Counted from the stretch's first letter, positions 1 through 64,000 are shown. The stretch: DNA of 64,000 nt from Cladosporium halotolerans (GCF_011745625.1 NW_027191458.1:434001-498000); one strand, 5' to 3'. The notes: generated by a model from the letters alone, not told the origin. Translations and numbers: made by a program.

Positions 1-526
1 GAATGCGTAATGCCATCGAAGTCTCGCCCAATGGATCGAGCGATTTCCGCCTTCCAGTCCGCGGACCACCAGGCCAGGCGGACCGACGGCTTTGCCAGTG
101 CCATTGCCTTCGTTGGAAGATTACTACACGTCGCAAGACATATGTCTGATGTATTGACAAGGGTCTGACAAAGACCAGACCCGGTCACATGCACTCAATG
201 AAGAGGCAAGTGGGGGGAAGTATTAAAAGGGGGCCGGCAAATGCCAGGTCCCAGGAGGCCGCAACACCGACAGGCTCGAGTGAGCAAGTCGGGTGCTGGC
301 ATGCCGCAACACCAGCAAGCCCAAATGAGCGAGCCGGGTGCAGGCAGACTGCGCGCACCTCTCACGCTCTGGGGAGACGCTCGAGGGCGCAGTCAGGGGG
401 TGAGCGCGGCACGTTTACTTCAGGATTGTGTGAGCATGGGAGGTCACACTGCTGAAAACCGCGCTGGAGAGAGAAGGAGGAGAAGAGAGGCGGCGTCGAA
501 AAGCTGCGACTTCTCTATGGCAGTCT

Positions 527-543
527 CGCGCGCGCGCGCGCGC
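527..543. repeat. (CG)8 alternating tract
   Basis: cgcgcgcgcgcgcgcgc read directly. Confidence 0.9.
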
Positions 544-1375
544 TCTTGGCGGGTCGCGAGAGTGAACAAGACAAAAGCTGTGGGACGGCGGCTCACGCTA
601 CAGCGCAGCAACTGGCACAGCCTCTTGTGAAATCTCAATGGCGATTTTACTCAATAGTCAGACGCTTTATGTCTTGATGGCACGGTCTGGGAGATTGGAT
701 TGAAAAAAGGAAGCAGCGCCCGTGGCACCGATAGTTGGCATGAGGGTTGCGCTCACACGAGGCTGGGTCTAATAGGTGCAATGTGAAGGGTCACGACCAC
801 GAGATAAGGATTCTTTCGTAGGATATCAGCATGCGGCCAAGGCTGTCGACAACGCCGGGTGATCTGGGTTCTATGAGAGAGCGTCGTGGACGACCGCTCT
901 GGACCGCAAGTATCTAGGATCACACTTGTGTCTGTTTCAACTGCTGGTTTTCACGCTGGTGGATTGTCATCACCCTCTCAAGTTTGCGATACGTATCTTC
1001 CCTCTCGATTTTGATGGTATAGCTCGTCTTTCTGTCTCCCGAAAAGTCTTCTCTTGTCCCAATGGGGATGACGTGAGATCAGAGCGACTGAGTTGGCGAT
1101 GTTGTCTTCTAGCCCAAAGTTTGGCCTCATGCGACGACGCTCCTTGAGCGGCAGCATAGGCTCTTTCACTTTGTGGACAGTTACTGGAACGGGCACTTGA
1201 CAGGTTTTCGGCGAGGATGCTGCGCGAATGCTTCAACAACGCCGATTGCGGATTCAGAGACACAGTCAGGGGTATCAAAAGCAAGTGATTCGAGTATGTG
1301 CAATGTGGCCAGACCGATACAACCCATAGTCTATAGAAGCTTCTCGCGTGCGAGCCTCGGGCTTCATAAAATCAC

Positions 1376-4300
1376 TCAACTCTGCCGTGAAGACGAATTG
1401 GTGGATGAAAGATCGAGGGAATACCTGTCTTGGGTACTCCTTTCGGCTGTGAAAGGTAGCTGAAATCCCGTGACATTGTCGCTGTCATGGTGTGTTTGGT
1501 ACCGTATCACAGACTGTTTGAAAAGAATCTTGTCTGCCGAACCAAGGGTTAGATGGCAATCCTATGAAAGATACGACGCTGGATCTGACTCACCAGCTGC
1601 ACTTCGGAATTGTATTGTGATCACTTTCTCTCGAGATCCCTTCGGACTGTGATGTGCGCCTGAAATTTGGGTGCGCTCTGGTGATGACGCTTGCATCGAG
1701 TTGAGGTGCAGCATCCCCCCTTCCTGGTAGGAAATCAATTTGACACTCGCTTTGCTGTCTCCATAACTCTCGGAAGGGTCTTCTCTTGGGACTAAAGGTG
1801 TAGTCAGCAGGTGTAAACGTCCTCAACGATGTCTAAAGGGGAGGCTTACGTCGACCAGTGATCCAACAAGGCTTCTGTGGCCTTGGGTTTCTCATTCTAA
1901 AAGTCAGTGCAGCAGTTCCACTGCCTTCATGAACCCAGAAAAACAGATCAGCCATGCCGTGGCGATGCGGGAAGGGCTTTCTCTTTACAGAGAGGTCACT
2001 CGTGGTTACACAGTACCACAAAGCCCAGGAGCCGATGCTGTTGAGGAGCTTATACCTGTCTATCTGTCGGTCAATCACACACCCTGCACTGGCGACCGCA
2101 TCTTGAAAGATGCTCATGGGGCGTACGATACCTTCCAGAGAAGTGAAGGTCCAAATCGTATGACATTTCGAGTACTCAGCTGATACGCAACTGCCGTGTC
2201 TAGGTGCTTGGTAGCCGCGAACACCTTGAACGTCGGACTTATAGTCTGCCGCAAGTAGTCCAATCAGATTTAAGCCAGGCTCGAATCTAGAGAATGATCC
2301 CTCGACCTCGGTTCCTAACATCATGTCAATCATCTCAGGTAGCCAGTATATCCGTGAAGTAGAAGCTGCTGCGTCGTCACGTCCTCTAACGAGTAGCCCA
2401 CGTTTCGCGCTACGGTTGTCGATATCCGGGCAATCAAAAGCCTGTACAGTATGGGTCACTCTATCAGGCATGGAATGTCTCATAGCTTCATCGTTCCCTG
2501 TCAATGTCCACGCACTTTGGGCAGGGTACGGAGAAAGATCAATCGGACTGTCCCGGAGGGAGAGCATCCCGTCGCATGGCTGGTTCATCTTCATGGTAAA
2601 TTCCCGAGCATTCTCTACCGACCAGAAATGGATGAGAACAGTATTGTTGGGGTGCGTGCGGGAATACACCCGGGAGTGTAAGGTCGTACCGTCCGCCTTC
2701 TCTTGACTATCGTGGTCACAATCCGACCACGACAGTAGTACGTGAGTGTCTCGTCGTTCTATGGTGATATCGGCAAGAGGTAACCAGAAGTCCAATCCAA
2801 CATAATCGCTGCCAGAGAGCAAAAAGACCAGTCGCCGTGTGGAAAGATAGAGATCGGCTTTTCGAGACTCGTAGAGGTGTAGCACAGAAGTGGCAGCAGC
2901 AAAGGTCCCTTCGGACGGGTTGCCTTGCAGGATTTGCAATGGATTTTCATTGAGCATTGCTTCAAACACTAGTGTGTCTGCAGCGGAGACTCGCCTGTTC
3001 AATGTTGACTCTGATCTTCTGTGAGCAGATTGCACTTGGGATGACGAAGAATCTGTACGTGGCTTCGTCACATAGCCCGAGTCGAGCGAGCCACCAGCTT
3101 TCCGCCACATTTGCGGATGATCCCCTACAGATGGGCCATTGGTAGCAGTACTGTGCTCAGACTTCCATAGTAGATGTGGCTGTCGCTGCTCGCTAATAGG
3201 GAGGCTAAATTGCTGACGCTCTGGTATGGCGGGAGCGGGAGCCTCAATGCAGCACGGTCCAATATGGCCAGATTCTGGATTGACGGCAGCATGGTCTTGG
3301 AAATGCCTCATCAGAGCTTCCGCAGTAGGTCGGCTGCGAGGGTCTCTTTTCATCTGAGGCAGAATTAGAACTGGGCTCACCAGCGGGTCGTCAGCGTGAT
3401 GCAGCATTATAGTTACCATTTGGACCGTCCATTTAGCGGCCTCTGGCAAGCTAGCGTCTTGTGCTATTTGCCCGAGTCGGCTCTGAAATACATCTGAATC
3501 CGCGGCCATCCAGTAGCATATATCTTGCGTGGAACCAGTATTGTTGATTTTCCGACGAACATACTCGAGGAGCTCGTCCACGCTGATGTCAATGAGTACC
3601 GTCAGCATTTCTAAGAACACACAGCCGAGCGACCATACGTCGCATGCTTCGTTTCTTGGTTTCTGGCTGTGGGCCTCTGGCGAGAGGTATCGTGGCGTTC
3701 GGTTGCGTGCTATGCCTTCGGTTTCGGTTGTGTCTTTGAACTCTGCATCCCTAGCAGACCCAAAGTCACAAAACAGTAAGGAGGTTCCGCTGACGATGAT
3801 ATTTTTGGGTTTGACATCTTTGTGCCGAATCAGTACCGAATGTAGCGATGCGAGTCCAGATACCAGACAGCCAAAGGATAGCCGCAGAATCGCTTTGTCC
3901 TCGCTAGAGATTGGCGCGGGCTGAGCCAGCAAGTCATGAAGATTGCGCTCGGCAACGGGCAATAACAACAGGGCAAAGTATATGGAATCGGTGTAACTTG
4001 CCACCAGTTGCACAACATGCGGATTTCCAATTTGCTGAGCCTTCCTTGTCACCTCCACCTCGTTCTTGAAGAGGGCTAAGCGCTGAGTCTGGGACATCGT
4101 GCCTTCGCACGAACGCCGCATGGTCTTGCGCGCGAAAACGCGGCCGGTTTCACTGTCTTGTACACTCTCTACACTCCCAAATGTGCCTCGAGATATCTCT
4201 TTGATGGTCGTGAACGAAGCCTCCACCGAGTTGAAATGCCTCGGAAGCACTTTGTTTGCATGTGTGCCCCCAAAGGGTATCAAATCCGCGCAGTCTTTGA

Positions 4301-4802
4301 CGGCCTCCTGGAGCTGGAGAAGGCGTCGGGAAAAGACGCTTTGCTTCCTGATGATCGGTGGGAGAAGCTCGTGAGTGTATGGAATAGCATAGTCGCTTAG
4401 GCCCGCAGCAAGTAGCTCATCGTGCGCGTATCGTCTGTCGGTCAGGTCTTCTTCACCGCTGCCCGTCGTGATGCGAAGCAACACATATAGCCGGACGTTC
4501 TCGCTCCATGGCTCCGTTCTTTCATCCGATCGTAGTATCCCTTCCAACTTTTCCCAGTCTTTCTCTGAAAGCACGTCGCTCCTGCTGGCATAGTCTTTCT
4601 CAAAAGGCAAGGAGGGCAGTAAGACGCAGATCTTCGCCTCCAAGTGTTCGGCTAGACGCTTTTTGTCTATGTCAGATTAGCACAATGCGCGGCAAAAATA
4701 TCGACGAGTGCGCAATGCCTTGTTGCAGCAAAGAGAGTGCATACCGACCCATCTTATGGATGATGCACTGTCGGAGTATGTGCTGGAGGCCCGCGGGGGC
4801 AT
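1376..4802 (-). CDS. Ser/Thr protein kinase with long uncharacterised C-terminal region (6 exons)
   Basis: Kinase motifs ISRGTFGSV, FARK, HKDVKPKN, CDFG, YLSPE and DVWSLG. By-eye model: ATG 4802 (MPPRASSTY); GT-AG introns 4667-4744, 3354-3416, 2060-2131, 1792-1849 and ~1534-1593 keep the frame open to TGA at 1376-1378. Confidence 0.85.
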
Positions 4803-5269
4803 GTTGCGCCGATGAAAAGTTCAAAGGCCTATACTTGTTCGCATGTTCAAAGCGAAAGTGAAATGGACATAGCTAAGCCCTCAAAGCCGCACAAGGTTGT
4901 CAGTGAAGTTCTACCAGTGATCCGGGTGGCGTGAAATACGAGGCAGCAACACCGCCCCCGATGCCGTGATCTCTCGCATCTGCAGTACCCGGCTCAAGGC
5001 AATCCCCCACGGCGGGAAGAGCATACAGTGCATCTAAGCGAGTCCCGTGAATGATCTTGACACACATGCCGCGTGACCTTACTGGATGCCAATTCCAGGC
5101 TGAGCCGACCAGGCGACCGGTGTGGATGAGGGGTGCATATGGAGTGCATGAACACTCCGAGCATCGCCACGATGGTCTGCATCTGCGGGTTCAGCCTCGT
5201 ACACATAACTATAAGTACGGCGGGCGGGCTGCTTGCGCCTAAGGCTTGTCTTCGGAGTACAAAGGCACC

Positions 5270-7780
5270 ATGGTCTCTCAGAATACGGATCAGTTTTTCG
5301 AGTTTCAGAACCCGTTCGATGAATGGGACGAGGAGGAGGTCAAGGAGAAGGCTCGGGAATTCGCGCGGGGCAACGGGCTTCACAGCTACGAAGATTTCTT
5401 CGTGCGTGGTGGACTACTCAATCTGAACCCGGAGGCATTTCAGAGTATCCGTCAGGATGGCCACAGGCTTTCTCAAGAGGAATGCAATGCTTTGAATGTC
5501 GAGCAATGCCCCAAAAGTGGGTTTGACAGATTTCGCCAGACCAGAGGCCTCTATCTTCTGGTCGCTCTCTGTTCAGCCGCAGCAGCGGGTACGAATCGTG
5601 AATCACGACCGCATCTGCACTGGATTCGCTGACCTGCAGTTTTCAGTCCAAGGATGGGATGAATCAGCTGTCAACGGTGGTGAGTAAGGCCCTCGGTGAA
5701 GCGAAGAACGAGGAGGCTAAGAGACTGACAATACTGTAGCCCAGATATACTATTCGCAGGCTCTATCGATAGGTCCGGATGATGTCAAATTCGGACTCGT
5801 CAACAGCGCCCCATACTTGTTTTGTACTTTTTCTTGTCTACTAACATACCCATTGAACTATCGACTAGGGCGGCGGGGCGCTATTTTCGTCACGTGCTTG
5901 CTCTCTTTCGCATCCTGCCTTGGACAGGCTTTCGTACAATCATGGCAACAGCTGTTTATTGCCCGTCTACTACTTGGCCTCGGAATTGGCCCCAAGAGCG
6001 CGACGGTTCCCATATATTCCGCAGAATGTGCGCCAGCGAAGGTCCGTGGTGCTCTAGTGATGATGTGGCAGGTATGTTCCACCGCAGCTTGGATGGCATT
6101 CAACCAGGGTTACTTATTTTTCCGCCGTAGATGTGGACAGCGTTCGGAATCATGCTTGGATACGCTGCAGGGGCGGTGCTACACGATGTTGCTGGCAGTG
6201 GATCTGAGTTCCAGCCTAAAGATTCAGAAGGCAACCTTAGTCTTAGCCACAGCTGCCCTGACGACTCTGGGGAGTCCAATTTACTTCGTCTGGCTTGTGT
6301 GAGTGAGCTTCTGCTTTGTGTGCCTCACTAATGCTATGATAACTGACAGCAGGTAGAGCTGGAACTGGAGGCTCATGCTGGCTAGTCCGTAAGTTCCATT
6401 CGGAAGCTTAGTCTGGGATATATCTGACTCTTGTCACTTCAGCATGGTATTGCCTTTGATAGTCGCAGCATACGTCTACACTCTCCCGGAAAGTCCAAGA
6501 TGGCTGCTGAATCGTGCCCACAATCACCCTAATGAGCGAAGACGTTACGAGGAAGCCTTCGACTCACTGGTTCGACTCCGTCCCACACGGCTACAAGCCG
6601 CGAGAGACCTTTTTCTCATACATCATGAGCTCCAACAAATTGACTACATTGCCGAATCTTCCAAGAGACCGCTGGCAACACTCTTCACCAATGGCCGGAG
6701 CGCTCGCGCACTGTTTGCCAGCGTAACATGCATGTTCTTCCAGCAGGTAAGTCCTCGCAGGCAAACGAAAACTACCGAAACCGAATCCTCAACCGCTCGA
6801 TCTGTTGGACATGCCTTATGCTCATTGAGTTTGTAGTTCTGCGGTGTCAACGTGATTGCCTATTATAGCACGATAATTCTTCTTCGCGCTGGTTCTCAGC
6901 CTACACCGGCTTTGCTTGGATCTCTCGGATTCGGCGTCATCAATTTCGTTTTTGCGTTTCCGGCTTTTTGGACGATTGACACCTTTGGCAGACGAAGTCT
7001 ACTATTAGCGACTTTCCCTCTAATGGCACTGTGTCATGCCCTGATTGCCATCGCATTTGGGGTCACAAAATCGAACGAGGATAGTCCTCTCAGGATTGGG
7101 CTCACTATTGCGAGCATGTACCTCTTCGGCATCGCGTACAGTCCAGGAGAAGGACCGGTTCCGTTTGTATGACTGGTCCCTCAAAATAGCGGATTCTCGT
7201 TCATCGTCTGACCCGGCTCTCAGGTGTATGCTGCTGAGAGCATGCCGTTATATAATCGTGACATTGGTACGTGTCTGCTCGACTCCAGCTGCATCATGGA
7301 AGTGCTGACAATTCGATGCGCAGGCATGGGCATAGGTGAGTCTTGTCGACCTGAGTACATGAATGACGCGAAAGGCTGAAGCGTTGGCGCCAGTGACATC
7401 CATCAATTGGTTTCTAAATTTCGTGATTGCGATATCTTGGCCACCACTCTTCAAAGCTTTCGATCAGTATGGAGCTTTCATATGGTACGCCGGGTGGTGC
7501 ATTGCTGGCGAGGTGATTATACTCCTGTAAGTACCGTCAAGGCTTTTCGAGCGTGGATTCCTGCTGACCAAAAATAAGCACTGTGCCAGAGACAAAGGGC
7601 TTGACACTCGAGGAGCTCTCGTATGTCTTCCGTGTTTCAACGGCCAGGCATGCTAGACTCGGCATACAGCAAGCCAGAGCTGTAATGCGATGGTGCCTAT
7701 CGCCCAAAAAGAAGCTGAGTGTTCCAGTGTTGGAGAAGCGAGCACCGGGTCCTGATATGGAGATGATGAGACATGGTTAG
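5270..7780 (+). CDS. MFS sugar/polyol (myo-inositol-like) transporter, multi-exon
   Basis: Sugar-porter motifs VQGWDESAVNG, GRRGAI, ARLLLGLGIGPKSATVPIYSAECAP, PESPRWL, IDTFGRRSLLL and PETKGLTLEEL are spread over ~12 exons with GT-AG introns, including a 12-nt microexon at 7324-7335. The start may lie further upstream. Confidence 0.9.
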
Positions 7781-8332
7781 GTCCATCTGATCAGTTTCAT
7801 TCGTTGTCAAGCTGCCCAAAGATGGGATTTGTGTTGTTGTGGCTTTGACCAGCGTATTGCAGCGTCCTTCACTTCTCAGAGAATGAAAGATTCTGCACCG
7901 AATGAGCCAGTGGAATCGTCTGGTGATTGTTGGCTGTGCGTAATTGGTTGCCAGGACTTGGTATATTGGAGCAACCCTAATCTCGCATGCAGGGTACGTC
8001 CGCAGTGGTTAGCTGGGTGAAACTGAAACGAACTGCGTCCACGGTATTTCGTCATCGTATCTTCTGAATATTCGCCGCAGCAGCAGCTGAGAAGATGGAC
8101 CGGTGAATCCTAGACCACTATAGACTAGCCCGTGCTGATCATGCAGACTGCTTGGGCGCAGCCAAGTGGCGCAGCCAGCACTGCCAACTCAGTCATCTGC
8201 AAGTCCTACAAACTGCAGGTACATATTGAGGGTCGTGCTCGGACGGGTAATCAATTCCTCCATCGTAACATTGCGTGTTCATAAATTAGTGCTCTTCCAC
8301 AAGCTCTGATAGCAGCATTACACCTTCCGAAA

Positions 8333-10051
8333 ATGGTGACAGGTCTCGAAACCGCGGCTTCGGCTCTTAGCGTCGTCTCTCTTGCTGCCCAATTGTTCAA
8401 TGGGTGTGTGGAAGGGTACAAGTTGTGCCACAGTGCTCAGAATATAGGCAAAGACGGCGGCAGACTGCACACGAAGCTCCAAGTACAATGGAGTAGGCTC
8501 GTAGCTTGGGCTCGCAAGGCTGGCCTCCCCAACGGTCCATTCAAGCGGCTTCAATGGGACTCAATCATACTTATCCTGGGCCAACAACAAGAGCTCCTCC
8601 GCTCTGCCAAGGCGCTGCATGAGCGGTATCGGCTGAGTATTGGCGATGAGCAGCCGCTGTTGCACAACATTGCTGAGCATCCCTTTTCAGTCGAACCAGA
8701 GGGCTCCAGATATGAGACACCAGACATAGTCGAGAGATTGAAACCACTCTTTCTCAGCACACACAGTATGCGGCAGGATGCAGCCAACAGTATCCGCGAG
8801 CATAACGGCATACTTCGGAGAATGACATGGGCTATTAAAGACAAGGAGAAGCTGGAAAATATCATCTCGGAAATCACAGGTCTGAACAGCCAACTGGTCG
8901 AGTTCCTGAACGACTCCGACAAAGAGGTATTCAGTCATGAGATTAGCACTCTCTACCGAGCCTTAGTCTCGGAGTGTAAGGCCACCGACGAGCTTGATGT
9001 GGTCCGTCAATCGATGCCGCCAGATGCTCCCTCGGCGATACTCGCCGCTGCACATGTTAAAAAGCTACGCCTCGCCCTCAAATTTGCCAGAAGTAGTAGC
9101 GGGCTCTCCATCATGACGGACGGTTCTTCGACTCACGTAGAAGGCTGCAAACATTTTAGAGCGCAAAAGCTGATGGCCAACCTGGAAGAAGAGTCCTACG
9201 GAACGCGAATCACGACTTACAATCAAAGTGTGGTGATGGTGGAGTGGCGGACGATCACGGCCAATTGGGAGGCTGTGAGGGAATCCCTCCGTGATCTCGC
9301 GATGCTTCTTCAGCAAGCGGACGACTCGTCGTTCCACAGCTTGCCCTGTGCAGGATATGTGGATATCCAGGAGTCTGGTCGCTTCGGCTTCGTATACGAT
9401 GTCACGGAGCTGGCCTCGGGTGCTGACGCAACATCTATCTGGAGTCGATCACTGTTTGACCTCATGCCAGGCTGTCGATTCGTCTCTATGGTAGATCGAG
9501 TGCGTATCGCATGTGACATTGCAGAGGCAGTGTTGCAGCTTCACACTGCCGGCTGGCTTCACAAGGGAATTTGCTCAGAGAACGTGGTGTTTGTCGCAGC
9601 TGCAAGGTCGAGCCAAAGGGAGATCCTCACAGGGAGACCGTATCTATTCGGGTACGGGTATGCGAGGCCAGACACAGTCAGCGCCGCAGTCATGACCGAG
9701 ATGCCTGTGACTGCCACCAACCGAGACCTCTACCGACACCCCAATGCCCGCGGCGAAGCGAGGCATTCCTTCCAGACACGCTTTGACATGTACGGTCTCG
9801 CGTGCGTGCTCACCGAATTAGCTCTCTGGAGACGTTTGGAGGAAATCTTGGTCAACTATCGCGCGTCGACGCTACAGCAAAGGCTTCCGTCCTTGAACGA
9901 GCTTTCCAGGGATACCGGTTTCCAGGAGGAGCTCTCATTCCATGTCGGGCCAAAATTTGTAGAAGCTATCGCGTTGTGTCTTGATCACAAGCAAGATGAA
10001 TTAGTGGAGATGCGTGTCCTAGACGCATTGAGATCATGCAGAGAGTCGTGA
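8333..10051 (+). CDS. HeLo (prion-inhibition/propagation) domain fused to a kinase-like (pseudokinase) domain
   Basis: The N-terminus GLETAASALSVVSLAAQLFNGCVEGYK...LQVQWSRLVAWARKAGL and the RRMTWAIKDKEKLENII segment are typical of HeLo. The C-terminal LHTAGWLHKGICSENV, LFGYGYARP, LYRHP and DMYGLACVLTELALW are kinase-fold motifs. Single 572-aa ORF. Confidence 0.85.
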   Translation: MVTGLETAASALSVVSLAAQLFNGCVEGYKLCHSAQNIGKDGGRLHTKLQVQWSRLVAWARKAGLPNGPFKRLQWDSIILILGQQQELLRSAKALHERYRLSIGDEQPLLHNIAEHPFSVEPEGSRYETPDIVERLKPLFLSTHSMRQDAANSIREHNGILRRMTWAIKDKEKLENIISEITGLNSQLVEFLNDSDKEVFSHEISTLYRALVSECKATDELDVVRQSMPPDAPSAILAAAHVKKLRLALKFARSSSGLSIMTDGSSTHVEGCKHFRAQKLMANLEEESYGTRITTYNQSVVMVEWRTITANWEAVRESLRDLAMLLQQADDSSFHSLPCAGYVDIQESGRFGFVYDVTELASGADATSIWSRSLFDLMPGCRFVSMVDRVRIACDIAEAVLQLHTAGWLHKGICSENVVFVAAARSSQREILTGRPYLFGYGYARPDTVSAAVMTEMPVTATNRDLYRHPNARGEARHSFQTRFDMYGLACVLTELALWRRLEEILVNYRASTLQQRLPSLNELSRDTGFQEELSFHVGPKFVEAIALCLDHKQDELVEMRVLDALRSCRES

Positions 10052-10463
10052 CGCTGACATCTATTCCATGTATTTCGGTATCTATAGATCGCTCAGTCAA
10101 TAATGCGAGTTTCGAACGCCCGCCTGACGTGTCCACCGTTCTTCATAGAATGCGTACGTTTGACGCCAATGACATCAGCGGATGATCGACTGAGGGTGGT
10201 TTGACGTCGCATTGCTGTCTGGTGACGAATATTGTTGTTTGTTCATCAAAGGCAAAGCGGTCGCGGTGTTTACATTCCGCGCACACTGAGGTCCATGCTT
10301 TGCCCACTTTTCATTGGTCAAAAAATGTCCGATCTGGGGCCGAGCTTGTCTCAATTTAGCGTTTCAAGGGTCTACGCGTGGCTCGTCCCAAGCTGCCTGT
10401 TGATTCCAGATGCCCCTTGGCACAGCGTTCCTTTGTGCTTCGTAACACAGCATCGCCGCCGTC

Positions 10464-11909
10464 ATGGCTTCGACAATCCATCCGTATCTCACAGAGCCGG
10501 ATATCATAGTCCTACGGAATCTGTTCAACGATGTCAGTCGAGCAGATGATCAGAAAAAGACGGGTGAATCGAAGACAGACCCTAAGAGCGACAAGACCTT
10601 AGGAGAAGACATCGACCATCTCAAGACCGACAGAGGCGCACTGGACCGTCTGAAAGCTTTGAACGATCCGGAGAATTCGCAGTTTCAGCCTACAGTGCTG
10701 GTCACCTGGGACGAAAAAGACATCCATCCTATTATCAATGAGTACCTCATCCGGCCATATGCAAAGGTCGCTTCACGCATTGTCCGCCATCCAGCAGATG
10801 TTGTCTTTTTGACGCATGTTCTTCTCTACACATTTGTCAATCTACCCAGTGCGATCTATCTTTTCTACAATTTTTCGTACCTCCACGGAATTATTCACAC
10901 CGCCTTTACCTTTTGGTGCGCCGGATCTTTCACATTATTAATGCACAACCACATCCACAACAATGGTATCCTGGCAAGAGAATGGGCAATATTTGACTTT
11001 TGCTTTCCTTACGTCCTAGAGCCACTGATGGGCCACACATGGGACTCTTACTATTACCACCACGTAAAGCACCATCACGTCGAAGGCAACGGACCCAACG
11101 ACCTGTCTTCAACGCTTCGATACCAACGTGACGACATCTGGCACTTCCTGCATTACGTCGGCCGATTCCTCTTCCTCATCTGGCTCGATCTCCCGCTGTA
11201 CTTTGTTCGCAAAGGTAACTACAAGCTTGCTCTGCAGTCCGGAGGCTCAGAGTACGCTGCCTACGCCTTCCTCTACTACATGACATTCCACGTCAACGCC
11301 CGTGCATCGACCTCCGTCCTCATCATCCCCTTCATGCTCCTGCGCTTGGGTCTCATGATCGGGAACTGGGGCCAGCACGCCCTCGTTGACGAGTTGGAGC
11401 CGGATTCAGACTACCGGTCCAGCATCACTCTGGTAGACGTACCTGTAAGCTCAATAAGGCCTTAAGAAAACACGCAAAGCCACTAATAGCGTTCACAGAG
11501 TAACCGCTTCTGCTTCAATGACGGCTACCACACCGGCCACCACCTGAACCCGCGCAGACACTGGCGCGATCAGCCCGTGCACTTCATCGAATCCAAGGCC
11601 GCCTACCGCGACGGCCGAGCGCTTGTCTTCCACAATATCGACTACCTGATGATGACATTTAAGCTGATGCAGAAGGACTATATGTACCTTGCTAACTGCC
11701 TCGTGCCCATGGGCGACCAGATTGGCATGTCGCAGCGGGAGCTCGCGGACATGCTGCGCACCAAGACGAGGCGATTCACGGAGGAGGAAATCGAGGCCAA
11801 ATTCAAGAAGCCTGTCTCTGCTGCTGAGCGCAAGAAGGCCGGTGTGCAGAAGCCGCTTGTCGATGAGAAGAAGACCGATGTGGTGACGGAATGCAGGAAC
11901 CGCAAGTAG
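10464..11909 (+). CDS. Membrane fatty-acid desaturase/hydroxylase-family protein
   Basis: His boxes HNHIH, HHVKHHH and GYHTGHH plus transmembrane segments. Intron 11445-11498 joins the two ORFs in frame. Confidence 0.85.
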
Positions 11910-12069
11910 GAGGGATGTATGGACACTTATAGGCCCTTCAAACAGCACAGACCGGTAGAGACAAAATATAGATACATAGATGCTGCATTTAGGAGTCAAA
12001 ACCTTTGTTGACATTGCGTCTTGTTGCCAGTGAATTGGTCCGCTCCGCCCGAGATGATACTCTAAATAC

Positions 12070-13614
12070 TTAGACCAATGCAAAGGCAGAGGAGTTGACC
12101 ACCCTCCTCTTGCCATGACCGTAGGGGAGGTCAGGAAGCATGCCTGTATCAGGGCTTTCAGAAAGGTCGTGCTGAACACTCTCGAATGCCGAGAACATCG
12201 GATCCTGATCGTGGCCTGGCGCCATCGGCACACATTCGTGTCTGTCTTGGAAGCTCTCCTTAACGTCGCCGCCGCTCTCGATCTGTTTGCGAAGCGCATC
12301 CGCTTGCTGCTTGAAAGCTCGCCACAACACGTACTGGTCCAGGCCGTTTCTGCCGTCATGCAATCTCAGCTGTGCGATCTGCAACACGCAGGTGTCATCC
12401 TCGCCGCGAGCCAGCGTGAGCAAAGTCGCTACAAAACACTCCTGCAAGAATGCAAACGAGAAGCCATTGGTGATATGTGCCATAGCCGGACAGAGCTTGT
12501 GCGGGAATTCAATGCTAGGCTTGCCCTTCAGCTTCCTCCGCCAGAACTCGCAGTAGAGCGTGCGCTCGTGCTCGTTGGGGATTGGGAAGATGTACTTCCT
12601 GTCGAACCTGCTGGGCCGCTTGGAGAGGCCAGGATCCAAGCGGTCAAGGAAGTTGGTGGAGGCAACTACGAAAAGACCATCGTTGTTCTCCAGCCCATCC
12701 ATCTCGTTGAAGAAGTAGCTCCGTGTCTGTGGCGTAACGATGGTCTCGATATCCTCAAGCACGAGCATGCACGGCGCCAGCCGGCGGGCCATGGTGAAGA
12801 CGTTGCGGATGTGGTAGTTGGCCGGCGCGTCGCGGACGTACAGCGTCGGGATGGGTTCTTTGCGGTCGAAAAGCAGGGTGTGCATGAGGGCTTTGATGGA
12901 GATGGTCTTTCCGTTGCCTGGCTCGCCGCCAAAGATCAAGCCGCGCTTCCAGGGCACGCCGAGCTCCTCGTAGACGTCTTTCGAGTCGAAGAACTTATCG
13001 ACGACTGAGGTCAGCTCGCTCTTCATTTTCTCGTCCAGGATGACTTTGTCCCAGTTCGCTTTCTGGACGGCAAGCCATAGGTCCCGGCTTCGCTGCCAGT
13101 AGCCGTCGTAGACAAGGACGGTCTCGCTCAGGCCGGAGTTTTGCCACTCCCCAGCGGTCATGATGAGTATGTCTGTGGTCTTTGACGGTCCCAGCGTTGG
13201 TTCTGATGGGTTTCGTTCCTTGAGTACATATTGCACATTACCGACTGTGTACAAGATGAAGTCCTCATTATTCCACTTGTAATGATATTTGGCAAAATGA
13301 ATTTGCTCGCCGAGCTGACCCTTCTTAGATCGAACGACGGGTGCGAGATAGCCCCTCCAGCTTGCGAAGGAGTCGGTCTTTGTGTCCAATTCGCATGTGG
13401 CATTACCAGAAGCTGCGAAAGCACGGAGGTTGACGTTGTTCGCGGGTATAGAAGTCACTATCATGTCCGGATTGGCATCTCGCAATGCAGATACGTATTG
13501 CAGGTCCTGGTCGGCAGTTTTTGCAGAAGACTGATCGACGACATTGTTGAACAGGTGATGCGGGCCTGCATGGCTGTTCTCTTCGATCAAGGTGAAAGGC
13601 TCCTCCTCAGCCAT
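12070..13614 (-). CDS. AAA+ ATPase (single AAA module)
   Basis: Walker A GEPGNGKT, Walker B LVLEDIE, sensor ASTN and second region of homology LDPGLSKRPSRFD. Confidence 0.9.
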   Translation of the reverse strand: MAEEEPFTLIEENSHAGPHHLFNNVVDQSSAKTADQDLQYVSALRDANPDMIVTSIPANNVNLRAFAASGNATCELDTKTDSFASWRGYLAPVVRSKKGQLGEQIHFAKYHYKWNNEDFILYTVGNVQYVLKERNPSEPTLGPSKTTDILIMTAGEWQNSGLSETVLVYDGYWQRSRDLWLAVQKANWDKVILDEKMKSELTSVVDKFFDSKDVYEELGVPWKRGLIFGGEPGNGKTISIKALMHTLLFDRKEPIPTLYVRDAPANYHIRNVFTMARRLAPCMLVLEDIETIVTPQTRSYFFNEMDGLENNDGLFVVASTNFLDRLDPGLSKRPSRFDRKYIFPIPNEHERTLYCEFWRRKLKGKPSIEFPHKLCPAMAHITNGFSFAFLQECFVATLLTLARGEDDTCVLQIAQLRLHDGRNGLDQYVLWRAFKQQADALRKQIESGGDVKESFQDRHECVPMAPGHDQDPMFSAFESVQHDLSESPDTGMLPDLPYGHGKRRVVNSSAFALV

Positions 13615-14048
13615 GCTTGCACGGTGATCTTGAGGAATGAATACCTCGGTATGGACAGTAAGTGATTGTTGACAAAAGGGCTTATCTGAGCAAGGAATGG
13701 TGTCAATTTTCCGCGTTAAATTGTAAGGTAGTGAGCAGAAAAGTGGTAGAAACGAGTGAGGGGCGGTGTTGCCGCCTAGAAGCTAGTGCATCAGTTGTGC
13801 AGATCAGCTACGTAGCTACGCAGTGCTTTGGACTCGGCAGGATTCCCGTCCCGCGAACTATTGATACATACCGTACTATTCATTAAGTCCGCGGAACACA
13901 TGTTGAACATGTAGAAGATGGCGCCTATCGCAGTATTGGTTGAAGGAAGCTTGAACTGTTGAGATGTGAAATTGACTCTTTGATTGCATTGCCATTGTAC
14001 GCATAAATGTTATTTACATCCACAGAAATCACTTTCAGGTGGAGCTCA

Positions 14049-16652
14049 TCACAGACTCCGCGGCTTCTTCCAGATAGGTACTTCCTCGAAATTCCTCGCA
14101 TACCGAAGCTTTCCATTCTCATCGAAATCAGCCGCCTCATCCGTAGACTGAATGCCAACTTCCTCATTCTCCCTAATCTCCTCCTTGGAGACGCCAGCCC
14201 TATCCCTAGGGAACCAAAGCTTCGGCATCTTGGACGTAAAGACAGGGTTCTCGTATGCGCTAGCCAGCTCTTCCTCGGTAGGAGCCGGAGTGTCGTCTTC
14301 GCGATCCGGCGTCGCGAGCCAGCCTTTGACTTGGTCGCGAGAGGACGTGATGAAGGTGTCGAAGAACTCTGACAGACGAGTCGCAGGGCCCTTTCCAAGA
14401 CGCTCCAGTCCGAGCCGGCGGTTGTGAGCTGACATGTGGAGGGCTACCTCGTCGTCTGCGGGGACGCCGTCTTCCTCCGCGAGCAACGGCACTTCGGCAT
14501 CTTGCAGGGTGTCGAGACCTAGGTAGAGCTCCAGAGGGCGCAGTATGCGATCCAAGACAAGGTTGATCAATGCTGTCAAGACCAGCAAGACCACCATCAA
14601 AATAGTCTGGATCAGAGCTTTGCGTGCGCTGAACAATCCGATGAGAGCAAGTTCCGCCAAGTAGATGCCTGTGGGAATCTGCTGCAGAGCGCGCTTGTAG
14701 GCTTCTCCTCGGGTATCAATCTTGCTCAGGCAAACATAAAGCAGGTTGTACCGGTAGCTGAAGTAGTAAAAGGTCAGACCAATAGAGGCAAAAGCAAGCA
14801 CTAATGGCGCAATGCACGAGTAGGCGACCGCGATCACTAGCAGGTTCGTGAACTTGGGATAAAGACTGCCGTAAGAGATACCCTTCATCTGCGAGTAGGA
14901 TGCGAACTTCTCGCGCGGCGTCTTGTCCCAAAAATACTGGTAAAACAGGTACTCAAAGAGGTCTGAGTAGTTCAAAACGTTGCTTGCTGCACTCGTGAGA
15001 CCCTGGATCAGGAAGTACGTCAAATAGAAGTTTGACGCTTTGGGTAGGCTCTCCGCCAACAAGCTCGGAGCCGAGTGTGGTTCTCTCATGATTTTGGAGG
15101 CCACTGCTGCGGCGCCAGAAGAGAAGGTAGTCACAAGAAAGACCTGAGAAACTTGGAAGAAGAACACCCAAGCTTGCGTTTTTAGTTCAGCCTGCGGAGT
15201 AGTCGGTTCGCCAGAGAGTTTCGCAATGTCTACAAACTGATCAGTATTCGCGTGAAAAAAGAAGCCAAATTGCTACTTACGTCGGAAAAGCTTGGGTACG
15301 TATGATACGAACCAGCTGACCAGAAATGGCGGCAAGAGACCGGACACCAGGCCCAGCAGCCAGTCAGGCAAATCTTGGAGGAAGTGAAGCCATTCGTATT
15401 GCTCCGAAAGGTAGCTGATGTTACTGATCGAGCCAATGATTCCGACCGGAATTGAGAAAAATATGGTGAACGCAATCACGAAGATCAAGCCGAGAGATGC
15501 TTTCGATAGTCGCTTTTCCATAGGCAAAGAGAGACTATCCCAGAGGACTTCCTTCGGCAGCACTTCCAAGTATCGGTCTTCGAGCGGTATAGCCGGAGTC
15601 TTGAAGCTCAAGTTCTCGAAAGCTCTGTGCGCTGCTGCTTGGTTAGAGAATGCCACGAACACAGCTGACTGTCCAGGTAGCTTCGAACTAGGCGCAGCAC
15701 GAAGAGCATCAGTTCGCTTGGCGAAATCAACAACAGAGGCTCGGGACTTTTCGATCAAGTCGGATTTCTTCCCAAATAGAGGAGGCTGTCGTGTTGTTGG
15801 TCTCTGCACGCCTGCTGAGGGATGGCCGTTCTCAACTGTCGATGAAGTATTTGACTTTTTACGGGACTGCTTCTCCGCGCGAGCAACGAAGTCGTACTCT
15901 GCAGACTCCAGTAGCATCGCAGCATCGTTGCGCTGCGAGACCACCTTTGATATCTCACTGGTATCCTTCACAGGCCAAGAGCGTTCAGCTTGTCCGCCGA
16001 AGTAGCCTTTCAAGTTCTCAGGAAGAAGTGCTTCAAGAGGCACGTTGAGAAACAGTACGGTTCGCGATGAGAGCTTTTTGGCACGAGATTCCGCCAACAA
16101 GTATGCCTGCCGCGTGCCAATCAAAAGCAGTCGCTCTCTGGCGATCAAGAGTAGTATACCCACGAAGAACACCCATGCAATGACTGTGTGTGCCCATAGA
16201 TGACTGTTCTTGTCGATGTTGCTGAAAGTGATCTTATCCAGCTGCGAAGCATGGCCGCCACCGGTTGCATTGACCGGAATCAGGACGGGAAGTGCGATGC
16301 AGCATCCAAAAATGCAGATGGCAATGGTGAATTTTAGGAACCTCAGGTAGAGGTACGCATCCAGCGAGCTGTGGTTCAACACAAAGCGGGTGGGAAGTTT
16401 GCGGAAATCGTGGAACCATCCTGCGCCTGAAGAATGATGTGCCGGAGTTCGGTCTTTTTCAGGAACTGTGCCTAAGAACGTTCTAGGGGCATAGTGCTTT
16501 TGAAATTTGTTTCTGATCGCCACGAAGATTGCCAGGTATACTAGGGCAGAGACGAGGGTCGGCACAAATGCAGCGAGGATGGCGGCCCCCGAGGTTGATC
16601 CTGAGGAACGGTGACCACCATATCCCCCTCCCCTAGTTTCCAAGATGCTCAT
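14049..16652 (-). CDS. CSC1/OSCA/TMEM63 (DUF221, RSN1-like) calcium-permeable stress-gated channel
   Basis: YAPRTFL, LDAYLYLRFLK, VLIPVNATGGG, FFFQVSQVFLVTT, LPKASNFYLTY, YSCIAPL and YRYNLLYV motifs. Intron 15230-15280 joins the two ORFs. Confidence 0.93.
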
Positions 16653-17253
16653 TGTGATGCTGTCAAGAAGCCTTGATAAATAGCAGCTTCAAGCTTAGCA
16701 ATGTGCTGTCGACGCGCTTCGGGATGCAGTGAAGGTTCAGAGATACATGCTGGTCCGGGAGGGTGCTTCTTCCTCGGGTTTTTGAGAAGACTGCTAATCC
16801 GAACGTAGTAAACACAGAGACGGAAGACCGATGGTGTGCTGCTGCAAATATCAAGGTATCAGAAGAAGGCAGACTCGTTGGACACGCGTGCAGACGTGTG
16901 GATTGTATAAACAGGCTCCTGTCCTGCGATTTGAGCTGGCGCTGGCGCTGGCGCAAGGACGACGTCACTGCCCGCGCTTGCCTCGTCGCCTTCCCCGCGA
17001 GATCGCGCGTCAGCCTGTGAGCAAAGCGACAGTCTGGAGTCTGGAGTTGCGCCCAACTTTGTTTCACTCCATCCTCCGACATCTGAACCCTCGAGTGGTC
17101 CCTGCAGAGATCACAACACCAGCCGAGCAACCTTCACCTACCCCTCCACCTCTACCTTTGCCAGCTCACAGCAAAGAGTCTCTCGGACTCCTCCCGCCGC
17201 ACTGTCCGACAGCTTCTATCACAGCTTTTTTCAACACGCCGCAACCAGCCCAC

Positions 17254-18180
17254 ATGCCGCTTACCAAACCCGGATCGTCGTCTGGACGCAACTCGCCCGC
17301 ACACTCGGGAAAAGGCTCGCATTCAGGCTTCCACCCCTTCGGTGGTCGCGTAAGCAAACACTTTGGCGATATGGTGCGTCTGATGTAGTAATCCGCAAGT
17401 GAAGATTGTCCGGCTGACGCGCGTGAGCAGCTGTCTCCAGACGACGCCTACCTATCTTACCACGATGTGCGCCTGACCCGTGAGGATGTCCAGTGCATCA
17501 AGGACGACTGGCTCACCGACAACGTAATCGCTTTCTGGCAAGAATACCTCGAGCACGAGAAGCTTCGCGACTACCCCAGAGCGAACATTGTTCTCCTCCG
17601 GCCTTCGATGGCTTTCCTCCTCCTCAACACCAAGGACCCGCTCAGCCTGAAGTCTGCCCTACCGAACTTCGAAAAGACCACACATATCTTTCTTCCAATC
17701 AACGACTGTCGTAGCGTCGATGTCGCTGAAGGCGGTTCCCACTGGAGCTTGCTGCTCGTTTCGGTGATTGATGGCGTTGCGTTTCACTACGATTCGCTCA
17801 CGCCCGCGAACATTCAGGAGGCCAAGCTTGTAGCCCATAGGATCAGCCAGCTTCTCGGCAAGCCTCTCAAGTTCATCAACCTCGACGACTCCCCTCAGCA
17901 AGAGAACAGCTCGGATTGCGGCGTGTACGTCTGCCTTCTGATGCAGCATCTACTCATGTCGCGACTACTCAAGGCCCATGCACAGGACAAGATCAGCATG
18001 AGTATGCGCGGAAAAGAAGTCGATGCGTACAACGGACGTAAGGAGATGCTGCGAGTGATTGAGGCCCGGCGCAAGGAAGGCGAGCGGAGGAGGAGCCGAA
18101 GCCATTCGCCTTACACGAAAGGCAATTCGAAAAGCAGGAGCCCACCGCGTATCGGTGACGAGAACGAGAACGAAAAATAG
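17254..18180 (+). CDS. denA: NEDD8-specific protease (DEN1/SENP8, Ulp1/C48 family)
   Basis: YLSYHDVRL, DWLTDNVIAF, GGSHWSLL (His), HYDS (Asp) and QENSSDCG (Gln/Cys). ATG 17254; intron 17374-17430. Confidence 0.88.
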
Positions 18181-18454
18181 AAGCACCATTGCTATGAATA
18201 CATTTGGGAATGGGCGCAGGTTACGATTCGAGATATTAGCGCTGGCGTTTGGAAGGACAGTCCGCGTCGGGAGGGCTGGATCGTGTGCTCCTTACATGAA
18301 TCATGATCGATTTGAGGACGAGGAATGGCATTTTCTGAGACTGCAGAACAACTCCGGGATTCAGGGATCGGATATTCGTAACGTCGTATGTCATTAGAAT
18401 TTTCACGGATCCATCGTAAAACCTAATGCTTCCTTAGTAGTTCCTGACCATTGA

Positions 18455-19198
18455 CTAAGTCGTCGAGACAGCTTCTCTGACCGCTTGCAGATTTAGCATC
18501 CCCTTCCTACCCCATCCTTTTTGTCCCTGCGCCACGGTTGGCCGGAAGTCCTCGTAATGGTGAAACGCCTGCGCGTTCAAATCCTCTTCTTTGCCTTTCC
18601 AATCCTTCAGAGCATCTTGGAACACACCCTTCGCCCTTGCGTACTCGCTCTCACCAAACTTCTTCATCAGCGTAGCCTCGTTAGCCTTCTTCGGCTTATC
18701 GCCGACCATCGCGAACCCATCCTTCAGCTTTAAATGGAAACCCATGACCTCGAGCTCCTCGAGCTCTTCGTTTTCAGCGCGCCGCCGCCTCTCCTCGCGC
18801 TTCTTCTCCGCGGCGGCAGGGTCCGGCTGGTCTATGGTGCCGATGGCACGCCCTTTGGATACCGCGCAGAGCGTCGAGATGGCACTTCCGGCGCTGAGAC
18901 ACGTCTCCCAGGAAAGGGCAGGATACATGAATGAGGTCACAGTCGCTGCCCATAGCTCCAGGACTGGTGCGCGATTGATGAGGATGCTATCGTTCGAATC
19001 TTCGGCTTGGTCGTCTTGTGGACTGTCCTTGCGGGATGCTTTCTGGGGTTTCTCGTTCGAGGGGGATGTTTTGCGCTTCTTTGATGAGCTATCGCTAGTT
19101 TTGGCCTTGTCTTTGGTGCCTGTAACTGCTGCTTTGGTCTCTTTTGGGTTGTCGATGTGCGCTTGTTTGTTGCCTCCGCTTCGCGTGGTTGGCGGCAT
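18455..19198 (-). CDS. Hypothetical protein, probably conserved
   Basis: Lys-rich N-terminus followed by a globular region INRAPVLELWA...YEDFRPTV.QGQKGWGRKG. First ATG at 19198; coding-like codon use. Confidence 0.75.
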   Translation of the reverse strand: MPPTTRSGGNKQAHIDNPKETKAAVTGTKDKAKTSDSSSKKRKTSPSNEKPQKASRKDSPQDDQAEDSNDSILINRAPVLELWAATVTSFMYPALSWETCLSAGSAISTLCAVSKGRAIGTIDQPDPAAAEKKREERRRRAENEELEELEVMGFHLKLKDGFAMVGDKPKKANEATLMKKFGESEYARAKGVFQDALKDWKGKEEDLNAQAFHHYEDFRPTVAQGQKGWGRKGMLNLQAVREAVSTT

Positions 19199-19584
19199 GC
19201 TGCCTGAGAGGGGTGGCAACGGAGTGGTGGAAATAGTTGTGACACAGATTGAGAGTCAAGCTCACTAGTGACGTGTTATTGCTACATTTCGAGTCCTCTC
19301 ATTGATATATATACTCGCGCGCATTCACTCGTAAGCACTACAGGTCGTGGTTCCGTCGTGGTGATCTCATGCCTCCAACATTCACATGTCGATCGCCCAT
19401 GCAAGTGCGGAGACGCGCTAGCCAGGGTTGGTTGGCCGGCTGGCCGGCTCCCGCGCAGCTGGAAAGCTTAGCTTCTGCTTTGGTCAGCGCCCTCTTCCTC
19501 GCCCTTCGCAACATTCGTGTTGTGAGTTTGACAGTTGCTGCTACAGCGCCGTCGCACGCAAGCGGAAAGACAACACTGCACAAG

Positions 19585-21684
19585 ATGATCGACTTCAGCT
19601 TCAGCGATGACGCTGAGCTCCAAAAGCTCAGCGCCCAAGTGGTAAAGAGCCTCAACTGATGGCCGGCCGGCGCATTGTGTCGCAAACAACGTACGGTCCA
19701 CGAGAGGCATGAGCTAACAATATCGGCACAGGCTTCTGATCCCGAAGAGTTCGAGCACTGGGAAAAACTCGTTCGCGCCGCCGAAGCACAAGAAGGTGGC
19801 CTCAACCGCAACTCGAGCCCCCAAGCAATCGCGTCCACCCGAGAAGCATATGACCGATTCCTCGCTCGTTACCCGTTGTTCTACGGTTTCTGGAAGAGAT
19901 ATGCCGATATGGAGTTTGCGATCGCAGGAACCGAGGCGGCTGAGATGGTAAGTGAGCTTGGAATATGGATAAATGACTTGCGCTGACAAGTGCAGGTCTA
20001 CGAACGCGGCGTCGCGAGCATTGGCATTTCAGTCGACCTCTGGACGAACTACTGTGGCTTCAAAGTCGAGACAAACCACGAATCCGACCTGATCAGAGAG
20101 TAAGTTCAAGGGCATTCCCTCTTCCCCCATTGCCCATGACCACAGCACGGAAGGCCGAAGGCATCCTGGCATATTTTGCACGTGTAACGCAGTCGCGACA
20201 CGCATGGTGAGCATTCCAGCCCTGCGACAGGTTGCGATTATGTCTCACGTCTGCTTCATCAGCACTCATACGCCACGCTTGATTTCTTGCACTCGAGCCT
20301 GCCCTTCATCTCACGTCCACGATCCGCATGCTGAATGCGTGCAATTAAGATTGCTCCACGAGCACAAGTGCTCTTTTCCGCATCATGTTCGCCTCCACCT
20401 TCCTTTGCCCCAGAACCCACCCCTCCCGCCACATAGCCTCTAGCGACTAACGTTAAGTGATCTAGACTGTTCGAGAGAGGTGCAGAGAGCTGCGGTCAAG
20501 ACTTTCTGGCACACCCCTTTTGGGACAAGTACATTGAATTCGAGGAAAGACTCGAGGAGCAGAACCGCATCTTCGATATCCTGAGCAGAGTAATCCATCT
20601 ACCTCTGCATCAGTACTCCCGCTACTTTGAACGTTACAACTCTATAAGCAAGCAGCAACCCATCGGGAAGCTCGCAGCTCCGGAAGTACTTGCTCAGCTA
20701 CAGGGCGAAGCCCAGCAGATTTCAGGCAATCCAGCGGACGTGGAACGAGAAGTCCGCACCAAAATAGAAGCTATCCATTGGGAAATCTTCAGTCAGACCC
20801 AGGCCGAAGTGACGAAGCGCTGGACCTATGAGCAGGGCATCAAGCGTCCCTACTACCACGTCACCGAGCTGGACGAAGAACAGCTGACGAATTGGGGTAA
20901 ATATCTGGATTCTGAAGAAGCCGAAGGAGATTACAGCCGCATCAAATTCCTCTATGAGCGCTGCTTAGTCACTGCAGCGAACTACGATGAGCTTTGGTTC
21001 CGATACGCGAGATGGCTGGCGGCGCAGAAGGGAAAGCAGGAAGAAGTGCGCAATGCGTACGAACGCGCGAGCTGTATCTACATCCCCATCGCGCAGCCTG
21101 CCATTCGCCTTGCGTACGCCAACTTCGAAGAGTCGCAAGGTCGGCCCGACGTCGCAAACGATATCCACGAGGCCATCCTCATGCACATCCCTAGCCACCT
21201 GGAAACAATCAGATCGCTGGTAAACCTCCACAGGCGCCAATACGGCGTGGACGCTGCCGTGGAGGTGCTGAGAAGATACACCGAGGACGGAAACTGCACG
21301 CCTCAGACACGCGGCGCTCTGGTGGCAGAGTGGGCTCGTATCCTCTGGCGCTGCCGAAACGACACCGCGGGAGCCCGCAAACTCTTCCAGAGCGCGCAGA
21401 ACCAGTTCCTGGACTCGCAGCCGTTCTGGAGCAGCTGGCTGATGTTCGAGATCGAGCAGCCGTCGAACGAGGCGGAGGAGTCGGCGGCGCACGAACGCAT
21501 CAGGGCTGTGCATCAGGCGATCCGCTCGAAATCTACGCTCCCGCCGGAGCTTATCAAGAGCTTGAGCTCACAGTACACGAGGTACCTGGAGGAGCGTGGA
21601 GGAAAGGATGCAATCGCGGAGCTTCTGAAGCTCGATCTGGAGCTCAATGGTCCGGCGAGCATTCAGAAGGTTTCCGGTGCCTAA
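19585..21684 (+). CDS. PRP39: Pre-mRNA processing factor 39 (U1 snRNP HAT-repeat protein)
   Basis: YDRFLARYPLFYGFWKRYAD, SVDLWTNYC, GQDFLAHPFWDKYIEFEE and KRWTYEQGIKRPYYHV. Introns 19642-19731, 19948-19995 and 20100-20465. Confidence 0.93.
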
Positions 21685-22221
21685 GTGCACTGGCAGTGAA
21701 ACGGCCGAGACGGATCCGATACCCCTGTAAACTTTTGACGATGGGCTAGGTATGGGTCAATGGGCGGATTTGCTTCAGTGGGGGCCTATTGCGTGAAGGC
21801 CTGTGAGGACCTTGACACGGACTGGGTGGTCGTGTGTATTATACCGAATGTGGCGTGCGAAGACCGCAGCGCTCAAGTCAGCACTCCCAAGGAGAGTTGC
21901 GTCTAGCTATTGGAGAGTAGTTTTGATTCAGAAAATACTTTCGGTAAAGATCTGCGAGCAACGTTTACGTGTTTCATCGTCGATGCCGGTCGTGCGTAGA
22001 TTCTGTTGATGTTTTAATTGTCAGGGTTGAGTATGAATACATTGTCCTGCTGAATGTACAACTTGCACTCGAGAAACGTGGGCGCGCTTTCCCAGCTCGA
22101 AACTTTCCCAGAGCCCTCGTAGGAGCAGTCACTTCTCGTATCTTACATGCGCACTGTTCTGATGCGCTCGCTCCCAAGGTTACTCTTCTTCTGCTCGCCT
22201 CGCCACCTGTATTTCCTAACT

Positions 22222-22650
22222 TCAGGACCCAAACCAGGGCTTGGCATTCTTGCGTTTCTCTTCCTTCATTTCCTCCATCTGGGAAGTGTTAGCCAGGAGA
22301 TGCAAAAGAATTGAAGGAGATGACATCGTGCTTACCCAGTTCTTCTTGCATTCTTTGTATGCCCTGCAAGAATATGTCAGCGTGTGGCGAATCTAGATGA
22401 AGTCGCAAAAGGCCCGGGCTTACTCGAAGTAGTCCTGGCACATCTCCCTATCACCGCCGTTCCTTCGTAGACATTTGAGACTCTTGTTCGCCGCGTCTTG
22501 ACAGGGGTCGAAGTATTCGCTGTAGCGTTTGCTGGTGCCGTGTTAGTGAACGATCTGAATGCATGGAGCTGGAGTTGCATACTTGCTGAATTGCGATGAG
22601 CCTTTCTTCCAATTCGAGTCTTCTTCGGGGGCTTTGGGAGCGTCTGCCAT
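22222..22650 (-). CDS. COX23: Cytochrome c oxidase assembly factor Cox23 (twin Cx9C), 4 exons, not in the ORF track
   Basis: Exons 22650-22583, 22531-22424, 22363-22336 and 22278-22222 with GT-AG introns give [86 protein letters not shown], which has two Cx9C motifs. Confidence 0.9.
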
Positions 22651-23112
22651 GTTGTTCAGATTCTTTGACCACTTACACGCCGGTCACCGCGTCTCGATTG
22701 ATGTCTGTCGCAGTCGATGGATTAGGCAGTTAGGGTTGCGGGGTCAGCCGCGCGCTAGTGCGAGCCCGCCTTCCCTGCAGAGCGGAAACCGTGCACAATT
22801 ATTGACGAGCGGGCGATCACGACACACGCGACATCCCAGGCAATATCTGCTACTTCATCTTATAGCGGAAGCAGGAGAATGCAACACCTTCACTCCAACC
22901 TCACGTGATCCTCCGACCCCCAGCGAGGACAGAGAACGACAAACACACACCGGCCGCCCGGCTGCCGCTTACTGCAAGCCCGCAGCCCACCTTACCCATC
23001 GCGCGTATTGGTTGGGCACATTCTTTCGAACTCGTGACACGCAGGCTGCGCACCTCCCAACTTCTACACCGGCGTCCTCGAGCGGCTCGCCCAGGACTCC
23101 CGACACTCGACC

Positions 23113-25060
23113 ATGTTCTCCCGCGTTCAGCCGACTGCCAAAAGCAATCCACGAAAGAGACAGAAACGCCACCACAGCTCCGACGACAGCGACGCAGGCT
23201 CCCCTCTCACCGACATGCCGTCCGCTACAAGCCTCGCGCCAGGCGGCGGCGAGCACAGCTGCCACTACGAGCAGGCGCTCAAGCGCCTCGAACCCGACCT
23301 GGACTCCATGCGCGGCCTGATCACCTGCAAGGTCTGCCAGCGCTTCCTCTCCGAACCCTACGGCCTCGCCTGCGGCCACACATACTGCTACGTCTGCCTC
23401 GACGCCTGGCTCGTGATGCAGAAGAAGCGCACATGTCCCGATTGCCGCGCCGTGATCAGACAGCAGCCTGTGCCTTCGTTCTTGATCCGCGAGATGACGA
23501 GGGTGTTTGCATACCGCGCCGAGCTGCTACCCGATGGAGAGACAGTGGAAGAGCACGACGAGTACATCAAAGAGGCTGTGGCGAAGGTGGCGCAGGACAA
23601 GGAGGGAAGGGGGTTGTTCAACGGGATGTTCAAGCACGGAGAGCGCACACAGTGGCAGCCGCTACATGATCCCGGTGATGATGTCGAGAGGTGTCCGAAC
23701 TGTCACTGGGAGCTGGAGGAAGATGGCGTGTGCAACAGCTGCGGTCTTCAGGTCGGAGACGGGGACGGGTTTGGCTACGATGAGGTGGACGACGACGAGG
23801 ATCTCAGCGACCAGGGCATTCCAGGCGATGGGTCAGGGGATTTCGACGGGCTGGATGAGGACGAATACTGGGAGGACGCACACCGCGAATGGAGTCCAGA
23901 TCCTGACAGCCCGCATCCACGTCCTCGCATCGACATTAACATTTTCGGCGCGATGCCGATTCCTGCCCCGGCTTTGAGACAATCCAGGAATCACCCGCGC
24001 CGGCTGAGCGTTGATAGCGAATCAGATTCGGAAGATTCAGAAGATCCAGATAATGATCCCGAAATGGATGGGTTCCTCGTTGATGACGACGAGGGCGAGC
24101 CCGAAGGTTCGGATAGCGAATCCGGCGACGAGCAGGACGACAGTGAGGAGGAAGCGGAAGAAACGCCACGTCACCGGCGTAGAATGCCGGCACGTCCCAT
24201 CACCATCGACTCGGACGACGATGACGAGCCGCCGCGACCAGCGCGCCGAGACGTCGTTGCACTGCCTGAGTCCGACACAGACGAGGATGCACCGGCCGCT
24301 ACTACATTTCAGCGCGAGCTCCAGCGCCGGCCCAAGCCCAACCGCCGCCCACCGCAAATCGTCGAGCTCTCCTCGAGCGACGACGAAGAGTCCTCAGGCG
24401 ACGGCCAAGACAACGAGAACAACGACAACTCCAACGCCTCCATCCACGAGTTCTCCTCCCCCGACTCTTCCAACGGCGGCGTCGCCGCCGCCAGCGGCTC
24501 CGCCTCCCCTCCCAGCGGCCACGAAGGCACCTACGGCGCCTACGAATCCTACTACCCAGGCGACAGCGACGGCGACGACGACGGCCCCGGCCACGCCATC
24601 TTCGACGCCGACTACCACAACACGTACGGCGTGGACGACGGCGAAGACGCCTGGGACCCCTACGGCGGCGCCGACGACGACGCAAGAAGTATGACTGCTG
24701 GGTCCGCTCCCTCTGATCGCTCGCCTGCCAGCAGTGGCTGCAGCTGCTAACGTGCGCGGCGCAGGTACTCGGACGACGCGCAATGAGGCCGCCACGACGC
24801 CTGAAGACCACAGGACCGTGCAGGGGGCGCAGACGCATCGGTTGGCGAAAAGGCAGAAGCGGAGGCGGCGGAATGCGAATAGAGATGCGGGTGTGGAGTC
24901 TTCTGCGGAGAGGAACGAGCAGGCGACGGCGTTGCGTCGGTTGCGGTTGAGCGATTCGCAGGCGGAGGAAGGCAATAGCACTAGCGAGCAGGAGAGGCTG
25001 CGCAGAGCGCGGATGCGCAGGGTGCGAGGGAGGCATAGTCTCCGTTCGTCGGGTGACTGA
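23113..25060 (+). CDS. C3HC4 RING E3 ubiquitin ligase with second CxxC zinc motif and acidic region (Psh1-like)
   Basis: CKVC..ACGHTYCYVC..CPDC RING, then RCPNCHWELEEDGVCNSC and long D/E tracts. Intron 24689-24764 joins the last exon. The start is ATG 23113 or 23215. Confidence 0.85.
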
Positions 25061-25558
25061 GCGGACGCGCGCTTCGATTGGTATTATGAAAGCGCATAAT
25101 AGATATCCGCACAGCCTGCGCCAGCCCCTGGTAGAAGCTGCAAGAGGCCTATGAAAATCGCCATAGCAATGAAGTTGTGGCGCAAACATGACACAGTGAC
25201 AATTTTGCAGTGGAAGTCTCCCAAGATAATCTCTCGGTGAGCACGATGTGACTCTTGACATGGAGAATCTTAGGGAGCTAAGATCAACGCTTACGAGACC
25301 CGCCGATATTGACACCAGAGGATGTCGTGTGAAAAGAAACGATGTCCATGCTCATGAATGCCATTAATGCGACTACCGAAAGCCAAATATTCACAAGGAT
25401 AATCCGAAGCGACAGGCAAAGATGCAACAGACTTTTTTCCGCAAACAGCCGCGAGACGTCAAACAAACAATCAATCAAAAAGTCAAACGCACCGTCCTCC
25501 TCCTCTCCCTCCCAGTGATGGTTCCCAATCTATATTTCAACGACGACACAACATCCCC

Positions 25559-26959
25559 TCAAGCAGCGAACCCCAACAGCGCGCTCGCACCCGGCTCGCT
25601 GCAGACATACTTCGTCTCGTGCCTGTCCGTGAAGCCATTGAAGCGAGTCGCCGAGCACTTGGTGTAAGCGCCCATGTCCTCGAAGTACAGCCAGTCGCCG
25701 ACGTCGACGGTCTCGCGGGCGAGCCACTTCTCAGCAATGCAGTCGATGCCGTCGCAGGTGGGGCCCCAGATGGAGTACTCGACGGTCTTGGCGGGGCCGC
25801 TGCCGCCGTCGCTCTCCTCGGCGGAGGCGTAGCCGGAGTCCGCGAGCGAGTCCGTGCTGTAGTTGAAGCCGTCCGGGCGGCGGCGGGTGGACAGGATCTG
25901 CGGGACCGGGTGCTGGTGGTCGAACATGATGCTGCTGAAGTTGCCGTAGACGCCGTCGTTGAGGTACAGCATGTAGCTCTTGGTGGCGAGCGCGGCGTCC
26001 TCGACCGTGCGGCGCGCGATCACGTTGCAGGCGATCGTGAAGGCCGAGGACGTGTAGTAGCGGCCGGGCTCGGCGATGATGCGGACGGAGGGAGGGAAGT
26101 GTTCGTCCAGGGCGGCGGAGAGGACGCCGGCCATGTCGTCGAAGGTCTCGGAGACGAAGCCGCCGCCGACATCGAGGGTGTGCGGGTTGAAGCCGAGGGC
26201 GATGGCCTGGTCGAAAATGCTGCGTGCGTCGGTGACGGCCTTCAGGAAGGCGCTTGGGTCGGATGCACCGGAGCCGACGTGGAACGCAACACCGGCGATG
26301 TTGAGGTCGAGCTTCTTAGCGAGGACCAGAAGTTCCGGAGCGGTGTCCATGTGGGCACCAAACTTCTGGCTCAAGCGGCAGAGACTCTGGGAGTCGTCCG
26401 TGAAGATACGGAGGTAGAGCTCTGCGTCCGGGAAAAGCTCCTTGATCTTGTACAACTCGTCGCTGTTGTCGAAAGTCATCTGCTTGACCCTCTCCTTGGC
26501 GGTGTAACGCAGGTAGCTCTTGGTCTTGCAGGGCTGTGCATAGATAATGCGCGACGGGTCAACGCCGGCATTCAAGACCTGCTCGATCTCAGACTTGCTG
26601 GCGCAATCGAAGCCAGTCCCAAGGGCAGCCAACAGGCGGATGACCATGGGATCCGGGTTGCATTTGACCGCAAAGTGCGGGATGACGCGGTTAAGGTGCT
26701 TCTTCCAGCGCAGGTGCTGGCGGTAGACATCTCCAAGGTCTGCCACGAAGAAAGCGTCCTCGTCTCCCGGCTCGCAGTCATCGGTGTCCACGGCCTGTAC
26801 GTGCTTCTGCAGCGCCGCACCAATCATCTCTTTCGCTAGTTTGACGCCATCCTGCTTGTTCTTCGACCCAGTGTCGCTAGAGACTGGATTGTCCAAATGA
26901 TTGGTCTTCACAGACCAGGGCGCATTGTCAGGGAGGATGTCGATCGCGATAGGTGCCAT
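25559..26959 (-). CDS. SPE1: Ornithine decarboxylase
   Basis: PLP-lysine motif PHFAVKCN, FDCAS, KFGA, FHVGSG, LDVGGGF, AEPGRYY, WGPTCDGID and GAYT...FNGF. Confidence 0.97.
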   Translation of the reverse strand: MAPIAIDILPDNAPWSVKTNHLDNPVSSDTGSKNKQDGVKLAKEMIGAALQKHVQAVDTDDCEPGDEDAFFVADLGDVYRQHLRWKKHLNRVIPHFAVKCNPDPMVIRLLAALGTGFDCASKSEIEQVLNAGVDPSRIIYAQPCKTKSYLRYTAKERVKQMTFDNSDELYKIKELFPDAELYLRIFTDDSQSLCRLSQKFGAHMDTAPELLVLAKKLDLNIAGVAFHVGSGASDPSAFLKAVTDARSIFDQAIALGFNPHTLDVGGGFVSETFDDMAGVLSAALDEHFPPSVRIIAEPGRYYTSSAFTIACNVIARRTVEDAALATKSYMLYLNDGVYGNFSSIMFDHQHPVPQILSTRRRPDGFNYSTDSLADSGYASAEESDGGSGPAKTVEYSIWGPTCDGIDCIAEKWLARETVDVGDWLYFEDMGAYTKCSATRFNGFTDRHETKYVCSEPGASALLGFAA

Positions 26960-27013
26960 TCCCTTAGTACAGGTAATGGGTAAAATTATAGTCCGGATGA
27001 TTGTGTAGGGACG

Positions 27014-27253
27014 TTAGGGAGGTTTGAAGATCGTAAAGCCCAATGCAAGTAGACTCGATCGGCGAGGCCTCGCAGAGTCTTCCCCGGCGAAGGGAAGAGC
27101 TCCAGAGATACTCTTATGCGGCAGCTGAGAGGGAGGCGAAGATGGCGACGGGTCTGGTGAAGACTCGAAAAGCACGCGTTCAAGATCCTGAGGCGAATCC
27201 AAAAGGGGGAGGCTTGCTGTTGAGAGTGTCCTTGTTCTTGCGAATGGATGCAA
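27014..27253 (-). promoter_or_regulatory. Non-AUG (UUG) initiated regulatory uORF in the ODC 5' leader, ending Pro-Pro-stop
   Basis: TTG in the context GCC-AAA-TTG, three codons after an in-frame TAA. It runs 79 codons to ...LLALGFTIFKPP* and stops 54 nt before the ODC ATG. No ATG on this strand from 26960 to 27681. Confidence 0.75.
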
Positions 27254-27357
27254 TTTGGCTGATTACTCGGTCGCTGGCCGACGGGGCCGTGGTGCGAAGG
27301 GAGCCTTTGAGAGGACCAAAGGCGGGTCTACGGTGTAGAAGGAGCCAGTTTGCTGTC

Positions 27358-27527
27358 CTGGCGACGTTAGCGAGGCGTGTGGATGGGAGCGTGCTGGTGC
27401 AGTGCAGGGAGTGCAGTGGTGAAAAGGATTTCGGGCAGGTGGTGGGCTAGGCTGCTGACGCCGGGCCAGGTTTGGCGTTTTGGCCTCGGCAGCCGCTCCC
27501 GAATGTTGGGGGAAACGGGCAACTCAC
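27358..27527 (-). other. Probable 5'-UTR intron of ODC
   Basis: Minus-strand donor GTGAGT at 27527, branch GCTAAC and acceptor CAG ending at 27358. Confidence 0.6.
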
Positions 27528-28370
27528 GCTGCGGTGCGGGACAAAACGCTGGGGCGGATGGGAGTGGCAGTGGCAGCGGGAGGCGAGCAGTGAAGTGAAG
27601 TTGATTTTAAGTAGGGGAATAATACGGTGTGCTCGCCCGGGCGCAGGGGTGTTTTGGGTGCAGCGGTGCGTGAGGTGTTTTCATCCGCTCGCTTAGGCTG
27701 CGTGATTATTTCCACGGCGAGGCTGCGCAGACGGGCGCGGCGATGTCATGGCCGTCGGGCCCTCGGGCGCGTGGCCAACCACCGCCGCCCTCGTGGCTTG
27801 GGGGCCCACTCTGGCGCGTGAAGAGGCTCTGATGCTGCTGTGGCGTCTGGTAGCGGAACGGGCGGGCCTCATGCGAACACGGCTCAGGCACAGGCGCAGG
27901 CACAGGCGCAGGCACATCGCTGCAGATGTCCCGCGCCATCAACGGCCGTCTGCCGTCGCGTGAACCGGTGCCTGATGTCGTCACTTCTGGATGTCTCAGC
28001 ATAGGCGTCTTGTATCATGGCCATGGCTAATTGGCATGAGGTGTTCTCGATATTGTCTTCGCAGATATATAACGATGTATAACCCTCTTTTCGTCGACGA
28101 TTCGCGCGTGTGACGTTCGATGAAACGCCATCCCTGCGCGATTCGGCGCTCTCCAATTCGACGACTTGGCTCTTTGGCGCTCAATTGATTCGGGCTCCCC
28201 AATACAGTGTCACATGCCGCGATCAAAATGGCTCTATGGTTTTTGGTCGATGTTCCGTGCGCTCGAGGAAGAAGTCGCTCATACCACAGCGATTGCCGAT
28301 TCAAAAAATCTCTCACCGTTTTCTATGGTCGATCATGGTGAGATGTTTAAGAAAATCCCGCCGTTGGCTC

Positions 28371-29360
28371 TCAGCGCTTCCAGAATCTGTGAGCTTCTAA
28401 TTCCTTCAGAGAAATTGTCGCCCAGATGACATGAGGGAACCGCTCGTCCGCGGCCACTGAATTCGGCGATCCGGCCGGCGCCAGGCACACCAGCTCCTCG
28501 ATGCCAGCCTTCTTGATCGATTCCAAAACGCGCGAGAAATTCAGTCCCACCTGATCCACGCCATGGCTGTCGTCAGATAGCGTAAAACGGCCGTTCAGTT
28601 CGATGAATCTCTGGTTCAGGGTCAGCACCTTCCGGACGTGTAAATATCTGAGCGTGCGAGAAATACTCACCTTGCAAATCTCGACCTGCGGATACGGCTC
28701 AGTCATGCCTTTCCGCAAGCTGCTCGAATTGAGCTCCAACACGCCGCCGTATGCGGCGATGTATTTCAGATTTCGCTCAATTTTGTCCCAGACTTGAGGC
28801 CATGTCTTGAAGCTTCGTTCCGGGTCATCGCTTTTGAGTCTGATCAGATCAAAATGCGCCACGACAGGCGGCTTCAACGCCTGCAGCATCTCATATTGTG
28901 ACTCGAAGTAATCCGCGAAAATTCCCTCATCCGTTCCATTGCTAAGACTCCGCGCTTTGTGATACATCGGCGTGTCAAAGTCGATAGGCACAGTGTGAAC
29001 ATGGTGCACGCTTCCAACGAACATGTCGACATCATGCTTCTCCAAGATCGTCTGGCAGAGTTTCAACGACCCAGGCCTGATCCATTCGCCTTCGAACCCA
29101 ACGAAGAGCTGGATCTGCGACGCGTAAGCTTTCTGCAGCCGCCGCGCTTCCACGTAGAAATCATCGTAGAGTTTTGCGAGACTGGCTTCGTCGTGGTGGT
29201 CGACCTCCTCGGGGTAGAAGTCCGCTGCCTCGCGCGGCATGTGCTCCGTTAGGCAGAAGGTTGACATGCCCTTTGAGAGGGCGGATTGCACCACTTCTTC
29301 GAGCGTGTTGGCTGCATGGCCGCAGAATTGGCCCGAGTGCGAATGGTGCGAGAACGGCAT
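28371..29360 (-). CDS. HIS2: Histidinol-phosphate phosphatase (PHP family)
   Basis: MPFSHHSHSGQFCGHA, LTEHMPR, VGSVHHV, VAHFDLIR, ELNSSSLRKG and SDDSHG. In-frame intron 28611-28670. Confidence 0.93.
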   Translation of the reverse strand: MPFSHHSHSGQFCGHAANTLEEVVQSALSKGMSTFCLTEHMPREAADFYPEEVDHHDEASLAKLYDDFYVEARRLQKAYASQIQLFVGFEGEWIRPGSLKLCQTILEKHDVDMFVGSVHHVHTVPIDFDTPMYHKARSLSNGTDEGIFADYFESQYEMLQALKPPVVAHFDLIRLKSDDPERSFKTWPQVWDKIERNLKYIAAYGGVLELNSSSLRKGMTEPYPQVEICKVSISRTLRYLHVRKVLTLNQRFIELNGRFTLSDDSHGVDQVGLNFSRVLESIKKAGIEELVCLAPAGSPNSVAADERFPHVIWATISLKELEAHRFWKR

Positions 29361-29866
29361 GGTTGGGTGCGTGCCGGGATGCACCGGATGTCGTTCTTTT
29401 CAGCTCTGTAGGCGCAAAGAGACTTGGAAGCCAAAGTCACAGTCGTTTGCTCAGAGATGCCGAAGCTCCACACCTAACCTCAAGAGCGATGCTACTACTA
29501 GTATGGATGTTGCTACGACAAGGTCTTGGATTTTCGTATTTGGCATGAAACAGAATTTCGCAGTCACTGAATCTGTTGGCCAATCAACGAACAGTTCGCT
29601 GGGTGTGTCAAGTGAAAGTGCAGGATGTTCGTCTAAAAATGGCTGACTGATCTGCCGATTGACATTTCGCCCGTCCCCAGCTTTTGGGATCGCGCATCGA
29701 CCACGCGCGAACTCGGGGTACAGCACCGGTGAAGGCTCGCCCTTCGACACTTCACCTCACCACTGCCTCTTCGCACACCCTCGTTCGGACCAAGACTACA
29801 CTTTCGCTCGCAGCGCAGCACGGTCAAGCCTACAACTTTGCGGCACGCCGAAGATATCAAGCGAAG

Positions 29867-32103
29867 ATGCCGCCTCGGAGCGACAAGAGTGCGCTCAAGC
29901 GCTCAAGGGTCCGTACTTCGCGATGTACCGTTTTAGGACCGCTCAACTGATACCCATGCCAGGTCTCGATCGACGATGATACAGACGTCAAGAAACCACG
30001 CAGATCAGCGCGCAATGCGCCACAGGAAGAGGAGAACCGTCAGCCAGAACCGCAACCGCAGCAGGACGATGCGAAAGTGAAGCGCAACGGCGCTCTGCCC
30101 TCGCCAGTAACCAAAGGCTCCACGGACACCACGGAAGGAGCCCACGCGCCTTCTTCGCCGGCCGCTAAACCAGCGGTAGAGAGGAAGTCCGACTCACGCA
30201 CAACTCCTGCCACGAGCCCGCCTCCTTCATCGTTACGAGCTAGCGGTCTCTCTTCCCCGCCTTCAGACACGCAACCTTTTTCTCAACTCCTTGCACCACC
30301 ACCATACTCGTACGAAGTCGAAGACGAAGAAGGAGAAGGCGTTTGGGGATACCTTATACCAATCGATGGCGTATCGGATGCCCTTGTTCTGCGCAAGCGG
30401 GCGGCGTGCCCAATACCAGGTAAGGGCATAGGCAGGCCATACGGACAGAAGGAAGTTTCTAAATCGACGTATCTGAACGAAGAAAACGAATACGAGAACA
30501 AGAAAGCGAGCTCCGGCGTTCCTTCCGGCGGGTACTTGATCGGACGTCACCCGGAATGCGATCGCATCATAAACATCGCTACAGTGAGCAATAGACATTG
30601 CCTGTTATTCGCGGAGAACAAGGACGGCAACGCGCTGGCTATGGTTGAGGACTTGAGTGGGAACGGGACATACGTGAACAATGCCTTCATTGGGCGCAAC
30701 AAGCGGCGAGAGCTGCACGACGGAGACGAGGTTTCGATTCTTGACAAGGCGCGCTTTATTTTTCGCTACCCTCGAAGTCGCGATGGCACTGCCTTTCACA
30801 AGCAGTACGAAGTGCAAGGCCAGCTTGGCAAAGGTCACTTCGCTACCGTGTATCTTGCCACTGAGAAGTCTTCCGGCATTCGTTACGCGGTGAAGAAATT
30901 CGAGAAGAGAAGCGGGCCCGGAGAGAGGAGCAAGGTAGAAGGCTTGCAGCAAGAAATTGCGGTGCTCATGGGCGTCAGCCATCCGAACATGCTGTGTCTT
31001 AAGGACACCTTCGATGAGCCTGACGGTGTTTACCTCGTTTTGGAGTTGGCGCCTGAAGGAGAGCTGTTCAACTGGATTGTCATGAAGCAGAAGCTGACGG
31101 AAAGCGAGACGCGGAAGGTCTTTGTCCAGCTCTTCCAGGGCATCAAGTATCTGGTAAGTCATGATCGTCTCGAGTCGACTTAACATTCTATGATACTGAC
31201 TATCTCCAGCATGAGCGCAATATCGTGCATCGCGACATCAAGCCCGAAAACATCCTTGTCATCGACAAAGAGCTGAACGTCAAGCTTGCCGACTTCGGTC
31301 TGGCCAAGATCATCGGCGAAGAGTCTTTCACCACAACCCTCTGCGGGACACCCTCATACGTTGCCCCCGAAATCCTCGAACAGTCAAATCGCCGCCGATA
31401 CACCCGTGCCGTCGACATCTGGAGTCTCGGTGTCGTCCTCTACATCTGCCTCTGCGGCTTCCCTCCCTTCTCCGACGAGCTCTACTCACCCGAGAACCCC
31501 TACACCCTCAGCCAGCAGATCAAAATGGGCCGTTTCGATTACCCCTCACCCTACTGGGACTCAGTCGACGACCCCGCCCTCGACCTCATCGACCGCATGC
31601 TGACCGTCGACGTCGAGAAGCGCATCACGGTCGAAGAATGTCTCCAGCACCCCTGGGTCACGCAGTCCAATATCAGCGTCACCGATAGCACCGATGGCCT
31701 GACCGGCGCGCTCGCGGGCCTCGACTTCACGCGCCGCAAGCCGCAGCGCGAGCGCACCCTGCTCTCTTCCATCAACGACGTCAAGATCGAGAAGGTCATC
31801 ACCACCCAGCCGGACAAGCCGCCCGTCAAGGTCTTCGACAAGCAGGCCGGCCCGCAGTTCCGCCTTCAGCGTGGACCGGGCGAGAAAGCCAGCAAGAACG
31901 GCGACAACAGCAAGACCGTCACCGGTCGTGTCGAGATGACCGTTGAGCCCGACCCGGACGCCGCCAGGGATCCGCAGGAGTTCATGGAGATGGGCGGCAA
32001 AGGCGACGAGGTGCTGTTCGAGAAGAGTGGTAGCGGCAGCGGCAGCATCTACCCGAACGAGACCATCAAGGCCGCGGCGCCCGAGGACGGCGGGCAGAAG
32101 TAG
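29867..32103 (+). CDS. CHK2: Checkpoint kinase 2 (TQ/SQ - FHA - kinase; Neurospora PRD-4-like)
   Basis: DTQPFSQ, then FHA motifs IGRHPECD, SNRH and SGNGTYVN, then kinase motifs GKGHFATV, HRDIKPEN, DFG and TLCGTPSYVAPE. Introns 29909-29962 and 31154-31209. Confidence 0.9.
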
Positions 32104-32831
32104 GCGTGGCGGCTGGCGTTCCGGCGATCAGGCAACGAGTCTTTAAGACAGGCGGGCGTTTGGGTTTTACTGTGGCTCAATGCGGGGCTTTGAGCGCGGG
32201 CGTTGATATGACAGGAAACTTTTCTGATCGGCAGCAATGGGAAAACGGAATTGCTGGCATTGGGTTCTCGGTCGGCTGCGGTGGAATCGCACAGTACATG
32301 GCGCGACGGTCCCGGTGTACATCAGCTTGTCTCGCTACAGACTAAAAGTCCGATTATTTCATGAAACATTGATTCGATTCGCAGTCCAGTCTGGATTGAC
32401 TAATCTTTCTTTCAGATAAAGAGAGGTACTGATCTGTCGCACCATGATCAACCAATCGAGATGGAACTCGGGCATGGAGTACAGCAGCGTGTAAGAGAGA
32501 CAGACATTTGCCCTAATCACATCTAGAGGTTGCCGTTTACATCCAAGGAAATTATCATTATTGTTTTTGTCGTAAAGGCAGGCCCGGCCTGTACGCAGGA
32601 CCCGGAAGTTAAGCGAGCCTGCGCCCAGACCAGGGCATTGCAAAAGTAGGCGGCTGGCAAAACGCCGCTCGCCCCGTGAATCTTCAACCAACCCCATACC
32701 AACATGATAAACTCGGCGTGACTCCACGCATCCAACACAACATGTTGCGGATTTCTGCTCCTGGCAATGTCAGTCGTCCTTTGCGCGTCTCGAGTGCGTC
32801 TGCAGCAGCGACCGGTACCATAAGCGCCCAG

Positions 32832-33938
32832 ATGTCTCGCAACCTTCGTTGCATTGCCAGGCCAGCAGTCGCACTCCAGGGCGGGAACTTCAATCCTACA
32901 ACTACTCCCAATTGCAGTTTCGTCCCGCTGGTTCAATGCAGGCTCAGGTCATCTGCCGCGGCCAAAGCTTACAGGCTCGTCAAAGCCCGGAAACGGTTTG
33001 ACGCAGAGGCTGAGCGAGGGACAGCTTCCATTGATCAAGCATTATTGCTGTTGGCGGAAGTAAAACCCCAAGGCAGGGAACGGAAGCTCGTGGAAAGGAA
33101 GCGCAACTTGGCAATGGAGGCCCAACCAGGTTGCTCTGTATTGGCTTGGCTACTTTGCAATATGCATTTGAGGTTCACGAAACCCCAAAACAAAGTTCTG
33201 GTTCTGGCCTTGTCTAGAGCTCTGCACTTAGAGGGCAGGCAAGACCTAGCATGGACCTGGATTGACGAAGAGATAACAGCGCTGCACGCTCGTTACCAAG
33301 ACACAGGGGGTCCACATGCTCCTCCTCTTGTAGAACATCGCATATATCATTTGCTTTCTGCATTCGCAAGTCGGATTCTCGAACTCGACAACGACCCCGA
33401 GGGTGCCATCGAAATGTTCCTCATGACCGTAGAGAGGTCCCGGTCTCTTGAAGATCACACTGTCGGCTTTTTACCCGCAATCAGGAAAATCGAAGCCTAT
33501 CTGAGGGACGAATCCGCTCGCCCATGTAACGAAGAACTATACACTCGGTATCTGGAGAAGAAGCGCCTCGTTTACATCAGCATTCCCTTCGAAGTCAAGA
33601 TGAGTGATCCGTTCTATCCTGGAAGACAAGACCCATGGGCCTGCTACGCAATGTTCGCCAACCCAGGCCAAATTCCCACCGAGTCGCTTTCTTTGAAAGG
33701 CCGCAATCGATTGGGTAAAATGGCCATGCGAGCGTCTTACATGTTCCGGCTCATAGGAAATAATCTAGAAGCAGATATCCTTGCGTCCGAGGTCAGCAGG
33801 AACTTTCAGAGAGTTCTGGTCGCAACGCCCGAAGATCATGCAGAAACTTGCGACGGACTCAGAATTGGAGAACCTGCGCATCCTTGCCGCACCATTTCCA
33901 TCAATAAGGCGAGTCGTATCAAGCACAAGAACGGATGA
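32832..33938 (+). CDS. Hypothetical protein, possible mitochondrial presequence (paralog A)
   Basis: Long intronless ORF. The first ATG giving an Arg-rich, acid-free N-terminus is at 32832 (an earlier ATG exists). Shares motifs with the next gene. Confidence 0.7.
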   Translation: MSRNLRCIARPAVALQGGNFNPTTTPNCSFVPLVQCRLRSSAAAKAYRLVKARKRFDAEAERGTASIDQALLLLAEVKPQGRERKLVERKRNLAMEAQPGCSVLAWLLCNMHLRFTKPQNKVLVLALSRALHLEGRQDLAWTWIDEEITALHARYQDTGGPHAPPLVEHRIYHLLSAFASRILELDNDPEGAIEMFLMTVERSRSLEDHTVGFLPAIRKIEAYLRDESARPCNEELYTRYLEKKRLVYISIPFEVKMSDPFYPGRQDPWACYAMFANPGQIPTESLSLKGRNRLGKMAMRASYMFRLIGNNLEADILASEVSRNFQRVLVATPEDHAETCDGLRIGEPAHPCRTISINKASRIKHKNG

Positions 33939-34258
33939 AGTGAGGCGCAAATTGTCTAGCTTCAGGAGATCACGGGTTGCAGCATGAACGACAGCCACGA
34001 CGCGCGGCTCAACCTCATAAGGAAATTGCGACATCGAAGCATTTGGCCTGAAAAGGCATGTCCATTGAAAGCACGACAAGCGATGCAAATGACCCCATGA
34101 CACCCCCGGGCAGAATGCTGCATTGCCGAGAGAGGGGTGTTACACAGAATAGGCTGCAGTGCATAAGCGAGTACACCGGTCAGCCTCGCTCTGGCTTTAT
34201 CAATACGCCGTGCCTGAAGGGAGTCCTGTTTGTTTCAGCTCTAAGTTCCTTTCTGGCC

Positions 34259-35314
34259 ATGTTACGGGTCGTCGTTACGCCGCTCGCACGAAAACGAACG
34301 CTCTCGGCAGCAGCTCAGATTTTGCATCATAGGTTTCCAGCTGTCAGTCATGACGGCTCTCGACCAGCACCGTCTCAAAACTTTCCTTCCAGGGCTAGAG
34401 GTTGCGCTCGATACTCATCGGTCGTGAGTAAGGGCGCTTCTGCTAAAGAAGTGGCAGACTTGCTTGCAGTGACGCGTCGAGCGATTGTTCTGTCACAACA
34501 CAATGCCGCAGGTTGGCAGATGGAACCTGGCGAGGAGCGTGTAGGCGTACAAGCTCTGGACTGGCTGAAACAATGTGATTCTAACGATCAGACTCACGTC
34601 CCATCGGTCCAGCTCCTGCGAGATCTCTCTTGGCTCCTCGTGGCGGAAGGGAATTCAAAGTCGATGATCGACTTCTTATTGGCGGAAGGGAGAAGATGGC
34701 AGGCCGTTGACTTTCATGACGCCGCGACTCGAAAAGACAATATCGGTCGCTCCTACCAAAGAAGACATGAGCTTTTCACCGCAGTGATCCAAGCACACTT
34801 ACAGCTCTCTCCCAATGCTGACAGTGCGATCGAGTGCTTCCGTACTATCTTAAACAACGCCACGTGGGACCGGATATTGCATGGTGCCAAATCCCAGCTC
34901 GGGAAGGCACTGAGGACAGCGAGCTGCTCTCCGTGTAACGAAGAGCTGTTTGACTGGTTAGTTGCAGCGCATGACCTTATTGAGCTACCCGAGGACGCAT
35001 CCGCGTCTATGGCGTGGCTGAAGCTGTTCCATCCGACCTCACCGGACCCGTGGCCAGCTTTCGCATGGTCGACGGAGAAAGTGAACAGAAGTGCAATGAA
35101 CAGGCTTAAGCGCCGATCCAGGAAATTTCATGCGCGCATGCTTGGAAGAGCCATTTTCTTGCTTCGTCTCCAGGGTGCCTCGGAGCAAGCCAGCCTGCTA
35201 GAGGCTACGTTGGAATCGCAATTCAATATACGGCCGCGCCGTCGGGAAGAGTGGGATAAGTCATGTGAGCGAGATCCAAAGCTCCGGCACTTGCTACAAA
35301 AAGGAACACGATAG
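34259..35314 (+). CDS. Hypothetical protein, possible mitochondrial presequence (paralog B)
   Basis: Long intronless ORF with an MLRVVVTPLARKRTLSAAA presequence-like start. Shares PCNEEL, DPW and RA..RL.G motifs with the preceding gene. Confidence 0.7.
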   Translation: MLRVVVTPLARKRTLSAAAQILHHRFPAVSHDGSRPAPSQNFPSRARGCARYSSVVSKGASAKEVADLLAVTRRAIVLSQHNAAGWQMEPGEERVGVQALDWLKQCDSNDQTHVPSVQLLRDLSWLLVAEGNSKSMIDFLLAEGRRWQAVDFHDAATRKDNIGRSYQRRHELFTAVIQAHLQLSPNADSAIECFRTILNNATWDRILHGAKSQLGKALRTASCSPCNEELFDWLVAAHDLIELPEDASASMAWLKLFHPTSPDPWPAFAWSTEKVNRSAMNRLKRRSRKFHARMLGRAIFLLRLQGASEQASLLEATLESQFNIRPRRREEWDKSCERDPKLRHLLQKGTR

Positions 35315-35466
35315 ACCAACTCAGCTGCTGTCAGCATGCGGCGCGAGGGATAGGGGCAAGAGAGACTGTAGGAAAGACTTCATCTGCCGAGTCCTCCATG
35401 CCTTCTTTTAGCAAAGCCTCGATGCCTTAGATGGGAATCAAATCCTTTCAGCGCTGCAGTGTCGAC

Positions 35467-36216
35467 CTACGGGCTCAACCTATCAATCTTCCAGCTTCCA
35501 TCCTGCTCCTTGGTGTACCTAAATCGATCGTGAAGCCTGCTCTCCCTGCCCTGCCAGAACTCAATCATCTCCGGCTTCACCCTCAGCCCACCCCAGAACT
35601 CAGGGACAGGGATCTTCTCCTGCCCCTCAAACTTCTGCTCCACCTCCTTCACCTGGCCCTCCAGCTCCTCCCGATCCTTCAGCACCTTGCTCTGCCGCGA
35701 CGCCCAAGCGCCGAGCCTCGACCCCCGAATGCGCGTGTCGTAATACACCTGCGACTCCTCCGACGTAAGCCTCTCACACGGCCCCTCGACTCTCACCTGC
35801 CTCTCGAGCTCATGCCACCAGAACGTCAGCGCCGCGTGAGGGTTCGATTCCACGTCCTTCGCTTTGCGCGACGTGCCCCAATTGCTATAGATGACAAAAC
35901 CCTTGTCGTCCATTTCCTTCAGATAGACCATGCGCGCGCTCACGCGGCCCGACGGCAGCTCGGCTGTCGAGAGCGTGACGGTCTCGGGCTGGTGCACTTT
36001 CTCCTCCGTGGCGTGCTTGAACCAGGTGTCGAATTGCGTGAAGGGGCTGGCGTCGAGCTGCGAGGCGTCGAGCGAGCCTTTGGTGTATTGCTGCGCTTGC
36101 AGGGAGTCATTGGTTCCGCCTGGGGCGAAGATGTGCTTGGAGGACATGGTCCGTTTAGGAATGAGCTGGAGGGTGGCGAGGCGGGCTGGTTGTAGGAGGG
36201 GTCGGATGCGGTTCAT
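35467..36216 (-). CDS. PDX3: Pyridoxamine 5'-phosphate oxidase
   Basis: SARMVYLKE, LTFWWHELERQVRVEG, GAWASRQS, WGG and EFWQGRESRLHDRFRY. Confidence 0.96.
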   Translation of the reverse strand: MNRIRPLLQPARLATLQLIPKRTMSSKHIFAPGGTNDSLQAQQYTKGSLDASQLDASPFTQFDTWFKHATEEKVHQPETVTLSTAELPSGRVSARMVYLKEMDDKGFVIYSNWGTSRKAKDVESNPHAALTFWWHELERQVRVEGPCERLTSEESQVYYDTRIRGSRLGAWASRQSKVLKDREELEGQVKEVEQKFEGQEKIPVPEFWGGLRVKPEMIEFWQGRESRLHDRFRYTKEQDGSWKIDRLSP

Positions 36217-36495
36217 GTGATGTTGCTATTGAGAATGGTCGTGATGTATTTCTCTTGTAACTGAACCAAAGGTCTGTTGATTAGCAGTGGAATTATTTGA
36301 TTTATATATGCATTGCTGCACGCAACGAGTGGTTCGATGAAAGCAGGTCCTGTGAGGTCGAACCGCCCAATCAATGACTGGACGGAGGGCTCCGAGCTTG
36401 ACTTCCGGCCCGCGACTTCACATGTCATTCTCGACCGGGCTCTTTCAAGCTTCAGTAACCACAATTCGAGATGTTACAATTATAGCCTCGCCAGC

Positions 36496-37179
36496 ATGGC
36501 TACGCAGCCGAAAGAACACATTGCAGAGTCGCTGCTTCAGCGAGCGCACTCACCCGAGACTGCCGATACGATCTTCCGTGAGCGCGTGAAGCAACGACCT
36601 CTACTCCTCCGCCCGACTTCTCCAGACCCGGCGCAAAATGCGCGAGCGAAGCGCCAGTACGAGCGCATGAAGAAGCAAAGAGCACAGCAGAAGTCGAAGA
36701 AAGCGAAACCTCTCTCCGCAAAGCAAAAGCGGGCTTTGAACGTCTACGAGATCCCGAAAGAGCAGCAGAAATATGCGATCTACGAGCCGCTGCACAAGAT
36801 GTGGTGTGGGTACATGCGCGAGGTTCTGGGTCTGGCGGACGGTAAGCGAACGCATGTGGATGCGCAAGATGCCGGCCCGTTCCTTGCCTCTGCCGACTAT
36901 CATGGTGCCTTAATGGAGGTTGTGCGAAGCAGATGTTCGAGCAGGGTGGGGTTGATGGGGATCGTGGTCAAGGATACGAAATTTACGTTTGAGCTCGTGA
37001 CGAAAGAGAACGTGGTCAAAACATGTCCGAAAGAGCATACTGTGTTCCGGTTTCAGGTGCCACTGGAGGACGAGGCGAAGAGACCGCTTGAGTTCGAGAT
37101 TTTAGGGAGCATGTTTGAGCAGAGGGCGCCCGACCGAGCGAACAAGAAGTTCAGGTTGCATCTTGTGGGAGACTTATGA
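36496..37179 (+). CDS. POP4: RNase P/MRP subunit Pop4/Rpp29
   Basis: YEPLHKMWCGYM, ASADYHGALMEVVRSRC, GIVVKDTKFTF, PKEHTVFRF and RAPDRANKKF. Confidence 0.92.
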   Translation: MATQPKEHIAESLLQRAHSPETADTIFRERVKQRPLLLRPTSPDPAQNARAKRQYERMKKQRAQQKSKKAKPLSAKQKRALNVYEIPKEQQKYAIYEPLHKMWCGYMREVLGLADGKRTHVDAQDAGPFLASADYHGALMEVVRSRCSSRVGLMGIVVKDTKFTFELVTKENVVKTCPKEHTVFRFQVPLEDEAKRPLEFEILGSMFEQRAPDRANKKFRLHLVGDL

Positions 37180-37798
37180 TAGGATCTATTTACGGATTCA
37201 ACCCGCGACGAGACTTAGGATGCATAATCGAATGGAAAGGTGACCGCCGCCAATGGTGCAACCCTGACTGTTTACAGCAAGGCAGCTGCCCGCCTTCGAT
37301 TTATGCCGAGTGCTCCGAGGGGAGAATCGGCTCATCTACCGCTGATTGGGAAGTCTCTGGCATTCTACTTGTCCGAGGCTTTCCGCCCAAAATCAAATTG
37401 GCACAATTCATAGGCGATGGCAACGCCTTATCTTGTGCGAAGAGGCATCTTCGACACCTACATGTTGCGACACCTACATGTTGATCTCGGAATCTGGCAG
37501 GAGAAATGCTGCCGCCACTTCCCATCGAACCATCCAGAGATCAGATCGATCCGGAGAACCTGCTAGCTGGCACGCCACAAGCTTCCGGACAAACGGTGGA
37601 AGTGAACGCGATTATCCGGGGAGCAAACGTGGGGCTCCGCTCTGCTTTGGGTAGGATGGAGCGGTCATGCCTGCCTCTACTGATGACCTGGCGCGTCAAC
37701 TATAAGAGCGAAAATCCGTCTTCGTGACACAACAACACAACACTCACAACACTCACGACACCCACAACATACGACAACCCTCCTCATCATCGTCGCAA

Positions 37799-37852
37799 AT
37801 GGTAACACCTCAGAACCAGCGCAACCTCATTGGCTACTTCTATGCGGCGTGA
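37799..37852 (+). CDS. Candidate 17-aa micro-ORF MVTPQNQRNLIGYFYAA
   Basis: TATAAG at 37701, CA-rich leader 37727-37798 and strong start context GCAAATGG, in an otherwise gene-free 1.4-kb gap. Confidence 0.35.
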   Translation: MVTPQNQRNLIGYFYAA

Positions 37853-38571
37853 TGGTGAAATCTGGACGCTCAGGCGACAGCTTAGGTCCGATCGCAGCAC
37901 CCTTGGACCCTCTGTTCGCTGTTGGATGGCCTGTCCTTGGACTACTGATTGTTCGGGTGTGTGGGAAGAAGTGAAATGGTTTTTGCACGAAAGACAGTAT
38001 TTGTTGCACGAAAGTGAGCGAATGTTTGTACGAAAAGGATTGCATAGTACGGGATTGGTGGGGAACAATGATCGTCAGCCTTCAGATGCTTGGTTTTCGA
38101 TAGCCATAGCCCACAATCACACTGAGTTGACTGGTCCTCGCTATTCATGACCATCGTTGAGCTGCTAGCCGTCTCAACCGCCCGCGCCATTGTGCTCGCG
38201 CGAACGTCGAACACCATCGACCGCGTTGTGTATTTCAAAGAGCAAACGCAGCCAGCCTACTCGCACAGTGCTGAAGGCTACATCCTGCAACACCAGAGAC
38301 CGTCATACCTACCCCCGTCACCTTCACATGCCACTTAACTCGTCACATGCTATGCGGCTGGCACGCGCGATATCGCAAGCCTTACTTATAACTTCATTTG
38401 CCGCCAGGAGACTTGCAACCAACATCAACCTCCTCGACCACGTCTCTCGACACGATCATCACGTATCTCAACTAACGTTGGCATTGAAGACGACTACTTT
38501 AAATTATTATTCATTCATCTTACTAATTATCTGCAGCACACCAACTGGCAGACTCCCCGACTCCAGCGACG

Positions 38572-40659
38572 ATGGGTTCGTTTGTAGACCGGCTGGCAGA
38601 CTTGAAGGATGAAGCACACACAGACAACGCTACCACCAGCGTTGGTGCAATGAAGAACGGAGCAGAGGACAGTGCTGATCCGACCATTCTTGCTGAACCC
38701 GGATTCAAAGATCATGAAAACGATCATGGCCACAAAGGTACTCGCCACCAGTACGAAGAAGTCCTTCATCACTATGACAACCATCAATATGACCAAGATC
38801 ATATCAACGAACTAGGAAAGCCGCAAGCTGCTCCCTGTTCCTCAATGCCCGTCGATCCCAGACCCAAGGACGAACTCAATATGTCAGCAAATTGCCAAAT
38901 ATCGGGAGCATACACCAAACGCGCGGGTTCTGCGCCTCCAGCGATCGATCTCGAGTCTCAGGAGCCCAAGCTAGTCATTGAGAGATTTCGAACCGCTCAA
39001 GCTGTTACTTCACCAGCGCTCAAAGCCAAACGCCATACCTCGAACTCGACGCCTCAACCCGAGAACACCGGCTCAGCACCTGAAAAGGCACCTGAAGACA
39101 TTGCTGCTGTTACTCCTGCTCCAGCAAATGCCGTCGAGGAGGATAGCGACGAGCCGACCATCCTCTCGGTCAAAAAAGTAACTCCAGAGCTCAAGCGCAA
39201 GGCGTCGAACGCAAGCAGCTCGGGACCGATGCAAAAGCGTTCGAAACAGGCCAAGGAGGCAGAGATGGATGATGAAGAGGCGAGCCCAGTTCCCAAGCGT
39301 AAGATATCAATTAATAGCAATGCAGCCTCGACAGAGAAGGCTTCGAGTCGTGGTAAGACAGCGGACACAGGAGATGAGCCGGAAACACCATGCCCCAAGC
39401 GTCCAACTGCAAAGCAAAGCACTGCGATCAATAAGACCGCAAAGATTACTGGAAGGAAGAGAGCAAGCACGTTCAAAAGGTCTGACGAAGACAAGGAGGA
39501 GTCTGAGCAGAGTGAGAACGAAGATGCTATCGATGACGAAGATGCTGAACATGCCAGCGAAGACGAAGACGACGAAGAACAAAATCTTCAAGTGGTCAGA
39601 GATCTTGCAAGAGCCAACAAAGACTTCGGAAAGGCTTGCAAAATTTGCAAGATCAATGCAAACAAGGTATTGAAGGCCAAGCATGACGCAGAGGTCTCGC
39701 AGCTGAAGAAGCAGAGAAGGGACGAGCTACGACAGGCGAAAGCTGAAGCGGACCGAGTCCTGAAAGCAGCCAAGTTGAAAGCTGAGAGGACTAAAAGTGC
39801 GCTGCAACAGAAGTACGAAGTTCAGTCTCAGGAGCTCAAGGACCAGCGCGATACCAAGATCGCGAAGTTAAAAGAGAGTTACAAGGAAGCCATCGAGGAT
39901 TCTGATGAGAAATACGGAGATATGAAGGGCAAGCTCGAGACGAAGATCAGAAAGCTCACGAAAGAGCGCGACGATGCTGAGACAAAGCGTAAAGACATTG
40001 AAAAGACGACGAGCAAGGAGCTCAGAGACATGACGAGTGACCAGAAGGCGGCGGAGCTGAAATTGAAGGAGGAGCGCAAACAAATTGTGCGTGACTGTCT
40101 TGAGCAGGTCAACGAGCTCAAGCCAGAGCACTCTTCCGCTCTCAAAGCGAAGCAAAAGAACATCGACGAGTTGGCACAGAAAATCATCCGCCTCGAAGCT
40201 GAGTTAAAACAAGCTGGTACGGATCTGCGTGAAGTGAGCGCCGATGGACACGCCGACAAAGTCCGTCTCGAAACGTCGAAAGCCGAGGCCGAGAAATGGC
40301 GTGAGCAAGTAGAAGTTGTGGAAGATAATCTCAGGGAGTTCGAGGCGTACGTCACGCACGTCGAAGGACGTTGTAAGAGCAACATTGCTCGCGCTCAGGG
40401 AGACTGCGACCAGCAGGTTGGCATCGCGAGAGCCAACCTACAAGAAGCCAACAATCGCCTTACAGAGCAGCAGCGACGTAACAGGAACCTCAATGAAACC
40501 CTCATAGCGCAGACGCAGTTGGGCAGGGAGAAAGATGCGAAGATACAGGCCCTCGAGTCGGAATTGGCGAGGACAAGGGCGGAGATCGGAATTGTGGGGG
40601 ACATGGAGGATCTTCCTGACCCTCAGAATCTGACTGTACGCTCTTTAAATACTTCTTAG
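38572..40659 (+). CDS. Hypothetical coiled-coil protein
   Basis: 695-aa ORF with a disordered, NLS-like Lys/Arg-rich N-half and a long K/E/Q heptad-rich C-half. Confidence 0.75.
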   Translation: MGSFVDRLADLKDEAHTDNATTSVGAMKNGAEDSADPTILAEPGFKDHENDHGHKGTRHQYEEVLHHYDNHQYDQDHINELGKPQAAPCSSMPVDPRPKDELNMSANCQISGAYTKRAGSAPPAIDLESQEPKLVIERFRTAQAVTSPALKAKRHTSNSTPQPENTGSAPEKAPEDIAAVTPAPANAVEEDSDEPTILSVKKVTPELKRKASNASSSGPMQKRSKQAKEAEMDDEEASPVPKRKISINSNAASTEKASSRGKTADTGDEPETPCPKRPTAKQSTAINKTAKITGRKRASTFKRSDEDKEESEQSENEDAIDDEDAEHASEDEDDEEQNLQVVRDLARANKDFGKACKICKINANKVLKAKHDAEVSQLKKQRRDELRQAKAEADRVLKAAKLKAERTKSALQQKYEVQSQELKDQRDTKIAKLKESYKEAIEDSDEKYGDMKGKLETKIRKLTKERDDAETKRKDIEKTTSKELRDMTSDQKAAELKLKEERKQIVRDCLEQVNELKPEHSSALKAKQKNIDELAQKIIRLEAELKQAGTDLREVSADGHADKVRLETSKAEAEKWREQVEVVEDNLREFEAYVTHVEGRCKSNIARAQGDCDQQVGIARANLQEANNRLTEQQRRNRNLNETLIAQTQLGREKDAKIQALESELARTRAEIGIVGDMEDLPDPQNLTVRSLNTS

Positions 40660-40856
40660 CGGCGAGTAGAGTTGATAGAGAGCGATGTCGTGGTTTGCTG
40701 CTTGCCTTTGGGTCGCAGGCTGGAAAGGAACAGCACAGGCCAGACGGTAGCGCTTTCGAGTACGATTTGTCTCTCTCAGTGGACAGTCCGATACCGATAG
40801 AACAAGTTGTGCTGTACATGGGCAATTGTATATACCAGTAGGCTATTTTCTCCTCA

Positions 40857-42212
40857 TCAAAACAATCTATCCCACTGAATATCACCAAGGTCCTCTTCGA
40901 TCGGGGCCATCTCCTTCTGTAGTCTTGCTGCCACTTTATCCGCGTCATGCCAGACTCGCAATAAGTTTCTGCCGACAATCTTTGCAGCGTCTTCGGCATT
41001 CACCCCAGCTTCCAAAAGTGCAGTGACCAAATTCGGGAACTTGGACACATCCTCCAGACCTCTGGGGGTATCCTCAATTCCATCGTAGTCAGTCCCGATA
41101 CCAACATGATCGTATCCGATCAGCTCTCCAATGTGCAAAATATGCTTGACGACCTGTTCAAGCGTACTGTCCTCCTCAACATACTCCGGAATGCCACTCT
41201 CCGCTCCGTTGTCCTTGCAACTGATGAAATCTGGCGAGAAGTTCACCATCACCAGCCCGTTGCGCTTTTTGACCAACTGCAGAATATCGTCGGGCACGTT
41301 GCGAGGGTGCGGGCAGATAGCTTTCGCGCTCGAGTGACTGAAGATCGGTGGCGCGATGCTGCCTTTCCAGCCTTTCTCGGGACTACCACCGAGTACGTCG
41401 CGCATGGTGTCGACACTGACGTGGCTGAGATCAACAAGCATGCCCAAGCGGTTCATTTCGAGGATCAGCTGCTGGCCGGCCTTGCTCACGCCGCCGTGGT
41501 AGGGTTTGGATGCGACAGAGTGGCCGTCAATGGAGACGACGGCAGCATCGGCATATTTGTTATGGCAGTTCCAGGTCAGAGTGGAATAGCGGACACCCAA
41601 GGAGTGGTAGAGGCGTAAAGTAGCCAGCGAATTGCCGATCTGGTGGAGGCCTTCGATCGCCAGTGGTGAGATGAGCTTGCCATGTGCGAAAGCGCTTTCG
41701 GCTTCCTTCGCGCTCCTCGCCAGGGTGAAGTACTTCGGGTACTTCTCGGACAGGCGCTGGAAGAGATCAATCTGCTCCAGCGTCGTCTTGACAGGGGCGG
41801 CGTAGTTCTTGTCCGAGAAGTCGAAGCCATCTGCCGGACACGGTACGAAAGCGCTCCAGAAAGCGCCTCCCTGCTTCCCGTGCTTGAGACGCGGCACATC
41901 AACATGGCCAGCTAGTCCGCCCTCCTCGAAACGCTGCGTGAAGTTCTTTCCATTGATCTTGTCGTCGTAGAAAGCCCGTATCAAGATGAGCAGGTCATTG
42001 TGGCCGTCGATCAGTGGATTCTCTTCTAGGATTGTCTTGGCCTGAGAAGAAAGCGATGGCACAGACCCAGGGATTCCGTAGAAGTAAGAGCCATAGGTGA
42101 TTGCCGCAGCGAATATCAGAAGCAGGCCGAGCAGAGACGAAACATTCTTCTTATGGCTTCCGGCTTGTCTATCCATAGGTCGCACCCATTCGGCGCTGTC
42201 TTTTTCTCCCAT
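40857..42212 (-). CDS. Membrane dipeptidase (peptidase M19, renal dipeptidase family)
   Basis: N-terminal TM segment, LIDGHNDL, IEGLH, TLTWNCHN, DLSHVS, IFSHS, HPRNVPDD and HVGIGTDYDG. Confidence 0.93.
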   Translation of the reverse strand: MGEKDSAEWVRPMDRQAGSHKKNVSSLLGLLLIFAAAITYGSYFYGIPGSVPSLSSQAKTILEENPLIDGHNDLLILIRAFYDDKINGKNFTQRFEEGGLAGHVDVPRLKHGKQGGAFWSAFVPCPADGFDFSDKNYAAPVKTTLEQIDLFQRLSEKYPKYFTLARSAKEAESAFAHGKLISPLAIEGLHQIGNSLATLRLYHSLGVRYSTLTWNCHNKYADAAVVSIDGHSVASKPYHGGVSKAGQQLILEMNRLGMLVDLSHVSVDTMRDVLGGSPEKGWKGSIAPPIFSHSSAKAICPHPRNVPDDILQLVKKRNGLVMVNFSPDFISCKDNGAESGIPEYVEEDSTLEQVVKHILHIGELIGYDHVGIGTDYDGIEDTPRGLEDVSKFPNLVTALLEAGVNAEDAAKIVGRNLLRVWHDADKVAARLQKEMAPIEEDLGDIQWDRLF

Positions 42213-42505
42213 GATGCTGTGCGTATGTATATGTATACTTTAATCCAGTGACCTTCTGATGAGATCCTCAATACTCACATGATGCTTTGGAAGAGTATTT
42301 TCCTGCCTGTCAAGAGTGCATTGGCTTATCAAGCACGCGAGATGGAAGATCCGATGTGGTCACCGCAAACGCCGAGGCCGACCAGCTGCCACCTTCCCAG
42401 ACACCAGAGCAGCAATGCGTTTGGCCTCAGGGTCCACTGGCTAGAAAGTCCAACGACCAACCAACACACTCCTAAATAGAAACCACCCTTACCTCACAAG
42501 ACAAA

Positions 42506-43141
42506 ATGGGCGCCGTATCACCCTACACGATCATTCGTTCCATCTCTCTTTTCCACCTGACTGCTGCGTGGTTCTTCCTCGCCAATCCGCGCAAGATCGT
42601 CGATCAGAATGCCGTCTTCATGCTCGGCGAGTCGATGCGCCTGGTAAGCAAAGTACTACCAAGCTTTAAGGCAAAAGGCATATTGATCTAACAATGTGTG
42701 TGATGATACAGCCGCATATAACTACCATGGACAAATCCAGCGAAGCCAGCGCCTTCATCGCTGTCCTGCTGGCTTTCTTCGGGCTGTCCGACCTTACCGC
42801 CGCGTCCCTCGACGACTTGCCCGCCCTCGAGTACTGGCTCGCCAATGTGCCCGTCCGTCTCGCAGTGCTGTTCGCCATAACCGCTTATTCATATCTGTTC
42901 AAAGAGGATGGGATGCTTGGAGAGACGCAGGGAGCGGGCCGCTTCTTGTGCAACAGCTTCGTCTTCTCCTGGGGTTTCATGGAGCTTATGATTTGGTTCT
43001 GGGTGAGTACAATATGCGGTGATATGGGTGAGGATGTCAGCTGATCAGCTGGAACAGATTTTCGTCTCGCTGAAGGAAGAGAGGAGGGTTGTGGCTCAGA
43101 AGATCATTGACGCACGAAAGGCGGAGGAGGACACTTTGTAA
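42506..43141 (+). CDS. ILM1: Ilm1-family membrane protein (increased loss of mitochondrial DNA)
   Basis: Exons 42506-42643, 42712-43002 and 43058-43141. Motifs TIIRSISLFHLT, MLGESMRLP, YWLANVPVRL and NSFVFSWGFMELMIWFWIFVSLKEE. Confidence 0.8.
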
Positions 43142-43472
43142 GATTGCCTTGATCAAGCGTAGGCGCCCAGGAGTTGAACGGGATACCCGGAGTGCTTTGG
43201 CGGTCATGTTTGCACAGTGCAGGAGTCATGAGACCGGAAGAAAGAAAGCTACAGGCACACAGCTCCAACCCAGTTGCGCCGAAGCGCTATCAACATTATG
43301 CCCGGCGAACGGTACCACAGTTGTCATTTCGTTGAGGTGCACCCTCAAGTTGACGGTATGAATGTTTTACTCTGGACCATCCTTGGTGTCTGGAGATGCA
43401 ATGCCTGCGTTTCTATCGTCTATATTATATCTATCTGCCTGTCGCAACAGACTTTCAGAACCAACGACCACT

Positions 43473-44372
43473 CTACCACTCAGGCCGATCATTCTCCTCC
43501 CAAGGCCCAGGAACCGCCTTGCCCTCCTTCATCCTAATCGTCATGAACCTCCTGCTCGGATCCCTGTTCGTCAGCCACTCCGCCGCAACCCTGCCCGTTT
43601 GCCTCCTCATATCCTTCGTCGCATGATCGTGCACCATATCCATCATGTGCGCCGCACCATGTACAATACAAACCCAACTCCTCGCCTTCATCCTCTTCCG
43701 TACCTCCTCAAACTGCCTGCACGGATTCATCGGATCCTTCGACCCCAGAATAAACAGCACGTCCAAATGCTCCGGCAAATCCAGCATAATCTGCGACCTC
43801 TCCTCGCCATTGTTCAGCAGCGGATAGCTGACGAGCACAACCGCCTTCGTCTCCGGATGGCTCGTGGCGACCGTCGCCGCCGTGCGCGAGCCCATGCTGC
43901 GGCCGCCGAGGTAGGTGGCGTAGCGCTCGTGGTCGGCGACGGCGCGGTAGCAGGCGACGCGGTGCTCGAGGTTGGACTGCGCCTCGTGCACGACGATGGG
44001 CGCGAGCTCGGCGAAGCCGTTGGCGAAGCCCTGCGTGGCGTCGTCGTGCAGGCCGCCGCCGGCGCCGTGCGTCCAGAGCATGAGTGGTTTGCTGTTCGCG
44101 TGGCAGCTTTTGCACTCGGCGGGGATGGTGGTGTTGTTGAAGGGAACGGAGAAGGGGCCGTTTACGTTTTGCTGGTCGCGTTGAGGTTGTTGGCCGTAGC
44201 CTTGGTTGTAACCGCTGGAGCTGTTGTCGTAGCCTCCATTATTGTGAGGTCCGTTGTTGGTAGAGCCAGATCCATAGGCGCCCTGTTGTTGCTGTCTCTC
44301 GTCATCTTCGTGAAGAAGCTTGTCCTTCACGGCATCGAAGCCCTTCTCCAATTTGTCGAGGAACCCAGGCAT
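43473..44372 (-). CDS. Alpha/beta hydrolase (KANSL3/TEX30-like) with Q/N/G/Y-rich N-terminus
   Basis: THGAGG, nucleophile elbow GGRSMG, SYPL, LFILGSKD and GAAH. Confidence 0.85.
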   Translation of the reverse strand: MPGFLDKLEKGFDAVKDKLLHEDDERQQQQGAYGSGSTNNGPHNNGGYDNSSSGYNQGYGQQPQRDQQNVNGPFSVPFNNTTIPAECKSCHANSKPLMLWTHGAGGGLHDDATQGFANGFAELAPIVVHEAQSNLEHRVACYRAVADHERYATYLGGRSMGSRTAATVATSHPETKAVVLVSYPLLNNGEERSQIMLDLPEHLDVLFILGSKDPMNPCRQFEEVRKRMKARSWVCIVHGAAHMMDMVHDHATKDMRRQTGRVAAEWLTNRDPSRRFMTIRMKEGKAVPGPWEENDRPEW

Positions 44373-45496
44373 CTTGGCTAGACTGGCGCAAAAGCTTCAC
44401 CTTGTTACGTTTATCAAGTATTTACCCATTGAACACAATCTCACTCCGCTAGATTTATACTTCAGTCGCTGGCAACCAAGCTCTGACGTCGTGGGACAGA
44501 GTTCCCGAGTTTCTGCCATTGATCAACAGAGGACCAGCCCTATCGGCCGAGCCGCGCACGCCTTCGCTGATGCGGTCCCACTTCGAATCCACATGGATGG
44601 GTTGGGAGGTGCGGTGCAGATACTGCGAAATCTGCCATGAGAGCGTCCGAGGTTGAGAAGGCGGCTCAGGTCGAGCAGAGAGTAGTATACAGTTCAGCCC
44701 TGCGCCAGGGCTATCGTGGAACGGTAAGGGGCTGGACTGAAGAGGGACACGGCCAGCCACAGTCAAGGGTCAGGTCTTGCTGCGGGAGAACACGGTGGGG
44801 CAGTATCCACTGCTGCGAACACCTTGGTGAGAGGCTCTGCGTACCGTCAATCCGTCTTGGCAGCTTTTGTTGACTCTGTCGTGACACCTTGATAGGGCGG
44901 ATACACAGCATCAGGATCGCAGATAGTGCGTGCGTACAAATCAAAGTACCTTATTATGCTTTACTCCGAGGGTTGTCTTCGACATATTCGCGGAGCCGAA
45001 GCAGATCTGCAGGCCCGCCGTGCACAGACGCGCGTATTCACGGCTTTATAGTCCATGGAGCATAGTGGCAATGGAGCTGGTCACTGATGAGAAGGTGTCG
45101 AAAAAGAAGATGGTTTAAGGTGCAGAAGACACAGAGCTAGCGTGTGAGCATCTCTGCACTGTAGTGCCACTGCCGTAACTTGCAGGACCACCAAAAATAG
45201 GCCATACCATTGAGATACAGGCTAGTGATCGTAGAAATGTGTGATCCACGCAGTGATACAAAAACGCAAATAACTAGGCGGTGCGGTGGTGCTGTCATTC
45301 TCGTGGATCTTACAAATGGGAGCCACCATCGAGAAGCATTATTTCCGTATGCCGACGCTCGCATACCGTGCTGCCGTAGATGCCTTCCGTGGTTCAATTG
45401 ACTCCTCCCTGCCTGGTAAAATGCTGCATAGACACAAATGAAATGTGCTGGTGTCGCCATCCTGGAACAAACCTTGTATACTCTTTCCCATCCTCA

Positions 45497-46273
45497 TCAC
45501 ATCAACAACCTCCACACACCAAGAATAATCGCCGCGGTACCAGTACACACACCCATCAACCACTGCAGCGTGCTGAACTTAACCGCCTCCAACCTCTCCC
45601 TCAGCGCCGCCGTCTCCTGCTCAATCCTCGTCTCCGTCTCCTTGATCTTCAAATCCTGGCTATTCGCCTCCTCGCGAATCCTGCCCTTCTCCAGATTGAG
45701 ATCCAACCGCACGCTCGACTGTGTCCGCTGCACCTCATCCCTGAGCTTCGAGTTGAGCTTCGCAAGGTCATTCGTCAGCCTCTCGTGCGACGCGCGCGTG
45801 AGGCTCGACTCGTTGCTGTCAGCGCTCAGCAGCTCAGACCGCAGCTTGGCGAAGTCGACCTTCTGCGTATAGGTCGCCTTCTCCTGGTCCTCGCGCAGCA
45901 CCATCGTGCGGGTGAGGTTTTGGATGGACTCCTCGATCACATCCGAGAGCACCTTCATCATGGCCTCGGACTGCGCTTCGCTGAAGCCCTCGGCCTGCAG
46001 GCGTTGGACGAACTTCAGGGTGTCGAAGTGGTGGTCCTTGGCCAGGGCCGGGGTGGAGGAGAAGGCGCGGGAAGCGGCATTGTGGTGAGGTGTGCGGCGG
46101 GCGGTCCAGCGTTGGCGGGCTATGGCTGAGGTGGCTGTGGTGCGGTTCTGGGGGGTTTGGTGTTTGGCGTAGATGCCATGCTGGGCAAAGGCCGCTGAGG
46201 GGCGGATGGCGCTCGCCGTCCAGGAGAGACGCGGCAGAGCCTCGAGAGCGCGAAAAGCGGAGGGTGCCGCCAT
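45497..46273 (-). CDS. FMP32: Mitochondrial DUF1640/CCDC90 (MCUR1, Fmp32-like) coiled-coil protein
   Basis: Presequence, HHFDTLKFVQRL..EGFS..Q, KVDFAKLRSEL, LDLNLEKGR and a C-terminal TM segment. Confidence 0.88.
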   Translation of the reverse strand: MAAPSAFRALEALPRLSWTASAIRPSAAFAQHGIYAKHQTPQNRTTATSAIARQRWTARRTPHHNAASRAFSSTPALAKDHHFDTLKFVQRLQAEGFSEAQSEAMMKVLSDVIEESIQNLTRTMVLREDQEKATYTQKVDFAKLRSELLSADSNESSLTRASHERLTNDLAKLNSKLRDEVQRTQSSVRLDLNLEKGRIREEANSQDLKIKETETRIEQETAALRERLEAVKFSTLQWLMGVCTGTAAIILGVWRLLM

Positions 46274-46960
46274 GGTGGTTGGTGTCCCGGAGAAAGGATG
46301 CTGCAGGCGGAGAAATGCTTAGTATGCACAGGCGATCGGCGGTAGTGAGTCCGGAGGGGAGCGTGGTGTGCGGTGGGTGTGTGTAGTCACAGCGCAGCAG
46401 CCCGCGATCTGCTATCGCGCGCCGCCGTTAGCCTTGCGCGGGCAGCGGTCGAATCAGCCTCCTCCGGGAGCACCCTATCGCGAGCTACGCCGCCTTCACC
46501 AAACTCAACTCCCGCGCGCGCCCTCAGCGGCCTCTTTGCTCCTACGCCGTCCGACAAGAGCGCAATGGGCGTGATCAGTGCGCGCGCTCGCCAGAGGCCG
46601 CATGACGGGAGCGAAGGCGCTCTCAGCTGCCCGCGAGCCAGCTGGTCCAATCCCACTCGCACACTCGCCGCCCCAGCTCAGATCTGGCGTTCTGGGCATG
46701 ACGTCGTCGTTGCTGGGCGTCCTCAGCCCGCCTTGGAATGCGCGCGACTCCCTCCGGTTGCCATTTGGCGAGCGAAACTCGTAAGGCCTTCTGTTATCTC
46801 TTAGCACCCTCATCACCGTCCCGTCTCGCTGCCTTATCGCACTCATAAGACCAGCAAGCCACCCGCACCCCGGCACGCGCATACCGATCTGGACGCACGA
46901 GCGCATCATCGCCTAACCCCACCATATTACTGAACACCCGTCTGCCACCTTGCGACAGAA

Positions 46961-47445
46961 ATGGCACACCGACACACCGCAGCAGCTCACGACAGCACCG
47001 TTCGCAGCATGTCTCACGGTCGCGGCGGCGCAGGCAACATGGGCAGCGCCCCAAAGGACGATGTCACCACCGACAGCTTGCAAACACCCACCATCAAATC
47101 GCAGAATTACACCACCGGCCGCGGCGGTGCGCATAACTTCCTTCGCTCGCAACGTTGTCGCGCATACTGACTCTTTCAGGTACCGGCAACATCGTCTCGA
47201 ACGACAACGCGGCCAACGCGCGCCTGGCGCAAGACCTCGACGCGCCGCCTTCGCACGCGAAGGACCAGCCCACCACCGGCACTTACCACTGGGGTCGCGG
47301 TGGTGAGGGCAACCAGGTGACTCTAGGCGCGAATGGCGAGAAGAAGAAGGAGCGCTCGACGAGCAGGGGCGAGGCCGAGCACGAGAAGCCGGGCTTCATC
47401 GAGAAGGCCCAGCATGCGCTCGGTATGGGTCACAAGAAGGAGTAG
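46961..47445 (+). CDS. Small GRGG-repeat protein (DUF3602/Par32-like)
   Basis: Three motifs, HGRGGAGN, TGRGGTGN and WGRGGEGN. Intron 47127-47179 joins the two ORFs in frame. Confidence 0.8.
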
Positions 47446-50400
47446 AGGATGAAGAGACTACAGAGATTTAGGAGGGGAGGATATGGGACGGCGTAATGAT
47501 CGCATGGGAGATGCGAGAGGATAAGAGAGGAGGGACTGGATGGAGGGTGAATTTGATACCCACTGATCTTTTTGTTTTGGCGGCTGCCGGTAGCTGAAGT
47601 CTGACAAGACTGATTATTTCCTAACTTACACTTCCAGCGACGACGGCGTCCCCGTATTCTTCTTTTTCCCACCGAATCGCCAGTGTTTGCTGTTTCTTCG
47701 TGTGCCAACCCTTGTCTGCGGAGTTCGCCTCGCTACCTTGCTTCGCTTCGCCCTTTTGCCGTCAGGCTGCACGTGTCCAACTCCCAAGCGAACCTGAGCT
47801 CGGCAGACCTCTGCGACCTGCCCTGAACAAATGAAACAGAACTCCCTGACCCGAACGGCAGAGAGACATGCATCCTTCATCCCCACCCGCTTCTTGCCCT
47901 ACGTGTCCTGCCCCCAGCATCATGTAGATGTTCATTTAATAAGCCTCACCCCGGGTTCCGGAGAACATGGTTGAGGCACGGCAGACAACGTTCGGAATCC
48001 CTCGCCGGTGAGACATCAAGGGTGCTCGCACGTGCACATAGTCAATGTCCGGGAACCTGTCGCGCCAACATGGTACTCACGTGGAAGGTCATTTTTTGAG
48101 TATGCTCAGCAAATCACAAAGTAGGTTTGGTTTGGTCGTCGCACACATCGCGGCTGAATGCTCTGCTCTGATCGCGCCTTCCTCCAACTCAAGGTAAGCT
48201 TAAATCGACCTCACCTACACATTCATCGAGGTTTCTTTAGCGGCCGAAGCTCCGTACCGTACAATATTCCGGCGACTACTCAACACCGTCTTGGGCGTCT
48301 CGGAGTCACACGCCGCCCTGTCACCATCACCCAACACCCACCGTCAGAATCGCATGTCGGAGACGAGTCCGTCATGCAGGTGATACCTCAGGCAAGCACC
48401 GCACGAGCACAACGGCTGGTGCGGTTTCTGCGGCCAGCTGTCGTTGAACCAAAAGCACGAACTTGCGCAATTCCTCCGCCGAGGGGCTAAAAAGCCTGCG
48501 CGCGAAACTTGGAGTCTCCTCCCCTAGCTCACCGCAACTTGGCAACACGTCGACCGATACTGCTAGCATCTGGAGACGCGTGTAGGCGAGTGGGAACCTC
48601 ATCCACTGCAGAGCTCAGGAGACCGCGCGCGGCTTTGCTCGGTGCGCGCTCAACCTTCTGCGAAGAGAAAAATCAGCGGTACGGTGTAGCTTTTTGAAGC
48701 AGCGGTTTCAAACTTCTTGCCCCACGCCCGCGCCAGCGCGGTAGCTTGAGCCGAAGAATCATGAGCTTCTGGGGAGTGGCGGCGACTGAATAATCTTTGA
48801 GGGCACACGAATAATGAGTGTTAATTTCCGCTTTTACCTGCCGAAGAATTTCAGGAAGGCTGCAGCGGCTGATAGCCTCTCCTCGCGTGCTGGATCAGAC
48901 GCGCTAGATCGCGTGCTTGGGTCCTTTGCCCGTGGTACCGCCTGTTTGCTCGGACGTCGGTTTGCAGCCAGCACAAGCGTGAGTCAGCCGACACCTGGGC
49001 AGAGCAGATGGAGCAAGTACCGGCAGCTCGAAATTCGGGAAGATGCCGAGCGCCCTCGGCGAGGAGAAGCCTCCTGAAATTGACCGAGAATTTGGCAACT
49101 CAACCGTCGCGTGGTGCGCTGTCGTCGGGCTTTAGCTGCATGAGTGTGCTCGTGGTTGTCCCAGGCTCTGGGGAGACCTCGATTGTAGCCACTGCATCGT
49201 CACCGCCGTCTTCTGAAATCTTATCAAATCGCGCATGCCCTCTGCGCTCGGGATCGGGTGCAGGTCATGCGGACTTGGCGAGGACTGCAAGCGTGCCCAA
49301 AGATTGCGAGCGCAAACTCGAATACCAGGGAAGCCTGCGTCGATCGCTCATATGCCCCCACGGATTAGGCGATACAACACATGGCTAGCCCGACACCTCC
49401 GAGTAGGGCGGCGAAACGAAACAGGGCCAATCCTTCCCGTTGAAAGTGCGAGCGATGTCCGTGCCAGGCAAACATTAGTGAGATGATTACGAGACTATTG
49501 CTTGAGCTGGGGGGACCGTAGTGTGAGCGGTCGTGAGCATGGGTAGACCATGCCCAATCAGCGAGCTGTCAACGTCTGCCTCCCGAGTCCGTTCGAATTT
49601 CCGTATCCGCCGCCTCGCCCGACACTCTGGACCCGCTCTGCCCTACGGGCGCTCAGCGTGTATCTTTCTCTGCAATGTTAGCGTGGTTCCCAAGAGTCTC
49701 TTTTTCAGGCGGCAGCTGTTGACAAACGGCAATTGCAACACGCCTGCCGGCAAAAGTCTGTATTTTCGGACATTTTGTGACACTACTGCCCCCCCACGTC
49801 GCCCGCGGCGTGCCGAATCACAGCAGGGCTGATTAGACGCGCCAGTCTTTTTCGGCTGCGCTTAGGCTGCTAGGCGGAGACTATCGCGATGTCATTAGGC
49901 GATGGCCCCAGCGTCAACGTCTTTGATGCTGGAGCATTCGCCTACCCACTCGGCGCCCGCCCACGGACAAGGATGTCTGCCCACATCCACCGGTGACCCA
50001 GAATAATGTTACAGGCTCTGCTCTGATAGCGCCGTTTTTCTCGACCTGTTCTGCGCGTGCCAGATCGCCCGGCCGGCCATCCAAGCGGCGATCGACACCA
50101 AGCGTGCCTTGCGTGGAAGCCACGAGACCCGAACCTACGCAATGGGCAGCAGTTGGGTTCGAACACTTCCTTCCATCGCTGTTCTTCGGGGTGCCGGAGG
50201 GTTCCCTTGCGCATCGCTATACCTCTAGCCTATGGGGTCTGCTCAAGCCTTGAGATGGGGCCTCCTCTTTCTCAGTTGAGTCCACCACGAGGCCGCACTA
50301 CCCCCTCGACAGCCTCGTGGGCTGGCAATCACTCGTAAAGGAAAAAAAAGTACTCGTACTCCTCTGACCGCAAATTCTGCTTTCGGCCGGGCACGCGAGT

Positions 50401-50460
50401 GCCTATCTTTTCGAGCACGCCTTTCGCTCTCGTTTAACTTTTCCTTCCTGCACAATCGAC

Positions 50461-51672
50461 ATGTCCTCGGGCCCACCGTCGATATCCTCCGGGTATGCGC
50501 CCAACGACCCTCGTCGGGGCAGCGCGCTTTATGGTCGATACGACGAGGCTTTCGCTAGACAGTACGCTTTTTTAATCCTTGCGCATAGTTGGGCTCGCGA
50601 CTCACCAATGGCTTCTCTAGACAACGCCTTCCTATGCAAGCCGACCGCTCTGATATCTGGTCTTCCACAAGGCCTTCACCGGCCGTCAGGTAAGCTCACC
50701 CACCTATGATTCCCGTATCTATCGCCGCCAATTGAAACTTACCTCTATCACAGCTACCCGCCCGGTCTGATGGCTGCCGAACAGCGATCCTTCCAGAACC
50801 AACAAAACGCCCAGCAGCAGCGTTGGGGAACAGACCCGGACTGGTCGAACAGACGCACTCCCGGTTATGCAGACAGCTCGCCTTGGCCCGCCTCACCAGG
50901 CTTAGGCCAGTTCCCTACCTCGACCAGATCCCCCGCCGAAAGTGCGCCCTACAGCCCGTGGGAAAGCAACTGGCCTCCGCAAGCCCTCCAGCGCAGCTCC
51001 TCCGAAAGCACTCGAATCAACTCCATACCGAACTACTACGGCGAGACCGCCTCGAGCAACACCAGCTTGCATAGCGGCGGTAAGACGTACCCCCAGCGCC
51101 GACCCTCCAACCGCGACGAGTTCGACGGCCCATCGCAGCTCCTTGACAAGCCGGCCGACGGCGACTACGAGCCGAAAGAGGAGGATCTGCCGCAGCTGCC
51201 CATCACGCTCTACGCGCAAGAACAAGACGAGATCCTGACGAAGGTCAACGACCGGCTGTCGCAGTGCGGGTACGACTTCGTCGCGCGCTACCAGTTCCCC
51301 GTGCCCATCGAGCCCGACAAGCGGCCCGTCCGCACCGCCGCCGACCGCGAGTGGTCGGAATGGGTGTACCTGCTCAAGCGCCTCGCGACCAAGCGCCGCA
51401 TCCCCGCCCGCGTGCTCTACAATGGCCAGATCAAGCAGCTCATCACCATCCTCGAGAACAGCCTGGAGATGCGCCATGCCGCCAAGCACCAGAGCCGCCC
51501 GCTCAAGGACGACCGCAACATCTTGCAGCTGATTAGCTCTGGCTTGCAGGTCGCGAAGATTCTGAAGGACCCTCGTGCGATGCAGTACCTTGACAGCTTG
51601 TATGTCCAGACGGAGCGTTTGATACAAGGCCGCAGGGCTACCATTCAACCAGCTTCTTTCGGCGGAATCTGA
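50461..51672 (+). CDS. Hypothetical protein, probably conserved in fungi (3 exons)
   Basis: ATG 50461; introns ~50562-50620 and ~50690-50753 keep the frame into the 50770 ORF. Strongly GC3-biased globular C-terminus (WSEWVYLLKRLATKRRIPARVLYNGQIKQL). Confidence 0.8.
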
Positions 51673-52418
51673 GATTACCGACTACGTTGTCGCATCGAGG
51701 GCAGGGCAGACTCTCGGTGAGATCACGGAAGTGAACGCGTGGAGCGGATCGATCAGCGAAGGCGCCGCGTACGCAAAAGCATGCCACACGTAAAGTGATG
51801 GCCAGAAAAGCGCTTCGCTGAAAATCGCAAGTGGAGACCGAGCGGTGTGGACTGATGAAAATGCGGGTTTGCATTTACGTTCCCAGCAATCTAGGACGAG
51901 GGAGGTCTATAGGACCGCACGCATACACAATGACTGATAGCAAGGGGAGTCAGAATCAAACAACCACGATTGTGAAAAAGGGAAGAATCTAGATGAGTTG
52001 CATGTCGACAGCATTGGACAAGAAAATAATCCAAGACAGCAGCGGGAAACAGCTCGCTTGAGAGTTATTTTGGCCGAACAGAGCCAGCAGGTCGGGATGG
52101 AAGAACATGAAGAGTGCAAAAGAAACAAAAGGCAACGAGGTGCCCAGTCGTGTAATATTAATACAAGCATAAACCACCTTACATCACACTCTAGAACAAA
52201 TTTTGAACCCTTTGGCAAGGTCGGTATTCCACGGCCACTGTTCACAGGAAGGCCTTGATTCAACATCGGCACGTGGGCACTTACCAGCCTTACAGCCTTA
52301 TACAGGGCTAAACACGCACGTACCATTGCACCAAGGAACGGAGAACCAGCCTTATACCCAGCCTCACGGGCCATCGTTGATCTCGATTGTCTTATCTACC
52401 ATCGATCCCATCAACAGC

Positions 52419-54791
52419 TCACCACCCGCCCTTGCCGCCAAAACCTCCACTATCCTCGATCTTGGCCCTCCCCTTAGACGACTTCTGCTGCGCCGCCTCG
52501 TGCTTCCTCAGCTCCTCCGGCACCTTCGATAGCGAGCTCTTGCTAATCATCTGCTTCAGATCATACATGACATCCGCATCCTCATTGCCCAGGAACGTAA
52601 TCGCCACACCCTGCTTGCCTGCACGACCCGTGCGACCAATCCTATGCGTATAGCTCTCGATATTGGTCGCCATGTTGAAATTGACCACGAGCGAGACGTC
52701 CGGCACATCGATACCTCGGCCCGCAAGATCCGTGGCGACGAGCACCTCCGTGTTGCCGTTGCGCAGCGACGCGAGCGCCGCCTCGCGCTGGTCCTGCGTC
52801 TTGCTGCCGTGCAGCGTGACGGCGCTGTAGCCCATGCGGCCGATGTCGCGGGCGACGGCGTCGCAGTTGCGCTTGATGTTGACGAAGACGATGATGGGCG
52901 GGCGGAAGGCGCGCGAGTGCAGGATCTCGGCCAGCCGCTTCTTGCGCTTCTCCTCGCCCTGCGCGAACTCGACGCGCTGCTCGACGGTCTCGACGGCCTC
53001 GCCAACGTTGCCGATAGTCACGATGGCGGGCCGACGGAGGTACTTGCGGGCGATGCGCTCGACGGCCGGCGGCATGGTGGCGGTGTACATCATGGTCTGG
53101 CGGTAGCGGTCTTTGCCGCCGAGGTGGCGGGCCATGGCGGCGGCGTTCTCGGCGTCGTCGGTGTCGGGTTTCTCGTTGCTGGCGGGGAGGGCGTCGAGGA
53201 TTTTGTTGACGGGCTCTTCGAAACCGAGGTCGATCATGCGGTCGGCTTCGTCCATGATGATGTAGCAGCACTGGCTGAGGACGAGGACGCGGCGCTCGAT
53301 GCAGTCGACGAGACGGCCGGGCGTGGCGATGATGATCTCTGCGCCGTCGCGCATATTATAGGATTGCTCTTCGATACTGTGGCCACCGACGAGGGAAACA
53401 CACTTGAAGCCGAGAGGGGTGGCGAACTTCTTCGCTTCGATCTCAATTTGCTGTGCCAGTTCGCGGGTGGGAGCCAGAATGATCGCATAAGGGCCGTCAT
53501 TCTTTGTAAACTCGTTCAGCTCAGGTAGCTCCGAAATGTAGACCAGCAGTGGGAGCAAGAAGGCTGCTGTTTTACCAGAACCAGTCACAGCAACACCAAT
53601 CAGATCGCGAGACTGTAGAGCCACGGGAATGGCAGCTCTTTGTACCGCTGAAGGCTCGGTGTAGCCCACTTGGTCCACAATGTCGAGTAACCGGGTTGGC
53701 AGTCCAGATTCCTTCCAGCTGCGCATAGGATTGGGAATGTTTCCACCTTTCGTAGCAATGTTGAAGTCCTCCTTGAAGATACGCCAGTCCCTCTCCCGCA
53801 TCCTCTCCAAAGGCTTCTGACTCCAATGCACATCAATCCCATTCCTACCACCCTCCTCCCGCCTCCTCCGCTCCATCTCCAAAATCTGCGCCGCCCGCTG
53901 CTGCCCAGCCTCCGGATCCCTCGCCGCCAACGAAGCAGCATACTTCTGCACCTGCTGCTCGTTCATCTCATCCGTGAACCCGCCCAACTTTCCCCTCCCA
54001 AAGAAATTCGTCTCCGCCCTTGAATTGTACAGCGGGTTGTAATCCGGGCTCGTGTCCTCCTCAGCATTCCACTCGAAATTGAACTTCTTCTCCGTCGTCC
54101 GCTTGCGCTTCTTCTTCGCCGAGAACGACGACACCTGCGTGTCCGCGCCCATGTACCGCTGCCGGATCATGTTCGTCTCCACGTCGCCCTCCTTCGCTTT
54201 CTTCCCCTGCGGTGCGTCCACGATCGCAACGCCCTTTGGCGCCGCCGGCGGCTTCATATCATACCCCTTGTTTGCCAGCTCCGCAGATGGCTGCGCGCGC
54301 ATCGCTCGCGGACCAGTAGGCATCGAGCGCGGGCCGGTGGGCACGCTCTTGGCCGGCTCCCTCGCATGCCCATTTGCGCCATTCGTCGTACCATTTGAAC
54401 CACTGCTCGCAGTCTCCCTCTCCCTTTTCAGTGCCGCCGCCTCCTGTTCACTTTTCTCCAGCGCGAGCCGCTCGCGCTCTTTTTTGGACAAGAATTTGGG
54501 CTTCGCGGCCGCTTCGTCGGCGGCCTTCTTCTTCGCCAGCAGATCCTCGATGCTGAGTGCTTGTGTTCTGGACTTCGCGCCCCAGCCTAGTTTGCGCTTC
54601 CTGAGATTCGGTTGCAGGTCTTCTTCGGGCTCTGCAGCGCCGTTTCCGTTCGTAGGTGGCGGCGGGGGAGGTGGGAGATCTGTGCTGGGCGGAGGAGGCG
54701 GGACGTCGTTCGTGGGTGGGGGAGGAGGGGGAGGAGGTAGAGTGTCCGACGGAGGCGGTGGAGGAGGGGGCGGGACGTCCGAGCCGTCCAT
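52419..54791 (-). CDS. PRP28: Pre-mRNA splicing DEAD-box helicase Prp28
   Basis: KFNFEWNAEEDTS, RERDWRIFKEDF, AVTGSGKT, PTRELA, DEAD, YTAT, GRGID and HRIGRTGRAG. Poly-Pro N-terminus starting at ATG 54791. Confidence 0.96.
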   Translation of the reverse strand: MDGSDVPPPPPPPPSDTLPPPPPPPPTNDVPPPPPSTDLPPPPPPPTNGNGAAEPEEDLQPNLRKRKLGWGAKSRTQALSIEDLLAKKKAADEAAAKPKFLSKKERERLALEKSEQEAAALKRERETASSGSNGTTNGANGHAREPAKSVPTGPRSMPTGPRAMRAQPSAELANKGYDMKPPAAPKGVAIVDAPQGKKAKEGDVETNMIRQRYMGADTQVSSFSAKKKRKRTTEKKFNFEWNAEEDTSPDYNPLYNSRAETNFFGRGKLGGFTDEMNEQQVQKYAASLAARDPEAGQQRAAQILEMERRRREEGGRNGIDVHWSQKPLERMRERDWRIFKEDFNIATKGGNIPNPMRSWKESGLPTRLLDIVDQVGYTEPSAVQRAAIPVALQSRDLIGVAVTGSGKTAAFLLPLLVYISELPELNEFTKNDGPYAIILAPTRELAQQIEIEAKKFATPLGFKCVSLVGGHSIEEQSYNMRDGAEIIIATPGRLVDCIERRVLVLSQCCYIIMDEADRMIDLGFEEPVNKILDALPASNEKPDTDDAENAAAMARHLGGKDRYRQTMMYTATMPPAVERIARKYLRRPAIVTIGNVGEAVETVEQRVEFAQGEEKRKKRLAEILHSRAFRPPIIVFVNIKRNCDAVARDIGRMGYSAVTLHGSKTQDQREAALASLRNGNTEVLVATDLAGRGIDVPDVSLVVNFNMATNIESYTHRIGRTGRAGKQGVAITFLGNEDADVMYDLKQMISKSSLSKVPEELRKHEAAQQKSSKGRAKIEDSGGFGGKGGW

Positions 54792-55397
54792 CGCGAGGGT
54801 ATGTCGTGGGGGGTTGTTGTGTGGATGTTGTAGTCGCGGGCGCAAAGCGGCGTGGAAGTGGAAGTTCGAAGCATGTGATGAAGCCGCGCTTGCTTGGCTG
54901 CGCTTGCGGCTCTGACCTCACTTCCAGAAGGCTTCCACTCCCGCTTGCCGGGCCGCGACAAGGCACCGGCGCGCGTAAGCTTCCGGACTATCGATCTGAC
55001 AGTTCCTGGGCAAGACTGCTATATATGGTCTCGTGATGGGCGCCGCGGTGTGGCTGAGAGGGTGATGCCTATTCGAGGCCTCCGTCGTCCATAAGTGTGA
55101 TGGTATAGGCGTGGCGGCGAGCGGGGCCTGTCCGAGACCTGGTGGAATGCCTTGGGTTGGCGGTGCATGATATTGCATGAAGTCCGTCTTGTCGTCCGTT
55201 CATTACATTTGTCTACACGTATCTCTCTCATCTTCTCTGCGAACGGATGGTATCAAGGACAACAGCACTTGCCTCACATTCGCCACACCATCCCACGACT
55301 GAGGGTATCTAGTCAACCGCCAACTCCTTCCCAGCCACCCCAATATCGATCCCTCATAAATCGCTACATTATTCTTCCAATCAAGTCAACCAATACA

Positions 55398-55745
55398 ATG
55401 AATTACTTCCCAATCTACAACTTCCTCCTACCCCTCCTCCTCGCCCTCGCCCTCGCCGAAGCGCGCAAACCCTTCACGCACTGGAAACGCGATGCCGCTC
55501 CAACACCGACACCCGCTCCGATCGCCACGCACGCTTCTTCGCTATCATCGGATGCAGCGCAAATCACAACACCGAGGTAAGCCAGCCCACCAACCCACTC
55601 GTCCGTCAGCGCTTGCTAACATCGGACGGATAGTCGCGCGGCCGCCGGACCGCAATCTAGTAGATGCGCAACGGACAGGGCGGACGGACGGCTTGTCGTG
55701 CAGGACGGGGGAAGTGGGTGTGTGGTTTCTGTGTTCAGTGCATGA
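55398..55745 (+). CDS. Small secreted protein with Kex2-like KR site
   Basis: CAATACAATG start, signal peptide FLLPLLLALALA and WKR|DAAPTPTPAP. Intron 55577-55633 (GTAAGC...GCTAAC...TAG). The frame of the last exon is uncertain; an alternative frame runs to 55866. Confidence 0.55.
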
Positions 55746-56313
55746 TTGGGGGAGTTTAGAGGGGGTAATGGACATAACAGTATGCGAGGCGAACGATCCA
55801 TGGTGGCGCAACGACTTATGGATAGAGCGTGAGATGCGAAGGCCACCCGTGGAATATCAATCGTAGTCGATAAAGTGATCTGCTCGATACCCGGCCATAG
55901 TTTTCTGTCTTAAAAAACATCGCTCCGCGACACCCACTCCGTGCTGAGACCTCACCATGATATGCCGTACGAAAATGTTCAGACGCGCCTGCCTGACAGC
56001 AACATTTCAAAGCCAGTCAAAACAGAGAAACCGCCCTCAAAAAAACACACACTTCTTAAACTCCTATTCAAAACAAACACCAAACACAGCGCTGCAAGTA
56101 CACCACTCCAATGCGCTCCGCGGCGCCAGGCTGTCGAAGTCTTTCAAGTAGTAAATCCAGGTAGCAACAAAGCATGCGGGGCTGTTTCGTTCGTTCATTC
56201 GTGATAGCTGAGTGGCGAGAGCTGAGGAGACACGCCGACTCAGAAGCAGAAGCTTCAGGGGCATCCAGATGTTTCGGGTGACGAGACCGGCCGCTGGCAA
56301 GAGTCCCGCAGTA

Positions 56314-57264
56314 CTACGCGTCCGCCTGCGGAGGTGACGTCGTGCTATCACTAGCAGGTTCCTCGTCCGCCTCCCTTTTCACATCCACCTCGTCTTGCTT
56401 CGGCACAGCCTCCTGCGAAGACTTCCGTGACAGCGCCTCCTCCGGCTCCGCAGACTTCCTCGCGGCCGCCACCTGCTCGGCGGCCGGAGCGTCCAGCTTT
56501 CTCCTCTTCCCCCTCGGCGCCGGCTCCAGCGGCGTACGGCAGTACGTGACTGTGCGCGTGACGACCTGGCGCACGCTGACCTTGCCCGGTTTCCCATTGG
56601 CGTCCGGGTCCGCGTCGCGCGGGCTGTACGTCGCGCTCCAGGGGGCGGCGCTGAGGGGCGTGCCGGAGTACGGCGACTGCACGGAAGCGGCGGAGTTGAG
56701 GGCGGGCGTGAAAGGCGATTGCGGGATTTGGAGGCGGCGGGGCGTACGGGAGGAACGCGGGGCGGGCATGGCGAAGGGGGAGGGCGGGATGGTGATGCGG
56801 GGGGATTGGGATTTGGGGCGCGTGTTAGTACTGGCGCTGCTGCGGGAGGTGGTAGTGTCCGTTGAGGTGGTGGAGGCAGAGTTGTTGGAGTCGTAGGAAG
56901 TGTTGCGTGAGAGGGTTGGTTGGGAGGTTGCGGGGCTGTGGATGGGTCTATCGGCGCCTAGTTCGGTGATTTTACCAGAGGCTTTGTCTGGGAACTTGAA
57001 GTGGGTGCTGGTGCCGGTTGGTAGAGGGCTCATCAAGGCTGGAGACATGTTCTTGAGGAAGTCCAGGTAGGCCGACGGCGGGGTGATGGGAGTCTTGAGG
57101 GCCTCGTCTTTTTTGAGAAGGCCGGGCGAAGCAACCAGTGGGCTCCTCATTTCGGAGGGAAAAGTTCCAGAGCCCGGCGTTTGGAGAGAGGAAGCCGTGC
57201 TAGAGCTCGATCGTTTGTCGAATCCGGCAGCAGCCATGGTAGCCGTAGCAGTGGCCGAGGCCAT
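56314..57264 (-). CDS. Ser/Pro/Thr-rich hypothetical protein with NLS-like PRGKRRK
   Basis: CCACCATGG start context. Motif-like islands LKTPITPPSAYLDFLK and VRQVVTRTVTY..TPLEPAPRGKRRK. Confidence 0.75.
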   Translation of the reverse strand: MASATATATMAAAGFDKRSSSSTASSLQTPGSGTFPSEMRSPLVASPGLLKKDEALKTPITPPSAYLDFLKNMSPALMSPLPTGTSTHFKFPDKASGKITELGADRPIHSPATSQPTLSRNTSYDSNNSASTTSTDTTTSRSSASTNTRPKSQSPRITIPPSPFAMPAPRSSRTPRRLQIPQSPFTPALNSAASVQSPYSGTPLSAAPWSATYSPRDADPDANGKPGKVSVRQVVTRTVTYCRTPLEPAPRGKRRKLDAPAAEQVAAARKSAEPEEALSRKSSQEAVPKQDEVDVKREADEEPASDSTTSPPQADA

Positions 57265-59662
57265 GGTGGACGGAAGTTGGAAGGAGAAAAGGAAAATGAG
57301 TGGAGAGCGGTTCTAGTGAGGGACTGGACAACGAGGGCACCCAATACCTGGGGACTGGCAAGCACGGATTGCCGGTGAAGAGGAGATTGAAAACCGGGGC
57401 GTGACGAGGAGGGAGAAGTAGGCTTAAAGGAAGGCAGACCAAAGGAACGGATTGAAGCAAACAGCAGGTAGTGAGACGGGGCCGGCGCGCTGCACTGAAC
57501 CTGCAACGCAGCTCTCAGGACAGATGCGGCGGCGTCGACTATTCTGGGAGGGGTGGGTGATGCGGCGGGCGCGTAGCGGCGGTGCGCTGAGGGCGAAGAT
57601 GATGTCGTCCGGGCCGCTGTTTGTGATGCGAGCAGGGCGCCAGCGAGGCCCAATGGGAGGCAGCGGCCATCACGCGGGCCTCAGGCCTTGCTGGATGCGG
57701 CGTGTTTGGCTGCCCTGTGATTCGACGTGCGCGCCCTGCTAAGCGCCCGCCCTCGGCGCTTGTGGGAGGGCGGATCTTCGTGCAGCGCGACAGCAGCAGG
57801 CCGTCCGACGTCTGCCTCACCGGTGCTGGCGACTGTGGCCTGATTGCGTGTGCCGTGCAAACCTTCAGCACGATGCCATGTGTGCTGTCGAAGCCTGACG
57901 AGTCTGCCGGATGCGGATGTGAGGTCCCACTTCCCAGTCGTCTGGTTCGGCTTCGTGGGTGTGGGTGTGGGTGTGGAGCGTGGAGTCGGATATGGGGTTG
58001 CCACCAACACACACGGCTGACGGCGACAGCACGCGAGCGAACGTCCCGAATCGAGCGATCGCCTCTGGAGCGATACCGTGGTCCTCCCAAAAGCATACTA
58101 CCGACAGTCCATCTACGACACCCTCCCTAAGACTTGTCAGATAATCTGGCGGTAGAAGCCCATCCTGCGGCTGCAAGCCCAACCAATGCAGACCGCAAGA
58201 CAACTCAACCACCTACGCGCGCGTCACCACAACACCTGCAATACAAACCCCATCAGCGCCTCGCCGCCCAAGAATGCCTTCTTCGACGGCGCCTTACGAG
58301 AAGCCCCCGCACCCAGTAGCTGCCACGCTCACGGCCGCCAACAAACTGGATCCGTTCTGACTGCTCGCAATCCCACCCGAACATTGGCCCGCAAATAGCA
58401 ACCCTTCCGCCACCGACGTACCACAGCCGTTGAGAGCTGCTTAGCGCGCGCCATCGCATTGGAAAGTAGGTCAAGACTCCCTTGACAGAAGTACGAAAAA
58501 TCGTTTCCCATTTGCTGGAATACGGATCTCGTCTCGTGTCGCCTACCCATGCTCGCAAGGATCAAGGATACACGCGCACGCAAGCCTCCGGCAGACGAAT
58601 GAGCCTCAGCCGCCACTCCCGTATATCGTGAACCGCGCGGCCAGTCTCAAGAGCCGACGCGGATCGGAAGAGGTCTTCAGCGGTTGAACTGGGGCCTAGT
58701 CGTCGATCATCGGCTGTAACTCGTGAGGTTGACGCCCACGTGCTTGAATACCCGCCGAACAGATCTATGCAGCCGCTGATCGTATTTCTGCTTGAAGCGC
58801 TCACCCAACCTTTCAAACGTTCAAATTCTCTCTAGCATCCAGCGCGCTTCACGCAGCCAATGATGCCACTATTTCGGAAGGTTCATTCGCGCCGCGTCGA
58901 TCGTAGAACTGACGCCCTCATCTTGCCTCTACCCGCCAAACAAACCTCCCTACAGGACCGCCTCACTTCCGATGTTTGCAACCTCTCATCCAGTCGCGGG
59001 CATATCGATAAAGCGCCCATCGTCACGATCACACATAGAGCCGCCCAATCCCCATCCCTCAACATCACCTTTCATCTGACGCCTACATCCTTCTGCTCAG
59101 CCCTATCCAGCAATTATTTCCCTTTGTCGGCCAATCTCGACAGCAGCTTCCAGGCCCGCCACATACCTTTCCCGTAAGCTCAGCCTTACGCGGACGTTCA
59201 CGCTGACGGCTGCGTTAGGACCCGCTGTTACGCCGACCAGCCTGAAGGTGAGAGATCTCGGGCAGCCAATGGCTGTTAGAGTTGAGGATTGTAGGGCTGC
59301 TGCGTGGAAGGGCCGCTTGGAGGTGCAGCGGAGAGCAATGGGTCCGATGCGCGATTGAGTCATGGGATGCTGCGTGTGGTGTTGGTAGGATTGCCATCGG
59401 GGGCGCGTCATTCCCGCCGTCGTTCGTGAGGTTGGGTCTTCTTGCACGTGATTCGCGGTTGTTGCCTCAGCATATTCGACGACCAGGTGGTACGAACGAA
59501 AGCTGAAGGCAAGGCGATTGAACAGCAAAGAGATTTCTGTTTGAAGATTCTACAGGTATGTACAAACAAAAAGATAAACACCGCCAACAGCGATCAGTCA
59601 AATGCGAGGTCCTTCCTTGAAAACGTTTTCCCCATCACGCCAAAATCCAAACCGTCCACTAC

Positions 59663-60697
59663 TTACGTGAACGCCATGCTCTTCTTGATCTCCGCAATCG
59701 CCAGCGCCGGGTTGAGACCCTTCGGGCACGTCCTGCTGCAGTTCAGGATGGTGTGGCAGCGGTACAGGCTCATGCTGTTGTTAAGGCCGTCCATGCGCTG
59801 CGCCGTCTTCTCGTCGCGCGAGTCGGCGATCCAGCGGTACGACTGCATCAGCACGGCGGGGCCCAGGTACTCCTCGCTGTTCCACCAGTACGAGGGGCAC
59901 GAGGTGCTGCAGCACGCGCACAGGATGCACTCGTACAGGCCGTCGAGCTTGCGGCGCTCGGCCTTGGATTGACGGTTTTCGCGGCCCTGGAAAGTTGTGT
60001 TAATTCGGCAATTGGTTGGTTTGGGTTATTGTGTGCAACGTACGTCTTCGGGCGGCGAGTCGCGCTGCAGGTAGGGCTGAATGGACTTGTACTGCTTGTA
60101 GAACTGGGTCAAGTCGGGCACGAGGTCCTTGACGACGTAGGTGTGAGGAAGCGGGTAGATGCGGGCCTCCTGCTTCTCGTCTCTGGGGATGCGGCCTGTC
60201 CGTGTGCGTTAGCCAATATCCATGCATTGTGCCAATTCCGTTTCCTTTCAGACGGTATTCCACATACACAAGCACGCCAGCGTGTTGACACCGTCAATGT
60301 TCATCGCGCAGCTGCCGCAGATGCCCTCTCTGCAGCTTCGCCTGAAGGTGAGCGTCGGGTCGATCTCGTTCTTGATCCGGATGAGCGCGTCCAGCATCAT
60401 GGGGCCGGTCTTGTTCAGGTCGAGGGTGTAGGACTGCATCTTGGGCTTGCTCGTGGGCTCGTCGGGGTTCCAGCGGTAGATGTGGAAGGTCTTGGTGAGG
60501 GCCTCCTTGTCCATGGAGGGCTCCTTGACGTTGGTGGTCTTGGAGGCGGGGATGGGAGGGCGGGATGCGGTGGCGGCCTCGGCGGCGGTGGAAATGGGCT
60601 CGCCCTTGGTGTGCTCGATGGTGGTGGCCATGCTGCGGCGGAAGACCTGGGGCGCGAAGCCCGGCGCGAAGCGCCTCGATGCCAGACGGAGGGCCAT
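59663..60697 (-). CDS. SDH2: Succinate dehydrogenase iron-sulfur subunit
   Basis: [30 protein letters not shown] and [19 protein letters not shown]. Introns 60196-60267 and 59987-60043. Confidence 0.97.
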
Positions 60698-61381
60698 GGT
60701 GTGTGAGGGTGAGGGTGGGTGGGTGGTTGGAGTGGAGAGGTGTAGCGTGTACGGGGTTAAGGCCTGGAGGCGAGAGAACGAGAGTCGTTGACGACGGAGG
60801 CAAAGGAACCTCGAGCGCGCGATCTTCCCGAGCGAGGGCGGCAGCCAATCACGGCTCGCTCGTTGTTAAGCGTCGGTAATGGCAGGCGATCACGAGCCGA
60901 AAGCAGGTGAGTTTCAGAGCCAATCTGGAAGTTTGAAGCCGCAGGTTGTTTTGACGTAGCTGTCTGGTTGATTTGCACTTACAAACAGGAGATTTATTTG
61001 ATCAGAGAACGTTCTCGAGCAATGACAGTTCGTGGTCATCTTCTTCAATCCGGCAATAGCAACTTCCAGGGCTCTCCCGATGTCCGCCGCTGCTCCGCTT
61101 TGTGGGGAAAGCATTCGCCTCTGCGCGGAGGTAGACGGAGAACTGCGGCGCTGTCTTGGCCAGATCTTGAGATCTGTGCATTTGCGCTGAGTATCGACGC
61201 TGAGGATCTCGAGTCTGCTCAGGGCAGTGCCGAGGCGTGTCTTTCCGTATGTACAGCAATGTTGCGGCAGGTCCTTAGGCATCAAGGCAGTAGGTCTTGG
61301 GCAGGCCATCGAGTCGGTAGCACGTGCTCTATGCAAGACGACTTCAAAGGAGTGTTTACGATTGACTGTGGGCTGCGAAGA

Positions 61382-62386
61382 ATGTCGACCATGCAACGAA
61401 CGACGCGGTCGCCAACACCAAGACCAATCAATCTCGTCCTCGATTGGGATGGAACAATCACTATCAAAGATACAATGCTCGCATTCGGAACAATGGCCCA
61501 GAATCGCGATGTTCGATTAGGCAAGAAGCCCACAGGGACAGACATGTTTGCTGAGTTCGGCAAAGCCTGGATGGACGACTATTCCAAGCACGAGCAATCC
61601 TACATCCCCAAACCGGTAGACCGCAAAACCATCGCTGAAGAAAGTGCTTGGCTCAAAAGCCTATCGGACGTAGAAGCCCGGAGCGCAGAGCGCGTGGAAC
61701 GATCAGGCTTCTTCACCGGCCTCAACAGAGACGACGTCCAAAGCGCGTCTAAATCTCTCGTTCACAGCGGCCAAGCAGCCTTGCGTCCCGGCTGGGAGGA
61801 GCTGTTCTTACAGGATCAATCGGCCCTCATCAACGAAGACAATCCTCGATTCGCCAACAACGTCAGCATCCTCAGTGTCAACTGGAGCGAGGCGTTCATC
61901 CGCGCGACCCTAAAAAACGCCGTCTGGTTCCACAACCTCGACAAGGAGCTACACCAAACGTTCAACGAGCTCGATATTGCTGCTAATGAAATCGACGGCC
62001 TGATGAGCCCCGATGGCAACTCCGGTCGCTTGATCGATCCAAGTCGCGCTGTCATCCGCACTAGCTTCGACAAGTTGCAGAACTTCACCTATCGAAAAGA
62101 CCATTTTAATATCTATGTTGGCGACTCCACGACGGACCTGGACTGCCTCCTCGCCGCCGATCTTGGCATTTGCATCCGAGATGATCCGATGAGTTCTAGT
62201 TCAAAAGCTCTGGCGGAGACGTTGGCGCGGTTGGGCTACGAAGTCCCGGATGTTAGCAGTCTTGCAATGAGCGACGAGGAAGCAAACTCGAGCACGAATT
62301 TGTGCTGGGCGGAGAGTTTTGATGAGATCTTGGTTAACTTGGGAATGCTTGAGCGGAAGTCAAGAGCACCTTCGAAGGCAACATGA
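61382..62386 (+). CDS. HAD-superfamily hydrolase (Cto1/thiamine-phosphate phosphatase-like)
   Basis: Motif I LVLDWDGTIT, motif II ILSVNWS and motif IV YVGDSTTDLDCLLAAD. Probable ATG at 61382 or 61391. Confidence 0.85.
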   Translation: MSTMQRTTRSPTPRPINLVLDWDGTITIKDTMLAFGTMAQNRDVRLGKKPTGTDMFAEFGKAWMDDYSKHEQSYIPKPVDRKTIAEESAWLKSLSDVEARSAERVERSGFFTGLNRDDVQSASKSLVHSGQAALRPGWEELFLQDQSALINEDNPRFANNVSILSVNWSEAFIRATLKNAVWFHNLDKELHQTFNELDIAANEIDGLMSPDGNSGRLIDPSRAVIRTSFDKLQNFTYRKDHFNIYVGDSTTDLDCLLAADLGICIRDDPMSSSSKALAETLARLGYEVPDVSSLAMSDEEANSSTNLCWAESFDEILVNLGMLERKSRAPSKAT

Positions 62387-63200
62387 GAGAACCCGCACTA
62401 CTGCGTTCGGCGTTTTTAGCGTACGGCCCTGGCTCAGATGCTGGTTCTATAACGTGGAGTTACAGGGCACCGATCGATCGCCGGGACTTGCGATGGTTAT
62501 GTTCACTCAGCTCGGTCATCGGTTCGGGGCCGGTCATGGAAGCTGACGCCTTCGCGGACGAATAGACGGGACGCACAACCAAGCAGGTTGAGGGTCTCGG
62601 TTTCCCGGTCGCTGGTAAAAATTGGAACGATGGAAATCTGTTGCGTCCACTCATGTCTATGGTGCAAGCTCAGCTAGGCCTGCAGCTGTCTATCGAGGAG
62701 GTCTTGTACTGTGTGGTGCTTCCGCATGAGCCATCAGAGGCCGTTCCCAAGTCCCTGCATGGACGGTCAGCGGCTGTCATCAGCATTCTGAATGCTCTGA
62801 CGCATGAAGGGAAGATAATGGGAAATCCAATACAAAACGATGTGAAGACACGAGGCCGTGCAAACTTTGGAAGATACGAGTGAGCGAGGTGCGACGGTGG
62901 AATTGGCCCGAGTGGCCAAGATGGAGACAGATCAGAACCGAGAATAGTGCTTCAATGCCGACCAACCTTGTCTCCAGACTCTGAAGCATCTGACAACTTT
63001 TCAAGAGAAGAATATGATCGCCATGGCGGGCGGATACAATGAAGTACAAATGCTGGTCTTTTAGCCATCTGTCGAGTATAGAAGGCGGTCAATTCGTTTG
63101 CATTGGTGCAATACCAGACAATGTCCAATCAGTAAATACTCAAGCATTGCAGTCCGACCATGCTTGTTGTCGGATGGCTAGTGGGAACTAATTCAATATC

Positions 63201-63285
63201 TCATTGCGCCTCAACCGTATTCCCACTGACAAGAGCGTTCAAGCTAGCCTCTGTCGCTTGATCGTCTTCATCGTCCTCATCGCTG

Positions 63286-63319
<34 letters not shown>

Positions 63320-63752
63320 TCCCACCATCCATGAGATCGATCACCAAAACTGACCCCCGACTCATAGCATCCAGCTGAAACCCAGCCTTCAAAATGCTAT
63401 CGGCATCAAAAATACAAGCCGAGAAGTCGAGATTGATGTCTGCGTCTTTGAGCGCAAGACAGACCTGGCGAAAGTGCTCATGATGCGCGTCAGTGAGCTT
63501 TTCTTGATCTGTTTCAGGACCCGCGTTGTCGAAGATGAGAATGCCTTTCCGGAAGGGCAGGCAGAAGCATTCTCTGCTCTCTTTGGGCGTGATCGTCTCG
63601 ATCGCAGATGCTAGTTGCTCGGGTGCTGTTCTGGCCGTGGTGGCGAGTTTGGTGTAAATACGTCCGTTGAGAAGTGCGTTCGCGGCATTTGGGCTTTCCG
63701 GAGAGAAGATGAGAACATTCGGTGGCAAGGCTGGGAGTGCTGATTGTGTCAT
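63201..63752 (-). CDS. Hypothetical protein with poly-Asp tail
   Basis: 183-aa ORF with AACAACAATG start context and an acidic C-terminus. Confidence 0.7.
63286..63319. repeat. (TCA)n microsatellite encoding poly-Asp
   Basis: About 11 perfect TCA units inside the last CDS. Confidence 0.9.
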
Positions 63753-63922
63753 TGTTGTTTTTCAGGCCTGTATAATAAGTTGGGGGCTGCTCCTCATCTC
63801 ATCCGCAGAATAGTCATACCGAGTTCTCATTTAGCAGTATGTCACGGAATGGCGACTAGGGCGAAAGCGAGCAGTGGTAACAACGAGATCTTCATGTCAC
63901 GCTTTGCGTTAGTGAGTGGTCA

Positions 63923-63960
63923 ACCCTAACCCTACCACCTGATTCTTTACCCTAACCCTA
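63923..63960 (+). repeat. Two copies of the telomere-like 12-mer ACCCTAACCCTA
   Basis: Exact copies at 63923-63934 and 63949-63960. Confidence 0.85.
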
Positions 63961-64000
63961 GTATGCGGTGACCTACTCACGTTTCACGGGAGTTGTAGGT

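Follow-up and report, generated by a model that had tools for sequence, protein, structure and literature searches.

A gene for a kinase that its motifs mark as catalytically competent lies close to a HeLo-pseudokinase gene in Cladosporium halotolerans, and comparison across fungal DNA shows that the two genes have remained close together across deep divergence and despite rearrangements, and have diversified together. In the window (the whole 64-kb stretch of DNA analysed), positions 1376-10051 hold three genes, namely a Ser/Thr kinase gene on the minus strand and, on the plus strand, a sugar-porter MFS gene and the HeLo-pseudokinase gene. The new point is the linkage of a live kinase gene to a HeLo-pseudokinase gene. 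The HeLo-pseudokinase architecture itself has already been noted in print; in the literature that we searched, we found no description of a partner kinase, a gene pairing or a co-diversification for HeLo-pseudokinases. The pairing recurs on many fungal DNA fragments that are only distantly related, and this suggests a necroptosis-like switch from kinase to executioner. In our reading, two genes of the block form a regulated-cell-death module of filamentous ascomycetes, the MFS gene being a passenger, and the kinase would activate the HeLo-pseudokinase as RIPK3 does MLKL; we give this reading a probability of roughly 0.55.

Table 1 Features of the three-gene block, in window coordinates.
Feature	Position	Strand	Basis and remarks
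Partner Ser/Thr kinase gene	1376..4802	-	Predicted CDS 4802-4745, 4651-1850, 1791-1594, 1533-1376; 1071 aa
Kinase catalytic domain	3303..4211	-	ORF aa 156-458; K184, D287, N292, DFG 304-306
Kinase C-terminal conserved domain	1850..2960	-	Alignment with L003, L018, L009
Divergent intergenic region, kinase/MFS	4803..5269	.	Gene models
MFS sugar-porter gene, many introns	5270..7902	+	Pfam Sugar_tr; spliced RNA contig; exon borders approximate
HeLo-pseudokinase gene	8333..10051	+	Single exon, 572 aa; AF2 model
HeLo domain, hydrophobic N-terminal helix and LFNGCV motif	8363..8935	+	PF14479; HET-s 2wvo
Pseudokinase domain, aa 270-572	9140..10048	+	Foldseek; VIA; G440
Activation segment, aa 440-470	9650..9742	+	T455-E-x-P458 nearly invariant; YRHP 467-470 invariant

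The three genes of the block

A preliminary description of this DNA had proposed an active kinase divergent from an MFS transporter, followed by a HeLo domain fused to a catalytically dead kinase fold. The Pfam profile search it suggested bore out this content at these positions, with matches to Pkinase, Sugar_tr and HeLo (PF14479). The long kinase ORF (1836-4676) matched Pkinase over residues 156-458 (E = 2.6e-32), and K184 (FARK), D287 (HKD), N292, D304-F305-G306 and P333-E334 were invariant in a 20-sequence alignment; by these motifs, the protein is a catalytically competent Ser/Thr kinase. Near its 3′ end the gene was assigned two introns (1849-1792 and 1593-1534), with GT..AG borders and CTRAY branch sites, because the conserved reading frame runs on in this way in L018 and L001, where both are conserved. 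With the two removed, the stop codon falls at 1378-1376, exactly where the preliminary description had the block begin. The 5′ exon and the 93-nt intron at 4744-4652 are predicted only.

The C-terminal domain of the window kinase, with 36 invariant columns when aligned with its counterparts in L003, L018 and L009, occupies the place of the ankyrin repeats of relatives; it (1850-2960) had no Pfam match and no Atlas hit, and its AF2 model reached a pLDDT of 30. A phmmer search of the PDB with the window kinase returned 243 matches at E ≤ 1e-10, the best 60 being CDK2, NEK1, STK38, PKG, DAPK1, STK17A and CDK4. The RHIM core is the tetrad [IV]Q[IVLC]G, and no match to it occurred in the spliced window kinase, the HeLo protein or the partner kinase ORFs (0/23). 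Kinship with the RIPKs, implied by the earlier label ‘RIPK/MLKL-like’, is not supported by these comparisons: CDK2, NEK1 and DAPK1 were nearest among the matches listed, and the kinase does not appear to be a RIPK orthologue.

Exons of the MFS gene matched Sugar_tr (E = 2e-23, 2.3e-7 and 2.1e-21), its start was set at 5270, where an ORF at 5243-5632 has its first Met, and the solved structures nearest to its protein are GLUT1/3, plant STPs and XylE. Its transcript is represented by a 1741-nt metatranscriptome contig from run X20, spliced with GT..AG joints; coverage of the block in this single RNA-library run is confined to the MFS gene, which is not evidence that the kinase and HeLo genes are silent.

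Relatives of 589 aa match the HeLo-pseudokinase protein over its full length, with 66% identity. Residues 27-217 of its ORF matched PF14479 with 108.4 bits (cut-off 23.2; E = 5.6e-31), and the N-terminal domain structure of HET-s (2wvo_A) was matched at E = 1.5e-4, in an alignment that sets LFNGCV against LFNNCV; F22 and C25 are nearly invariant across the family. The C-terminal half matched Pkinase at only E = 0.016. In the AF2 model (pLDDT 79.6, pTM 0.80), helices span residues 3-249 and a kinase fold residues 270-572. For the latter, VIA aligned 236-258 residues with CRAF, BRAF, IRAK4 and IRAK1 (Z 20-21, rmsd 3.0-3.5), and Foldseek gave E values of about 3e-6 to IRAK4, LYR4, BRAF and RIPK1. 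The top 50 structural matches included IRAK4, RAF, IRAK1, MerTK, RIPK1 and TYK2 JH2; MLKL was not among the matches listed.

In the window pseudokinase, Gly replaces both the HRD Asp and the DFG Asp (G440), Arg replaces the β3 Lys, and no GxGxxG precedes β3. G440 is nearly invariant in 30 sequences, and in an alignment of 16 its position is Gly in all 15 that span it; the HRD Asp is retained in some pseudokinase domains of the B clade described below (L022, L028, L048). As read from these alignments, the Mg-binding Asp is missing from the kinase-fold domain across the family. Profile match and predicted fold together show a protein of executioner type, in which a membrane-targeting HeLo domain like that of HET-S precedes a pseudokinase domain. 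The position of T455 holds Ser/Thr followed by Glu/Asp in 13 of 16 aligned sequences, T455 and P458 hardly vary across the family, and residues 445-462, the segment containing T455, have a pLDDT below 50; we infer T455 to be a candidate phospho-acceptor.

The three genes have a GC3 of 0.50-0.59, lower, as the preliminary description had noted by eye, than that of ODC, PRP28/DDX23 and SDH2 (0.75-0.86). Such values are not peculiar to the block: equally low ones occur elsewhere in the window, in an RSN1/CSC1 exon (0.567) and in several ORFs without annotation (0.54-0.56).

Linkage and co-diversification of the two genes

The loci compared are metagenomic contigs, and counts run from HeLo-pseudokinase genes outward. 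At 22 of 58 loci (19 once redundant loci were removed), a separate kinase ORF lay no more than 5 kb from the HeLo-pseudokinase gene. Of the 28 non-redundant loci made informative by a flank of 3 kb or more on one side, 18 had a true kinase gene within 5 kb and 10 had no kinase neighbour. L032, a bona fide HeLo-pseudokinase, is without one; its close relative L020 has one. Kinase ORFs were about 12-fold denser near the HeLo-pseudokinase gene, the near flanks (282,620 nt) containing 22 and the far flanks (169,807 nt) one (Poisson P ~3e-13), and two kinase groups were the only recurrent families among 1042 flank ORFs. Fourteen of the 19 non-redundant pairs are divergent (head-to-head), four tandem and one convergent. 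Adjacency holds at 64-80% amino-acid distance. L003 has the kinase/MFS pair in inverted orientation, with the three genes still linked; beyond these genes, the flanks of L003 and L009 found no match anywhere in the window.

The partner kinases matched Pkinase with E values from 1e-11 to 1e-41. In an hmmalign alignment of 23 neighbour ORFs, rows that span the motifs retain the β3 K, H-x-D, N, DFG and APE, except those of L042 (GFS) and L029 (DFA). Their C-termini vary by clade: ankyrin repeats (L017, L022, L027, L028, L029, L031, L034 and L041), with or without a ZZ finger, or the other conserved domain in the window’s clade. Pfam showed neither a NOD nor a protease domain in them. Among longer proteins, no fusion of kinase and HeLo-pseudokinase was seen, which is weak evidence. 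An origin of the pair as a mere duplication relic is disfavoured: a profile of the pseudokinase domain gave the partner kinases at most 19 bits, less than unrelated kinases such as P0141 (45.6 bits).

The partner kinases form two subfamilies, A and B, that correspond to the two main HeLo-pseudokinase clades. In a tree of 25 HeLo-pseudokinases, one split (98% SH-aLRT) parts all nine B-partnered from all eight A-partnered sequences, and none of 500 shufflings of the partners did equally well. Mantel correlations between the partners’ distances were 0.62 over 16 pairs (0/2000 permutations), 0.63 within A (7/2000) and 0.775 within B (5/2000). As the loci are metagenome contigs, the signals of the tree and of the Mantel tests are both inflated by the species history that the partners share. 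The preliminary description had held that unlinked homologues, or a syntenic core block without co-variation, would speak against it; the homologues proved to be linked at other loci and, by tree split and Mantel correlation, to co-vary there, so that the functional coupling it proposed is supported to this extent.

The MFS gene fares differently. The divergent kinase/MFS pair recurs in L003 and L009, and these 2 of 58 loci, both of the window’s own clade, are the only ones with an MFS gene in the block, which is therefore probably a passenger; a role as guarded target or partner, suggested earlier, is not supported.

Proposed activation and its alternatives

In the scheme we favour, the kinase would be both sensor and activator, triggered by engagement of its own C-terminal domain. 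Once engaged, it would phosphorylate the pseudokinase domain, most likely at the conserved Ser/Thr of the disordered activation segment (T455 in the window protein); this would free the HeLo domain for membrane insertion, and the cell would be killed or strongly perturbed. The logic of RIPK3 acting on MLKL would have been arrived at independently or out of very old common parts. If so, the kinase-to-pseudokinase switch, so far known only from vertebrate RIPK3-MLKL, would also exist in fungi, in a linked and diversifying immune or cell-death system whose activation principle would be a third one, next to amyloid templating and proteolysis. More broadly, filamentous ascomycetes might hold a large, old family of two-gene necroptosis-like modules in which a sensor kinase, its C-terminal domains variable (ankyrin/ZZ or others), phosphorylates the activation loop of its co-evolving HeLo-pseudokinase neighbour, a wider claim to which we give slightly less than even odds.

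The kinase might instead be a brake that silences the HeLo-pseudokinase by inhibitory phosphorylation or stoichiometric binding, its inhibition, degradation or hijacking by an antagonist bringing death in the manner of a guard and guardee or of a toxin and antidote. Head-to-head linkage and co-diversification are explained as well by this as by activation, a co-inherited brake would be advantageous for a lethal executioner, and decoy or guarded kinases and pseudokinases are used in animal and plant immunity. However, ankyrin and ZZ repeat-type C-termini are more typical of switch-on sensors, and autoinhibition could come from the pseudokinase domain alone, as a review states for MLKL. We consider a brake unlikely.

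A shade less credible is linkage without direct contact, through shared-promoter co-regulation or historical synteny, with kinase substrates elsewhere, such as the sugar porter in the window’s clade. The conserved divergent kinase/MFS pair of the window, L003 and L009 fits this account, as do the 10 of 28 informative loci that have no kinase neighbour. It sits poorly with an adjacency that survives such amino-acid distances and inversions while surrounding genes are not conserved, with a partner subfamily that follows the HeLo-pseudokinase clade, and with the 17 other non-redundant pairs from which MFS genes are missing.

Non-lethal signalling, in which the pseudokinase would serve the kinase allosterically or as a scaffold and the HeLo domain would only anchor the complex at membranes, seems to us improbable given the strong HET-S-type profile score and the N-terminal helix motif kept in the HeLo domain, even though pseudokinase-kinase heterodimers are common. 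A preprint on plant MLKLs, which describes immunity without a need for host cell death, counts in its favour.

An accessory or patchy nature of the block within the species, raised earlier, is not supported: a single X2 contig spans the whole stretch at 0.8% divergence, X6 and X8 cover it at about 1.6-2.7%, and no allelic hypervariability was seen in these three runs. An allorecognition (het) pair, in which kinase and HeLo-pseudokinase would be antagonistic alleles or pseudo-alleles triggering heterokaryon incompatibility, is very improbable despite the frequent action of fungal death effectors and their activators as het loci described in a review, since the three strains or relatives diverge uniformly with no highly divergent haplotype (four runs examined) and 31-mer shares of ~0.5 to 0.78 across 15 studies are consistent with uniform low divergence.

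Comparison with known systems

Activation of the HeLo-pseudokinase by its partner kinase finds its closest model in vertebrates, where, according to a review, RIPK3 phosphorylates the regulatory loop of the MLKL pseudokinase and so unleashes its 4HB domain. The fungal protein likewise joins an N-terminal helical domain of the HeLo/4HB superfamily to a pseudokinase domain whose activation segment is flexible, and a separate active Ser/Thr kinase is the proposed trigger; a RIPK3/MLKL-like logic of the pair is plausible. Unlike those of RIPK3 and MLKL, the fungal genes lie next to each other and are inherited together, the kinase is without a RHIM core and is nearest CDK2, NEK1 and DAPK1 among the matches listed, and the pseudokinase is nearest RAF, IRAK4 and IRAK1.

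As in NWD2/HET-S, PNT1/HELLP, FNT1/HELLF and protease/gasdermin pairs such as HET-Q2/HET-Q1, a sensor or activator gene adjoins the gene of a membrane-targeting executioner, and, as in NLR clusters of the NWD2/HET-S type, the sensor bears variable repeat domains (ANK, WD40 and TPR in the known systems). The proposed signal, phosphorylation of the pseudokinase, differs from the amyloid templating of the first three, and the partner kinase has no NOD domain; the signal differs equally from the proteolysis of HET-Q2/HET-Q1, the partner kinases having no protease domain by Pfam. The HeLo-pseudokinase is without a prion-forming C-terminal motif, the amyloid motif searched here being the RHIM core.

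Plant MLKLs (AtMLKL1-3, wheat Pm13) share the HeLo-type N-terminal bundle and kinase-like domain; we know of no conserved neighbouring kinase gene for them. Kinases of the RIPK4/ANKK1 type have a kinase domain followed by C-terminal ankyrin repeats, a domain order also seen in ankyrin-bearing partner kinases (L017, L022 and others), the likeness being one of architecture only; the window’s own kinase, unlike RIPK4/ANKK1, has no ankyrin repeats. A role of the plant MLKLs in immunity is reported in a preprint.

The architecture of the HeLo-pseudokinase is identical to that of published fungal proteins combining a HeLo or HeLo-like (HELL) domain with a kinase or pseudokinase domain, and is very common (2501 clusters at 50% identity, E ≤ 1e-30). 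Relatives carry the database names ‘prion-inhibition and propagation domain-containing protein’ or ‘protein kinase domain-containing protein’.

Kinase genes beside HeLo-pseudokinase genes

Scanning metagenome contigs with an alignment of the HeLo-pseudokinase family returned 58 loci (L handles below), in which partner genes were sought with a kinase-domain HMM on six-frame ORFs and confirmed by Pfam. At 22 loci the HeLo-pseudokinase gene had a separate true kinase ORF no more than 5 kb away, most of the remaining loci being short; 21 of the 22 pass E ≤ 1e-9, and L042 (E 1.1e-9; Pfam Pkinase 3e-13) was added. After removal of near-identical loci (L030, L035, L052) and of L037, which overlaps L041, 28 non-redundant loci had 3 kb or more of flank to one side or both, and a kinase neighbor was present at 18 of these. 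The linkage of kinase and HeLo-pseudokinase in the preliminary description thus recurs in other genomes. L020, with a flank of 1.4 kb, provides a nineteenth pair. Ten informative loci had no kinase (L012, L015, L016, L025, L032, L033, L043, L055, L056, L057); five of them (L012, L015, L025, L043, L057) offer less than 1.7 kb upstream, the usual side of the partner kinase, and L055, L056 and L057 match just a short piece of the pseudokinase domain.

The flanks up to 5 kb away, 282,620 nt in total, contained 22 kinase ORFs, versus one in the 169,807 nt farther out; 1.66 would be expected nearby at the far rate (P of 18 or more, ~3e-13). Divergent orientation predominated among the 19 non-redundant pairs (14, against 4 tandem and 1 convergent). 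When 1042 flanking ORFs of at least 100 aa were compared all against all, no recurrent family emerged besides two groups of kinases (A and B), and Pfam read the partner-side genes of linked loci as HeLo plus DUF7580/Pkinase-like. Tandem duplication, with the pseudokinase domain a copy of its partner, does not account for the adjacency, since the pseudokinase profile scores partners (≤19 bits) below unrelated kinases (up to 45.6 bits).

By tblastn, the window kinase was matched at nine of the 58 loci, its MFS transporter at two (L003 and L009), and the genes downstream of the window HeLo gene at none. L009, whose HeLo-pseudokinase is 34% identical, has the window's order of kinase (−), MFS (+) and HeLo (+); L003 (63% identical) still has the three genes together, although its divergent kinase/MFS pair is inverted. 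Beyond these genes, no part of the flanks of either locus matched the 64-kb window; conservation thus extends to the block but not to its surroundings. Upstream of their HeLo genes, L018 and L001 hold the 3′ end of a partner kinase. The transporter had been put forward as a possible guarded target or partner; only the window's own clade proved to have it in the block, and kinase/HeLo-pseudokinase pairs elsewhere lack it.

Gene models and residues of the pair

The window kinase retains the intact catalytic motifs first ascribed to it: K184 (FARK), D287 (HKD), N292, D304-F305-G306 and P333-E334 are invariant across a 20-sequence alignment. The RIPK-like reading of the module did not extend to kinship of this protein with the RIPKs, which the features tested do not support. 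Its ORF contains no Met upstream of the kinase domain; the 5′ exon in the table stays a prediction because an acceptor in the right phase was looked for in L003 and not found. At the other end, the apparent stop at 1833–1835 falls within a 58-nt intron (1849–1792). This intron and a second one (1593–1534) have GT..AG borders and CTRAY branch sites, and both were accepted because L018 and L001 conserve the resulting frame, which stops at 1378–1376, the start coordinate of the block in the preliminary description. P0121, a relative 96% identical, was rejected as the correct model: it reads past the stop in a frame other than that of L018 and L001, and therefore looks like a gene call ignoring an intron. 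The contig of sequencing run X6 is unspliced over the kinase gene and intergenic DNA and so looks like DNA, though the run, like X16 and others, is labeled ‘RNA?’.

Relatives of the kinase keep a region N-terminal to the kinase domain and a C-terminal region of ~370 aa. Neither matched Pfam, the C-terminal part not even at E up to 10, and a protein atlas search with the latter gave no usable match; its AlphaFold2 model, from a 4-sequence alignment only, is unusable (pLDDT 30.4). The closest solved structures to the MFS protein are GLUT1/3, STP10 and XylE. Its gene is spliced at GT..AG joints in a 1741-nt contig of RNA library X20; these joins produce in-frame stops in the joined model, and its borders are thus approximate. 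X20 gives no cover of the kinase and HeLo genes, from which nothing follows about their expression.

Coordinates of genes in the window and of the two kinases of metagenome locus L041
Feature	Position	Strand	Remarks
Kinase ORF	1836–4676	−	Pfam Pkinase E 2.6e-32 over aa 156–458
Kinase 5′ exon	ATG at 4802, intron 4744–4652	−	Prediction only
MFS sugar-porter gene, multi-intron	5270–7902	+	Pfam Sugar_tr
HeLo-pseudokinase ORF, 572 aa	8333–10051	+	HeLo PF14479 E 5.6e-31
AAA ATPase gene	12073–13782	−	Pfam AAA E 1.4e-13
RSN1/CSC1-type channel	14052–16688		
Ornithine decarboxylase	25562–27013		
Second, unrelated kinase gene	29951–32100	+	FHA then intron-split Pkinase (Rad53/Chk2-like architecture)
DDX23/PRP28	52422–54917		
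SDH2	60251–60865		
Other core genes	within 14052–62383		Ulp1 protease, PRP39, RING protein, PHP-domain protein, PNP oxidase, RNase P p29, M19 dipeptidase, CCDC90-like protein
L041 kinases	15–1502 and 4278–5471 of the L041 contig		A-type with ankyrin and B-type on one contig

HMM search confirmed the HeLo identity of the third gene, which also matched the HET-s structure 2wvo (E 1.5e-4). The C-terminal half of the protein is weak in Pfam (Pkinase E 0.016; DUF7580 E 0.021). In an AlphaFold2 model (pLDDT 79.6, pTM 0.80), helices occupy residues 3–249 and a kinase fold residues 270–572, the latter resembling CRAF, BRAF, IRAK4 and IRAK1 at Z 20–21 (Foldseek E ~3e-6). That this fold is catalytically dead, as first described, holds family-wide: G440 at the DFG-Asp position is nearly invariant among 30 relatives, with Gly in 15 of 15 spanning sequences when 16 locus proteins were aligned, and APE is replaced by Y467-R468-H469-P470, invariant in the 30. 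These relatives also share invariant H404, W408 and H410, a nearly invariant K411 (motif HTAGWLHK), and nearly invariant T455 and P458. Among the 16 locus proteins, Lys is the usual residue at beta3, with Arg in its place in the window's clade. The T455 position is Ser/Thr followed by Glu/Asp in 13 of them (exceptions: Gly in L038, Ser-Ser in L048, Thr-Gln in L019); T455 falls in residues 445–462, one of three segments modeled at pLDDT <50. The HRD Asp is replaced by G, S, N, A or Q except in L022, L028 and L048, which have it. These three B-clade proteins (WLHKD) still lack the DFG Asp; catalytic decay is therefore unequal between clades.

A word-indexed search returned 124 relatives of the HeLo-pseudokinase, mostly of 560–650 aa, with named sources including Aspergillus, Xylaria, Dothideomycetes and Leotiomycetes. 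When a profile was run against the representatives of 1.84 billion clusters, 9152 matched at E ≤ 1e-3 and 5456 at E ≤ 1e-10, while the strictest cut-off, E ≤ 1e-30, left 2501 clusters (50% identity). Longer fused relatives were not seen among 8000 scored candidates, which is weak evidence.

Co-diversification and a candidate activation route

The two groups of partner kinases were recovered by motif and by blastp clustering alike. Group A comprises 8 loci including the window's relatives (FGCL..IRHKDIKP.NIL..DFGSA), and group B 15 loci (GIIHGDVKSENVLVF..AKLADFGFS). We built a tree of 25 HeLo-pseudokinases, from the window and 24 loci, omitting 34 other loci as short or redundant. It splits with 98% SH-aLRT, one side holding all nine B-partnered proteins and L033, the other all eight A-partnered ones, five whose flank is uninformative and two lacking a kinase. 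The linked genes co-vary, as the proposed module would lead one to expect: label B requires 2 changes on the tree versus a shuffled mean of 7.6 (0 of 500 shuffles as low), and partner distances correlate across 16 pairs (Mantel r 0.62, 0 of 2000 permutations) as well as within group A (r 0.63, 7 of 2000) and group B (r 0.775, 5 of 2000), figures to which relatedness of the source organisms contributes and from which it could not be removed.

Partner kinases differ at their C-termini. Ankyrin repeats occur there in L017, L022, L027, L028/L030, L029, L031, L034 and L041, joined by a ZZ finger in L022 and L028/L030; the kinases of the window, L003, L018 and L009 have another domain in common, marked by WLPLAD..SWSDCN..RVY.R..PNN.LLIHF..STSR.YWLP. 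These variable C-terminal domains look like the sensing parts. Another variable module of the family may be the ~500 extra N-terminal residues of P0122, a relative of the window kinase that is 52% identical over the shared part; they have no Pfam match, and one stretch looks protease-like by eye (GVCGSMVVD..GHIIAG). The single contig of L041 combines an A-type kinase with ankyrin repeats and a B-type kinase, the latter situated upstream of a gene of DUF7580 type.

On the most likely reading, the pair would link a sensor kinase to HeLo release through phosphorylation of the pseudokinase. The kinase would sense something via its C-terminal domain and phosphorylate the conserved activation-segment Ser/Thr, T455, thereby releasing the HeLo domain for an attack on membranes. 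The kinship of HeLo and HELL domains with the MLKL four-helix bundle is accepted, and RIPK3 and MLKL work on the same principle according to a 2025 review on regulated cell death in fungi. The genomic data agree about equally well with the inverse reading, in which the kinase is a brake or a guarded protein. A complex model of kinase aa 20–470 with pseudokinase aa 270–572 scored 0.00 and, with alignments unused and no controls, is uninformative either way.

The architecture of HeLo-pseudokinases is already in print; what appears new is the conserved kinase neighbor, that is, a putative fungal sensor/executioner pair with a proposed phosphorylation link. Searches of open-access papers and supplements brought up no account of a partner kinase for these proteins, and a conserved neighboring kinase goes unmentioned in the accessible parts of PMC12881547, PMC9815663, PMC10197012, PMC4986451 and the preprint 10.1101/681015. 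As far as its accessible text goes, the 2025 review gives as fungal activation routes only amyloid templating by NLRs and, for gasdermins, proteolysis, and closes its HeLo/MLKL section by asking to what extent necroptosis is conserved in fungi. For that question, a co-diversifying kinase partner of MLKL-like HeLo-pseudokinases offers a concrete, cloneable pair with a specific candidate site, T455. If the pairing is functional, gene neighborhood could assign activators across a family of at least 2501 clusters (E ≤ 1e-30).

The block within the species and the window

An accessory nature of the block, as first suggested, is not visible within the species: in sequencing run X2 a single contig covers the full 8676 nt and shows 72 differences, runs X6 and X8 cover it at ~1.6–2.7% divergence, and 31-mer shares of ~0.5–0.78 are consistent with uniform low divergence. 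The low GC3 noted for the three block genes is real (0.50–0.59) and common to other window genes. ORFs of 441, 420 and 710 aa at 32613–35311 (+) and 38527–40656 (+), lacking Pfam matches, have GC3 of 0.54–0.56; the block is therefore not alone in its low values.

Next downstream of the HeLo-pseudokinase, 10446–11909 (+) holds a pair of long ORFs, of 339 and 139 aa (GC3 0.63 and 0.80), with histidine-rich motifs, hydrophobic stretches and no Pfam match; this gene was linked to HeLo at 0 of 58 loci. The remainder of the window (14052–62383) consists mostly of core genes, and the second exon of the FHA-kinase gene has a GC3 of 0.82.
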